Shown here one piece after another: positions 1 to 64,000 of a DNA stretch of 64,000 nt. Position 1 is the first letter of the stretch. Every line of letters begins with the position of its first letter. This DNA comes from an uncultured Candidatus Saccharibacteria bacterium. GTDB lineage: Bacteria > Patescibacteriota > Saccharimonadia > Saccharimonadales > CAIOMD01. The notes below the pieces were generated by a model that had not been told where the DNA came from, searched no databases, and saw only the letters and a program-made list of their open reading frames with translations. Both the position numbers and the translations under genes were made by a program. Where the stretch lies: the NCBI GenBank assembly GCA_963716565.1, contig OY970318.1, positions 830-64,829 of the forward strand, read 5' to 3'.

Positions 1-3000
1 AATGGTAGCTATTTCTACTCCAACCTCACCATCAACAAATCTGGCGGCGTAGCTTCTTTAGCGGCCAACTATTCGGTTAGCACGGCCAACCAAAGGGTCA
101 CCATTACGGCTGGCACTCTAGCAACAGCCGGCTATACTTTGGCTTTATCTGGTGCTGGCTCTGTATTTTCTAACGACGGCACTCTAAGGGTGCAGGGCGG
201 GGAAACTTTAACCTTCACCAAAGACACTAACTCTGGAACGGTAGAATATGTTGGTACTGGAGCCACCAACTACGCCTCCCTCAACTACGGCAACACCTAC
301 TATGGTCTTACCATTAACTCTACTTCTGGCACTAACTCCTTTACGGCTGCGGCCGCCACGGCTGTAGGTAATGACTTTACTCTAACGTCTGGTACTTTTG
401 TAGCTCCTTCGGCCGCTAACCTAACCGTTTCTAGAAACTTTACTCACTTTGGTGGCAACTTTACTCATAACTCTGGCACGGTAGTTCTAAATACTACCAC
501 CATGGCCGAAGTCACTGGTTCAACTACCTTCAATAACCTAACTTGCTCTACGGGTGGTAAAACTCTTAACTTTGGAGCGGGGGATACTCAAACAGTTGTA
601 GGTACTACTACCCTCAATGGTTCAGCTGGTAATCTACTGACTCTTAACAGCAACGCTAGTCCTACTCAATGGCGGATTGATCCCCAGGGTACCAGAAGTG
701 TTTCTTATGTTGATGTTAAAGATTCCAATAACATCGCTGTGGCTTCCATTGGCCCAAGTAATTCCACTAACAGCTACAACAATACTAATTGGTTCAGCTA
801 CAGCGTTACAGCTTCGGCTGGTGCTAATGGCAGCATTGACCCTACTGGTGTTAGCAATTACGACAGCGGCTCTAGCCCCACTTATGACATCACTCCCGAT
901 CCTGGCTACCACATAGCCGATGTATTAGTAGATTCCGTTTCGGTGGGTACGCCTACTAGCTATACCTTTACTAACATCACCGCTAACCACACCATCTCTG
1001 TTACCTTTACCATAGATACTTACACCATCACCGCCTCCGCCGGCAGCAACGGTGCTATTGACCCAGTGGGCACCGATACTTACAACCTCGGCGACAATGC
1101 CACCTACGACATTACCCCCAACGCCAACTACCACATTGCCGACGTCCTAGTAGATAGCGTATCCGTCGGTACTCCCACCAGCTACACCTTTACCAACATC
1201 GTAACTAACCACACCATTAGCGTTAGCTTCGCCATCGACACCAAAACTATAACCGCCTCCTCCGGCGCCAATGGCAGTATTGATCCGACTGGCACAGTAA
1301 CCGTTAACTACGGCAGCGACCAAACCTTCACTATTACAGCTGACCCCGGTTACCAAGTTGACGATGTGCTAGTTGACTCCGTCAGCGTCGGCGCTCTAAC
1401 CGAATACACTTTCACTAATGTCACTACTAACCACACCATTAGTGCTAGCTTCACTATTAACACTTACACCATCACCGCCTCCGCCGGCAGCAACGGTGCT
1501 ATTGACCCAGTGGGCACCGATACTTACAACCTCGGCGACAATGCCACCTACGACATTACCCCCAACGCCAACTACCACATTGCCGACGTCCTAGTAGATA
1601 GCGTATCCGTCGGTACTCCCACCAGCTACACCTTTACCAACATCGTAACTAACCACACCATTAGCGTTAGCTTCGCCATCGACACCAAAACTATAACCGC
1701 CTCCTCCGGCGCCAATGGCAGTATTGATCCGACTGGCACAGTAACCGTTAACTACGGCAGCGACCAAACCTTCACTATTACAGCTGACCCCGGTTACCAA
1801 GTTGACGATGTGCTAGTTGACTCCGTCAGCGTCGGCGCTCTAACCGAATACACTTTCACTAATGTCACTACTAACCACACCATTAGTGCTAGCTTCACTA
1901 TTAACACTTACACCATCACCGCCTCCGCCGGCAGCAACGGTGCTATTGACCCAGTGGGCACCGATACTTACAACCTCGGCGACAATGCCACCTACGACAT
2001 TACCCCCAACGCCAACTACCACATTGCCGACGTCCTAGTAGATAGCGTATCCGTCGGTACTCCCACCAGCTACACCTTTACCAACATCGTAACTAACCAC
2101 ACCATTAGCGTTAGCTTCGCCATCGACACCAAAACTATAACCGCCTCCTCCGGCGCCAATGGCAGTATTGATCCGACTGGCACAGTAACCGTTAACTACG
2201 GCAGCGACCAAACCTTCACTATTACAGCTGACCCCGGTTACCAAGTTGACGATGTGCTAGTCGACTCCGTCAGTGTCGGCGCTCTAACCGAATACACTTT
2301 CACTAATGTCACTACTAACCACACCATTAGTGCTAGCTTCACTATTAACACTTACACCATCACCGCCTCCGCCGGCAGCAACGGTGCTATTGACCCAGTG
2401 GGCACCGATACTTACAACCTCGGCGACAATGCCACCTACGACATTACCCCCAACGCCAACTACCACATTGCCGACGTCCTAGTAGATAGCGTATCCGTCG
2501 GTACTCCCACCAGCTACACCTTTACCAACATCGTAACTAACCACACCATTAGCGTTAGCTTCGCCATCGACACCAAAACTATAACCGCCTCCTCCGGCGC
2601 CAATGGCAGTATTGATCCGACTGGCACAGTAACCGTTAACTACGGCAGCGACCAAACCTTCACTATTACAGCTGACCCCGGTTACCAAGTTGACGATGTG
2701 CTAGTTGACTCCGTCAGCGTCGGCGCTCTAACCGAATACACTTTCACTAATGTCACTACTAACCACACCATTAGTGCTAGCTTCACTATTAACACTTACA
2801 CCATCACCGCCTCCGCCGGCAGCAACGGTGCTATTGACCCAGTGGGCACCGATACTTACAACCTCGGCGACAATGCCACCTACGACATTACCCCCAACGC
2901 CAACTACCACATTGCCGACGTCCTAGTAGATAGCGTATCCGTCGGTACTCCCACCAGCTACACCTTTACCAACATCGTAACTAACCACACCATTAGCGTT

Positions 3001-3636
3001 AGCTTCGCCATCGACACCAAAACTATAACCGCCTCCTCCGGCGCCAATGGCAGTATTGATCCGACTGGCACAGTAACCGTTAACTACGGCAGCGACCAAA
3101 CCTTCACTATTACAGCTGACCCCGGTTACCAAGTTGACGATGTGCTAGTCGACTCCGTCAGCGTCGGCGCTCTAACCGAATACACTTTCACTAATGTCAC
3201 TACTAACCATACGATTAGCGCTAGCTTCACGATCATTCCCGTTGTTACCCCAACACCTACGCCAACTCCCGCCTCCACGCCTACACCCACTCCGGCTTCA
3301 ATCTTTGTATCTGGGCAAATGCCTGCCTCTACGCCGACCCCAACCCCAACTCCCGAAGAAATGGCCTCTACAGAAAACCAAGCAGAAACCAACAAAGAGG
3401 CTGCCCAGTCTGGAAGCTCCAACAAATCATTAGCCATCTTTATTGCTTGCTTGGGTGGCTTTGCATTATCCTTATCGGTTTTCGGATTTTGGTATCATGC
3501 TCGACGAAGATACGATGATGCCACTAACCAGGCGTATCACCAAGTAGCAGGGAGCGAAGTTAAAGCCCAGACAATTGCACCCAATAGCCAAACGGCTTCG
3601 CAATACGATCAACCCCCTAATCGCAATATCTTTTAG
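1..3636 (+). CDS. Repeat-rich cell-surface protein, 5' end cut by the window edge (beta-helix-like region, Ig-like 'InlB B-repeat'-type modules, Pro/Thr linker, C-terminal membrane anchor)
   Basis: Frame 1 is open from base 1 (NGSYFYSNLTINKSGGVASLAANYSVSTANQRVTITAGTLATAGYTLALSGAG...). This matches the interior of the next gene, so the TTG at 139 in the ORF track is not the true start. The protein has about 74-aa modules of the form Y.ITAS.G.NG.I.P.G....Y.ITP..GY.I.DVLVDS.SVG....YTFTN(I/V)T.NHTIS.SF. A PT-rich linker lies at about 3235-3360. A hydrophobic segment LAIFIACLGGFALSLSVFGFWY followed by HARRR forms the anchor. Confidence 0.85.
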   Translation, partial: NGSYFYSNLTINKSGGVASLAANYSVSTANQRVTITAGTLATAGYTLALSGAGSVFSNDGTLRVQGGETLTFTKDTNSGTVEYVGTGATNYASLNYGNTYYGLTINSTSGTNSFTAAAATAVGNDFTLTSGTFVAPSAANLTVSRNFTHFGGNFTHNSGTVVLNTTTMAEVTGSTTFNNLTCSTGGKTLNFGAGDTQTVVGTTTLNGSAGNLLTLNSNASPTQWRIDPQGTRSVSYVDVKDSNNIAVASIGPSNSTNSYNNTNWFSYSVTASAGANGSIDPTGVSNYDSGSSPTYDITPDPGYHIADVLVDSVSVGTPTSYTFTNITANHTISVTFTIDTYTITASAGSNGAIDPVGTDTYNLGDNATYDITPNANYHIADVLVDSVSVGTPTSYTFTNIVTNHTISVSFAIDTKTITASSGANGSIDPTGTVTVNYGSDQTFTITADPGYQVDDVLVDSVSVGALTEYTFTNVTTNHTISASFTINTYTITASAGSNGAIDPVGTDTYNLGDNATYDITPNANYHIADVLVDSVSVGTPTSYTFTNIVTNHTISVSFAIDTKTITASSGANGSIDPTGTVTVNYGSDQTFTITADPGYQVDDVLVDSVSVGALTEYTFTNVTTNHTISASFTINTYTITASAGSNGAIDPVGTDTYNLGDNATYDITPNANYHIADVLVDSVSVGTPTSYTFTNIVTNHTISVSFAIDTKTITASSGANGSIDPTGTVTVNYGSDQTFTITADPGYQVDDVLVDSVSVGALTEYTFTNVTTNHTISASFTINTYTITASAGSNGAIDPVGTDTYNLGDNATYDITPNANYHIADVLVDSVSVGTPTSYTFTNIVTNHTISVSFAIDTKTITASSGANGSIDPTGTVTVNYGSDQTFTITADPGYQVDDVLVDSVSVGALTEYTFTNVTTNHTISASFTINTYTITASAGSNGAIDPVGTDTYNLGDNATYDITPNANYHIADVLVDSVSVGTPTSYTFTNIVTNHTISVSFAIDTKTITASSGANGSIDPTGTVTVNYGSDQTFTITADPGYQVDDVLVDSVSVGALTEYTFTNVTTNHTISASFTIIPVVTPTPTPTPASTPTPTPASIFVSGQMPASTPTPTPTPEEMASTENQAETNKEAAQSGSSNKSLAIFIACLGGFALSLSVFGFWYHARRRYDDATNQAYHQVAGSEVKAQTIAPNSQTASQYDQPPNRNIF
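1018..3237 (+). repeat. Five near-perfect tandem copies of a 444-bp unit (148 aa, two B-repeat-like modules each)
   Basis: The string acttacaccatcaccgcctccgccggcagc recurs at 1018, 1462, 1906, 2350 and 2794, a period of 444. The antisense ORFs in the track repeat with the same period and identical sequence. Only a few substitutions are visible (for example gttgac/gtcgac near 2260 and 3148). Confidence 0.95.
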
Positions 3637-3810
3637 GCAAGCCAAAGACAAAACAATGGCTTATATATCTAGCTTAAGAAACGAGATATTTGGTAATTTA
3701 TAAAGAAACTCTAAAAACATCCAAAAAACTCCTTTAAGCCTAAGCATTAGCAGAGTATAATTTAAGCTAGCTGCGGGTAAAAAAATAACAAAAAGTGTAA
3801 AGGGCTCTGT

Positions 3811-11391
<7,581 letters not shown>

Positions 11392-11488
11392 GTGGTGTCG
11401 TTGCCGAAGTAAGGCCATGGATACAGCCGTCGACTAAAAGATAGCCTCAGCCTCTAGTCTTTAATCTTAAGCATTGTTATAATTTACA

Positions 11489-14400
11489 TTGATGGGAAAA
11501 GAAAAAATAACCCCGTCGTTATTAGGGTGTTCCAATAAAAATATGCAAAAACCCAATAGGGGTTTGTGTTTGAGGCGCCCTAACCCTGTAAAACGAATTC
11601 ACTTAAAACTTCTAAAGAATGTAAGCTATAACGTCTGGTTCAATAAATTTAGGAATCACAAAAAGACTCATTATGCTTATGGGGCTTTTGTTGTAGTTAT
11701 TTTAGCCTCAATTTTGATTACTAACTTAATGCCGAACAAGGCTGTAGCTACGGCCACCATGACCTGGACGAATAACGGCGACTTTAGTATGAACAAAGTC
11801 GGTGCTTGTGAAGCTACTACTTTAAACGGTGTAACGGTTACTGGTACAGCTTATACAGACGAAACGTGTGCCACGACTGGAATAGATTCAAGTACGACTT
11901 TAGCGGCAGGGCCGGCGTTTCTCAATAATGTTATTTCTTTGGCGGGAGGCGGTAGTCACGGTGTTGCCGCTAGGGCGGACGGAACAGTTTGGAATTGGGG
12001 TGGTAACGGTCGTGGCCAACTAGGAAACAATACATACATCTCTAGTATGTTCCCTGTTCAAGTTATGAATCCTGCCGGTAACGGTTATCTGACAGACATA
12101 GTCGCTGTCACTGCTGGCGCCGGACACACCCTAGCCCTTAAGAGCGATGGTACGGTTTGGGGGTGGGGGTATAGTGCTCATTATGAGTTAGGAGGGTACA
12201 CTACAGACAGATTATTGCCTGTCCAGGTGAATGGCCTGTCGGATATCATTGCGATATCTGGGGGTACTTGGCACTCTTTAGCCCTTAAGAGCGATGGTAC
12301 GGTTTGGGCTTGGGGGTATGGTGCTTATGGCCAACTAGGTATTAACTGGACCGGGAATACCGGAACACCTGTGCAGGTGAAAGATACGCCCGGAACTGGT
12401 TACCTAACTGGGATTACTGCAATTAGCGCTGGCGATAACCATTCTATAGCACTAGCGGGTGATGGCGCTGTCTGGGCATGGGGAAGAAATGATGATGGCA
12501 GGATAGGCGATGGAACTTCGGGCGTCGATAGAAGATTGCCTGTGCAGGTAAAAGATAGTGTCGGGTCTGGTTATCTAACAAATATAATTTCAGTAGCAGC
12601 GGGCGGAGGTCATAGTCTTGCCGCTGGCTCAGACGGTTATGTTTGGGCTTGGGGCGGGAATGTTGCGGGCCAGGTTGGTGATGGCACAATGACTTCCCCC
12701 AGAACCCTACCAATCAAAGTAAAAGACACTTCTGGTACAGGTTATTTGTCTAGTGTTATTAAGGTTACAGCGGGGTCATCTCACTCTATGGCCTTGAAGA
12801 ACGATGGCGGTGTTTGGGCGTGGGGATACAACAATTATAGTCAAATAGGCGATGGTTCACCTACGGACCACTCCACTCCGGTTCGCGTAAAAGATGCAGC
12901 CGGTACCGGATATTTAACCAATATATCTGCCATTTCTGGAGCCTATAATAATCCATTTGCCTTAGATAATGATGGCACGGTTTGGGCGTGGGGAGGGAAT
13001 AATGTTGGACAGGGTGGTTTTAGTTCGGTGTCTAGGTCTGCATCTAACACTACAACTCTGGATAAACCGAATCACATTCTGGCAATGGTGGATGCGACAA
13101 AGCTAGCAGATGTTACAAAAATAACCTCTAATTTGGCCTTAAAAAATGACGGCACAATCTGGGGTTGGGGAAATAATAGCAGTGGCGAGCTGGGAGATGG
13201 TACGGCTGTTAATCAGTCTGTGGCTGTACCTGTGGACGGCGGATATTTTAGTAATGTGGCGAGCATTGCATCTACAGCGCATTCAGTGGCCTTAAAAAAT
13301 GACGGAACAGTTTGGTCTTGGGGTTATGGTTATTATGGATCGCTAGGTATAAATTCCAATGTCAATAAATATAGTCCAGTTCAGGTGAGAGATGCTAGTG
13401 GAGCTAATTATTTAACTGATGTGATTGCCATTGCCGCCAACGGTTATTTCTCTTTGGCTCTAAAAAACGACGGCAGTGTTTGGGCGTGGGGCCAAAATAG
13501 TAGTGGCCAGCTAGGAGATGGAACTACTAGTCAAAGAAACCTACCAGTGCAAGTAAAGGATCCAGCTGGTACGGGGTATTTAACAGGCATTGTAGCGATC
13601 AGTGCTGGTAGTTCGCACTCTTTTGCTGTAAAAAATGACGGCACAATCTGGGGCTGGGGATACAATGCTTCCGGATGTCTCGGAGATAATACTACAACCC
13701 AGCGAACTTTACCCGTGCAGGTAAAAGATGCAGCTGGCACAGGCTACCTGTCTAATGTTGTCAAGATTATAGCCGGTGGAGGTACTTCCATGGCTATCTT
13801 GAACGATGGTACTGCTTGGGCTTGGGGGGTTAACAGTAATGGCCAAATTGGAGACGGTACTACTTCACAAAGAAATTTACCCGTACAGATTAAGGATACT
13901 GCCGGTACCGGCTACTTAGTTAATGTAGTATCTGTGTCTTCCGGTAGTAATTTTTCGATAGCGTCAACATCAGATGGTAGAGTTTGGGCTTGGGGTTATG
14001 GCTATTACGGTCAACTGGGAGGAAGCAGTGGATCAAGTCTGCCGCAACCCGTTTTAGATCCATCCGGTTCTGGGTATTTGTCTGGTGTTGCGGCAGTGTC
14101 TGCAGGTTCCAATCGCTCAGTGGCGCTTAAATCTGATGGCACCGTAATGTCTTGGGGCTACAATCTTGGTGGTCAGGTGGGGAATGGAACGCAAATTCCT
14201 ACCTATGTACCGGATAATGTATATTCAAATATTGACCTCAACGCCGGCTACGTTGGCACTGGCACAGCCTCCAACTTCATTGCCGACATGGGCTCTAACC
14301 GTAAAACCAAGTGGTACGACCTAGATTGGAACACTAGTGCTTTGCCAGCTAATACTAGCTTGAAGTTCAATGTTCGTAGCAGTGATGATAAAGTGAGTTG

Positions 14401-17056
14401 GTCAGACTGGAGCAGTGACTTCACTCAAAACACACCTGGTTCCACAACTGGCAATGCCGACATCTCGGCCCTTCCATTCAGTCGCTACCTGGAAGTCAAA
14501 GCTACCCTTACCTCTACCGACTTAGTTAATACCCCAACTTTGCAAGATTTCACCATCACCCACATGAACGATCAGAATGCCCCAACTTGGGACTACCCAG
14601 TTGCCATTCCGGTTTACACCGACGACACTAAAGCTACAGCCCTTACTTCCAGCTCTTGGCAAGCCAACAACAATCTAACTAGTATCTATGCTGATTGGTC
14701 TGGAGCCACCGAACCAGAAGAAGAATCAGGCATTGCCCACTACTACGTCTACCTTGGTACCGACAACACCGCTAATCCCATCACCGCTGGTGTAGATATG
14801 GATACCGCCACCGAAGGTTACATCGATTTACCAAACAATCCCACGGACGGCACTTACTACCTGCGCGTTACCGTATCTGACCTAGCTGGCAATAACCTCA
14901 ACATGCCATCCGGTAGTGATTTGTTCAAATATCTTTATGATGGCACTAAACCTAATAACCCATCTTATATTTCGGTCTCGCCAGTGGGCTGGAGCATAGC
15001 CAACAGTTTTGACTTTAGCTGGCCCGAAGCCCTAGACCCTGGCAGCGGTTCGTCTAATATCGATTACTATCAATATCGCAAAGCTGGTGGGGGCGACACT
15101 TGGCATGACACTGTCGACAGATCGATTATCGGGATCACTTCTTACCAAGATGGTCGTAACGAATTCTTCGTTCGAGCTATCGACAACGCTGGTAATATTG
15201 CCGACAACCAAACCAGCGTTTATTACTACTACAACGGTTCGGCTCCAAGCGCTCCTGCTGGTTTGGACGTGGTACCACCCAACGCTACAACTAACAGCTT
15301 TACCTTCACCTGGTCAGAACCAGCTGTCCACAATGCCGACATTCGTGGCTATTACTACTCCATTGGCCCCGAGCCGACTATTAACAATTCGGTCTTTACT
15401 ACTAACACTACTACCGGCGCTATTCCGGCTGCCACCCAGCAGGGCTTTAATACCTTTTACGTAGTAGCAGTTGACGCTGATGACCAAATTAACTGGGGCA
15501 GTTATGCCGAAATCCAATTTGAATGTAACACTACCGCCCCAGGTATACCAGGCGGAGTGGTAATTAGTGATAGTAGCAACCGAGCTGATGAAAACTGGGC
15601 ACTCACTACGGCATGGAGCGCCTCAGCCGGAACAGTCCACCATTATAATATCTACCGTTCTACTGATGGCATTAACTTCTCGGCCATCGGCCAAACGGGC
15701 AGTACAGGCTTTTTTGACTCCGGCCTATCCAATACATCCACTTATCATTACAAAATTACCGCCGTAGATAACGCTGGTGCCGAATCAGCCTTTTCGTCGA
15801 CCGTCTCTAAGCAACCAACTGGCAAGTTCACCGAACCGCCGTTAATTGTTACTGGTCCTGATGTCGACATTAAAGCCACTCGTGCCACCATAACTTGGAG
15901 TACCGACAGAGCTTCATCCAGCTTTGCGGCTTACTCTAAAGATAACTCTTACGCTGAATCTAAGGGCCAGGTGGACTCGGTTACTTCGCATAGCGTAGAA
16001 CTATCTGGCTTAGAAGCTGGTACTACCTACAACTTCAAGGTCCAATCTTTAGACGAAAACCGCGACTACCCAATCGAAGATGCTTATTCTGGTGAATTCA
16101 ATTTTACCACTCAATCGGCCCCTGGTATCGCCGAAGTTAATGTTTCGGATATTCGGTTAACTTCAGCCACCGTTACCTGGAAGACTACCACAGTAGCCAC
16201 CTCTACAATTGTTTATGGTAAGACTGCCAACTATGGTCAAACTATCACTGACCAATCCGGCTCGGCTGTTACCACTCACACAGTTAAGCTAGAGGGTCTA
16301 GACCATACCACTCCATATTTCTTTAAGATTTATGGTACGGACAGTGATGGCAACCAGCTAGTCTCCGACAACTACGCCTTCAGTACTCTAACCTATCCCC
16401 GAGCTTATGATGTGCGTTTTGAGCAGCAAAAGAACACGGCTACATCCACTCTAAAGGTTACCTGGACGACTAATGTGCCCACGAGCTCCATTGTTACTTA
16501 CAACCAAGAAGGTGAAAGCTCAAAAGAAGTATCCAAATCTACCCTAGAAACTACTCACTCTATGTTAGTGCCCAATCTTCAAGACAACGTGCTGTACTAC
16601 ATGAGCGTTGGTGGCCGTGATGCCTATGGTAACGCCGCCTTGTCAGACAGTCAACGAGTTAAAACCGACTACGACACCCGTCCGCCAGCCGTCACCGACA
16701 TCGTCACCGAAAGCACTTCGTCTGGTTATGGCTTAGATACCAAGGCCCAAATAGTGGTATCTTGGATGACCGACGAACCAGCCACATCCCAAGTGGAATA
16801 TGCCGAAGGCGTAACAGGTGACAGCTACAATATGCGCTCCCCAGAAGATAGTGGCTTAAGCACTTCTCATGTTGTTGTATTAACCGATCTCAAACCATCT
16901 AGCTCCTACCACTTTCGAGTTATCTCTAAAGATACCTCTGCCAACCAAACTATCTCCGAACCAGACTCGGTTCTAACCGACATAGCTCGGGCTTCTATCA
17001 TCGACATCATTATTAAGTCCCTCCAAGATACTCTTGGCTGGCTGTTTGGAGGATAG
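11489..17056 (+). CDS. Giant (1855 aa) membrane-anchored RCC1-repeat (beta-propeller) / fibronectin-III-like surface protein
   Basis: There is an N-terminal TM segment (YAYGAFVVVILASILITNL). Many RCC1-type repeats follow (G..H..AL..DGTVW.WG.N..GQLGDGT...R..PVQV), spanning about 11900-14200. The C-terminal part has repeated ~95-aa FN3/purple-acid-phosphatase-N-like modules (I.W.T....S.V.YG........T.H.V.L.GL...T.Y.F.V.S.D..GN). The start is ambiguous (TTG 11489, ATG 11492 or ATG 11543). Confidence 0.8.
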   Translation: MMGKEKITPSLLGCSNKNMQKPNRGLCLRRPNPVKRIHLKLLKNVSYNVWFNKFRNHKKTHYAYGAFVVVILASILITNLMPNKAVATATMTWTNNGDFSMNKVGACEATTLNGVTVTGTAYTDETCATTGIDSSTTLAAGPAFLNNVISLAGGGSHGVAARADGTVWNWGGNGRGQLGNNTYISSMFPVQVMNPAGNGYLTDIVAVTAGAGHTLALKSDGTVWGWGYSAHYELGGYTTDRLLPVQVNGLSDIIAISGGTWHSLALKSDGTVWAWGYGAYGQLGINWTGNTGTPVQVKDTPGTGYLTGITAISAGDNHSIALAGDGAVWAWGRNDDGRIGDGTSGVDRRLPVQVKDSVGSGYLTNIISVAAGGGHSLAAGSDGYVWAWGGNVAGQVGDGTMTSPRTLPIKVKDTSGTGYLSSVIKVTAGSSHSMALKNDGGVWAWGYNNYSQIGDGSPTDHSTPVRVKDAAGTGYLTNISAISGAYNNPFALDNDGTVWAWGGNNVGQGGFSSVSRSASNTTTLDKPNHILAMVDATKLADVTKITSNLALKNDGTIWGWGNNSSGELGDGTAVNQSVAVPVDGGYFSNVASIASTAHSVALKNDGTVWSWGYGYYGSLGINSNVNKYSPVQVRDASGANYLTDVIAIAANGYFSLALKNDGSVWAWGQNSSGQLGDGTTSQRNLPVQVKDPAGTGYLTGIVAISAGSSHSFAVKNDGTIWGWGYNASGCLGDNTTTQRTLPVQVKDAAGTGYLSNVVKIIAGGGTSMAILNDGTAWAWGVNSNGQIGDGTTSQRNLPVQIKDTAGTGYLVNVVSVSSGSNFSIASTSDGRVWAWGYGYYGQLGGSSGSSLPQPVLDPSGSGYLSGVAAVSAGSNRSVALKSDGTVMSWGYNLGGQVGNGTQIPTYVPDNVYSNIDLNAGYVGTGTASNFIADMGSNRKTKWYDLDWNTSALPANTSLKFNVRSSDDKVSWSDWSSDFTQNTPGSTTGNADISALPFSRYLEVKATLTSTDLVNTPTLQDFTITHMNDQNAPTWDYPVAIPVYTDDTKATALTSSSWQANNNLTSIYADWSGATEPEEESGIAHYYVYLGTDNTANPITAGVDMDTATEGYIDLPNNPTDGTYYLRVTVSDLAGNNLNMPSGSDLFKYLYDGTKPNNPSYISVSPVGWSIANSFDFSWPEALDPGSGSSNIDYYQYRKAGGGDTWHDTVDRSIIGITSYQDGRNEFFVRAIDNAGNIADNQTSVYYYYNGSAPSAPAGLDVVPPNATTNSFTFTWSEPAVHNADIRGYYYSIGPEPTINNSVFTTNTTTGAIPAATQQGFNTFYVVAVDADDQINWGSYAEIQFECNTTAPGIPGGVVISDSSNRADENWALTTAWSASAGTVHHYNIYRSTDGINFSAIGQTGSTGFFDSGLSNTSTYHYKITAVDNAGAESAFSSTVSKQPTGKFTEPPLIVTGPDVDIKATRATITWSTDRASSSFAAYSKDNSYAESKGQVDSVTSHSVELSGLEAGTTYNFKVQSLDENRDYPIEDAYSGEFNFTTQSAPGIAEVNVSDIRLTSATVTWKTTTVATSTIVYGKTANYGQTITDQSGSAVTTHTVKLEGLDHTTPYFFKIYGTDSDGNQLVSDNYAFSTLTYPRAYDVRFEQQKNTATSTLKVTWTTNVPTSSIVTYNQEGESSKEVSKSTLETTHSMLVPNLQDNVLYYMSVGGRDAYGNAALSDSQRVKTDYDTRPPAVTDIVTESTSSGYGLDTKAQIVVSWMTDEPATSQVEYAEGVTGDSYNMRSPEDSGLSTSHVVVLTDLKPSSSYHFRVISKDTSANQTISEPDSVLTDIARASIIDIIIKSLQDTLGWLFGG

Positions 17057-17062
17057 GAGTTG

Positions 17063-17824
17063 ATGACTAATACGAAGGTAATAATTAGTATTCGAGACCT
17101 CCATAAGAGCTATAGGGTTGGCAAAAAAATGGTGCCGGTTTTGAATGGCATAGACTTAAATATTCACACCGGTGATTTTGTGATTATTTTAGGCCCGTCT
17201 GGCTGTGGTAAGAGTACTCTTTTAAACACTATTCTAGGATTAGAACCACCCACTGGTGGTGAAGTGCTTGTTAAGCATCGCAACATGTTTATTTTAGACG
17301 AAAACAAAAGAGCCGATTTTAGACATGTCAATTTTGGCATGATTTACCAACGGCCAAACTGGATAAAGTCGTTAAACGTAGCCGAAAACATTGCTTTACC
17401 GTTAGATATTGTTGGCCAATCCCACCACGATAATATCCGTTTGGCCGAACAGGCTTTAGAAAGATTTGATTTAAGTGACTTTCGTAAATACGATACGTCG
17501 GAATTATCCAGTGGCCAGCAGCAAAAAGTTGCTGCCTGCCGAGCACTAATTACTAGCCCGCCAATAATTTTGGCCGATGAACCAACTGGCAATCTCGATT
17601 CAGTATCGGCTGCTACATTGATGGATGACCTGATTAATTTAAATGATCAATATGGCCGCACGATTGTGATGGTAACCCATAACCCCGACTACGCAACTTA
17701 TGCATCTAAAACTGTGATGATGGAAAATGGCAAAGTCATTCGTGTTATCGCAAGAGATAAAAAACCCAAACTTCAACAAGAACTAACATCAAAAACAGAG
17801 GGCACTGGCGGGGGTGAATTATGA
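17063..17824 (+). CDS. ABC transporter ATP-binding protein (MacB/LolD/FtsE-like)
   Basis: Walker A is GPSGCGKST, the signature is [10 protein letters not shown] and Walker B is [11 protein letters not shown]. An AGGAG lies 6 nt upstream of ATG 17063. The stop overlaps the next start as ATGA. Confidence 0.9.
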
Positions 17825-19020
17825 AACTGGCATTTTTACTAAGAATGGCTTTTAAGAATCTGCTGGGCCACAAGATGCGAACCCTTTTAACGATTTTTGG
17901 TGTAGCTATTAGCATTGGCTTTGTTTGTTTTTTGCTGGCCTTTGGTTATGGTTTACAAAAAATAGCTACCGATCAAATTGCTAATGGTGATAGTTTAAAA
18001 ATGTTAGATGTTACCATTGGTTCTTCTAGAGTGGTTAATTTAGACCAAGACACCATAAATAAAATTTATAGTTTTGATGAGGTAGCCCATGTTTATCCGC
18101 GGGTAGCCGTAGCCAGCGACATCCAATATGAAAGTTCAAAAATTGATAGCGTAGCCTACGGTCTAAACACCGACTTGCTGGGTATAGTCAAACCCAATAT
18201 TTCTAGTGGCCAATCCTATATTCAGGATGATGTTAATAAAGTACTAATTAATGCTACGGTTGCCAGGCAACTAACTACTGCCGAGCCTTCAACTTTAATT
18301 GGTAAAGAAATTACCATTCGGCTAGTTTTAAGAGCCGAGTTATTTTCGGATGAGGCCGCTAAGTCTACTATAGAATCGGCTAAGTATATTGTTACTGGCA
18401 TTATGGACGAAGGTACGACACCGTATATTTACATCCCGCTCAATGCAATTACCAAATATCAAGTCGATCGTTTTAGCGCTATCAAAGTTGAGCTAAAAGA
18501 TTCCGATTTAGCAGAAAAAGTTAAACCGCAAATTGAGCATTTAGGGTTTAAAGTCGACTCCATTAAAAACACTATCGATCAAGTAGAGCAATTCTTTAGT
18601 GTTTTTCAGGTGATACTGTTAATTATTGGTGCAGTGGCTGTAATTGTGGCAGCGGTTGGCATGTTTAACACTCTAACTATTTCGTTGATGGAAAAGACCA
18701 GGGAAGTTGGCATCATGAAAGTGTTGGGCGCCAAAAAGAAAGACATTGGTCGCATATTCATTGCCGAATCACTGGTGGTCGGTTTACTAGGTTGTACAAT
18801 AGGTATCCTATTTAGCGTACTCGTTGGTAGCATAATTAATTTGTCAATTTCAGCGGCAGCACGTTCTAGTGGTAATGTGTCGGTTACTTTGTTCTACCTG
18901 CCAGTACACTACGTTCTGATTATTGTAGCGGCCGCTATAGTAATTAGCATATTTACTGGTTTGTATCCGTCAAAGCGTGCCGCTAAGATTAATCCGCTAG
19001 ACGCCTTGCGATACGAATAA
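17821..19020 (+). CDS. FtsX/MacB-type ABC permease
   Basis: The layout is TM1, a ~230-aa extracytoplasmic domain, then three C-terminal TM segments. The FtsX-like core is MEKTREVGIMKVLGAKKKDI and the tail is YPSKRAAKINPLDALRYE. Confidence 0.85.
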   Translation: MKLAFLLRMAFKNLLGHKMRTLLTIFGVAISIGFVCFLLAFGYGLQKIATDQIANGDSLKMLDVTIGSSRVVNLDQDTINKIYSFDEVAHVYPRVAVASDIQYESSKIDSVAYGLNTDLLGIVKPNISSGQSYIQDDVNKVLINATVARQLTTAEPSTLIGKEITIRLVLRAELFSDEAAKSTIESAKYIVTGIMDEGTTPYIYIPLNAITKYQVDRFSAIKVELKDSDLAEKVKPQIEHLGFKVDSIKNTIDQVEQFFSVFQVILLIIGAVAVIVAAVGMFNTLTISLMEKTREVGIMKVLGAKKKDIGRIFIAESLVVGLLGCTIGILFSVLVGSIINLSISAAARSSGNVSVTLFYLPVHYVLIIVAAAIVISIFTGLYPSKRAAKINPLDALRYE

Positions 19021-19090
19021 AAGCTACATTATCACTCACTAACAGGGGTTTTTGCTATACTAATTGTGGCCTACTTCTTTAGGCCAAACA

Positions 19091-20323
19091 ATGGAACTGC
19101 TTAAAAGAACAAAGCGGATTGATGGTGTTACCCATAGTTTTGTTTTGGGTGTATTCAGCGTGGTGTTTGTTTTTATATTTTTGGCAACCAGTTTTGTAGT
19201 CGCCAATGGGCAAACTATGGGGCCCAATGACAGGCACGTAGTTAACTTATATCTTGATGGTCAAACCACAACCATTCCAACCAGAGCGACTAATGTTAAA
19301 GATTTTTTAGAAAAAACAGACATTACCCTGAACGAAGCCGACCTTGTAGAGCCGGGCCTTTATTCGCCAATCACCGAAGACAATTTTAATATTCAGGTTT
19401 ATCGAGCTCGACCGATATCGATAATCGATGGCTCGGTTATTAAGCGTGTTTTAACGCCACATACTAGTGCTAAATTGGTTGTAGAGCAAGCCGGCTTTAC
19501 AGTTTACCCAGAAGATAACTTAACGTTTACAACTAGCACAGATTACGTAAAAGATATGATTTTGGGCGAGAGGCTTATAATCGATCGAGCTACGCCAGTA
19601 AGCTTTAGTTTATATGGCGCGCCAGTAGCTACTTATCGCACTCAAGCCGAAACGGTTAATGGATTTTTGCAAGAACGAGGGATTACGCTAGAAGAAGGCG
19701 CTACCGTAGTGCCGAGCCTAGATACTCCCATTATCGCCAACGCGGCTATCTATATATCGAAGTATGGCAAAACTGTAACTACGGTTGAAGAACCGGTGCA
19801 GTTCGACATTGAGTCTACGCCAGATCCTACCCAGGCTAATGGTGTAGTAACTATTATTAAACCTGGCGTAATGGGCAAAAAACAGGTTGTGTACGAACTT
19901 ATGTTGAACGGTAGCACAGAAACTAGCCGAACAAAGATACAGGAAGTAATTACTGTATTACCCCAAAAGCAGCAACAAACAATAGGTACAAAACCAAGTA
20001 GCGGCCTAACTCAATCAAAGGGAGTAAATATCTTTACCGATAGCAAGGGCGTGACGCATCGCGAAACTTACTACGACCTGCCGATGGGTAATGTTATGCA
20101 AAATTGCGAGCAAGCTGGTTTTTATACGGTTCGTGGCGATGGGGCAAAAGTAGACAGAGACGGATACGTTATAGTTGCCGCCAACCTAAACATCTATCCA
20201 CGTTGCTCGATAGTAGAAACAAGTATTGGGCTCGGCAAAGTTTACGACACAGGTAGCTTTGCCTTAATGCATCCTTATGGTTTTGATCTTGCAACTGACT
20301 GGTCTAGAGAAGATGGGATATAG
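19091..20323 (+). CDS. YabE/RpfB-like cell-wall protein (DUF348 repeats, G5 domain, C-terminal 3D/MltA-like domain)
   Basis: There is a TM segment followed by DUF348-like repeats (V.LY.DGQ...I.T.A.NV.DFL). A G5-like segment is present (TTVEEPVQFDIES...GKKQVVYEL). The 3D-like C-terminus reads GYVIVAAN...GKVYDTGSF. The ATG at 19091 is preferred over the TTG at 19064. Confidence 0.7.
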   Translation: MELLKRTKRIDGVTHSFVLGVFSVVFVFIFLATSFVVANGQTMGPNDRHVVNLYLDGQTTTIPTRATNVKDFLEKTDITLNEADLVEPGLYSPITEDNFNIQVYRARPISIIDGSVIKRVLTPHTSAKLVVEQAGFTVYPEDNLTFTTSTDYVKDMILGERLIIDRATPVSFSLYGAPVATYRTQAETVNGFLQERGITLEEGATVVPSLDTPIIANAAIYISKYGKTVTTVEEPVQFDIESTPDPTQANGVVTIIKPGVMGKKQVVYELMLNGSTETSRTKIQEVITVLPQKQQQTIGTKPSSGLTQSKGVNIFTDSKGVTHRETYYDLPMGNVMQNCEQAGFYTVRGDGAKVDRDGYVIVAANLNIYPRCSIVETSIGLGKVYDTGSFALMHPYGFDLATDWSREDGI

Positions 20324-21095
20324 AATCATTCCAAATAAAGCGCTGGGCCAGCACTGGCTTAACGACAAAGAAGCCCTTGACGCCATTGTGGCGGCCGGGC
20401 AGGTTAAAGCTGGCGACAATATTTTAGAAATTGGGCCGGGGCAGGGGGCTCTAACCGATGTTTTGCTGCAAAAAAGAGCACAAATAACGGCTGTGGAATA
20501 TGACTCAGAATTGGCCAGGGAATTAACAAAAAAATATCAAGACAACCCGGCAATTAAAATATTTAGCCAAGATATTAGGAGCTATAACTTTAACGACATG
20601 CCGAGTGGCTATAAAATTGTCGCCAACATCCCCTACTACCTGACTTCCCTGCTGATTAGACAAATTTGCGAAGCAGCTAATCCGCCGGCAATTGCCGTTT
20701 TATTGGTGCAGAAAGAAGTAGCCGAAAGGGTTTGTGCGAGTCCTGGCGAAATGTCTATTTTAAGCGTTTCTGCTCAAACTTATTTTGAGACGTCTTTGGG
20801 TCGAGTAGTAAGGGCCGATTTGTTCATACCGCCACCCAAAGTTGATTCCCAAATTTTAATTTTAAAAAGGCGAGCTGAGTCATTGGTTGATGAGCAAAAT
20901 TCTAAACAATTTTTTAGAATCGTTAAAGCTGGTTTTAGCGAACGGCGTAAAAAATTACGCAGCTCGCTTAGCGGGGGCTTAGGCATTAGTAAGTCCGAAG
21001 CCGAAAATCTACTGAACAAAGCAGGCATTAATCCAGACTTGCGTGCTCAAAACCTGAGCCTAGAAGACTGGCTAAATTTAGCCAGTCTAATCTAA
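20313..21095 (+). CDS. rsmA: 16S rRNA (adenine1518/1519-N6)-dimethyltransferase
   Basis: Motifs are NKALGQHWL and the SAM-binding ILEIGPGQGALT, plus IVANIPYY and FSERRKKL. The real start is probably ATG 20313, overlapping the previous stop. Confidence 0.9.
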   Translation: MGYRIIPNKALGQHWLNDKEALDAIVAAGQVKAGDNILEIGPGQGALTDVLLQKRAQITAVEYDSELARELTKKYQDNPAIKIFSQDIRSYNFNDMPSGYKIVANIPYYLTSLLIRQICEAANPPAIAVLLVQKEVAERVCASPGEMSILSVSAQTYFETSLGRVVRADLFIPPPKVDSQILILKRRAESLVDEQNSKQFFRIVKAGFSERRKKLRSSLSGGLGISKSEAENLLNKAGINPDLRAQNLSLEDWLNLASLI

Positions 21096-21109
21096 CTACT
21101 TCACCAAAA

Positions 21110-22315
21110 TTACTGGGCTATGAAGGTAAGGGCGCGGCCGGTTTTGCCAGCGCGGCCAGTACGACCAATGCGGTGAATATAATCGTCGTAAGTTTTTGGT
21201 ACGGAGTAGTTTATTACGTGAGTAATATCGCTAACATCAATGCCTCTGGCAGCAACGTCGGTAGCTACTAGAATGTTGATTTCGTCTTGCTTAAATCGAT
21301 TTAAGGCTCGCTGGCGTTGGCCTTGGCTCTTGTTGCCATGAATGGCATCGGTCTTAAAACCGCGGATGCTTAACTCTTTGTTGAGTCGCTCTACGCCATG
21401 CTTGGTTTCGTCAAAGACTAAAGTCTTTTTAGTATCGGCATGAATTAGCAAATCATGTAACTTTTCGATTTTTTCTTGGCTACCACCGTATCTAATGACA
21501 TCTTGGTGTACGTTGTCGCAGGTGTCGCCACTTTTTACGGTAATCATTAGAGGGTCTCTAGAAAAAGTCTTAATTAGATCATGTACTCGGTGGTCTAATG
21601 TAGCCGAAAAGAATAACGACTGACGATTGTCGGCTAGTTTACCTAAAATGCTGCGAACGTCGTTAACAAAACCCATGTCTAGCATACGGTCAACTTCGTC
21701 TAGTATGACAATGTTAAAGTCAGACAGGCTTAGGCTGCGGCGTTCTAGGTGGTCTTTTATGCGGCCGGGTGTGCCAATAACAATGTTGGGGCGGGCACGC
21801 AAGTCGCGCAATTGTGGGCCCATAGGGCTACCGCCAATTAAAACTGCTCCGCAAATGTCGCTGCCTCTGGCAATAACGCGGCACTCGGCCTCGATTTGCT
21901 GAGCTAGCTCCCTAGTTGGGGCAATAATTAACACCTTAGAACGCGGTTCGTTTATTAAACGATTTAAGGCCGGTATAGCAAAAGCGGCCGTTTTACCGGT
22001 GCCAGTGTTGGCAATGCCGATAATATCTTTGCCACTTAATACTTCGGGAATAGTTTTATCCTGAATTGGGGTTGGTGATACATAGCCGTTTTTAGCAAGG
22101 TTGTCTTTAATCAATTTGTCGACGTTAAAATCGCTAAATTGGTTTAGTGGAGCATACTCCAAAACATCAACTACCTTGGCAGCCTTTATAAATTTAGCAG
22201 GGTCAATGTATTGACCGTGTCTAGATTGGTTAGCCCGATTTGGCCTAGAATAATTCTGGCTTCGGCGCGCGTTGGCAGACGAGAAACTTCTCGTCTTATT
22301 TCTGTAATAAGACAT
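21110..22315 (-). CDS. DEAD-box ATP-dependent RNA helicase
   Basis: The Q-motif region reads PTPIQ. Motif I is ANTGTGKTAAF, motif II is DEVD (a DEAD variant), motif III is SAT and motif VI is HRIGRTGRAG. Confidence 0.9.
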   Translation of the reverse strand: MSYYRNKTRSFSSANARRSQNYSRPNRANQSRHGQYIDPAKFIKAAKVVDVLEYAPLNQFSDFNVDKLIKDNLAKNGYVSPTPIQDKTIPEVLSGKDIIGIANTGTGKTAAFAIPALNRLINEPRSKVLIIAPTRELAQQIEAECRVIARGSDICGAVLIGGSPMGPQLRDLRARPNIVIGTPGRIKDHLERRSLSLSDFNIVILDEVDRMLDMGFVNDVRSILGKLADNRQSLFFSATLDHRVHDLIKTFSRDPLMITVKSGDTCDNVHQDVIRYGGSQEKIEKLHDLLIHADTKKTLVFDETKHGVERLNKELSIRGFKTDAIHGNKSQGQRQRALNRFKQDEINILVATDVAARGIDVSDITHVINYSVPKTYDDYIHRIGRTGRAGKTGRALTFIAQ

Positions 22316-22511
22316 AAAAAATAATCCTTTGTTGTTTAAATTTATTTACTCTAATTGTCGGTAATGAAATCGAGTAAATATTTGCTTAAACAAACCCGGA
22401 TCATTAATTAACAATATGTATACATTAGCACAATAAAAATAGTATGTCAAACCAATATTTTAGGCATTTAGCCCCTATAGGCGCATAATATATAGGAATT
22501 GAGGTTTGAAT

Positions 22512-22757
22512 ATGGCCAAAGATAGGCATTTGGATTATATGCAAGAAGAAGAAATCATTGCCGCGTTAAAAGATATGGTGTTAGACCCGGGAATGATTAC
22601 AAAACCTAGCTTTAGAGCTAATACTTTGCTGTGGCCAGACAATAAAATACCCTTTACGGAGGCTCACTTAGCCTATTTAAAGAACCATCCAGATATTGAC
22701 CCCAAACATTATTTGTCTAATTTACGCCTAATGATCCGCAAAAAGACTTATTGCTAA
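22512..22757 (+). CDS. Hypothetical protein (81 aa)
   Basis: The ORF has a GAGG upstream of ATG 22512. No motif was recognised. Confidence 0.45.
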   Translation: MAKDRHLDYMQEEEIIAALKDMVLDPGMITKPSFRANTLLWPDNKIPFTEAHLAYLKNHPDIDPKHYLSNLRLMIRKKTYC

Positions 22758-22770
22758 ATCGGTTATTGAT

Positions 22771-23184
22771 TTATTCTTGATTGGTACGATATAGCCCAAC
22801 TGGGGTTCTAGCTATCAAACCTTGGCTTTGGAGCCTAAGAAGCCGATTCTGGATCTGACCATATTGGAGGCTAGTTAAAGGTGCTCCGTCATTGATGATA
22901 AGAATGTAAGAATTAATAGTGGTTAAATTGGCTAGATCTTTACCGATGGGCCTTAGCAATTCGGTGTCGGTTATAAGTTCTTCATCGCTAAAATCAGTAT
23001 CAGTATATTTTTCTGGGCCAACATATTCTGGTTTGAGGTGCTGTGATTCTGGTAATGGGTTTTTGGAAGTTACAGCTAAGTTATCTGCTTTTGCGATTTT
23101 TCTCGCCGTAATTTTTTGGCCAATTATAGCAGCTATCTCTTCTCTAGAATGTCGGGTCGTGACCGGTGCTTCAGGTGATGTCAT
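22771..23184 (-). CDS. Hypothetical protein (137 aa)
   Basis: This ORF is convergent with 22512-22757. No motif was recognised. Confidence 0.45.
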   Translation of the reverse strand: MTSPEAPVTTRHSREEIAAIIGQKITARKIAKADNLAVTSKNPLPESQHLKPEYVGPEKYTDTDFSDEELITDTELLRPIGKDLANLTTINSYILIINDGAPLTSLQYGQIQNRLLRLQSQGLIARTPVGLYRTNQE

Positions 23185-23383
23185 GATATTCCCCTTACGC
23201 GCCCACTACTTAAAGAGTGTAGCACCATAATTTAACGATGCAAGCATAAGAGTCATATCGCCAAAGCCAGGCTTGACGGCTATTAACAAAACGTAAGTAC
23301 TATGGTATAATATGACCTCAGTCGCAGAAGGTAATTGTTTTGCGATTGAGAGGTATTTACAGGCCAAGAATGGCTTGCAACGC

Positions 23384-23770
23384 GGGACTGACTTTAGCTC
23401 GACGTTGAATATTAACAATTTATGCATGCAAGCCGGTTTGTGCACCGTTACCGTACTACAATAAGTAGATGGCAAAAACTTTCTACAGCGTGTAGCTAGC
23501 ATGTTTTCCATGCCAGCTTACGCACCAGCCCTAGTTTAATCTAAGGCGATTGCTTGGTTTGATGCCAGGTAGAACCAAAGCAGTCTCATATTTTCTGGCT
23601 GCCAATCTTGAGCACCGTTTGAGCTCATTTTTGTAAGCTTTTCGAACTGCGGCTAATAGTTTTTTGTCTGTTTTATAACTAGTAGCCTAAGACACCCCAA
23701 ACAGAATAAGCTTGTAGAGGCATGAGTTGTTGTTCGACGGACCCGGGTGCGATTCCCGGCAGTTCCACCA
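23384..23770 (+). ncRNA. ssrA: tmRNA (SsrA)
   Basis: The 5' end GGGACTGACTTTAGCTCGACG resembles the canonical GGGGCUGAUUCUGGAUUCGACG. At the 3' end the T-arm is CCGGG-tgcgatt-CCCGG, followed by CAGTTCC-A-CCA. The 7-bp acceptor stem pairs 23384-23390 with 23760-23766 and includes a G3:U70 pair. A candidate tag ORF GGC AAA AAC ... GCC CTA GTT TAA runs 23470-23538. Its reading frame is tentative. Confidence 0.85.
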
Positions 23771-23776
23771 CGTAAA

Positions 23777-23819
23777 ATTATCTAAAAAGGGACCCCTGAT
23801 GGGTCTCTTTTTAGATAAT
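23777..23819. terminator. Long AT-flanked hairpin / bidirectional intrinsic terminator after tmRNA
   Basis: The sequence is ATTATCTAAAAAGGGACCC-ctgat-GGGTCTCTTTTTAGATAAT. The pairing extends outward to CACGT (23769-23773) with ACGTG (23821-25). Confidence 0.7.
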
Positions 23820-23889
23820 CACGTGGCGCAGCCACAATTTTACGTGCCCCGTGGCGAATATATGAGCTTTACGGGGCTATAATACTAAC

Positions 23890-24156
23890 ATGAAGGGTCA
23901 TTTTGTCTACATATTGGAATCGGAAATCGATAGTTCTTGGTATATAGGTTATTCTCAAGATGTAAAACAGAGACTCTTAGCGCATAATTCTGGCAAGAAC
24001 GTGTCTACAAAACTAAAGAAACCGTGGCGGTTAATTTATTTTGAGGGCTATCTTAATAAGAGTGACGCGTTAGGCAGAGAAGAATTTTTAAAATCAGGTA
24101 GCGGACACAGGTTCATTCGCAAGCAAATTTGTCACTATTTGCTAGAAAAGAATTGA
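23890..24156 (+). CDS. GIY-YIG nuclease-family small protein
   Basis: The sequence FVYILESEIDSSWYIGYSQDVKQRLLAHNSG fits the GIY...YIG motif, followed by ...R...E. Confidence 0.75.
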   Translation: MKGHFVYILESEIDSSWYIGYSQDVKQRLLAHNSGKNVSTKLKKPWRLIYFEGYLNKSDALGREEFLKSGSGHRFIRKQICHYLLEKN

Positions 24157-24281
24157 TTGGTTTGCAAAACTTGGGGATGGAGTTTTTTTGTTTGACTAGG
24201 GGTTGTAGGGCTTTTAGCATTAGCATTTATTGGCGTTCAGCGCTATAGTATTTCTTAGAATTAACCAAGGTAAATTAATCT

Positions 24282-26180
24282 ATGGAAAACGACAACAAGC
24301 AACCCAAGGCCGAAGAATCTTTGAACGAGGAACCATCAAAAAATCAAGATGATAAAACGGAAAACGCCGAAACTTTGCCATCACCAGAGGCGGAAGCTAA
24401 AACATCCGAAAGCCCAAACCTAGAGACTGCAGAATCAAAGCCAGTTGTAGGCAGGGTCAAAAAAAGTCACAAAAAACTAGTTGCCATTATCTTAGTGGTA
24501 ATTCTTATTTTAGCCGCTGGTGGTGCTTCGGCTTATTTCTTCTATTTTCAAGATAAGTGGAACAACAATGACCAGCAAGGCGAGGGTAATAACAACCAGC
24601 AGGAACCAACCGTTACTCCAAGTGCCGAAGAACTAGATCCGCTACTGGCTAAGTTAATTAATCCAACTACCGGCGAAGTCTGGCTTAATCCAATCGTGCC
24701 CATAGAAAAGCAAGGCTATTTTACTGACAATGATGGAGACGGCTACAGTTCCGAAGATTATACCGACTATTACCAAGTTGGTACTCGGGGCGACAACACA
24801 ATTATAATGACGAGCGGCTCAGCTATGGGGCCTGGTGACAATCTGCAACTATTCGAAAGACAGCCCAGTGGCCAAGTTACCTTTGTTATTCATCCCAGCG
24901 CTAACGCAACCTATAACGAAGACTACGAAAGTTATACTACCGCCGAGCTAAGAGACAACATTTTAGTAGATCAAGCTATCCACTATGATTCACTGACCGT
25001 TCCAGACCAGATTACCTTGGATAGCGAAGCAAATATTGTACGCAAGCCGGTGTATCCTACGATTGGCAATATTTATGTTGCACCTACTCCGAATTATCCG
25101 CGGGTAGAAACTGTTATTAGGCAACTGGGTCAGGGCCAAATAGTTAAGAGCGAATACAGCAGCGTAGATACGGACTTAACATCAATTTATTATTTCTTAA
25201 AAACTGCCCTTAACACCTCTATCACTTTAGTTTATCAACCACTCGATACCGATTTGAGCCTGTACCAATGGCAAGGTGGCTATAATGGTATCAGTGATAG
25301 CCTCAAATCTATTAACAGAGGATGCGGAGGCTTAATATATAGTTCGGTTGCTAGAAGCGACGCCTTAACTGATGCGGATGTAGCAGTAGCTGGCGAATCC
25401 GGTCAGGGTTTAACCGTTTATAAAATTACTAATCTCGATAACCCTCTTGTGCTTAAAGCCTATCAAGAATTTCAGGAATCTGGTGGAAGCAGCGCTCAAT
25501 CCGAAATGTATGCGGATATTTCTAAAGACGATTTTGTTAACCAGCAGCACGCTTTAGTCGTATTTAAAGATAACTACAACCAATGGCTAGTATATATCCG
25601 TGAAACCTTTTCGCCGCCTGTCGGTTGCGCTAAACCGGTAGTTTATTTGTATCCAACGGTTAATCAGCAGGTTGCGGTTAAGGTTGGTGCCGACGTTAAG
25701 TTATCAGATCCACTGTATGATGTTCAAAAAGGCTGGCTGGCATATGCCAAAACCAATGGTCAGCTAACGGTTAATGGCCAGCAATTTAACTCTTTATTCT
25801 GGGAGGGTCTGGGCTATGGAGCTTATCCGGCGGTAACATCTGGCACAGTGGTAAGGCAGGCTGACGCTGTAAAAACAATTCGCTGGCAATTGGCTCAGCA
25901 AGGTTTGAACAATCAAGAAATTGCCGACTTTATGGATTATTGGAAAGACAAACTGCCAAGCAACCCTTACATAAGAATAACTTGGCTTAACACGGCGCAA
26001 ATGGATGTACTAGCACCGCTATATATTGCACCCAAGCCAGATACAGTAATCCGCGTGTTCTTAGATGCCGAAGGGCTGAACGAGCCAATCGATTTACCAG
26101 CCCAAGACTTAAAGCCAGCGATGCGATTGGGCTTTACGGTTGTTGAGTGGGGTGGTTTGGCCAACGGCCTGTTCCGGTAG
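24282..26180 (+). CDS. Membrane-anchored hypothetical protein (632 aa)
   Basis: The N-terminus is an acidic low-complexity region, followed by one TM segment (LVAIILVVILILAAGGASAYFFYF) and a large extracytoplasmic region. No motif was recognised. Confidence 0.6.
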   Translation: MENDNKQPKAEESLNEEPSKNQDDKTENAETLPSPEAEAKTSESPNLETAESKPVVGRVKKSHKKLVAIILVVILILAAGGASAYFFYFQDKWNNNDQQGEGNNNQQEPTVTPSAEELDPLLAKLINPTTGEVWLNPIVPIEKQGYFTDNDGDGYSSEDYTDYYQVGTRGDNTIIMTSGSAMGPGDNLQLFERQPSGQVTFVIHPSANATYNEDYESYTTAELRDNILVDQAIHYDSLTVPDQITLDSEANIVRKPVYPTIGNIYVAPTPNYPRVETVIRQLGQGQIVKSEYSSVDTDLTSIYYFLKTALNTSITLVYQPLDTDLSLYQWQGGYNGISDSLKSINRGCGGLIYSSVARSDALTDADVAVAGESGQGLTVYKITNLDNPLVLKAYQEFQESGGSSAQSEMYADISKDDFVNQQHALVVFKDNYNQWLVYIRETFSPPVGCAKPVVYLYPTVNQQVAVKVGADVKLSDPLYDVQKGWLAYAKTNGQLTVNGQQFNSLFWEGLGYGAYPAVTSGTVVRQADAVKTIRWQLAQQGLNNQEIADFMDYWKDKLPSNPYIRITWLNTAQMDVLAPLYIAPKPDTVIRVFLDAEGLNEPIDLPAQDLKPAMRLGFTVVEWGGLANGLFR

Positions 26181-26197
26181 ACCCCATTTAATATTAA

Positions 26198-26229
26198 TTG
26201 ACTATTTTTTAAGAAGTGAGATTATATTG
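26198..26229 (+). promoter_or_regulatory. Candidate sigma70-type promoter for the high-GC islet
   Basis: TTGACT lies at 26198-26203, followed by a 17-nt spacer and ATTATA/TATATT at 26221-26229. Confidence 0.35.
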
Positions 26230-26322
26230 TTGATTCCTTTGTCTGAGGAGGAGTTAGCCCTGGGATTCCCTAGGGCAAATAGTGTCTGTGCAAATCAGCA
26301 TGAACCTTGAGAGGGGAAAAAG

Positions 26323-26505
26323 ATGAAGAAGGTAGAGCGCATCGTAGAGCTGGCCACTGAGGCCAAGAAGCGGGCAGTAGACTTCGCGGGCCGCGTCAGG
26401 GGGCTTCCTGGACCCGCCAAAGTCATCGCTAGCTTTCTGGCTGGAGCGGTGGTTGCAGGAACAGCCGTTCTGCTCAAGGGTCGTTCGCAACAGCCGGCCG
26501 AGTAG
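26323..26505 (+). CDS. Small tail-anchored membrane protein (60 aa), high-GC islet gene 1
   Basis: A GAGGGG sequence precedes the ATG. The C-terminal hydrophobic segment is VIASFLAGAVVAGTAVLL. Confidence 0.5.
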   Translation: MKKVERIVELATEAKKRAVDFAGRVRGLPGPAKVIASFLAGAVVAGTAVLLKGRSQQPAE

Positions 26506-26530
26506 TCTCGCCAAGTCTCTAGGAGGAGAC

Positions 26531-26815
26531 ATGAAAAGAGTGCTTCGGTTTGTAAAGCGGGCAGCCTGGGTAGTGGTCAAGGCGCTGGCCAACGCGATTG
26601 CTATACCGTTGGCTATCGTCGGTTGGCTGGCTTGGCACATCCTTAAGGCGGTGGCTTATATAGTGATCATCTTGATCGCCATGCTGGGGATTGCCATCTG
26701 GTTTACCTGTATGTACTCCAAGGTCGGCATAGCCGAGCTGTGGATACGGATCAGCCCGCACTCCAAATGGGCCACTGAATACTTGGCCGGATGGGAAGAA
26801 GACCTATGCGACTGA
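26531..26815 (+). CDS. Small polytopic membrane protein (94 aa), high-GC islet gene 2
   Basis: A strong AGGAGG lies 5 nt before ATG 26531. The ORF-track start at 26453 is probably too far upstream. There are two to three hydrophobic segments. Confidence 0.55.
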   Translation: MKRVLRFVKRAAWVVVKALANAIAIPLAIVGWLAWHILKAVAYIVIILIAMLGIAIWFTCMYSKVGIAELWIRISPHSKWATEYLAGWEEDLCD

Positions 26816-27078
26816 TAGAGGCAAGTCTGTATGGTATTGCTGTGGCAATCATCATCATGCTTCTAATCAAGCTCGCGGAATCATTCGGCAAGCCCGAGGC
26901 GGAGCCAAACCGGTCCAGCAAAGGCTGGCCCGGCGATGACACGCTATGTGCCGGACGACGATTCCCCGTTCTGGATCCATTAGACGATCCCACGCTCGAG
27001 CTAGACACAGTCTTTCTTGGCGACCTGCCGATTGCCGACAAAGACAACTCAGACGAACAACCCCGACCGCCCATCTAG
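26806..27078 (+). CDS. Small N-terminally anchored protein (90 aa), high-GC islet gene 3
   Basis: ATG 26806 overlaps the end of gene 2. The TM segment is LYGIAVAIIIMLLI and the tail is acidic. Confidence 0.5.
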   Translation: MRLIEASLYGIAVAIIIMLLIKLAESFGKPEAEPNRSSKGWPGDDTLCAGRRFPVLDPLDDPTLELDTVFLGDLPIADKDNSDEQPRPPI

Positions 27079-27103
27079 GGCGCGTCGGGGTTGTCGCCTT
27101 TTT
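27061..27103 (+). terminator. Candidate intrinsic terminator closing the high-GC islet
   Basis: CCCCGAC ... GTCGGGG and GGCG ... CGCC stems are followed by TTTTT (27099-27103). Confidence 0.5.
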
Positions 27104-27189
27104 AGAGACTTTTTTTTATGCCTTGTCAAACAAAACTAAAAAGCTTAAGCTAAAAGATAGGTTCTAAAAAGTAATAAGGAGAATAATTA

Positions 27190-27759
27190 GTGCAAAAAAT
27201 TCATTTAAAGCTATTTAGCTTGCTGGCGGTTATGGCTTTTGTTGTTTTAGCTGTAGCACCAGTTTTAGCTGTAGCACAACAACAGGGCAATGATAGCGCT
27301 GGTTCAGATAACAGCCAAAATGTCACAGGCTCGGGCAGTGATAACGCTCAAGGCAATCGTTTGCAGGGCGAAAATCTAACAAAATGCCAAAATAAAGAAA
27401 CGCAAATTAATAACTATATGTTGCGCATTACTAATCGTGCTGAGTTGCAATACAACTTGTTTGGTACGATAGCCCAGCGCGTGCAGGCTTACTACCAAAA
27501 CAATAACTTGTCTTTAGGCAACTATAACGACTTGGTCTCTGCCGTAAATGCTACCCAGGTACAGGCTCAAAACACTTTTAGAGCTATGGAGCAAAACGGC
27601 GGTGCCTTTAATTGTGATAGCGACGATCCGCATGCCTATGCCAACCAATTTAGGAATAGCTTTAACAGTGCCGTAGATGGACTACAAGCTTATAAAAACG
27701 CAGTGCGCAACTTATTAGTGGCGGTACAAACAGTTGCCGAGGAGGCTAGTGATGAATAA
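27190..27759 (+). CDS. Secreted hypothetical protein (189 aa)
   Basis: AAGGAG precedes GTG 27190. The signal-peptide-like N-terminus is LLAVMAFVVLAVAPVLAVAQQ. Confidence 0.6.
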   Translation: MQKIHLKLFSLLAVMAFVVLAVAPVLAVAQQQGNDSAGSDNSQNVTGSGSDNAQGNRLQGENLTKCQNKETQINNYMLRITNRAELQYNLFGTIAQRVQAYYQNNNLSLGNYNDLVSAVNATQVQAQNTFRAMEQNGGAFNCDSDDPHAYANQFRNSFNSAVDGLQAYKNAVRNLLVAVQTVAEEASDE

Positions 27760-28051
27760 ATTAAAACAAGCCGGCTTTTCGGTAGTCGAAATAGCTTTAG
27801 TTATCGTGCTTTTGGGTATAGTTGGTTTTGTGGGATATAGAGTCTACGACGCCAATCGTGATGATAGTACAACCGCAGAAACAACAACGCCTACTGTCGA
27901 CCCAGCGGCTGCAACCGACGTTGGCACAGCGCCCGCAGTCGAAACGGCCAGTGATTTAGGGGAGGCACTAGAAGTGCTAGAGGCTACTGACCCATCTGGT
28001 AGTAATGTGACCGACGCTGACGCTATCGACAGCGACGTCGCCGGATTCTAG
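27752..28051 (+). CDS. Type IV pilin-like protein (prepilin N-terminal cleavage/methylation motif)
   Basis: MNKLKQAG/FSVVEIALVIVLLGIVGFVGY has the G-F junction with Glu at +5. A GAGGAGG lies 6 nt upstream of ATG 27752. The ORF-track start at 27734 is rejected. Confidence 0.8.
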   Translation: MNKLKQAGFSVVEIALVIVLLGIVGFVGYRVYDANRDDSTTAETTTPTVDPAAATDVGTAPAVETASDLGEALEVLEATDPSGSNVTDADAIDSDVAGF

Positions 28052-28069
28052 AATATAGCATTTTGTAAT

Positions 28070-28103
28070 AAGAAGAGCTGACAAAAAACAGCTCTTCTTT
28101 TGG
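28070..28103 (+). terminator. Intrinsic terminator after the pilin gene
   Basis: AAGAAGAGCTG-acaaaaaa-CAGCTCTTCTT forms the hairpin and is followed by TTTGG. Confidence 0.8.
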
Positions 28104-28108
28104 TTTGC

Positions 28109-28155
28109 CTATCGTCTATCATCCATCGTCCAACGTCCATTTAATCTGGTACAAT
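28109..28155 (+). promoter_or_regulatory. Five phased heptamers plus an extended -10 (TGgTACAAT) upstream of metG
   Basis: The heptamers ctatcgt ctatcat ccatcgt ccaacgt ccattta are followed by atc and TGGTACAAT (28147-28155). The ATG lies 9 nt downstream. Confidence 0.6.
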
Positions 28156-28164
28156 AGATACGCA

Positions 28165-29616
28165 ATGAGCAAGTATTATATAACCACTTCTATACCCTAT
28201 GTTAACGATCAACCGCATCTAGGCCATGCTATGGAATATGTCTACGCCGATGTATTAGCTCGTTATCATCGCAAACTTGGCGACAATGTACTTTTTAGTA
28301 CTGGCGCCGATGAGCACGGCAGTAAAATTGCCCTAAAGGCCAAAGAGTTGGGCGTTACTCCAAAAGAGCTAACCGAAAAGAATGTGGCTGGTTTTGTAAA
28401 ACTGCTTAAAAAATTAGATATTACCAACGACCGGTTTATTCGTACTAGCGATAAAGCCCACCAACAGCGGGTCCAGATGATCTGGGCAAAACTAAAAAAA
28501 GATATTTACAAGAATAAGTATATTGGCTTGTATTGTGTAGGTTGCGAAGAATTTGTTACCGAAACAACCGCTAAAGAGCATAAGAATGTCTGCCCGGTCC
28601 ATCAGAAACCTTACGAAAAACTAGAAGAAGAAAATTACTTTTTTGCCCTAAGTCGTTACAGCGAGGCAATCAAAGCGGCTATTAAGAGTGATTCGTTGCA
28701 CGTTATACCCAAGACTCGCAAAAATGAAATACTAAGCCTAATAGACAGTGGCTTAGATGATATAAGCATTTCTAGGCCGGTAGATAAACTAGCCTGGGGC
28801 GTTAAGGTTCCCGGTGATGACAAGCAAATAATGTATGTTTGGTTCGAAGCCTTACTAAACTATATAACGGTTCTCGGCTACCCAGAACATGAAGATTTTG
28901 CCAGCTACTGGCCAGCCAGCATACAAGTTATTGGTAAAGACATTTTGCGTTTTCATGCTGCCATTTGGCCCGGTATTCTTTTGGCCCTAGACCAACACTT
29001 GCCCAAACAGCTATACGTACACGGTTTTGTGAACGTAAATGGCCAAAAGATGAGCAAAAGCGCGGGTAATGGCGTAGACCCTAACGAAGTTATTGCCAAA
29101 TACGGTAGCGATGCCTTTCGCTACTTCTTTATGCGCCACATTCCCAGCTACGAAGACGGCGACTTTACTTGGGAACTAATGGAAAAAGCTTACAACAACG
29201 AACTAGCCAATGAATTAGGCAATGCAGTTGGGCGCGTAGCCGCCATGGTTAATAAGTACCAGAACAATATTGTTGGCACTATTCCAGAAGCCGGCCATGA
29301 CATTCATGAATACCAAGACGCTCTAGAAAAATGTCGTTTCGATAAAGCTTTAGACGAAGTCTGGGAGCAAGTGCGCGGTGTGAATCAGTACATCGACACC
29401 GAAAAGCCATGGGTTATTGCAAAAAGTGGCGATGAGCCTCATTTGCGGGAAGTGCTAGCTTATGCCGTTAGTTGTCTGCTAGAAATTGCCGACTTACTAG
29501 AACCATTTATGCCCACCGCCTCCAAGAAGATTAACTACCTGTTTAAAGAGGGTGTTATTAGGCCCTTGGATGGCTCATTATTTCCTAAAGAAGAAGTTAC
29601 TAACACTGCAAAATAA
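28165..29616 (+). CDS. metG: Methionyl-tRNA synthetase
   Basis: MSKYYITTSIPYVNDQPHLGHAMEY carries the HIGH-type motif and KMSKS is present. A Zn-knuckle CVGCEEF...CPVH is present. The start is placed at ATG 28165, in frame with the track's TTG at 28105. Confidence 0.9.
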   Translation: MSKYYITTSIPYVNDQPHLGHAMEYVYADVLARYHRKLGDNVLFSTGADEHGSKIALKAKELGVTPKELTEKNVAGFVKLLKKLDITNDRFIRTSDKAHQQRVQMIWAKLKKDIYKNKYIGLYCVGCEEFVTETTAKEHKNVCPVHQKPYEKLEEENYFFALSRYSEAIKAAIKSDSLHVIPKTRKNEILSLIDSGLDDISISRPVDKLAWGVKVPGDDKQIMYVWFEALLNYITVLGYPEHEDFASYWPASIQVIGKDILRFHAAIWPGILLALDQHLPKQLYVHGFVNVNGQKMSKSAGNGVDPNEVIAKYGSDAFRYFFMRHIPSYEDGDFTWELMEKAYNNELANELGNAVGRVAAMVNKYQNNIVGTIPEAGHDIHEYQDALEKCRFDKALDEVWEQVRGVNQYIDTEKPWVIAKSGDEPHLREVLAYAVSCLLEIADLLEPFMPTASKKINYLFKEGVIRPLDGSLFPKEEVTNTAK

Positions 29617-30377
29617 TGTTGGAACTTGTCGATACCCATTGCCATCTGCAATTTCCGCAGTATAAGTTGGAAGTCGAAGACGTTACAAGCCGGGCATTCG
29701 ATAGTGGCGTAAATCGTTTGATAACAGTGGGCACTAATGGCCAAGACAGCCAAGAAGCAGTTAATCTGGCAGAATCTAACGAACATGTTTGGGCAACCGT
29801 TGGGATACATCCTCACGATGCCAATAACTGGCAAGATCAAAAACAAAAGCTGCAAGATTTAGTGGCTCATCCTAAGGTGGTCGCCGTTGGCGAATGTGGG
29901 CTAGATTATTATCGCAATCTCTCCGGCAAAGATAGCCAAGCTGAGGCTTTTAGGTTCCAAATTGAACTGGCTATTGAGCGTAGTTTGCCATTGGTTTTTC
30001 ATATCCGCGATGCTTACGATGATTTTTGGAAAATCGTTGACGGCTATAACGATTTAAAAGCCGTAGTCCATTGTTTTTCGGCCGGCCAAGAAGAGTTAGA
30101 TAAAGCCCTAGAGCGTGATTGGTATATTGGCCTAAATGGCATAGTGACTTTTAGTCAAAATGCCCAACAATTAGATGTTTTCAAGAACGTTCCTTTGAAT
30201 AGGCTGCTACTAGAAACCGATGCACCATTTTTGACTCCAGCGCCATTACGTGGTAAAATAAACGAACCAAAAAATGTTGTGATGGTGGCGGAATTTTTGA
30301 GCGAATTAAGGGGTGAGCCACTCGATGAACTGGCTAAAATCAGCACCGCCAACGCTCGCCAACTTTTTGGAATATAA
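29616..30377 (+). CDS. tatD: TatD-family metal-dependent hydrolase/DNase
   Basis: Motifs are VDTHCHL, GECGLDY, HCFSG-like HCFSAG and ETDAPFL. Confidence 0.85.
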   Translation: MLELVDTHCHLQFPQYKLEVEDVTSRAFDSGVNRLITVGTNGQDSQEAVNLAESNEHVWATVGIHPHDANNWQDQKQKLQDLVAHPKVVAVGECGLDYYRNLSGKDSQAEAFRFQIELAIERSLPLVFHIRDAYDDFWKIVDGYNDLKAVVHCFSAGQEELDKALERDWYIGLNGIVTFSQNAQQLDVFKNVPLNRLLLETDAPFLTPAPLRGKINEPKNVVMVAEFLSELRGEPLDELAKISTANARQLFGI

Positions 30378-30390
30378 CTTTATAAAATCA

Positions 30391-30822
30391 ATGACAAAAT
30401 TTAGCACAACTCCCCCAGAGCCGGGCGATAACTCTGCCGGTCCAGAAGAACTTTTGAGCCAACTCCGAGAAGCTCATTTTAAAAGCGACCTAGAAACAAT
30501 CAAATATGCCCTAAGAAACGTGCCTGAAGGGCCTCAAGATTCTGATCCCGCAGACGTTCAATCCCATTCTGGCTTGGCCGGTGATGTTGGTTCGGCAGAG
30601 TTAATGGCATCTAGCCGCCAAGCTATAGTCGAAATACATAAGACGTACGATTTAGGGTTAGGCGGGGTTGTAGAATTAACCAGGCCAGCCCAGGCTACTA
30701 ATAAGCCCAAAAATTCTATTACACCAATACGGCCAGCCAACGTAACCAGCATAGAAGATATTCGCAGAATCGTCGAAACGCAATGTAATTATGGCGACCG
30801 GGGCGGTGATGACGCAGCATAA
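30391..30822 (+). CDS. Hypothetical protein (143 aa)
   Basis: This is an ORF only. ATG 30391 is preferred because the track's start at 30313 overlaps tatD. Confidence 0.4.
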   Translation: MTKFSTTPPEPGDNSAGPEELLSQLREAHFKSDLETIKYALRNVPEGPQDSDPADVQSHSGLAGDVGSAELMASSRQAIVEIHKTYDLGLGGVVELTRPAQATNKPKNSITPIRPANVTSIEDIRRIVETQCNYGDRGGDDAA

Positions 30823-32017
30823 GGCCCTTAAGGGTTGTTCACTGGTTCTTAACAGCACAAAGAAGATTAGCAGATTTGCCAACTATTTTGATTACGCCGC
30901 TTCAACGCCGCTATTGCCCGAAGCAAAAACAGCTATGGAGCCGTATTTTAGTGAAAGATTTTACAACCCATCGGCTTTATATTTGGGTGCCCGTACCAAT
31001 CGCTTAGCCTTAGAAGCTTCTAGGGCCACGATAGCTAGGGGCCTAGGAGCTAAGCCAGTCGAAGTCATCTTCACCGCTGGGGGCACCGAAGCCAACAGCT
31101 TAGCTATTAGGGGTATATTAGAAGCGCGTCCAGAGTCGAAGGTATTAGTTAGTGCCATAGAACATGAATCAGTTCTGGCTCCAGCCAAACTATTTGACTG
31201 CCAGTTATTGCCGGTTGATAAAAAAGGTACAGTTAAGCTAGACGTTCTTGAAAAAGCTATTACCGATAAGGTGGCTCTAATCAGTGTGATGTATGCCAAT
31301 AATGAAATTGGTACAATTCAGCCCATTCGTGAAATTGCTCAAATCGTTAAGTTGGTAAATAAAGACCGCCAAAACAGGGGTGTGAAACCTTTATTATTTC
31401 ACACTGATGCCTGCCAGGCGGCTAATTATTTAGATATGCAAGTTAACAAACTTGGCGTTGATTTAATGACTATCAATAGTGGCAAAATATACGGGCCAAA
31501 ACAATGTGGCGCTCTATACGTAAAAAGCGGTGTTAGGCTAAAGCCATTAATTTTGGGTGGTGGCCAAGAATTTGGCTTGCGTAGCGGTACCGTCAACCTA
31601 GCTAATGTTATTGGTTTTACTGTTGCGTGGGAACTTATTAGGCAAGATTATCAAGAAGAAGCTAGGCGGTTAAGCCAGTTACGTGATGAATTTATTGAGG
31701 GCGTAAAAGGAAAGGTCCCAAGTATTGTCGTTAACGGTCCGAGCGGTCAAAATCGGTTAGCCAACAACATCAGTTTATCTTTTAAAAACGTCGATAACGA
31801 ACGGCTAGTGATGGTCTTGGATGAATGTGGCTTTCAAGTTGCTAGCGGTTCAGCTTGCTCGGCGGCTAGTGATGAACCGTCACACGTTTTACGAGCCGTT
31901 GGACTGAACAAAAACTTGAGTCGTGGTACCATTCGGATTGCTCTAGGGCGTTACAGTAACGGGACTTCTTTAAAGAATTTGTTACAGGGCTTAGTAAAAG
32001 CCGTAGCTAAAAAGTAA
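30791..32017 (+). CDS. Cysteine desulfurase (class V aminotransferase, NifS/IscS-like)
   Basis: Motifs are FDYAASTP, GGTEANSLAI, HTDACQA, INSGKIYGPK (PLP lysine) and ASGSACSA (active-site Cys loop). An alternative start is ATG 30809. Confidence 0.85.
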   Translation: MATGAVMTQHKALKGCSLVLNSTKKISRFANYFDYAASTPLLPEAKTAMEPYFSERFYNPSALYLGARTNRLALEASRATIARGLGAKPVEVIFTAGGTEANSLAIRGILEARPESKVLVSAIEHESVLAPAKLFDCQLLPVDKKGTVKLDVLEKAITDKVALISVMYANNEIGTIQPIREIAQIVKLVNKDRQNRGVKPLLFHTDACQAANYLDMQVNKLGVDLMTINSGKIYGPKQCGALYVKSGVRLKPLILGGGQEFGLRSGTVNLANVIGFTVAWELIRQDYQEEARRLSQLRDEFIEGVKGKVPSIVVNGPSGQNRLANNISLSFKNVDNERLVMVLDECGFQVASGSACSAASDEPSHVLRAVGLNKNLSRGTIRIALGRYSNGTSLKNLLQGLVKAVAKK

Positions 32018-32061
32018 GCAAAAGCGCTATACTAATCAACAGGGAGCGCATCCCTGTTGAT

Positions 32062-32889
32062 ATGAGTATAAAAATATTTTCAAAAATCTTAATTTGTCTT
32101 GCTTCATTAACGGTTTCATCAGTGACCCTGACGGCCTTGGCTCAGAACGTTACCCAAGCCTATGGTACCGATACAGTTTTAAGGCGGGGTATGATTGTTG
32201 GCCTAGACGAAGAAAATCCGCTCAAGGTCGAAACTGTTAGTTCCGAACAGTACGAACGTATGCATGGTGTGGTGGTGGGTGTTAATGACTCGGCGCTAGT
32301 GCTAGATAGCCAAACCGAAACTATTTACGTGGCTACCACCGGACGGTTCACGGTTTTAGTTAGCGACCAAAATGGCAATATTGCTATTGGCGATTACGTA
32401 ACAGTCTCGTCGGTTAGTGGAATTGGCCTAAAAGCCAACAGCTCCGATCAGGTGGTTTTAGGTAGGGCAATTGAAAGTTTTGACGGGGATGATTCAAGCC
32501 AGGTTGTCAGTACGGCTACAGAAAAAGATGCCAAAGACAACGAAAAGCAACTACGTATTGGCCAAATCTTGGTTGATATTGATGTTGGCAAAAACCCACT
32601 GCTAAAGGCCGATAACGGATTACCATCAATCTTAAAAAAGGCTAGTGAATTCATTGCCGGGCATCCAGTATCTTCGGCCAGAGTCTATATAGGTTTGGCA
32701 GTGGTTGCTATTGTTTCAATTATTTCTGGCAGTATTCTTTATAGCGGCATCAGAAGCAGCATTGTCGCAATTGACCGTAATCCACTGGGCAAAAAAGTGA
32801 TTATAAAAAGCCTGCTACAAGTAGTTATTATTAGTGCCATTATTTTCTTGAGTGGAGCGTTTGGGGTATACTTACTACTGAGATTATAG
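32062..32889 (+). CDS. Secreted-domain protein with a C-terminal two-helix hairpin reminiscent of ATP synthase subunit c (no membrane carboxylate)
   Basis: A signal peptide (ILICLASLTVSSVTLTALAQN) is followed by a soluble region of about 190 aa. The C-terminus reads VYIGLAVVAIVSIISGSILYSGIRSSIVAI-DRNP-LGKKVIIKSLLQVVIISAIIFLSGAFGVYLLL. The gene occupies the atpE position directly upstream of the b subunit gene. Confidence 0.5.
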   Translation: MSIKIFSKILICLASLTVSSVTLTALAQNVTQAYGTDTVLRRGMIVGLDEENPLKVETVSSEQYERMHGVVVGVNDSALVLDSQTETIYVATTGRFTVLVSDQNGNIAIGDYVTVSSVSGIGLKANSSDQVVLGRAIESFDGDDSSQVVSTATEKDAKDNEKQLRIGQILVDIDVGKNPLLKADNGLPSILKKASEFIAGHPVSSARVYIGLAVVAIVSIISGSILYSGIRSSIVAIDRNPLGKKVIIKSLLQVVIISAIIFLSGAFGVYLLLRL

Positions 32890-32914
32890 ATATAAACAAA
32901 GGGGGTGGCTTTAA

Positions 32915-33532
32915 ATGCAAATCTGGCAACTAGCAGTTATAATTTCTGCCACTATAGCTATAATTGCTTGGGTGCTATGGTTTGCCTTTCGCTCTAGTGG
33001 GGGCGAAAAAGCTAAGGTTCCGGCTCGGGCTTTAAGCGAGGTTGCCGAAACAGAAACCGAGCGCATATTTGATGATGAATTTCGTGAAGAATTACGTAAT
33101 CGCGGGCGATTATATTTTAAAAAGATTATTAGCGAAAACGCTATGTTCTTGCAACAAGACTTGCGCTTGACTACCAGCCAGCTCAGCGACTATATGAAAG
33201 AAGAAGTTAAGCGAACGCTGCAAGAAGAGTTTGCCAAATATACCGAATCAATCACTACTGCCAAAGACTTAGCCATAGAAACCATTCAAAAAACTCAAAC
33301 TACCATCGATCAACAGCGCCAGGCTTTAGAGAAGCAATTAAACGAAGAAGTAGCTATCGAAAAGAAGCGTACTTTAGATAACTTCGATAAAAACATGGCT
33401 GCCATTGTTAATCATTACATTATGGCTGCCATCGGCACCGAAATAGATTTAAGCAACCAGCTAGATTACATTTTTAGGCGGTTAGAAGAAAATAAAGCTG
33501 CCATATTAGAGGATATCCGTAATGGAACTTAA
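32915..33532 (+). CDS. atpF: F-type ATPase subunit b-like (N-terminal TM plus long coiled coil)
   Basis: There is one TM segment (LAVIISATIAIIAWVLWFAF) followed by a charged heptad-rich helix. The call rests on this and on operon position. Confidence 0.6.
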   Translation: MQIWQLAVIISATIAIIAWVLWFAFRSSGGEKAKVPARALSEVAETETERIFDDEFREELRNRGRLYFKKIISENAMFLQQDLRLTTSQLSDYMKEEVKRTLQEEFAKYTESITTAKDLAIETIQKTQTTIDQQRQALEKQLNEEVAIEKKRTLDNFDKNMAAIVNHYIMAAIGTEIDLSNQLDYIFRRLEENKAAILEDIRNGT

Positions 33533-34007
33533 ATTGCCGCCAGAACTAGTTACCTTAAAAGATGTTATACAGGCTCAGGGCGAGCTAAATTTATATATAG
33601 ACAAGATGATTCAAAGCGTTATGCGCCACGATAAGCCAGTGGAGTACCCAGAACTTTCTGTTGGTTTGAAGGCTTTGGTTACGCTCAACCAGATTGATTT
33701 ACACAAAGAAAACGAAGGTCGTCAGTTATTAACAAAGTTAGAAAGCCTTATTAACAAAGCGCCTCAAGTAAATGTTAGTTTTTCTGATGAACCGCCAGAA
33801 GAGGCTTTGTTAAAACTAATGGCCTGGTTCAGAAAAGAGATTAGCCCAATAATACTGTTTAAAGTTGGCATTCGCCCAAATATCGGTGCCGGTATGGTGT
33901 TGCAAACTCCCTTGCATCGCTACGATTTTTCTATTAGGCGCCACCTGATTAATCACCAAAAAGACCTGATTGAGTCCTTAAAAGGCAGTATGGTAGCTAA
34001 TCAATGA
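33522..34007 (+). CDS. atpH: F-type ATPase subunit delta (OSCP)-like
   Basis: The C-terminal pattern [10 protein letters not shown]...[32 protein letters not shown] resembles OSCP (..liGG..i..gd...D.S....L). Operon position supports the call. Confidence 0.6.
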
Positions 34008-35424
34008 GCAAGCATTTTGACACCCTAGTCGACAGCGGCAGCCCTATTGGTGAAGTTATATCAGTCAATAAATATCTAGTCACCGTTAAGGGCTTGCATC
34101 CAGTTAATCAGAACGCTTTGGTGTTGTTCGAAGATGATTCAAAGGGCCTGGTGCGTTATATATATAATGATCACGTAGAAATTTTTCATTTAGGTAAAAA
34201 TGTATTGCGGGCTGGAGTAAAGGCAGTAGTCCAACATAATGAGCTAGTATCGAAGGTGGGCAAAAGTTTTGTTGGCCGAGTGATATCGGTATCTGGTGAG
34301 CCTTTAGACGGCAAGGGTCCAATTGCTGCCGACGATGTATGGCCGGTATTTAACCAGGCAGTGCCATTGTATGAACGCCAAGCTCTTGGCGACTTACTCG
34401 AAACTGGTATAACGGTTATTGATAGCTTGTTTCCTATCGTTAAAGGCCAAAGGATGGCCGTGCTGGGCGATAGCAAAACTGGCAAAAGTACGCTTACTAC
34501 CCAGTTAGCTATTCATCAGAAAGATAGCCAAAACGTGGTTATTTATGTATTAATCGCTAAGCGTCGAGCCGATGTAGATATGCTCATCGATCGTTTGCAA
34601 GAAGCTGATGCTTTAAAGAATACTATCGTTATAGTATCAACACTTTTTGAGTCGTTAGTGGTAAGTTATTTAGCGCCATATGTTGGTTGTGCTATGGCTG
34701 AATATTTTTGGCAAAAGCTGGGAACAGACACCATTATTATTTACGACGATTTAACAACTCACGCTATGATTTATCGGGAAATGTCACTGCTTAGTGGTAT
34801 CAGCCCTGGCCGCGACTCTTACCCGGGCGATATGTTCTATACTCACTCCAGCTTGTTAGAAAGAGCCGGCCGTTTAGCCAGCAATAGTAAAACTTTAACA
34901 AGTTTGCCGTTGGTATTAGTGCCGGGTGGCGATATTACTGCCTATTTACCGACTAATATTATGTCAATTACTGATGGTCAATGGATCATGGATATGGATA
35001 TCTTCCGTGATGGCATCAGGCCGGCCCTTAATATTGGCTTAAGCGTTACAAGGGTAGGTGGAGTTGGCCATAACGATCGTCAAAAAAAGATTGCCGGCCG
35101 AGTTATGAAAACTTTGGCGGCTTATCGCCAAGCGGCCGAATATGCCCGCTTCGGATCAGAGCTGGCTCTAGAGTCTAAAAATGCCTTAACCGTTGGATGG
35201 CGTATCAATGAATTAATCTGTCAAAAACCAGCCGAGACCTTTAGTGCCATCAATCAACAGTTAATGTTCGAAATTATTCTAGATTTAGCCGAAGGCGAAA
35301 TTTTAGATATGCCACAGCTTAAGACTTTAGTTAGCGAATATTCTGCCCAGATTGCGCCTGACGATTCCAACTACGAAGAGATTAAAGCCCTGCTTAAATC
35401 TAAGAGCCTAATGGAGATGAAGAA

Positions 35425-35428
<4 letters not shown>
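34004..35428 (+). CDS. atpA: F1 ATPase alpha subunit (474 aa, short)
   Basis: Motifs are GDSKTGKST (compare GDRQTGKT), [47 protein letters not shown] and PTN..SITDGQ. Confidence 0.9.
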
Positions 35429-37583
<2,155 letters not shown>

Positions 37584-37592
37584 GCGTCGTTT

Positions 37593-37883
37593 ATGGCTAC
37601 CCAAAACCAATCAGCTCAAACTACCCCGGTTGCGGCCAACCGTTTTCATCTAAGGGTGTATTCTCCTTTTAGGGTTTATTTTGATGGTGACGCAAACAGT
37701 GTTTCGGCTATAAATGATACTGGGCCATTTGACATATTAGCTAGACACCATAAATTCATAACGCTTCTTAATCCTTGCGATTTGGTAATCAAAACCGAAG
37801 ATCAACAGGATTTTGTTATTAGTATCACGCGCGGCATTATGCAGGTAAAAGACAGTGATGTAGTAGTGTTTTTGGACGTTTAG
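37593..37883 (+). CDS. atpC: F1 ATPase epsilon subunit-like (96 aa)
   Basis: Size and operon position fit. The N-terminal beta-sandwich-like pattern is L.V.SP.......A.SV.A....G.F.IL..H.. Confidence 0.6.
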   Translation: MATQNQSAQTTPVAANRFHLRVYSPFRVYFDGDANSVSAINDTGPFDILARHHKFITLLNPCDLVIKTEDQQDFVISITRGIMQVKDSDVVVFLDV

Positions 37884-37927
37884 CTTTCCGGCCAGAAAAT
37901 TGATGCTCATCGTCTATAATGTAGGGG

Positions 37928-38962
37928 ATGAAAACAGTTTATGTTGGTTTAAGTGGCGGAGTAGACAGTTCGGTGGCGGCCGCCTTGCTAAAAGAGCAGG
38001 GCTATCATGTGGTTGGTGCCTACATGAAAAACTGGAGCCAGAGCTTGCCTGGTTTTACTTGCCCATGGCGCGATGATTACCAAGATGCTAAGCGAGTTGC
38101 CGTGCAACTTGGCATTGATTTTGAGTTATTTGATTTCGAAAAAGACTATCGCCAAAAAGTGGTGGACTATATGATTGATGTCTTTAAGTCTGGCCAAACA
38201 CCAAATCCAGATATTATGTGCAACCAAGAGATAAAATTTAAATTGTTTTTAAATACAGCTTTAGAAAAAGGCGCCGATTTTATTGCCACCGGCCACTATG
38301 CTCGTACTAAAAACGGCCAGCTATTTAAGGCTAAAGACGACAATAAAGACCAAACTTATTTCTTATACCGAGTTACTAGCCAGGCTTTGGCTAAAACAAT
38401 TTTTCCGCTGGGCGACTTAACAAAGCCCCAAGTCCGGGAACTGGCTAAAAAATACAATTTAGTTACGGCTACCAAAAAAGAAAGTATGGGAATTTGTTTT
38501 GTTGGCAAAGTGCCAATTAAAGACTTCTTGCTAAATTATGTTAAATCAAAAACAGGGAACATTGTTGATCAATTTGGCCGTGTTATTGGCCAGCACGATG
38601 GAGCCATCTTTTATACCATCGGCCAACGGCATGGTTTAGATGTTGGCGGCGGTTTGCCATATTACGTTGTTGGCAAAGATATGAAAAAGAACGAAGTTTA
38701 TGTATCTACCCAACTTAACGATGAGAAGTTGTGGCTTAAGGAGCTGACGCTAACAGAATGGCACTGGATAAACCGGTCGCCCGTGCCCAATAAAGTCTAC
38801 GAAATCCGTACTCGGCATCGTGCTCCACTGGCTAAGGCTGTGTTTAAAGATGAATCCTTAAAAACACTAAGCCTAAAAGAGCCGGTTAGGGCAATTACTC
38901 CTGGCCAATCAGTGGTTATCTACGATGGCCAAGAAGTCCTTGGCGGTGGCATCATTATTTAG
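37928..38962 (+). CDS. mnmA: tRNA-specific 2-thiouridylase
   Basis: The PP-loop is VGLSGGVDSSVAA. Other motifs are KNW, NPDI.CN..IKF, ATGHYAR and DQTYFL. Confidence 0.9.
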   Translation: MKTVYVGLSGGVDSSVAAALLKEQGYHVVGAYMKNWSQSLPGFTCPWRDDYQDAKRVAVQLGIDFELFDFEKDYRQKVVDYMIDVFKSGQTPNPDIMCNQEIKFKLFLNTALEKGADFIATGHYARTKNGQLFKAKDDNKDQTYFLYRVTSQALAKTIFPLGDLTKPQVRELAKKYNLVTATKKESMGICFVGKVPIKDFLLNYVKSKTGNIVDQFGRVIGQHDGAIFYTIGQRHGLDVGGGLPYYVVGKDMKKNEVYVSTQLNDEKLWLKELTLTEWHWINRSPVPNKVYEIRTRHRAPLAKAVFKDESLKTLSLKEPVRAITPGQSVVIYDGQEVLGGGIII

Positions 38963-39071
38963 ACGTTGGATAATGGACGTTAGACAATAGAGGGCTACCT
39001 ACGCAGGTTATGTTATTTGGCATTTCTAACATCTAATGTCCATCGTCTATCGTCTAATAATGGTGTACAAT
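38956..39071. promoter_or_regulatory. Inverted pair of 5-heptamer arrays flanking a ~30-nt spacer; the right arm abuts TGGTGTACAAT
   Basis: The minus-strand array (38990 down to 38956) reads ctattgt ctaacgt ccattat ccaacgt ctaaata. The plus-strand array (39026-39060) reads ctaacat ctaatgt ccatcgt ctatcgt ctaataa. It is followed by TGGTGTACAAT (39061-39071). The two arms can pair over about 30 positions with a few mismatches. Confidence 0.6.
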
Positions 39072-39113
39072 CTTAGGTGTATATAAGCATTAACAATTAA
39101 CAGGAGACCGATA

Positions 39114-39416
39114 ATGGGCCTATTTAGTTTTTTTAAAAAGCAGTCCGACCAGCAAGTACAAAATCAAAACATGGCTGATAACCAGCTTAGCCCTGCAGCC
39201 GATGTGCCTGCAGCTACTCCACCAGTAAACGTTAACCAAGTGCCGCCGTCACCAGCTCCAATGTCACCAAGCAATCCAGAACCGGTTGTTCCACCCACAG
39301 AACCAGCCGCCCCAGCAGAAAATGCTAACGATGTAGCAGGTGATTCACTAGATGGTGCTCAAAGCGATAGCGGCAGCGATTCGGGCAGTTCTGACGCCGG
39401 TGACTCCAGCTGGTAG
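39114..39416 (+). CDS. Pro-rich, acidic low-complexity protein (100 aa) with an amphipathic N-terminus
   Basis: GGAG precedes the ATG. The sequence runs MGLFSFFKKQ..., then a PxP-rich middle, then a DSGSDSGSSDAGDSSW tail. Confidence 0.55.
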   Translation: MGLFSFFKKQSDQQVQNQNMADNQLSPAADVPAATPPVNVNQVPPSPAPMSPSNPEPVVPPTEPAAPAENANDVAGDSLDGAQSDSGSDSGSSDAGDSSW

Positions 39417-39432
39417 TTTTTAAGCTTAACCA

Positions 39433-39462
39433 TTGACTAAAAATTAAATAATTTTTTAAAGT
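39433..39462 (+). promoter_or_regulatory. Weak candidate promoter for the structured RNA
   Basis: TTGACT lies at 39433-39438, followed by an 18-nt spacer and TAAAGT at 39457-39462. Confidence 0.3.
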
Positions 39463-39468
39463 GTTTTT

Positions 39469-39924
39469 TGCTATTATTTAAAGAACCTCTTGTTGGGAGG
39501 TCTTGGGGGACTATAAGCAAGCGGTCCGGGCAAATCGGGGCATCACGTTTTGTTCAAGTAATGAACCGTACGGGCTTGATCTGTGATGAGTTAGCGGTGA
39601 CACTCAACAACACCAGCCGGGGTGCCCTTAGGGGCTACCACCAATACGCATGGGTTTACCCAGCCGTGGCGAAGAGCCAACGGCCCGAGTCACTCCTTGA
39701 TGTATGGGGGTGACATCCATCTGTGTTACCTGTGGCTCAGGTATAGGCGGAAGCGCCTTATCAGGGCCATCAAGGTCAAGACCACTGTGGGGGTATCCAA
39801 AACCTATGCGCCTTCCAGGCAGGCACGAAACCAAGTTCCCCGGTTTGCCTTTCGTGCCTGAAAACTCTGCGGATAGTCCAGTGGTATCCATTCCATCTGG
39901 GCTATCCGCTATAACCATAGTCTT
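39469..39924 (+). ncRNA. GC-rich structured non-coding region directly upstream of the RT; candidate retron msr-msd RNA (boundaries uncertain)
   Basis: GC rises to 58% (counted over 39601-39660) against 17% in 39421-39480. The ORF track shows overlapping ORFs in several frames on both strands with no SD or start context, a typical non-coding signature. An 11-bp perfect hairpin pairs 39820-39830 with 39850-39860. A 13 to 16-bp hairpin spans 39869-39909. A 13-bp long-range complement pairs GGGCAAATCGGGG (39528-39540) with CCCCGGTTTGCCT (39838-39850). Confidence 0.55.
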
Positions 39925-40995
39925 ATGAGCCAGATACAATTATTTGATCCAGAAGCATTAATGCAACCAGCGGTTGACCCCAGGGTCGAAAAATTATTGA
40001 GTGGCTTTGAGGACGCTAGCTTTAGGACATTCCCAAAACAAGAGCGCGATAAAGTTCGTTGGCTGCACGATCCCAACGAAAGCATGCGAGAGGCACATGA
40101 ACTTATTAAAGAGCTCGCTGCGAATGCTAGTGCCATATCGCCACATGCCACTGGGCTACAAGGTGGTAGTCGTGCCAATGCTGAACGGCATTTGGGCAAT
40201 AAGTTTTTTTATTTGATTGATTTAAAAGATGCCTACGGACAAATACAATTACCAGCGCTTGCAGAATTTTTAGGCAACCATGGCTTTCCAGCCGAGACTG
40301 CTGACATCGAAACTATTTTAAATCGTTTTTGTCGCAAACCCGACGGGCAGGGTCTTTGCCAAGGGGGCCCAGCCTCGCCGTTACTATTTAACATTGCCCT
40401 TTATGATGTCGACCAACAAATAGCGGGAATATGCGAAAAGCATGAACTAACTTATACGCGATATGCGGATGATTTGGCTATTTCTGGCCGTGAATCAATT
40501 GGCGATAAGAAGCGTAAGCAAATACGTGGAGTTCTTGAAGAGGCTGGGTTAGAAATTAGCCATAAAAAGACTCACCGCCATAGTTTGGCGAATGCTCCTG
40601 TAGTTGTGACTGGCATTCAGATAAATCGCAGCGGTTCAATTATTTTACCTACGCCCAAACAGCTAAGAGTAGCTAATATTATAAATGAGCTGTGCTTTCA
40701 AGTATTCGAGGATGGCGAACCATTAACCGAATTGCAGGTCCAAAAGGTGGCTGGCTACAAAGGCATGGTTATGTCTGCTATCGATGGGCGTCGAAAAGAT
40801 CTAACGGCTTTCGAAAAAGATGCTCTTGTAAAAGCCGAAGCATTAAGACTTTCGTATAAGCAGAGTAGGGAGACGGTCAATTTGGGCTTCACGGCTCTTA
40901 GATTATTCAATGGTCGACCGATGCAAATCGAAATTGTCGATGGTAGATTCCGCAGAGTAGTCGGCCCATCATTTGAACTGCCAAAACGGGATTAA
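39925..40995 (+). CDS. Retron-type reverse transcriptase (356 aa)
   Basis: Motifs in order are SRANAERH (NAxxH), YLIDLKDAY, LCQGGPASPLLFN (QGxxxSP), YTRYADDLAIS (YADD codons 40462-40473), SHKKT and PVVVTGIQIN (VTG). The protein aligns by eye along its whole length with retron Ec86 RT. Confidence 0.85.
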   Translation: MSQIQLFDPEALMQPAVDPRVEKLLSGFEDASFRTFPKQERDKVRWLHDPNESMREAHELIKELAANASAISPHATGLQGGSRANAERHLGNKFFYLIDLKDAYGQIQLPALAEFLGNHGFPAETADIETILNRFCRKPDGQGLCQGGPASPLLFNIALYDVDQQIAGICEKHELTYTRYADDLAISGRESIGDKKRKQIRGVLEEAGLEISHKKTHRHSLANAPVVVTGIQINRSGSIILPTPKQLRVANIINELCFQVFEDGEPLTELQVQKVAGYKGMVMSAIDGRRKDLTAFEKDALVKAEALRLSYKQSRETVNLGFTALRLFNGRPMQIEIVDGRFRRVVGPSFELPKRD

Positions 40996-41022
40996 TGTAA
41001 GAAATCTGTTAAAATATATCTG

Positions 41023-43029
41023 ATGAACGCATCTGAAATTCGTAAAGCCTTTTTGGATTATATGGCAAAAAATGGCCACACTGTAATTCCGCGTGCCAAT
41101 TTGGTGCCACAAAATGACCCAACTACTTTATTCACCGGTTCGGGCATGCAACCGCTGGTGCCGTATTTGTTAGGCGAAAATCACCCAAGTGGCAACAGGG
41201 TAGCTAATAGTCAAACCTGTTTGCGTGCTGAAGATATAGAAGAAATTGGCGACATGTGCCATACCACCTTTTTTGAAATGCTTGGCAACTGGAGTTTTGG
41301 AAATTATTGGAAGGAAGAACAGCTAGCTTGGCTATTTGAATTTCTAACAGATAAGGTTGGACTTGAGCCATCAAAACTTTACGTAACTTGTTTTTCTGGT
41401 GACAAAGAAGTAGGAATACCGCCAGATGAAGATTCGGCCAGAAAATGGAAAGAACTATTTAGCCTCAAGAATATAGAGGGCAAAATAGTCGAAATCGGTT
41501 CTAAAAAAGACGGTGGCATCAAAGGTATGCAAGACGGTCGGATTTTTTATTACGACGCCGGCAAAAACTGGTGGAGTCGAGCTGGGACCCCTAAAGAAAT
41601 GCCTGCTGGCGAACCTGGCGGCCCAGACAGCGAAGTTTTTTATCGTTTTTCTGACGATGAGCACAGTGAAGAAGAAAAGAAACAGTTTGGCGAACAATGC
41701 CACCCCAATTGCGAATGCGGTCGTTTTTTAGAAATCGGCAACTCAGTGTTTATGCAATATATTAAAAGAGAAGATGGTTCTTTTGGTCCCTTGCCAAAGA
41801 ATAATATTGACTTTGGTGGCGGTTTAGAGCGCATTGCTGCAGCTAAAGCTAACAATCCGGATGTCTTTAAGATTGATTTGCTCTGGCCGATTATTCAAAA
41901 ACTCGAAGAATTATCGAGCATGAAATATGATTTTACTCCTGGCGATTTGGGTTACGAAACGGTTCCCGAATGCTGGATAAAAGTTATGGAATCTATGCGG
42001 GTGATTGCCGATCACTTGCGAGCGGCCGTTTGGCTGGCAGTGGATGGGGTCGTGCCCAGCAACAAAGTTCAGGGCTATGTAATGCGTCGCTTAATGCGCC
42101 GTGCTATTCGCTACGCCTTAGAACTTAAGATAGAACAAGATTTATGCGAGCGCATTGTTCCTACGATTATTGATATTTACCAAGCCGATTACCCAGAGGC
42201 GAAAGAAGCTAAAGACAAGATTATAGATGTATTGACCAAAGAAGAAAAAATCTTCCGGCAAACCCTAAAAAAAGGGCTAAAGGAGTTCGAGGGTTATTTT
42301 GCAAAGATAGCAGTCGAATATGACACAAAAGTTGCCACTCCAGAAGAGGTAGCGGAAAAAACGGGGCAATTTGTCCCTCTGTTGAAGTTAACGGGAGAAA
42401 TATTATTTAAGCTATATGATACTTATGGTTTTCCGATTGAACTCTCCAAAGAGGAAGCCATTAACAGAGACATCAAGGTTGATGACAATGCTGAAGAGGA
42501 ATTCAATAAGCTCATGCAAGAGCAGCGGCAGCGTTCGCAGACGGCAGCGCAAGGGGCTTTTAGGGGCGGCTTAGCCGATAGCAGTGAAATGACTACCAAA
42601 TATCACACTGCGGCGCACCTGCTAATGCAAGCCCTAAGAAGCGTATTAGGTGATCATGTTAGCCAAAAGGGCAGCAACATCACCGCCGAGCGTTTGCGTT
42701 TAGACTTTAGCCATCCCGAAAAGGTAACGCCCGAACAACTGGCCGAAGTCGAGAAAATTGTTAACGAAAAAATCCAAGCCGACTTACCTGTTACCTGCTC
42801 CGAACAAGATGTAAAACAAGCTATGGCCGAAGGCGCTCAAGGCGTTTTTGGCGATAAATATGGCGACAAGGTAAAAGTTTACTCAATCGGCGACTTTAGC
42901 AAAGAAATCTGTGGCGGCCCACACATTGACCACACTGGCCAGCTAGCCGAAGGTGATAAAAAATTTCGCATTACAAAAGAAGAGTCTTCTAGTGCAGGGG
43001 TTAGGCGAATTAAGGCCGTTCTAGCCTGA
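41023..43029 (+). CDS. alaS: Alanyl-tRNA synthetase, short form (668 aa, no C-Ala domain)
   Basis: Motifs are MNASEIRKAFLDYMAKNGHT, FTGSGMQP, FFEMLGNWSFG.YWK, editing-site HTAAHLL and CGGPH. An extended -10 TGTTAAAAT lies at 41006-41014. Confidence 0.9.
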   Translation: MNASEIRKAFLDYMAKNGHTVIPRANLVPQNDPTTLFTGSGMQPLVPYLLGENHPSGNRVANSQTCLRAEDIEEIGDMCHTTFFEMLGNWSFGNYWKEEQLAWLFEFLTDKVGLEPSKLYVTCFSGDKEVGIPPDEDSARKWKELFSLKNIEGKIVEIGSKKDGGIKGMQDGRIFYYDAGKNWWSRAGTPKEMPAGEPGGPDSEVFYRFSDDEHSEEEKKQFGEQCHPNCECGRFLEIGNSVFMQYIKREDGSFGPLPKNNIDFGGGLERIAAAKANNPDVFKIDLLWPIIQKLEELSSMKYDFTPGDLGYETVPECWIKVMESMRVIADHLRAAVWLAVDGVVPSNKVQGYVMRRLMRRAIRYALELKIEQDLCERIVPTIIDIYQADYPEAKEAKDKIIDVLTKEEKIFRQTLKKGLKEFEGYFAKIAVEYDTKVATPEEVAEKTGQFVPLLKLTGEILFKLYDTYGFPIELSKEEAINRDIKVDDNAEEEFNKLMQEQRQRSQTAAQGAFRGGLADSSEMTTKYHTAAHLLMQALRSVLGDHVSQKGSNITAERLRLDFSHPEKVTPEQLAEVEKIVNEKIQADLPVTCSEQDVKQAMAEGAQGVFGDKYGDKVKVYSIGDFSKEICGGPHIDHTGQLAEGDKKFRITKEESSSAGVRRIKAVLA

Positions 43030-44004
43030 AAGCCCTTGGACTGTTTCTTCTAAAATGGTTTTAAGGTGTCTTGTAAGCGCGTAGTAGGACGTTGGATTGT
43101 TTTCTGGAGTATATGTTTCTTTTCTCTCTTTTCCGCTAGAGTCCAACTGAACTTGGGTGCCGTCTCTGTCTCTAGCAATATATCGTTCGGCAACAGTTTG
43201 CTCAACAGTATAACCAAAGGCATCACTGGCATCTCCCAAGCAGAGGTAGGAGAATTTTTTAGCCATCGTTGTGTTGTCGTGGTTCTGTAGCAACAGTACA
43301 GAATATAACTTGTACCGTTGTTTTCTAGGATTTTCACCTTTTTCTGTTTCCTCGCGGGGTTCTTCCTCGGTATTAATAGCTAATCCTAGTCTATCTCCGT
43401 TTGGTAATGTCTGAATGCAGGTTTGGCTCTCAACCGATTTACCTTCGTAACAGCCTATACATTTTGTAATCCCCTCTATTAAGCGATCATCTAAGACATC
43501 GTCTTGGTATACAGATGGATAGTCAATTGGTAATAGCTCACCGCCACTTCTCGCGGCCAGCAAATTGCCCAGTAAATGCGTGGCAAGGAGAGGGTTGCGA
43601 ATTATCGTTTGTTTTTGAGTTGGCGCAGATATAAGCATCGCATTTTTGTTGGTTGTGATATTTATGGGCATACCATCTGCTTTAAAAGTTATTTCTGACT
43701 TCCAATTCAAACCTTGCAGGGCACTTAACTTTGGGCCCAAACGGCGGAATCTTACGTTTAACTCTGTGGTCAAAAAGCTCTCTGGCAGTCCTAACGATTC
43801 CCCAATATCTTCTGGTAATGTTTTTCTGTGCAGCCTAAAAGCATCCTCGGCCTCCACGCTACAGTTGTGCGAAGAAAAAGCTTGCATAAATTCAAAGAAG
43901 CTTCTAGACTCAAGAAATTCTTCTAGGGCTCTGGGTTCGGTAAAAATATCTTGGCCCATTTCACCAAATTGCCAGGGGCTATCGTATTCAGAACCACTTC
44001 TCAT
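43021..44004 (-). CDS. Hypothetical protein (327 aa), convergent with alaS and overlapping it by 9 nt
   Basis: This is a long ORF. No motif was recognised. Confidence 0.55.
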   Translation of the reverse strand: MRSGSEYDSPWQFGEMGQDIFTEPRALEEFLESRSFFEFMQAFSSHNCSVEAEDAFRLHRKTLPEDIGESLGLPESFLTTELNVRFRRLGPKLSALQGLNWKSEITFKADGMPINITTNKNAMLISAPTQKQTIIRNPLLATHLLGNLLAARSGGELLPIDYPSVYQDDVLDDRLIEGITKCIGCYEGKSVESQTCIQTLPNGDRLGLAINTEEEPREETEKGENPRKQRYKLYSVLLLQNHDNTTMAKKFSYLCLGDASDAFGYTVEQTVAERYIARDRDGTQVQLDSSGKERKETYTPENNPTSYYALTRHLKTILEETVQGLSG

Positions 44005-44083
44005 AGCCCATTATTATGCAATACGGGCGTCCATTAGTCAAGCTTAGTCAATTTAATAGATTGAATGTGCTAAAATAAAGCAT

Positions 44084-45370
44084 ATGCTCGATAAACTAAA
44101 ACACCTTAAAAAACACAAGCCAGAGGGCGAGAAACCAAACAATCAGCGCTTGATGGTTGGTTTAGATATTGGTACCGAATTTGTCAAAGCTCTCGTTGCC
44201 AAAGTTGACGATAATAATCAGATAGAAATCTTAGGTGTTGGGCGGGCTCATCAATCCTTAACCGATATGCAAGCTGGCGCTATTGCCGATATTGCTGCCG
44301 TTGTAGCCAATTGCGACAACGCTCTAACCCAAGCTGAGCAACAGGCCGGGCTAAGCGCCCGTAGTGCCGTTGTGGGCATTGCTGGCGAGCTGGTAAAAGG
44401 CAACACTATCACCGTTAAATTTACACGCAAGAACCCTAACAAAGAGATTACCGTAGACGAAATTGACCGAATCTTTTCACTGGTTCAAGAAAGAGCTTTG
44501 GCTCTAGCTAAAAAACAACTTGCCCTAGAAACTGGCGGCAAAGAAATCGGCTTAAAGCTGGTTAACAGTGCCCTTATTGCTATAGAAATCGATGGCTACG
44601 GCGTTACTAATCCAATTGGTTTTCAGGGCAAAGATGTTCAAGTAGAACTCTACACGGCCTTTGCGCCATTAGTGCATATTGGTGCTATCGAGCGAGTCGC
44701 CGAACAGCTAGATCTAGATTTATTAACCGTAGCCGCCGAGCCATTTGCAGTGGCACGTTCAGTTATTGGTGACGACCCCAACGCCAACTTAAGCGCTATT
44801 TTAATGGATGTTGGCGGCGGCACCACCGATATTGCCGTAGTAAACGAAGGTGGCGTAGAAGGCACCATAATGTATGGTATTGGCGGTCGCAGTTTTACTA
44901 AATCGGTTGCTAAAGATTTAGATGTTGACTTCGAACGGGCCGAAAGCCTTAAGTTAGGCTTGAGCGATGGTCGCACACCAGAGCCAAGGCGTAAATCGGT
45001 AGAAGATGCTCTTAAAAAGACTTTATCGGTTTGGTTAAGCGGTGTTGAACTGGCCTTAAGTGAATTTAAACGGTTAGATAATCTGCCCCACCAAATATTT
45101 CTTTGCGGTGGTGGTGCTAGCCTAGAGCTATTAACCGATATTTTAGCCACTGGTTCGTGGTTCGAAGGCCTGCCATTCACCAAAAAGCCACAAGTCCAAC
45201 TAATAAAACCGGGCCAAGTAGTTGGCGTAAAAGACAAAACCGGCCTATTAGACGACCATACATTCATTACGGCCATGGGATTATTGCGAGTTGGTATCGA
45301 TACCCTGTTACAATATGATATGCCGGCCGGCTCCATTAAAGAGCGCCTAAATAAGATATTAAAGATATGA
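44084..45370 (+). CDS. ftsA: Actin-like cell-division ATPase FtsA
   Basis: Motifs are VGLDIGTEFVKALV, AVVGIAGE, MDVGGGTTDIAV, GGRSFTKSVAKDL......AESLK and LCGGGA. Confidence 0.8.
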   Translation: MLDKLKHLKKHKPEGEKPNNQRLMVGLDIGTEFVKALVAKVDDNNQIEILGVGRAHQSLTDMQAGAIADIAAVVANCDNALTQAEQQAGLSARSAVVGIAGELVKGNTITVKFTRKNPNKEITVDEIDRIFSLVQERALALAKKQLALETGGKEIGLKLVNSALIAIEIDGYGVTNPIGFQGKDVQVELYTAFAPLVHIGAIERVAEQLDLDLLTVAAEPFAVARSVIGDDPNANLSAILMDVGGGTTDIAVVNEGGVEGTIMYGIGGRSFTKSVAKDLDVDFERAESLKLGLSDGRTPEPRRKSVEDALKKTLSVWLSGVELALSEFKRLDNLPHQIFLCGGGASLELLTDILATGSWFEGLPFTKKPQVQLIKPGQVVGVKDKTGLLDDHTFITAMGLLRVGIDTLLQYDMPAGSIKERLNKILKI

Positions 45371-47013
45371 AAAAAGATACCATATACGTCGATTTAGACG
45401 ACGAAATCACCACTATTACCGACAAGGTCCAAAACGCTGCCGAAAAACTAGTGGCCTTAGTTTTACCAAAGCGTTGTGTCGTTTTACAGAGTGCTGTTAA
45501 TATGAAAATTTTGAATAAAATCGCTAAGGATAATTCCAAAGCAGTAGTACTAATTACCAATGAGGCCTCAATATTGGCTTTAGCTGGTGCATCGGGTATG
45601 TATGTAGCCAAGACCCTACAATCTAAACCGTATATTCCCGACGCTATGGGTGGCGAAGAGGTTGTTGAAAATATTGAAGAGGTTGGAGAAGCCGAAGGTC
45701 TGGACGAATCCAAACCCATCGGCGAATTGGCCGTGGCGGCTGGTATAGATTTAGATGACGATGCACCAATCGAACTAGACAACGATTCCGTAGACACGCC
45801 GACCGGTAAAGATAAAGCCCAGGCTAAAAAAGACAAAAAACTACGGGTGCCAAACTTCGAAAAGTTTCGTCTTTGGCTGGTATTGGCCGTAATCGGTGCG
45901 GTGTTGTTAATTGGCGGCGGAATTTATGCGGCCAAAGCTCTGCCCAGAGCCACCGTTGTAATTACAACTCAAAATCAGGCGGTGCCAGTTACTTTAACCG
46001 CTACCGGCAGCATAACTGCCACAACTGTCGATCTGGCCAATAAAATTGTGCCGGCCGAAGTTAAAACTATCCAGCAATCGGTTACTAAAAGCCTAATCGC
46101 CACAGGTGAGGTGAATAAAGGCAATAAGGCCACTGGGCAAGTTATCTTTTACAACTGTAGTCAAGAAGATAAGTTGGGCGACATCGATCGAACAGTACCC
46201 GCCGGTACGATTATAAGTGGGGCGAGTTTTGCGTTTGTTACTAGTAGTGATGCCGTAGTTCAGCCAAGTAGCATTGTTGGCGGCAACTGCCAATATAACA
46301 AACCCTCTAGTGCTATAGGGGTGACAGCGCAAGCGGGAGGTGACGAATATAATCTATCGCCTCGTGATTATGCTGTTTCAGGATTTGGGAGTATAACCGC
46401 CAGAGATGAAAGTGGTATGGGTGGGGGCACCGACAATATTGTTACGGCCGTATCCCAGGCCGATTGTGACAATGCAAAAAACGAGCTAATAGGTACCAAA
46501 ACCGACGATTATAAGAATCAATTGTCGGCCCAAATTGTTACCGCTGGTTTGCTACCGATAAGAGACACATTCTTATCTACGCCTGGCGATATAGTTTGCA
46601 ATCCGGCTGTTGGTGCCGAGGCCGCCGAATCGGTCGCTACCCTTACATTAACGTTGAGTATGATAGGCGCCAACAAAACCGGCTTAGACCAACTGGTGTT
46701 AGCCGATGTTGCTGCCCAGGGCAACAAACAATCGGTCTTTGAAACCGGCGTAACAAACGCCCTAGTTAGCCTTAAAGAAAAATCTGCCGCTGGCGACGCC
46801 GTATTTACTATACAAGTCAGCGCCCAAACTGGCATGCAACAAGACGCCGAAGCCATTGCTAAATTAATTGCAGGTAAAAAATATGGCGAAAGCTTGTCGG
46901 CTATTAAAGCTCAGTCAGGAGTGGCCGACGCCGAGATAGATTACAGTCCCTTTTGGGTGGCTTCTACGCCAAAAGATACCAAACGCATCAACGTGACCTT
47001 TATCAGCCAATGA
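45367..47013 (+). CDS. Hypothetical single-pass membrane protein (548 aa), translationally coupled to ftsA
   Basis: It overlaps ftsA as ATGA. There is a TM segment (LWLVLAVIGAVLLIGGGIYAA) and a large extracytoplasmic region. No motif was recognised. Confidence 0.6.
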   Translation: MKKDTIYVDLDDEITTITDKVQNAAEKLVALVLPKRCVVLQSAVNMKILNKIAKDNSKAVVLITNEASILALAGASGMYVAKTLQSKPYIPDAMGGEEVVENIEEVGEAEGLDESKPIGELAVAAGIDLDDDAPIELDNDSVDTPTGKDKAQAKKDKKLRVPNFEKFRLWLVLAVIGAVLLIGGGIYAAKALPRATVVITTQNQAVPVTLTATGSITATTVDLANKIVPAEVKTIQQSVTKSLIATGEVNKGNKATGQVIFYNCSQEDKLGDIDRTVPAGTIISGASFAFVTSSDAVVQPSSIVGGNCQYNKPSSAIGVTAQAGGDEYNLSPRDYAVSGFGSITARDESGMGGGTDNIVTAVSQADCDNAKNELIGTKTDDYKNQLSAQIVTAGLLPIRDTFLSTPGDIVCNPAVGAEAAESVATLTLTLSMIGANKTGLDQLVLADVAAQGNKQSVFETGVTNALVSLKEKSAAGDAVFTIQVSAQTGMQQDAEAIAKLIAGKKYGESLSAIKAQSGVADAEIDYSPFWVASTPKDTKRINVTFISQ

Positions 47014-47426
47014 CCCAGTATAATAATTTATTAGGACTAGACATTGGCGAGCGCAGAATAGGGGTAGCCAGAGTTAATTTAGTGGCGCGTTTGCCCCAAG
47101 CTCTTATGACGTTAATTAATGACGATTCATTTGTTAATAAACTTAAAGATTTGATAAAACAACATCAAATAGATGCTTTGGTAGTTGGCTTGCCGCGCAA
47201 CCTTAAAGGTGAAGAAACTGCCCAAAGTAGCTACACTAGGCAATTCAGTAAAGATAAATTAGCTGGTATTGGTTTGCCAATTATCTGGCAAGACGAAACG
47301 CTTAGTTCGGTAGCCGCAGCCGAAGATATGAACAAACGTAAGCAAAAATCAGATAATATTGATGCTTTGGCGGCCGAAATTATTTTAGATGATTATTTAA
47401 GTGCTAATCGCAAAGGGGGCTCATGA
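47010..47426 (+). CDS. ruvX: YqgF/RuvX-family pre-16S rRNA nuclease (putative Holliday junction resolvase)
   Basis: Motifs are LLGLDIGERRIGVA, VVGLPRNL.GEET and DETLSS. ATG 47010 overlaps the previous stop. Confidence 0.85.
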   Translation: MTQYNNLLGLDIGERRIGVARVNLVARLPQALMTLINDDSFVNKLKDLIKQHQIDALVVGLPRNLKGEETAQSSYTRQFSKDKLAGIGLPIIWQDETLSSVAAAEDMNKRKQKSDNIDALAAEIILDDYLSANRKGGS

Positions 47427-48490
47427 AGTTCGAAATTAATAAACCCAAACCCAAGATTCGTTTAAGAACAATCTTATTAGTAACCGGTTTAAGTTTGGTA
47501 TTTATTGGTTGCGTTTTAACGGCCAGTTTAAAATATTGGTACGAATCTAATTTAAAACCACTAAGCCAACAATATTCCGAAGTACTGGTAAATATCCCAC
47601 AAGGCTACGCTATGGCTCAAATAGCTGATCTGTTGCAAGAAAAGGGAATTATTAAATCTGATACGGCCTTTGAATGGTATGTTCGATTTGCTAAGTTGCG
47701 CAACGGTTTGCAGGCTGGCGAATATAAATTAAGCCCCAGTTATTCGGCCAAAGAGATTGCCAACAAGATTGGCAACGGCGAAGTTAATACCTCGCTATTT
47801 ACTATACTGCCAGCTCAACGGCTAGACCAAATTCAAAAATCTTTTGCCAGTGCCGGCTACACCCAGCCCGAAATCGATGCCGCCTTTAACCCAGCACTTT
47901 ATACTAACCATCCCGCACTAGTTACCAAACCTGCCGAAGCTAGCCTAGAGGGTTATTTGTACCCAGAAACATTCCAGATAACTGCGTCAACATCGTTAGC
48001 CGAGATTATAGAGCTATCGCTGGATCAAATGGATATAGCTTTAACGGCCGACATTGTTAGCGGCTTTCAGCAGCAGGGTTTAACTATCTACCAAGGTATC
48101 ACCCTAGCCTCAATTGTTGAGCAGGAAGCTTCTAGTGCCACCGACCGTAAGATGGTAGCCGGGGTATTTTTGAATCGTCTTAGGGCTGGTATATCTTTAG
48201 GCTCAGATGTGACCTACCGCTACATAGCGGCTATTACCGGCCAGGATCCAACGCCATTTATTGATTCCCCCTATAACACTCGCATGTATAGCGGTCTGCC
48301 CCCTGGGCCAATTAGCAACATGTCTAGCAGTTCGTTAGAAGCGGTGGCTAATCCAACGGCCAGTGATTATCTATTTTTTGTAGCTGGTGACCCAGTAAAC
48401 GGTGTGAGCACAATCTACTATTCCAAGACTCAAGCCGAGCACGAAGCTCTTGCTAGGCAATACTGTCAAATACTCTGTAGTACGTATTAG
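47423..48490 (+). CDS. mltG: Endolytic murein transglycosylase MltG (YceG-like)
   Basis: There is an N-terminal TM segment. Motifs are I.IP.G.....IA..L...G.I, LASIVEQEA and SGLPPGPISN. Confidence 0.85.
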   Translation: MKFEINKPKPKIRLRTILLVTGLSLVFIGCVLTASLKYWYESNLKPLSQQYSEVLVNIPQGYAMAQIADLLQEKGIIKSDTAFEWYVRFAKLRNGLQAGEYKLSPSYSAKEIANKIGNGEVNTSLFTILPAQRLDQIQKSFASAGYTQPEIDAAFNPALYTNHPALVTKPAEASLEGYLYPETFQITASTSLAEIIELSLDQMDIALTADIVSGFQQQGLTIYQGITLASIVEQEASSATDRKMVAGVFLNRLRAGISLGSDVTYRYIAAITGQDPTPFIDSPYNTRMYSGLPPGPISNMSSSSLEAVANPTASDYLFFVAGDPVNGVSTIYYSKTQAEHEALARQYCQILCSTY

Positions 48491-48913
48491 ATTAGCCGTT
48501 AGATAAAGGCGTTAAAATTTCTGTATGCTGTCGTTCGGTGTCTAGCGCTTGCTCAAGGTGTTAAAAAGCTGTTGCCAGGTTGACTTTAAGCCTATTTTTA
48601 GCTAAACTTGACATTACGGTTTCTTATGATTAACGTGCCGATTTTGCTTAAGATGAGTTAATTAAAGAACCTGTCGCGACTACTAAATTTTGCATTTTTT
48701 TAAAAGCAAAAAAGAAAATTTAAACGGTAGTGTCAGCGAGTGGCGGCCTAAGTATCGCCAGGAGCTTGTATCAGAAAGTTTTTTAAGAAGCGCCAGAGGA
48801 ATAAGGTAGAAGAAAGTGGCCTACCTTGGGCTTTTAGTAACGTTAGCGCTTTATATAACGACCGCGTTAAAATCTCTCATAAAATTAAGAGGTTCTTTTC
48901 GAAGCGTGGTTTT

Positions 48914-49891
48914 TTGCTAGCTAACTTAACTCTGATAGTTGTCGTTGTTGGTGTCGTTTGGCTTGGCCAGGGTACGATTCAAAAATCTATTAATCTGTCG
49001 TTTATAACCAATACCAGCAATAACCAATCAACGGTTCCTTTAGATGTTATTTCTTCGGCCGAAATCGCCGCTAATATTGCTGCAGTCACCAGTTTGCCCG
49101 AAGCGGTTGCTGTGACCAACCAGGCCGACTCTCTAGAGATTTACTTAGCCAACTCTATCAAAATCGATCAAGCCATTATATCTAAGCCGCAAATTGTCAC
49201 CGGTGGTACTAAATCCCGCAAAGATATAATTACTTATATTTCTGTCTCTGGCGATACAGTTAGTTCGTTGGCGGCAAAATATGGTGTTACGTCTGATAGC
49301 ATAAGGTGGTCTAACGGGCTTTATAGCAACTATGTAGCAATTGGTACCGAACTTAGAATACCGCCAGTTAACGGCATCGTATATAAGGTGCGAAGCGGCG
49401 ACACACTAGATTCTTTGGCTTCCAGATTTCAAGTTAACAAAGAAGTAATTGTGGCTTTTAACGACATCGAAATCAGCGGTTTACCGGTGGGCGAGTATAT
49501 TGTTATACCCAACGGCACACAGGCCTATTATGCCACTAGCTGGATTAGCTACAGCTACACCCCGCAGTGGGCCGGCAACGGTTATTATTACGGCTATTGT
49601 ACTTATTATGCCGCTACCAAGGTAGCAGTGCCAAGCAACTGGGGCAATGCCAATACTTGGGATGATTATGCTCGGCTTAGTGGCTGGATAGTTAGCTCAA
49701 CGCCGGTAGTCGGTGCCATTGCCCAGAGTGATGCTATGAGCTACTGGGGCCACGTGGCCTACGTAGAAGAAGTCTCAAGCGATGGCTTGATGATACGTTA
49801 TAGCGATATGAACGCTTTATGTGGCTGGGGCTGTGTTGGCTACAGCGGCTGGGTGCCAATTAACTTTTACCAGAATTATATTTACAGATAA
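48914..49891 (+). CDS. LysM x2 - CHAP peptidoglycan hydrolase
   Basis: There are two LysM-like repeats (YISVSGDTVSSLAAKYGV... and YKVRSGDTLDSLASRFQV...). The CHAP-like C-terminus has GYCTYYAA and GHVAYVEEV. The start is a TTG and is uncertain. Confidence 0.8.
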   Translation: MLANLTLIVVVVGVVWLGQGTIQKSINLSFITNTSNNQSTVPLDVISSAEIAANIAAVTSLPEAVAVTNQADSLEIYLANSIKIDQAIISKPQIVTGGTKSRKDIITYISVSGDTVSSLAAKYGVTSDSIRWSNGLYSNYVAIGTELRIPPVNGIVYKVRSGDTLDSLASRFQVNKEVIVAFNDIEISGLPVGEYIVIPNGTQAYYATSWISYSYTPQWAGNGYYYGYCTYYAATKVAVPSNWGNANTWDDYARLSGWIVSSTPVVGAIAQSDAMSYWGHVAYVEEVSSDGLMIRYSDMNALCGWGCVGYSGWVPINFYQNYIYR

Positions 49892-49941
49892 CCTTGTTTT
49901 TGAAGATTATAGAATTGAAAAATTCTTTAATTATTACTTAA

Positions 49942-51261
<1,320 letters not shown>

Positions 51262-51284
51262 CTCGTGGTATGCTGTTAGTACAG

Positions 51285-52727
51285 ATGTCCAATAGCTTTT
51301 ATTTTTACGATTTAGAAACTAGCGGTATCAGCGCACGTAATGCTCGCATTATGCAATTTGCTGGCCAGCGTACTGACTTAGACTTAAAACCAATCGGCGA
51401 ACCCGAAACTTTTTATATTAAAATTACCCCAGATGTTTTGCCCGACCCAGAAGCTATTTTGCTTACCGGCATAACTCCTCAAAAGACCTTACTGGATGGC
51501 ATCACCGAAGCCGAATTTTTAAAGTATTTTTACGATAAAATCGCTACACAGGGTACCATTTTTACGGGCTTTAATAGCATTCGTTTTGATGATGAATTTG
51601 TTCGCTTTTTAAACTACCGCAACTTTTGGGATGCCTACGAGTGGCAATGGCAGGGTAGCAAAAGCAAATGGGATATTTTAGATGTTAGCCGTATGACCCG
51701 CGGGCTGAGGCCAGAAGGTATTGTTTGGCCATTTGATTCTAATGGCAAACCCAGCAACAAGCTAGAACTGTTAGCCAAAGTTAATAAGCTAAATCATACC
51801 CAAGCTCACGACGCCGCCAGTGATGTACAAGCTACTATTGCCGTAGCCAAACTAATTAAGCAAAAACAACCCAAGCTGTTTGATTATTTATTAACCATGC
51901 GCGATAAAAAGCGCATAGAAGAACTAGTGCAAAAGCCCGAACCATTTGTTTATACCTCTGGGCGCTACAATGGCGAATTCGAAAGAACTACCGTGGCCAT
52001 TACTTTGACTAATCATCCCACCCAAAAAGGAGCCGTTTTTGTTTACGACTTAAGGGTTGACCCAGCCAAGTGGGCCAAAAAAACACCTAAAGAATTGGCT
52101 GAATATTTAGCTAAATTTAAGTACGAAGAGAATGAGGAACGTCTGCCGGTAAAGCAATTGCAATTTAACCGTTGCCCAGCCGTAGCGCCGTTAACGGTGT
52201 TAGATGAAGCCAGCCAAAAGCGCCTAAAGCTAGATTTAAAAATGGTAGACAAAAACCTAAAGAGTTTGCTAAGTTTTAGTGATCTTGGCAAAAATCTGCA
52301 AGAAGCTATAAAGCTTAACGAACAGCAAAAACAATCTGCTTTAATAATTGATATAGAAGACGTCGATAGTCAGCTTTACGATGGCTTTTTTAACGATGAC
52401 GACAAAGACAAAATGCAAGTTGTGCGCCAGGCCAACCAAGACACTTTGGCCGATTTGCACTTAGCCTTTAACGACGGCCGTTTAGAAAAACTGCTGCTGT
52501 TGTATAAAGCCCGCCAGTTTCCTAAAAGTTTAAGTGCCGACGAGCAAAAACAGTGGCAAGATTATTGCCAGCACAAGTTGTTAGCCGGTGGCGACCAAAG
52601 CCAATTTGCTATGTATATAAATAAGCTCAACGAGCTATCTGTAAAAGAAGATTTAAGCGACCAGCAGCGCTATTTGTTAGAAGAATTAAAATTCTACGCC
52701 GAAAGCATTATGCCCTATGAAAATTAA
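51285..52727 (+). CDS. sbcB: Exodeoxyribonuclease I
   Basis: Motifs are FYFYDLETSG, RIMQFAGQRTD, GFNSIRFDDEF.R, W...D.LDV.R....LRPEGI.WP and AHDA.SDV.ATIA.AKL. The protein aligns by eye with E. coli ExoI along its length. Confidence 0.85.
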   Translation: MSNSFYFYDLETSGISARNARIMQFAGQRTDLDLKPIGEPETFYIKITPDVLPDPEAILLTGITPQKTLLDGITEAEFLKYFYDKIATQGTIFTGFNSIRFDDEFVRFLNYRNFWDAYEWQWQGSKSKWDILDVSRMTRGLRPEGIVWPFDSNGKPSNKLELLAKVNKLNHTQAHDAASDVQATIAVAKLIKQKQPKLFDYLLTMRDKKRIEELVQKPEPFVYTSGRYNGEFERTTVAITLTNHPTQKGAVFVYDLRVDPAKWAKKTPKELAEYLAKFKYEENEERLPVKQLQFNRCPAVAPLTVLDEASQKRLKLDLKMVDKNLKSLLSFSDLGKNLQEAIKLNEQQKQSALIIDIEDVDSQLYDGFFNDDDKDKMQVVRQANQDTLADLHLAFNDGRLEKLLLLYKARQFPKSLSADEQKQWQDYCQHKLLAGGDQSQFAMYINKLNELSVKEDLSDQQRYLLEELKFYAESIMPYEN

Positions 52728-53014
52728 AGGGCAATAAGATTGATATAAGCCAGCTTGGTGGCTAATTGGCGTTCGGGTGTTAGCTTATTGATAATTCTTT
52801 GAGCTTTAAGATATAGATGAAAAACGCCGTAGACGGCTAACCCTAGCCAAAGTACAAAAACAATATCAGCAAAGTTAATCTGGTAATTAGTGCCGGGCAC
52901 GATGCCCAGCATAATGAATTTTACAAAAACATCGTCGAATTTAATTGCACTGATAGCACCGGCCAAAGATAACATTGGCCAAACAAAGTCATAAATGCCG
53001 CAAAGCCACCACAT
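52724..53014 (-). CDS. Small hydrophobic protein (96 aa)
   Basis: The ORF has two to three hydrophobic segments. No motif was recognised. Confidence 0.4.
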   Translation of the reverse strand: MWWLCGIYDFVWPMLSLAGAISAIKFDDVFVKFIMLGIVPGTNYQINFADIVFVLWLGLAVYGVFHLYLKAQRIINKLTPERQLATKLAYINLIAL

Positions 53015-53138
53015 AATAGGTTAATTATACAACAGAGTAGGCAAAAAAGCAATTATCTTGCACAATAGTCAGTAACCACGGGCTAATCACGAGTACACTA
53101 GAAAAACTTCTTAAAATGTGCTAAAATCACTGCTCGTT

Positions 53139-55949
53139 ATGGCAGATTTTATTAGCATTAGGGGAGCGCGCGAACATAATCTAAAAGATGTTAGTTTAGA
53201 GTTGCCGCGCAACCAGCTAATTGTTATTACTGGTTTATCTGGCTCGGGTAAATCATCACTTGCTTTCGACACTATTTATGCCGAAGGCCAACGCCGCTAC
53301 GTAGAAAGTTTAAGTAGCTACGCTCGCCAATTCTTAGGGTTAATGGACAAGCCAGATGTAGACCAAATTGACGGTCTTTCGCCCGCAATTTCTATAGACC
53401 AACGCTCTACCAGCCGCAACCCGCGCTCTACCGTGGCCACTGTTACCGAAATTTACGATTACTTACGCTTATTATTCGCCCGTATTGGCATTCCACACTG
53501 CCCAGTTTGCGGTAAAGAAGTTAGCCGCCAAACTCAAACGGTTATTGTTGATCAAATCGCCAAAGATATGGCTAAGGCCAAAATTATGGTGCTAGCGCCA
53601 ATTGTAATAGATAAAAAAGGCGCTTTTGAACATATTCCAGAACGCTACCAAAAAGCCGGTTTTAGCCGGGTTAGGGTAGACGGCGTAGTTTATTCTTTAG
53701 ATGAATTCCCCGAACTAGATAAAGCCCTGCGCCACAAAATTGACATTGTAGTAGACCGCCTAGTAGTAGACGGTGATAACTTTAATCGTCTAAGTCAATC
53801 GGTAGAACAAGCCTTAGACTTGGCCGAAGGGCTAGTTACCGTTGTTAATGCCGATGATAATAGTGAACGTGGCTATTCCTTGCTGTACGCTTGCCCCGAT
53901 CACCCCGACGTTACCATACCCGAACTAGAACCGCGCAATTTTAGTTTTAACTCACCGCACGGTGCTTGCCCGGTTTGTACTGGTTTGGGCAATCGCCTAG
54001 AAGTAGACCCAAGCTTGGTTATTCCCAATGGCCGGCTAACTATTGCCGAAGGCGCTATTAGGCCGTGGAACCGCATTCGTATGGATAGCTGGTATGTAAA
54101 AAAGGTAGAAGTTATGGCCGAGGCCAACGGTTTTAGCGTGCATGTACCAACCGGCCAGCTAACCCCAGAACAACTAAAAATGGTGCTTTATGGCACTGGT
54201 GACAAAGTTTATGACGTGCCCCTAGGTGGTGGCCGTAGTTACGAAACTACTTTTGAAGGAGTTATTCCTAACCTAGAGCGCCGTTATAAAGAAACCGAAA
54301 GCGACTTTATTCGCCGCGATATTGAGCGTTTTATGCAAGAATTGCCCTGCACAGCCTGCCAGGGCAAACGCTTAAAGCCCGAAATCTTAGCCGTCACAGT
54401 AGCTAATTTATCTATTATAGACATTTGTGAACTATCTATTGACGATGCTGCCGAACTGTTTAAGAGCCTAAAACTTAACCCTACCGAAACCACTATTGCC
54501 AAGCAAATCTTAAAAGAAATCAGTGCCCGACTAAGTTTTATGCAAGACGTGGGCTTAAATTATTTAAGCCTAACACGCGCCGCCAACACTTTAAGCGGCG
54601 GTGAAGCCCAACGCATTCGTCTAGCTACCCAAATTGGTTCTGGCCTGATGGGCGTTTTATATGTTTTAGATGAGCCATCTATTGGCTTGCACCAACGCGA
54701 CAATGCTAGGTTAATAGCGACGCTTAAAAAACTGCGCGATTTAGGCAATACTGTAATTGTGGTAGAGCACGACGAAGAAACCATCCGTAGCGCCGACCAT
54801 TTGGTAGATATTGGCCCAGGCGCCGGTATCCATGGTGGGCACGTCATTGCTCAAGGCACACCGGCAGAAGTAGCTAAAGTTCCAGCCAGCATTACTGGCC
54901 AATATTTAAGCCACGTACAAAAAATTGTCGTGCCGGCCAAGCGTCGTAAATCCAACGGCAAAGAGTTAATTATTCGGGGTGCCCAAGAGCATAATTTAAA
55001 GAACATCGACGTTACAATTCCGCTGGGCCAGTTAGTGGTAGTTAGCGGTGTTAGCGGTTCGGGTAAATCTAGTCTAATAAACGACATCTTGGCCAGGGAA
55101 TTAGCCAGCAAATTGCAACGAGCCAATACCATACCTGGCAAGCATGATGTGGTAGAGGGTGTTAACCAGCTAGACAAAGTTATTGTTATAGACCAGTCGC
55201 CAATTGGCCGCACGCCACGCAGCAATCCGGCAACTTATACTGGTTTGTTCGGCCCAATCCGCGAATTATACGCTGCTACACCAGAAGCCAAGATTCGGGG
55301 CTACGGGCCAGGGCGGTTTAGCTTTAACGTACGCGGCGGACGCTGCGAAAACTGCCGTGGCGATGGCATCATAAAGGTAGAAATGCACTTTTTGCCCGAT
55401 GTTTACGTACCCTGCGAAGAATGCAAAGGCCAACGTTACAATCGCGAAGCTTTAGAAATCCACTATAAAGGCAAAAACATTAGCGAAGTTTTAAATATGA
55501 CCTGCGAACAAGCCTTAGACTTCTTTAAAAACATTCCAGCCGTGGCCCGAAGGTTGCAAACTTTAGTAGATGTAGGCTTGGGCTATATAACGCTTGGCCA
55601 ATCGGCTACCACTTTAAGCGGTGGCGAAGCCCAGCGCGTAAAATTAGCTACCGAACTGTCACGCCGTCCAACTGGCCGCACGCTGTATATCCTAGACGAA
55701 CCGACCACTGGCTTGCACATTCATGACGTTAAGAAGTTACTGCAGGTTTTGCGCGCGCTAGTAGACGCCGGTAACTCTATGATTATTATCGAACACAACT
55801 TAGATGTTATAAAATCCGCTGACTACCTAATTGATATGGGTCCCGAAGGCGGCGAGGCTGGTGGGGAAATCGTAGCGACCGGTACACCCGAAGCCGTAGC
55901 CAAAAACTCTAAAAGCTACACCGCCCAATTTCTAAAAAAGATTCTGTAG
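53139..55949 (+). CDS. uvrA: Excinuclease ABC subunit A
   Basis: Motifs are [16 protein letters not shown], two Walker A boxes (GLSGSGKSS and GVSGSGKSS), zinc modules CP.C.G... and C..C.G.G, and two LSGGEAQR signatures. Confidence 0.95.
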
Positions 55950-55950
55950 G

Positions 55951-56678
55951 TTATTTCTTAAAAGAGTCTATAAATCTATGCCACTGTTGATGAATGGATT
56001 TTTTCAATTTGGCACGGGATGATGGGTCTTTCCAAATGTGCCAAAAACTAATGGCCACCGTAGAAACCGTGGCCAGAATAACGACTGGTAATATGTATTT
56101 GTCGATGTTAAAGAATTTACCCAAGACTTTACCAGCCCAATAGCCAACCATGGTTACCAAGCCAACCCAAACCGCTCCGCCGATTAGGTTGTAGATTGTA
56201 AACCACTTGTAGTCCATTTTAGCTATGCCGGCTAGCGGTGGCACAATTGTGCGCACAACAGGTATAAAGCGGGCAATTAAGATGGTTTTACCGCCATGTT
56301 TTTTGTAAAAGTTTTGGGCATGGGTGATGTTTTCGGGGTTAAGCAACAAAGCATCCTCGTTTTTAAAGATTCTTGGCCCGCTTTTTTGCCAATTGTATAG
56401 CCCAGCATATTGCCCAGTACCGTACCCAAGAACATCAAACCTAAAACTAGTGCTAAATTAACTCGGCCTTGGGCGGCAAAAAAGCCAGCCGCAAAAAGCA
56501 GGGTATCACCTGGTAAAAAGAAACCAACCAACAAGCCGGTTTCGGCAAACAAAATTAGTGCCAATAGTAGTGGTCCACCAATCTGCAGGGCTCTATCAAT
56601 ATCGATTTCGCGGGTTAACAAGAACGCTACCGCTGCAACAACAACTAACACCAAAAGAATTTTTAAATATTTTTTCAC
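55951..56678 (-). pseudogene. DedA-family membrane protein interrupted by a frameshift at an A6/T6 homopolymer
   Basis: Two overlapping ORFs (56277-56678 and 55951-56349) together read a complete DedA: ...FLPGD...GYTIGKKAG | PRIFKNEDALLLNPENITHAQNFYKKHGGKTILIARFIPVVRT.... The frame switch maps to ggcaaaaaagcggg (T-run 56382-56387 on the plus strand). Confidence 0.75.
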
Positions 56679-56694
56679 GTTAGATTAAATTGTA

Positions 56695-58161
56695 TCACGC
56701 AATGTAAGATAGGCGACCTTCGATCTTAGCGTTTAAATTTTGGTTGTTTCGTAAATATTCTTCTAAAACTTCTTGGGCGGAGGTAGAAACTACCTTTGGC
56801 GGTTCGATTGCTACCAATTCTTCAGGAGTAATATTTAAATAATCTGTGCAGTTATTGTAATGGTAGCCTTGCAGGCAAATTGTATAGGTTGCCTTATCTT
56901 CTACGGGCTTGCCGGCTACCACTAAAGACAATAACTTTTTATCCTTATCGCTGTAGGTGGCCGCTACTCCACTGTTGACTTGGTAGTTTTCGCCTTCGCC
57001 ATCACGGTTTTCGATACGCATAATGTGCTCAAAGATTTTCTTTAACTGAGCTCCGGTAATCTTAAAGCTTGTTAAGCTGTCGTCGTAAGGGAAGCAGGCC
57101 ATAAAATCGCCTAAAGTTACAACTGGCCCTAACTCTTTAACTCGTATTGCACCGCTACCCAAAAAGATTACATCACTGCTGGCAGAGGCAGTAATAGCGT
57201 CCGCTAGGGCATTACCAAGTGGCGTTTCTATCTCGCGTTTGGGGTGAGTTAGTTTTTGAGCAAACTTGGTTAAGATGGTGCTGTATTTGTCGTCTACTTG
57301 CTTTTTAAAAATGCTAATAAACTCTTTTAATTTTTCGTCTGGTTTGGCGATGCCTTCAACAATTGGCACTAACTGCCACTTATATTCAATGATGCTGTTT
57401 GTGTCGTCATCGACCGTAATGTCAAAACGACCAATTTGGTCACTGCCAGTACCAGCTTGAGTAATCAATATTTTATTTACTTCTTCGGGCTTTTCTAAGA
57501 CGGTATGCGAATGACCGCCAATAATCATATCTACTCCCCATTCGGGTTTCAGCATCTTAGCCAAAACGATATCTGAGTCAAAGCCGATATGGGTTAAAAC
57601 GATAGTTAGATCAATGTCATTATTTTTATAGGCATTGCTAATTTTACCAACTTCTTCGAGCGGCATCTTCTAGTGTGATGAATGAACCAACCAGCTTATC
57701 TGACTTAATAGAATCGATTACTTTATCGGTAATAATGCCGGTAAACAGAATCTCAAACCCAGCCTTTTTAATTATTAATAAGGCTGCATCAGGCGTTTAT
57801 TGTATTTTTTAATGTATAGGTTAGCGTTAACGATCGGGAAGTTAGCCATCTTTTCTAAAAACAACAAATGGGGCAGGCCATAATCGAATTCATGGTTGCC
57901 CAAAGACACAACGTCGGGTGCTAGGTAGTTCATAATCTCCATTGTTGATATGCCCTTATATTCGGAATCAATCATCGAACCCTGCACCATATCGCCAGAG
58001 ATTACGTATAATACATTTTCTTCCTCGCTACGAACTTTATTAATATAGCCAGAAAGCAAAGCTAACCCGCCAATCATTTTGGATTTTTTGTCTTTTACTT
58101 CCGCCAAAAAATCGCCGTGCATGTCGTTAGAATGCAAGATCGTAAACTTTTTAGTCTTCAT
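56695..58161 (-). pseudogene. 5'-nucleotidase / calcineurin-like metallophosphoesterase broken into three frames
   Basis: The N-terminal ORF (57775-58161) has ILHSNDMHG, GDMVQG and GNHEFD. The middle piece LLIIKKAGFEILFTGIITDKV...SFITLED reads in another frame. The C-terminal ORF (56695-57666) has LTHIGF and GGHSH. The first shift looks like a single-T loss in ccttatt(t)aataatt near 57776-57780. Confidence 0.75.
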
Positions 58162-58218
58162 AGAATCCTCCTAGTTTGCTGTACTCATTGTAATACCAAA
58201 GAGTAAGTTTTGGCCTAA

Positions 58219-60000
58219 TTATTGTTCTTGTAAGAAACCACCGGATTGATGGTTCCAAAGGGTGGCGTATAAGCCTTTTTTGTCTAAAAGCTCTTGGTGG
58301 GTGCCTTCTTCTACAATCTTGCCTTCATCTAAAACAACAATACGGTCAAGCCTCTGCACGGTACTTAGGCGGTGAGCTACTACGATGGCGGTGTTGTCTT
58401 CCATTAGTTTCCATAAAGCATCTTGGATTAGTTTTTCGCTATCACTATCCAGGGCGCTGGTGGCTTCGTCTAAAACTAGGATAGGAGAATTTTTTAACAT
58501 AGCTCTGGCAATGGCTACGCGTTGGCGCTGGCCACCGCTCAACTTAACACCGCGCTCACCAACCAAGGTGTCGTATTTGTTTGGCAAACTTTCAATAAAG
58601 TCATCGGCGTGCGCTTGCTTGGCAGCCTTAACTATTGCAGCTTTGGTAGCTTTAGGCTTACCGAACTGAATGTTTTCTAGCAACGTACGATGAAATAGAA
58701 TTGGCTCCTGTGGAACATAGGCAATAGCTTGGCGCAAATCTTGCTGGCGAAGCTGGCTAATATCTTGTCCGTCAATTAATATTTTGCCATCATCCAAATC
58801 CATAAACCGTAAAATTAACTTAGTTATAGTTGTCTTGCCACCGCCGCTAGGGCCAATTAGGCCAACCTTTTCTTTAGGCTTAATATGCAAAGAAACGCCA
58901 TCAAATAAGCTACTAGCATTGTTTTCGTGAGTGAACTTCACGTTTTCGAACACAATGTTGCCGGCCTTAATATTAGCTTCAATTGGATTCTGCACATCCA
59001 CTACCTCAACTGGCTGGTTAAGCATATATAAAGTTTCGGCCGCTTCACTCAAATAGCTCTCGATACTTCGCCATAGGCGGTTTAGGTCCCAGATATTTTT
59101 AGACAACATCGAGAAATAATTAAAGGATAAGAAAACAACACTAGCTGGGGCCCCCCAGGATTTATAAGCGACAACCGCAAGTAGCAACGACACGGTATTT
59201 ATCAAAACATAAAAAGGTGCCGTCATGGTGTCGACGTGCAGGTTGTGATAATTCCAAGCTTCCTTGCGAGCTTGTCGAATATTCTCGGTAGCCTGGTGAT
59301 AGCGAGCAACCTCTATATCTTCATTGGCGAAAGCTTTAATAGTGCTGGCATTGGTTATGGCATCGGCTAGCGCGGCAGTTTCTTCGCTTTCGTACTGGCT
59401 CCGCAACATATTTAGCTTTGAGCGCTTTCTGACCATCGGCCAACTTATGGCTATAAAAATACCTATAACAATATAAAAAGCAAAATAAACCCAAGGTGCC
59501 TTGGGTACCATCACTACACCCACAAATACCAGCGTTGCAATGACTCCAATTACGCTAAAAATAATTGTGTCATAAAAAGCCTGGAAGTTTTTGGTTAGTC
59601 GGCTAGAACGCGTGACCAGCGAACCCGAAAAATTATTATTGTGGAATGATGTAGAGCGATTGATAAGATCTTTAAAAGTTCGTTCGGCAACTTTTTGCAT
59701 CTGGTCGGATTCAAGGCGGAGCATAAAATGCATACCGATTCTTTCTAATATCTCACCGCTCAGCATACTAATTGCTACAAAAGCTACGGGCTTGATTAAG
59801 TCGCTAGTTGTTATGGACGAAATAACGACTTTATCTAAGATGCTTGCCACGAATAAGCCTGGTACGTAAGACGATAGCAAGTTACTGCCGCTAGTTAAGA
59901 ATATCGGCAGTAGGGCATCTACGGGTCGCTCCATTGCTACACGTATGTAGAATTTAGCGGCGCCCCATAAAGATAATTTGTCGCGGTCAGGTTTTTCCAA
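58219..60000 (-). CDS. ABC exporter, fused permease/ATPase (MsbA/multidrug type)
   Basis: A six-TM N-terminal half is followed by GPSGGGKTT, LSGGQRQRVAIARA and ILVLDEATSALD. The start is a TTG and is uncertain. Confidence 0.9.
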   Translation of the reverse strand: MEKPDRDKLSLWGAAKFYIRVAMERPVDALLPIFLTSGSNLLSSYVPGLFVASILDKVVISSITTSDLIKPVAFVAISMLSGEILERIGMHFMLRLESDQMQKVAERTFKDLINRSTSFHNNNFSGSLVTRSSRLTKNFQAFYDTIIFSVIGVIATLVFVGVVMVPKAPWVYFAFYIVIGIFIAISWPMVRKRSKLNMLRSQYESEETAALADAITNASTIKAFANEDIEVARYHQATENIRQARKEAWNYHNLHVDTMTAPFYVLINTVSLLLAVVAYKSWGAPASVVFLSFNYFSMLSKNIWDLNRLWRSIESYLSEAAETLYMLNQPVEVVDVQNPIEANIKAGNIVFENVKFTHENNASSLFDGVSLHIKPKEKVGLIGPSGGGKTTITKLILRFMDLDDGKILIDGQDISQLRQQDLRQAIAYVPQEPILFHRTLLENIQFGKPKATKAAIVKAAKQAHADDFIESLPNKYDTLVGERGVKLSGGQRQRVAIARAMLKNSPILVLDEATSALDSDSEKLIQDALWKLMEDNTAIVVAHRLSTVQRLDRIVVLDEGKIVEEGTHQELLDKKGLYATLWNHQSGGFLQEQ

Positions 60001-60164
60001 TTGCTTCTCCTGCTTTAATTTGAATGCCGGTAGGCCATAAATGGCACCAGTTTATAAAAGAATTTGTCTTTCATAATTGAGCGGATCGGTGCTTGCCGAT
60101 CATCAACATAAGTGGTTTAAGTTTACCACCCCTGTATAATAGATTCAAGTAAGAGTTTTCATCT

Positions 60165-61652
60165 ATGAACAAGAGTTTAAAAGCTAAATTAGCCACCTTG
60201 CCCAGAGCGCCCGGCGTATATTTTCACAAAAATACTAAAGGCGAGATTATTTATGTTGGCAAAGCTGCAAACTTAAAAAACAGAGTACGACAATATTTTC
60301 AGGCTAGCCGCTTACGCGACCCTAAAACAGACTTGTTAGTACAAGAAATTACCGATACCGATTGGCAGGTGGTAGATAGCGAAGCCGAAGCTTTGTTTTT
60401 AGAAGCTGAGCTAGTAAAGCGTTATTTGCCCAAGTACAACATTTTGCTGAGGGACGATAAGGCTTCTATATATATTCGGATTGATTTAACTAGCCGAACT
60501 CCAGCAGTCACTACAACCCGACGGCCGATAGATGATGGTGCTAAATATTGGGGTCCCTTTTGGCACGCCGGCGCAGTTAATAAAGCTTTACGCTATCTAC
60601 GTAAAGCCTTTCCGTACTCTACGCATGTTCACCTGCCAAACCGGGCTTGTTTGCAATATCACTTAGGCCTATGCCCGGGGCCCGAAACTACCGAATATAA
60701 CCGCCAAGCATACCTTGCAAATCTAAAAAAGCTAATTATGTTTATAGAAGGCAAAAGCTCCAGGGTTATAAAAACTCTAGAAAAAGAAATGCAAGCAGTA
60801 GCCAAACAGCATAATTACGAACAGGCAGCTATCTTGCGTAATCAGCTAAGAGCGCTAAAAGAACTTCAAACTCAAATTATATTTGGCGACAGTGAGCTAA
60901 TGGACTTATCTAAAGACCACGCCCTGGCTGATATAGCTAAACTACTTAGTTTAAAAATGCCACCGAAGAGAATAGAGGGTTACGATATTAGTCATTGGCA
61001 GGGTACGGATAGTGTTGCCAGTATGGTGGTTTTTAAGAATGGCACGCCAGCTAAACAAGATTACCGCAAATTTAAGATGAGGCTTATTGGCAATGATGAT
61101 TATGCCCATATGCACGAAGTTATTTTGCGTCGGTTCCAGCCCAAGAACATTAAGGCTTGGGGATTGCCGAGCTTAATTATTATTGATGGCGGCAAAGGCC
61201 AGCTGGCGGCTGCCATAAAAGCTCTGACGGTTGTAAGCAGGCAGGTGCCGATCATTGGTTTAGCCAAAAGATTCGAACAGATAATAGTTGATAATAAACA
61301 AAGCCAAGTTGTTGCGTCTAATAAAACCATTCAGCGATTAGGCGGCTTTGCTAACCAAAGCAGCGATTATTTGGTGATTGATTTACCGGTCGCCAGCCAT
61401 ACCGTCAAGTTGTTGCAACGCATCCGCGATGAAGCCCATCGCTTTGCGGTAAGCTACCAATCGTCTATAAAAATTAAGCGTCAATCAACTAGCATCTTAG
61501 ATAGCATCCCTGCCATTGGGCCCATTACCAAGAAGAAGCTCTTAAAACATTTTGGCTCTGTAAAAGCTCTCGAAACTGCTAGTTTGAAAAATTTAACCGA
61601 GCTAGTAGGCAAACATCGGGCTCAAATCATCAAGCAATATTTTTCACAGTGA
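60165..61652 (+). CDS. uvrC: Excinuclease ABC subunit C (495 aa, short form)
   Basis: The GIY-YIG region reads GVYFHKNTKGEIIYVGKAANLKNRV.QYF. The UVR-like segment is YEQAAILRNQLRAL. The endonuclease region has IEGYDISH...IIDGGKGQ. The C-terminal HhH reads IPAIGPITKKKLLKHFGS. Confidence 0.9.
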   Translation: MNKSLKAKLATLPRAPGVYFHKNTKGEIIYVGKAANLKNRVRQYFQASRLRDPKTDLLVQEITDTDWQVVDSEAEALFLEAELVKRYLPKYNILLRDDKASIYIRIDLTSRTPAVTTTRRPIDDGAKYWGPFWHAGAVNKALRYLRKAFPYSTHVHLPNRACLQYHLGLCPGPETTEYNRQAYLANLKKLIMFIEGKSSRVIKTLEKEMQAVAKQHNYEQAAILRNQLRALKELQTQIIFGDSELMDLSKDHALADIAKLLSLKMPPKRIEGYDISHWQGTDSVASMVVFKNGTPAKQDYRKFKMRLIGNDDYAHMHEVILRRFQPKNIKAWGLPSLIIIDGGKGQLAAAIKALTVVSRQVPIIGLAKRFEQIIVDNKQSQVVASNKTIQRLGGFANQSSDYLVIDLPVASHTVKLLQRIRDEAHRFAVSYQSSIKIKRQSTSILDSIPAIGPITKKKLLKHFGSVKALETASLKNLTELVGKHRAQIIKQYFSQ

Positions 61653-61656
61653 CTTA

Positions 61657-61699
61657 TCTAGCGTCTATCATCCATCATCTAGCGTCTAATTTGGTATAA
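61657..61699 (+). promoter_or_regulatory. Five phased heptamers plus an extended -10 (TGgTATAAT), third copy of the motif
   Basis: The heptamers ctagcgt ctatcat ccatcat ctagcgt ctaattt are followed by GGTATAAT (61692-61699). The array starts 5 nt after the uvrC stop. The ATG at 61714 lies 14 nt after the -10. Confidence 0.6.
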
Positions 61700-61713
61700 T
61701 AGGCAACTGACTC

Positions 61714-62077
61714 ATGACAAAAACTTTTTTCAGATTTTCAATCAGATGGTTCGCCAATAGCTTGGGCCTGTATGTAGCCGCTCGAATTTTTGAATTAGTA
61801 GATTATCAGAATCGTTGGGGAGTTATTATCACGGCCGGTTTAGTCTTGGCAATTCTTAATATTCTTATAAGGCCGGTGTTGATTATTTTTACCTTGCCAG
61901 CCATCGCTCTAACCTTGGGTATTTTTATGATTGTCATTAATGGGCTTAATTGTTTCGCTAGCTAGTTGGCTGTACGAATCATTGCAGGTTAGCTCTTTTT
62001 GGGCGGCAATGCTTGTGGGTATAGTCATTGGGCTGGTAAACTATATAGTATCGGTCGTCACCGAGCGGTTGGAGTAA
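61714..62077 (+). pseudogene. DUF360/'phage holin family 4'-like membrane protein with a +1 frameshift caused by a GCTA tetranucleotide duplication
   Basis: The ORF 61714-61965 ends ...INGLNCFAS*. The next frame continues ASWLYESLQVSSFWAAMLVGIVIGLVNYIVSVVTERLE* (61961-62077). Removing one GCTA of tcGCTAGCTAgttgg (61957-61964) restores a single ~120-aa ORF. Confidence 0.65.
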
Positions 62078-62080
62078 AGC

Positions 62081-62299
62081 ATGAGCAATATTTATAATTA
62101 CATAACAGTTGGAATGGCCATATTCTTAACGTTGTTGATTTTAATGCAAACAAGGGGCGCCGGCTTGGGCGCTGGTTTTGGTAGTGCTGGCGAAATAGAA
62201 ACTGTCCGCCGCGGCTCAGACAAAACTTTGTTTCAAATGACCGTTGTTTCGGCCATTATCTTTGTGGTGTCAATCATTCTGGGGATTATCGCCCAATAG
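62081..62299 (+). CDS. secG: Preprotein translocase subunit SecG
   Basis: The 72-aa protein reads ...LTLLILMQTRGAGLGAGFGSAGE.....RG.DK.L...T.V.A.IF, which fits the SecG pattern. Confidence 0.8.
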   Translation: MSNIYNYITVGMAIFLTLLILMQTRGAGLGAGFGSAGEIETVRRGSDKTLFQMTVVSAIIFVVSIILGIIAQ

Positions 62300-62305
62300 A
62301 GGCAT

Positions 62306-64000
62306 ATGAGAATTAAATATACGCGGCTAAAATTGCGCCGTGACATCCGAGCTCGTAAACGAAAATTTATTAACTTTAGCCAAATTGCCAACAAACAGCT
62401 AGATAGGCATATTTTTAGACGTTGGCATAATTTTAAATACGCAGTTAAATTCGCCTTTGTTTGGGTCGGGCTAGTAGTAATTTTAATGATTGCGGTAGCT
62501 TTTCAAACCCTTCAACTCGGTAGTCACTATTTAGTTACCCAGCCAGTTGCCGGCGGAGTTTATATCGAAGGCATCATTGGCCATTTTAGTAATGCCAACC
62601 CAATTTATGCCACCACCGATATTGATACGGCAGTAAGTAAATTGCTGTTTGACTCGCTGTTTACCTACGATAGCAACAATAATTTGGCTGGTGATTTGGC
62701 TGTTAGCTGGGGGCTAGACGATAGGGAGTTGGTTTATACGGTTAATCTAAAACCAGGGATTGTTTGGCACGATGGCCAGCCCTTTACTAGTGACGACGTG
62801 GTGTTCACCTACCAAACAATTCAAAACCCAGATGCTAAATCGCCATTTTTGGCCAACCTATCGGGCGTAACCGTCGAAAAAATTGATAGCCTAACAGTTC
62901 GTTTTACCTTGGCTAATGCTTATGCAGCTTTCCCGCACTCTCTAACTAATGGCATATTGCCTTACCACCTTCTAAAAGATGTACCGGCTGTAGAATTACG
63001 TAGCGCTGCCTTTAACACAAAATCGCCAGTTGGTACTGGACCTTTTGAGTGGGAAAGTGTAACTGTTGACGAAGGCCGCCAAGCCGATGTTATTCAGCTA
63101 TCTAATTTTGATCGTTACCACGACGGTCAACCCAAGTTGGACGGTGTGACTTTTAAAACTTATCCCAACGACAAAAGCCTACTCGATGCCCTAGCGTCTA
63201 AAAAGGTAATTACGGCAGCCGGTTTAGACGTTGCCGATACTGATTACGATAACGACTATGAGCTAACCGGCTTTAACTTAATGAGCGCCAATATGCTGTT
63301 TCTAAAGACCACCAGCCCGCTTCTGGTTGACATAAATGTTCGACAAGCTTTGGTAAAAGCTACCGATGTGCCATCGCTTTTAACAACTATTGGCTACCCA
63401 GTCATACCAGTAACCGAACCAATTTTGAACTCGCAGATTGGCTATAACCCGGCTTATCAGCAGTTTCGCTTTAATCAGGCAGCGGCTATTCAGCAGCTAG
63501 AGAGTGTTGGCTGGGCTTTGCCGGCTGGCGAACAGTTCAGAGTAAAAAATGGCCAACAGTTAACAATTAGTTTGGCTTACCAGAACAAGCGGGACTTTTC
63601 GTTACTGGTTAAACTTTTGCAAGAACAGTGGGCTCAGGTAGGGGTAAATTTGGTAGTTAATGTAACCCAAACGGCTGAAGATAGCCAAAAATATATTGAT
63701 AGTCACGATTATGACGTACTGCTATATGGCATTAGTATCGGTGCCGACCCAGACGTTTACGTTTACTGGCACTCTAGCCAGATTACCGGTAGTGGCCAAA
63801 CTAGGTTAAACTTCTCGGAATATAAATCCTCAATTTCTGATATCGCCCTAGAGTCTGGTCGCTCGCGTTCCGACGTAGCTTTAAGATCGGCTAAATATCA
63901 ATCGTTCTTGGGCCGTTGGCAAAATGATGCTCCGGCCATTGGCTTGTATCAGCCTCGCTATTTGTATGTATCGAATCAGCATATTTATGGCATCGATGCC
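62306..64000 (+). CDS. ABC transporter substrate-binding protein, family 5 (peptide/nickel type), 3' end cut by the window edge
   Basis: The frame is open from ATG 62306 to the last base. I translated it and saw no stop. It is absent from the ORF track, presumably because no stop is reached. There is an N-terminal TM anchor. Motifs are L.GDLA.SW......Y.. .LK.G..WHDG.PFT..DV.F.Y, and later YD..L.G....DPD. Confidence 0.8.
   Translation, partial: MRIKYTRLKLRRDIRARKRKFINFSQIANKQLDRHIFRRWHNFKYAVKFAFVWVGLVVILMIAVAFQTLQLGSHYLVTQPVAGGVYIEGIIGHFSNANPIYATTDIDTAVSKLLFDSLFTYDSNNNLAGDLAVSWGLDDRELVYTVNLKPGIVWHDGQPFTSDDVVFTYQTIQNPDAKSPFLANLSGVTVEKIDSLTVRFTLANAYAAFPHSLTNGILPYHLLKDVPAVELRSAAFNTKSPVGTGPFEWESVTVDEGRQADVIQLSNFDRYHDGQPKLDGVTFKTYPNDKSLLDALASKKVITAAGLDVADTDYDNDYELTGFNLMSANMLFLKTTSPLLVDINVRQALVKATDVPSLLTTIGYPVIPVTEPILNSQIGYNPAYQQFRFNQAAAIQQLESVGWALPAGEQFRVKNGQQLTISLAYQNKRDFSLLVKLLQEQWAQVGVNLVVNVTQTAEDSQKYIDSHDYDVLLYGISIGADPDVYVYWHSSQITGSGQTRLNFSEYKSSISDIALESGRSRSDVALRSAKYQSFLGRWQNDAPAIGLYQPRYLYVSNQHIYGIDA

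What the first reader, a model, noticed from the sequence alone, without database searches (positions are those of the whole stretch)
39925..40995. Retron-type reverse transcriptase with no recognisable effector, wedged between essential genes
The 356-aa protein carries the RT core (YADD, QGxxxSP). It also has the two motifs regarded as retron-specific: NAxxH (SRANAERH) and VTG (PVVVTGIQ). It aligns by eye with Ec86 RT over its whole length. Characterised retrons are tripartite defence systems made of RT, ncRNA and an effector such as an ATPase/HNH, NDT, TIR, TOPRIM, protease or 2TM protein. None of those is present here. The same-strand neighbours are a 100-aa Pro-rich acidic ORF upstream and alaS downstream. 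A retron in what looks like a minimal CPR-type genome, with either no effector or a novel one, would be an unusual system.
Basis: partly seen in the sequence, partly recalled or inferred. Interest (0 to 1): 0.8.

Follow-up and report, generated by a model that had tools for sequence, protein, structure and literature searches.

The report
Effector-less retron-like RT plus long ncRNA
A Saccharibacteria genome carries a 1.6-kb cassette made only of a roughly 430-nt structured RNA gene and a retron-type reverse transcriptase; in the about 45 family loci examined no toxin or other partner gene is conserved next to it, so the family could show what a retron does without an effector.

Summary
The ORF is real: 39925-40995, 356 aa, with an intact YADD, QGxxxSP, NAxxH and VTG. 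All sequence profiles, and more weakly fold comparison, place it nearest retron RTs, ahead of group II, DRT, Abi and DGR enzymes. It matches none of the 13 typed retron RT groups: its best E-value is 1e-37, where typed retrons score 1e-120 or better on their own type.

The 508-nt "spacer" upstream is a GC-rich, strongly folded ncRNA gene with its own extended -10 promoter. It has a 13-bp long-range a1/a2 stem (39528-40 / 39838-50), a conserved 5' domain, a variable central domain and a 3' hairpin. Window and L001 share 23 compensatory pairs.

A related Saccharimonadales contig has mnmA, the Pro-rich ORF, alaS and ftsA with neither the ncRNA-RT nor the 327-aa ORF. The Pro-rich ORF is therefore resident, and ncRNA plus RT is a 1.6-kb presence/absence cassette.

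Fifty-one further metagenomic loci belong to the same RT clade. About half of those with enough flank show a clearly significant a1/a2 stem. No neighbouring protein family recurs in more than 4 of about 45 loci.

Best reading: a two-component, effector-less retron-like element. It is a new variant of a known kind. cDNA synthesis and biological role are inferred, not shown.

The parts
39417..41003 (+). Whole cassette (promoter, ncRNA, RT), present here and absent from the syntenic site of the closest RT-less relative
   Evidence: L010 has mnmA, the Pro-rich ORF, a 39-nt gap, then alaS. The motif TCTGTTAAAATA just upstream of the alaS ATG is shared, which puts the 3' junction within 10 nt of the RT stop codon. 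The 5' junction is only approximate, within 39417-39440.
39433..39477 (+). Predicted promoter: -35-like TTGACT (39433-38) and extended -10 TGCTATTAT (39469-77). Predicted transcription start is near 39484.
   Evidence: The consensus scan found the pairing TTGACT, 18 nt, TAAAGT. TGnTAT(T/A)AT lies 29-67 nt upstream of a1 in the window, L001, L005 and L008. This is inferred and has not been mapped.
39484..39915 (+). Structured non-coding RNA gene, the retron-like msr-msd candidate
   Evidence: GC is 55% against 44% for the genome. The fold z-score is -4.56, with 0 of 100 shuffles folding as well. No Rfam family matches even at E<=10. The region is conserved upstream of the RT in L001, with 23 pairs changed on both sides against 0-5 in slid controls. 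Indels not divisible by 3 and dissimilar antisense ORFs argue against coding.
39528..39540 (+). a1 arm of the long-range stem (GGGCAAATCGGGG)
   Evidence: It pairs with 39838-39850 over 13 bp. It is the top-scoring long-range stem in this region. Only 4 of 100 shuffles reach it. A stem in the same position but with a different sequence occurs in L002 (twice), L003, L004, L005, L007 and L008, and about 12 of the later metagenomic loci also show a significant one.
39838..39850 (+). a2 arm of the long-range stem (CCCCGGTTTGCCT). It ends 74 nt before the RT ATG.
39541..39690 (+). Conserved 5' domain: hairpins 39542-50/39578-87, 39590-93/39598-601 and 39616-21/39638-84. Proposed msr-like RT-recognition part.
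   Evidence: Identity to L001 is 54% here, against 36% in the central domain. The helices are kept in both sequences. The two tandem ncRNA copies in L002 likewise keep the small hairpins and diverge in the long one.
39691..39826 (+). Variable central domain (helices 39729-32/39820-23 and 39735-47/39756-67). Proposed msd-like template region.
   Evidence: This is the least conserved part (36% identity, 18 gapped columns), yet its helices are kept by compensatory changes, 5 of them in helix 14. Its assignment as template is an inference.
39820..39860 (+). Alternative local hairpin CAGGCACGAAA / TTTCGTGCCTG (11 bp) with a2 in its loop
   Evidence: inverted repeat I14. By eye, L001, L004, L007 and L008 have a 5-6 bp equivalent (sequences). 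Its significance is unknown and it was not tested statistically.
39869..39909 (+). 3' hairpin between a2 and the RT start codon
   Evidence: It has 17 pairs, 7 of them changed on both sides relative to L001. No U-run follows it. In L002 the equivalent position carries canonical terminator hairpins.
39925..40995 (+). Retron-lineage reverse transcriptase, 356 aa, catalytically intact
   Evidence: The AF2 model has pLDDT 86.7. Residues 314-356 are low-confidence in the model, so no extra folded domain is predicted. Foldseek top hits are retron RTs. D99, R179, D182, H89 and G230 are invariant, and Y180 and D183 nearly so, across 34 clade members. Against L001, dN is 0.29 with dS saturated.

Best explanation
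The locus is a self-contained two-component retron-like element of about 1.6 kb. It consists of its own promoter, a structured ncRNA of about 430 nt, and a retron-lineage RT. In this Saccharimonadales lineage it lies between a resident Pro-rich ORF and alaS.

Proposed mechanism:
1. The ncRNA is transcribed from the extended -10 promoter. (Inferred.)
2. It folds so that the 13-bp a1/a2 duplex brings its ends together. (Supported by comparative data.)
3. The RT binds the conserved 5' hairpins. (Inferred.)
4. The RT primes on a guanosine 2'-OH next to the a1/a2 duplex. (Inferred.)
5. The RT copies the variable central domain into a single-stranded RT-DNA of roughly 100-150 nt that stays bound to the RT and RNA. 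(Inferred.)

No effector is encoded in cis, either here or in the other clade loci examined. The RT-ncRNA-cDNA complex must therefore act on its own or through an unlinked cellular or phage partner. Its patchy distribution and varied insertion sites point to an accessory, conflict-related role, most plausibly phage defence or sensing, rather than a housekeeping one.
For: RT lineage: retron profiles score far above all other RT classes. Fold comparison agrees more weakly: retron RTs at 1e-16 to 1e-12 against group II RT at 3e-11. The retron motifs and catalytic residues are conserved clade-wide. The RT is under purifying selection.

ncRNA in the window:
- GC-rich, with fold z-score -4.56.
- Conserved in L001 with 23 compensatory pairs, against 0-5 in slid controls.
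- The 5' domain is conserved and the central domain variable.

ncRNA across the clade:
- An a1/a2 stem of 10-16 bp spanning 215-470 nt ends 0-180 nt before the RT.
- It is the top-scoring long-range stem in 8 of the first 9 ncRNA copies. Each reaches p<=0.06 and three have 0 of 100 shuffles as good.
- It is clearly significant (at most 2 of 30 shuffles) in about 20 of 40 distinct later loci.
- In L002, two tandem ncRNA paralogues keep a1/a2 and the small hairpins but diverge in the long hairpin.

Cassette:
- The closest RT-less relative, L010, has an empty site.
- The same ncRNA-RT unit sits inside a pentose-phosphate operon in L008 and after fusA in L002.
- Its 3' context differs in the 57%-identical P0003.

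No effector:
- Clustering of neighbours within 5 kb across about 45 distinct loci finds no family in more than 4 loci, and none at a conserved position.
- The Pro-rich ORF and orf327 have no homologues at other RT loci.
- The RT has no extra folded domain.
- The window holds no recognisable defence genes.
Against: - No cDNA, branch point or priming G was shown, and no conserved G context could be identified next to a1.
- The ncRNA is about twice as long as classical retron ncRNAs and matches no Rfam family.
- Only one sequence (L001) can be aligned to the window ncRNA. Nucleotide-level covariation therefore rests on two sequences and on a structure derived from them.
- About half of the clade loci give no significant uninterrupted a1/a2 stem with my simple scan.
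- The RT lies outside all typed retron groups, so retron biochemistry is an extrapolation.
- orf327 is a second lineage-specific insertion only 2 kb away and its function is unknown.
- The defence role is pure inference.
Confidence: 0.6

Rival explanations
1. It is a canonical tripartite retron whose effector is simply not adjacent. The effector would be either the ORFan orf327 (43021-44004, minus strand, beyond alaS) or a gene elsewhere in the 0.8-Mb genome. The RT-msDNA complex would hold that toxin in check until phage infection.
For: orf327 is, like the ncRNA-RT, absent from the syntenic region of L010, so two lineage-specific insertions flank alaS. It has no detectable homologue or domain, as is common for new effectors. 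Mestre et al. raise trans-acting effectors as a possibility for orphan retrons (PMC7736814).
Against: orf327 has no homologue in any of the 67 other loci held, about 55 of which are RT loci of this clade. No protein family recurs near the RT in about 45 loci. orf327 is convergent and separated from the RT by an essential gene. The single-sequence AF2 model is uninformative, with pLDDT 35. L010 is only 70% identical in AlaS, so independent indels are expected.
Confidence: 0.15
2. The RT uses the long ncRNA in a way that does not produce msDNA, as effector-free DRT systems do. Examples are rolling-circle or repetitive cDNA synthesis (DRT2-like) and homopolymer synthesis (DRT9-like). The cDNA or its product would then be the effector.
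For: The ncRNA is long and highly structured, there is no protein effector, and the RT stands alone. PDB and Foldseek hits include the DRT2 and DRT9 RT-ncRNA complexes, though more weakly than retrons.
Against: Sequence profiles favour retrons by more than 20 orders of magnitude over DRT2, DRT3 and DRT9. The a1/a2 architecture is the retron hallmark. The antisense and sense ORFs in the ncRNA are not conserved between the window and L001, so no conserved cDNA-encoded ORF is apparent.
Confidence: 0.12
3. The cassette is a selfish or neutral mobile retroelement that persists because it inserts harmlessly between genes, perhaps also supplying a promoter to the downstream gene. It would have no host function.
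For: The unit is compact and found in many unrelated intergenic sites. The RT stop lies within 10 nt of the insertion junction. In 12 of 40 loci a same-strand gene starts less than 60 nt downstream.
Against: There is one copy in the 64-kb window. No terminal repeats or target duplications were seen. No integrase or endonuclease domain is present. Synteny and the ORF are retained between the window and L001, despite 40% RT divergence and in streamlined genomes, with dN far below dS. Retrons have never been shown to be autonomously mobile (established knowledge).
Confidence: 0.1
4. It is another kind of retroelement that was misread: a group II intron fragment, a DGR, or a CRISPR-associated RT.
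For: CPR genomes are rich in DGR RTs (PMC8632793). The structured RNA of about 450 nt lying 5' of the ORF superficially recalls intron domains I-III.
Against: - No Rfam group II or any other family hit at E<=10.
- Only 27 nt follow the ORF, leaving no room for domains V and VI.
- No template/variable repeat pair in 64 kb.
- The motif is QGxxxSP rather than the DGR-type motif (for the sequence; my own knowledge for the DGR motif).
- No CRISPR-like repeats.
- Profile scores for these classes are far lower.
Confidence: 0.02

Closest known systems
Classical retrons such as Retron-Eco1 (Ec86, type II-A) and Ec83/Ec78 (type I-A)
   Same: The RT fold and motifs match (NAxxH, QGxxxSP, YADD, VTG), and these are the best sequence and structure matches. 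The ncRNA lies immediately upstream on the same strand. A long-range a1/a2 duplex encloses hairpins, and a2 lies tens of nt before the RT.
   Different: There is no effector gene in cis, here or in the other clade loci examined. The RT is outside all 13 typed groups. The a1-a2 span in the window's subclade is 314-415 nt, where my recollection for classical retrons is about 150-250 nt. No Rfam msr match. The host is a reduced-genome Saccharibacteria, and the context is housekeeping genes rather than a prophage or defence island.
Orphan retrons of the Retron-Eco5 (Ec107) branch (Mestre et al. 2020, PMC7736814)
   Same: An RT plus ncRNA without a consistently associated protein. The authors left open whether such retrons use trans effectors or have another function.
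   Different: The window RT scores only 102 bits on the RT_Ec107-like model, lower than on the III-A and II-A models, so it is not a member of that branch. The Ec107 branch is interpreted as having secondarily lost a PRTase partner. Here a whole deep clade lacks partners.
Defence-associated RTs with ncRNA and no separate toxin (DRT2, DRT9)
   Same: A single RT gene plus a long structured upstream ncRNA, with the function carried by the cDNA rather than by a protein effector. This is a functional analogy.
   Different: The RT lineage differs: Drt2 scores 47 bits against 131 bits for the retron model, and PDB DRT2 scores 2e-11 against 3e-38 for retrons. The ncRNA has the a1/a2 retron architecture.
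Retron-Eco2 (Ec67, type I-C) RT-Toprim fusion
   Same: A subclade of this family fuses the RT to a DnaG-derived module, the Zn_ribbon_DnaG domain. Ec67 fuses the RT to the DnaG-like Toprim domain.
   Different: Only the zinc ribbon is present, with no Toprim nuclease domain. The window RT has neither.

Membership tests
Retron (sensu lato) | RT of the retron lineage with retron-specific NAxxH and VTG motifs plus an intact YxDD | tested here: met
   The motifs are in the sequence. H89 and G230 are invariant in 34 clade members. Retron profiles are the best in PADLOC, NCBIfam and PDB, and Foldseek top hits are retron RTs.
Retron (sensu lato) | Adjacent ncRNA with an a1/a2 inverted repeat longer than 8 bp that encloses several hairpins, close to the RT (criteria quoted in PMC10849725) | tested here: met
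   The 13-bp a1/a2 stem at 39528-40 / 39838-50 encloses about 300 nt of hairpins and ends 74 nt before the RT. The architecture recurs with different sequences in the 9 first ncRNA copies and is significant in about half of the later clade loci.
Retron (sensu lato) | Priming guanosine next to a1, and production of 2'-5' branched msDNA | not testable with these tools
   No conserved G context could be defined beside a1. msDNA needs an experiment.
Retron as a tripartite defence system (Mestre types I-XIII) | Conserved effector or accessory protein, or a fused effector domain, in cis | tested here: not met
   No fused domain. No conserved neighbour in about 45 loci. The Pro-rich ORF is resident at the empty site. 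orf327 is unique to this genome among the loci held.
Retron as a tripartite defence system (Mestre types I-XIII) | RT assignable to one of the typed RT groups | tested here: not met
   The best PADLOC E-value is 7e-37 (RT_III-A). The 34 first members were scanned at E<=1e-20 and none does better than about 1e-37. Ten more sampled at E<=1e-40 gave no hit at all. Typed controls score 1e-120 to 1e-218. NCBIfam retron_St85_RT scores 131 bits, below its cutoff of 235. An NJ tree separates the clade from I-C, II-A, III-A and "other".
Retron as a tripartite defence system (Mestre types I-XIII) | Anti-phage, abortive-infection phenotype | not testable with these tools
   No experimental data exist, and four literature searches found nothing on retrons in Saccharibacteria or Patescibacteria.
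Diversity-generating retroelement | Template repeat near the RT and a matching variable repeat in a target gene | tested here: not met
   Sensitive blastn of 39417-39924 against the 64-kb window found only the self hit and short chance matches.
Group II intron | Ribozyme domains I-VI flanking the ORF, and a maturase/X domain | tested here: not met
   No Rfam hit at E<=10 in 38950-41050. Only 27 nt lie between the RT stop and alaS. TIGR04416 scores 50 bits against a cutoff of 300.
UG/DRT/Abi reverse transcriptases | RT assignable to a UG/DRT/Abi class | tested here: not met
   Drt2 scores 47 bits (cutoff 390) and Drt3a 36 bits (cutoff 200). All of the top 25 PADLOC hits are retron RT models. 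PDB AbiK scores 1.5e-6 and DRT1 2e-7.

The most novel reading that the evidence does not exclude
A large, deep-branching lineage of retron-like RT plus ncRNA pairs works without any protein effector. At least 150 clusters at 50% identity were seen, including members in reduced Saccharibacteria genomes. The RT-ncRNA-cDNA particle itself would be the functional end product, for example as a decoy, sensor or inhibitor acting directly on phage or host nucleic-acid machinery. This could represent the ancestral two-component state from which toxin-coupled retrons evolved.
Probability: 0.3. Interest if true: 0.85.

Novelty: new variant of a known kind. Interest (0 to 1): 0.62.

Why it matters
Retrons are currently understood as toxin-antitoxin-like tripartite defence systems, in which the RT-msDNA complex only guards an effector. 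A whole clade that keeps the RT and a large structured ncRNA under purifying selection, yet never a linked effector, asks what RT-DNA does on its own. Some members sit in streamlined genomes where useless DNA is quickly lost. The clade also offers compact two-part units of about 1.6 kb with unusually long templates, which could be useful for retron-based genome editing. It extends retron-like elements to Saccharibacteria, where four full-text searches found no report of them. Finally, it shows that current defence-system HMM sets miss this clade.

Tried and rejected
- Rfam at gathering threshold over the whole window, and at E<=10 over 38950-41050, found only the tmRNA elsewhere and chance hits.
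- A DGR TR/VR search by sensitive blastn found nothing.
- A scan for CRISPR-like repeats found nothing.
- The Pro-rich ORF as effector is rejected. It is present at the RT-less syntenic site of L010 and absent from the other RT loci.
- orf327 as effector remains unsupported. It has no Pfam, PADLOC, PHROG or PDB hit and no homologue in 67 loci, and the single-sequence AF2 model is unusable at pLDDT 35.
- Overlapping small ORFs inside the RT or ncRNA are not conserved in L001.
- The first genome contigs attempt failed because the alignment was too diverse. The second found only one locus.
- The first metagenome scan and a viral scan with patterns from close relatives found nothing.
- nhmmer with the window/L001 ncRNA profile found no other locus, so the ncRNA has no detectable primary-sequence conservation beyond L001.
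- No covariance model was built. The a1-a2 unit of more than 320 nt exceeds the practical calibration limit, and only two sequences can be aligned.
- The afdb50 fold library was unavailable. BFVD gave no close viral relative, at most 19% identity.
- The listing of cluster members returned no organism names.
- DNA for the P0003, P0004 and P0006 contigs could not be fetched.
- Literature searches for orphan or effector-less retrons, and for retrons in Saccharibacteria, Patescibacteria or CPR, found nothing specific.
Full report
**1. The observation.**
The + strand carries an ATG-to-TAA ORF at 39925-40995 encoding 356 aa. Its translation contains SRANAERH, CQGGPASP, RYADDL and PVVVTGIQ, that is NAxxH, QGxxxSP, YADD and VTG. 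Pfam RVT_1 matches at E=3.6e-22. Upstream on the same strand lies a 100-aa Pro-rich acidic ORF (39114-39416). Downstream, 27 nt after the RT stop, lies alaS (41023-43029). The wider neighbourhood is housekeeping: atpG, atpD and atpC, mnmA, alaS, ftsA, ruvX, mltG, obgE, sbcB, uvrA and uvrC.

**2. What kind of RT.**
- All 25 best PADLOC hits are retron RT models: III-A 125 bits, II-A 114, X 111, VI 104.
- NCBIfam ranks retron_St85_RT first at 131 bits. Group II scores 50, Drt2 47 and Drt3a 36.
- A profile of 33 clade members hits PDB retron RTs Ec83, Ec86, Ec67 and Ec78 at 3e-38 to 1e-30. The group II RT GsI-IIC scores 5e-14, DRT2 2e-11 and AbiK 1.5e-6.
- An AlphaFold model (pLDDT 86.7) has retron RTs as its top Foldseek hits, by a smaller margin over group II RT. 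Residues 314-356 are low-confidence, so no extra folded domain is predicted.

The RT is nevertheless not a member of any typed retron group. Its NCBIfam score is below the 235-bit cutoff. The 34 first clade members were scanned at E<=1e-20 and none does better than about 1e-37 on any type model; 10 more, sampled from the top 150 hits at E<=1e-40, gave no hit. Control retrons score 1e-120 to 1e-218 on their own type and 1e-45 to 1e-70 on foreign types.

A crude NJ tree separates the clade from I-C, II-A, III-A and "other" retrons. An exhaustive search of 1.8 billion representatives gives only 33 clusters at E<1e-30, while all of the top 150 reach 1e-23 or better.

**3. The missed component, an ncRNA.**
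The 508 nt between the Pro-rich ORF and the RT are 55% GC in a 44% GC genome. They fold with z=-4.56 and match no Rfam family.

The only close homologue with DNA is L001, whose RT is 60% identical. It keeps the order Pro-rich ORF, a gap of about 520 nt, RT, alaS. The two gaps align with indels not divisible by three. They share a consensus structure of 87 pairs, 23 of which changed on both sides; controls with the 3' partner slid by 1-3 columns give 0-5. Because that structure was derived from these two sequences, 100% pairing is circular. The excess of compensatory changes is not.

Landmarks:
- extended -10 TGCTATTAT at 39469-77, also present in L001, L005 and L008;
- a1 at 39528-40 pairing with a2 at 39838-50;
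- a 5' domain that is 54% identical to L001;
- a central domain that is 36% identical but kept by compensatory changes;
- a 17-bp hairpin at 39869-39909 with 7 compensatory pairs.

**4. The architecture is family-wide.**
In the other first-round loci (L002 with two copies, L003, L004, L005, L007, L008) a stem of 10-15 bp with an unrelated sequence occupies the same relative position. It is the top-scoring long-range stem in each except L004, where it ranks second. These stems span 266-415 nt and end 30-181 nt before the RT (678 nt for the distal L002 copy). Each reaches p<=0.06 against dinucleotide shuffles, and three have 0 of 100 shuffles as good.

A metagenome scan added 58 loci. Of these, 51 score 200-375 bits on the clade HMM, against less than 125 bits for 7 outliers. 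About 20 of 40 distinct loci with at least 450 nt of upstream sequence have a clearly significant a1/a2 stem, spanning 215-470 nt and ending 0-180 nt before the RT.

In L002, two tandem ncRNA paralogues each end in a terminator hairpin. They keep a1/a2 and two small hairpins but differ inside the long hairpin. That is the pattern expected for a conserved RT-binding msr and a free msd.

**5. No effector.**
- L010 is the contig with the most similar AlaS (70% identity). It has mnmA, the Pro-rich ORF, a 39-nt gap, alaS, a 26-nt gap, ftsA and orf548. It lacks both the ncRNA-RT and the 327-aa ORF.
- The shared motif TCTGTTAAAATA before the alaS ATG puts the 3' junction within 10 nt of the RT stop.
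- The Pro-rich ORF is therefore a resident gene.
- orf327 is a second lineage-specific insertion. It is an ORFan with no homologue in 67 loci.
- Elsewhere the ncRNA-RT unit sits between rpiB and rpe inside a pentose-phosphate operon (L008), after fusA (L002), and next to a SurA-like gene (L004 and P0006). The 57%-identical P0003 has yet another downstream context.
- All-against-all clustering of ORFs within 5 kb of about 45 distinct loci finds no family in more than 4 loci, and none at a fixed position.
- A subclade fuses the RT to a DnaG-type zinc ribbon, which is a DNA-binding module and not a toxin.
- PADLOC hits among 46 window proteins are all housekeeping look-alikes. They include a genuine ExoI at 51270-52727.

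**6. Rivals excluded.**
- There is no TR/VR pair in the window, so this is not a DGR.
- There are no CRISPR-like repeats.
- There is no room or Rfam signal for group II intron domains.
- ORFs inside the ncRNA are not conserved in L001.
- The RT is under purifying selection: dN is 0.29 with dS saturated, and AlaS has dN/dS 0.07.

**7. Interpretation.**
Shown or strongly supported:
- a retron-lineage, catalytically intact RT;
- a cognate structured ncRNA with retron-like a1/a2 architecture;
- a compact cassette that is present or absent at this site;
- membership of a large clade with no typed-group assignment and no cis effector.

Inferred:
- priming on a G next to a1/a2;
- synthesis of an msDNA of about 100-150 nt from the variable central domain;
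- an accessory, conflict-related role.

The last point rests on distribution. At least 120 Saccharimonadales-type AlaS clusters were found (a capped listing), but only 4 close RT homologues.

Orphan retrons are known in the Ec107 branch (PMC7736814). This RT is not of that branch, and here the orphan state characterises a whole deep clade. Four literature searches found nothing on retrons in Saccharibacteria or Patescibacteria.

**8. Verdict.**
I class it as a new variant of a known kind: an effector-less, untyped retron-like RT plus long ncRNA. Interest is moderately high. Its biochemical product and biological role remain to be tested.

Noticed in passing
window 43021-44004 (- strand): A 327-aa ORFan fills the whole alaS-ftsA gap and overlaps the alaS 3' end by 9 nt. 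The syntenic junction in L010 is only 26 nt, so this is a second lineage-specific insertion flanking alaS. It has no Pfam, PADLOC, PHROG or PDB hit and no homologue in 67 loci. The AF2 single-sequence model has pLDDT 35.
   Followed up: partly
L002 8931-9208 and 9425-9705: Two tandem paralogous copies of the ncRNA lie upstream of one RT in a Saccharibacteria MAG. Each is followed by a hairpin plus U-run terminator. a1/a2 and two small hairpins are conserved, while the long hairpin has diverged.
   Followed up: partly
L048; proteins P0008, P0010, P0083, P0094, P0123, P0156, P0161: A subclade of the same RT family carries a C-terminal DnaG-type CHC2 zinc ribbon (PF01807) without a Toprim domain.
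   Followed up: partly
window 139-17056: Three consecutive giant + strand ORFs of 1165, 2526 and 1855 aa. Among the two that were scanned, Pfam found RCC1-repeat/WD40_RLD and Flg_new_2 domains, so they are probably surface proteins.
   Followed up: no
window 51270-52727: This exodeoxyribonuclease I (sbcB equivalog, 518 bits) is most likely the protein that hits the PADLOC model "RT-associated SbcB" at 3e-49 (that scan did not name the member). It sits between obgE and uvrA, 10 kb from the RT, and looks like a resident repair gene.
   Followed up: partly
window 38950-39076: A long imperfect inverted repeat lies between mnmA and the Pro-rich ORF and gave a spurious mir-5014 hit. Similar sequence is present at the same place in L010 (7540-7600).
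   Followed up: no
window 39820-39860: A perfect 11-bp hairpin (CAGGCACGAAA / TTTCGTGCCTG) has a loop that contains the a2 arm. Shorter equivalents flank a2 in L001, L004, L007 and L008. It could compete with, or stack on, the a1/a2 duplex.
   Followed up: partly
L037, about 2100-2262: A 36-bp perfect inverted repeat (GCGCGTGCCGCCTCCGCGTAGTAGCGTTTTGAAACC) spans 163 nt and ends 262 nt upstream of that locus's RT. It is far longer than the a1/a2 stems seen elsewhere.
   Followed up: no
L005 1555-2205: An Exo_endo_phos (EEP) nuclease gene starts 16 nt after the RT stop in this 38%-identical relative. It is not seen at other loci, so it is probably a resident xthA-like gene.
   Followed up: partly
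L015, L016, L022, L030, L036, L039 (immediately 3' of a2): A short motif, CGCTGA or CCGCTGA, directly follows the a2 arm in several more distant clade members. Its meaning is unknown.
   Followed up: no
window 23384-23770: tmRNA gene with tag peptide GKNFLQRVASMFSMPAYAPALV.
   Followed up: no
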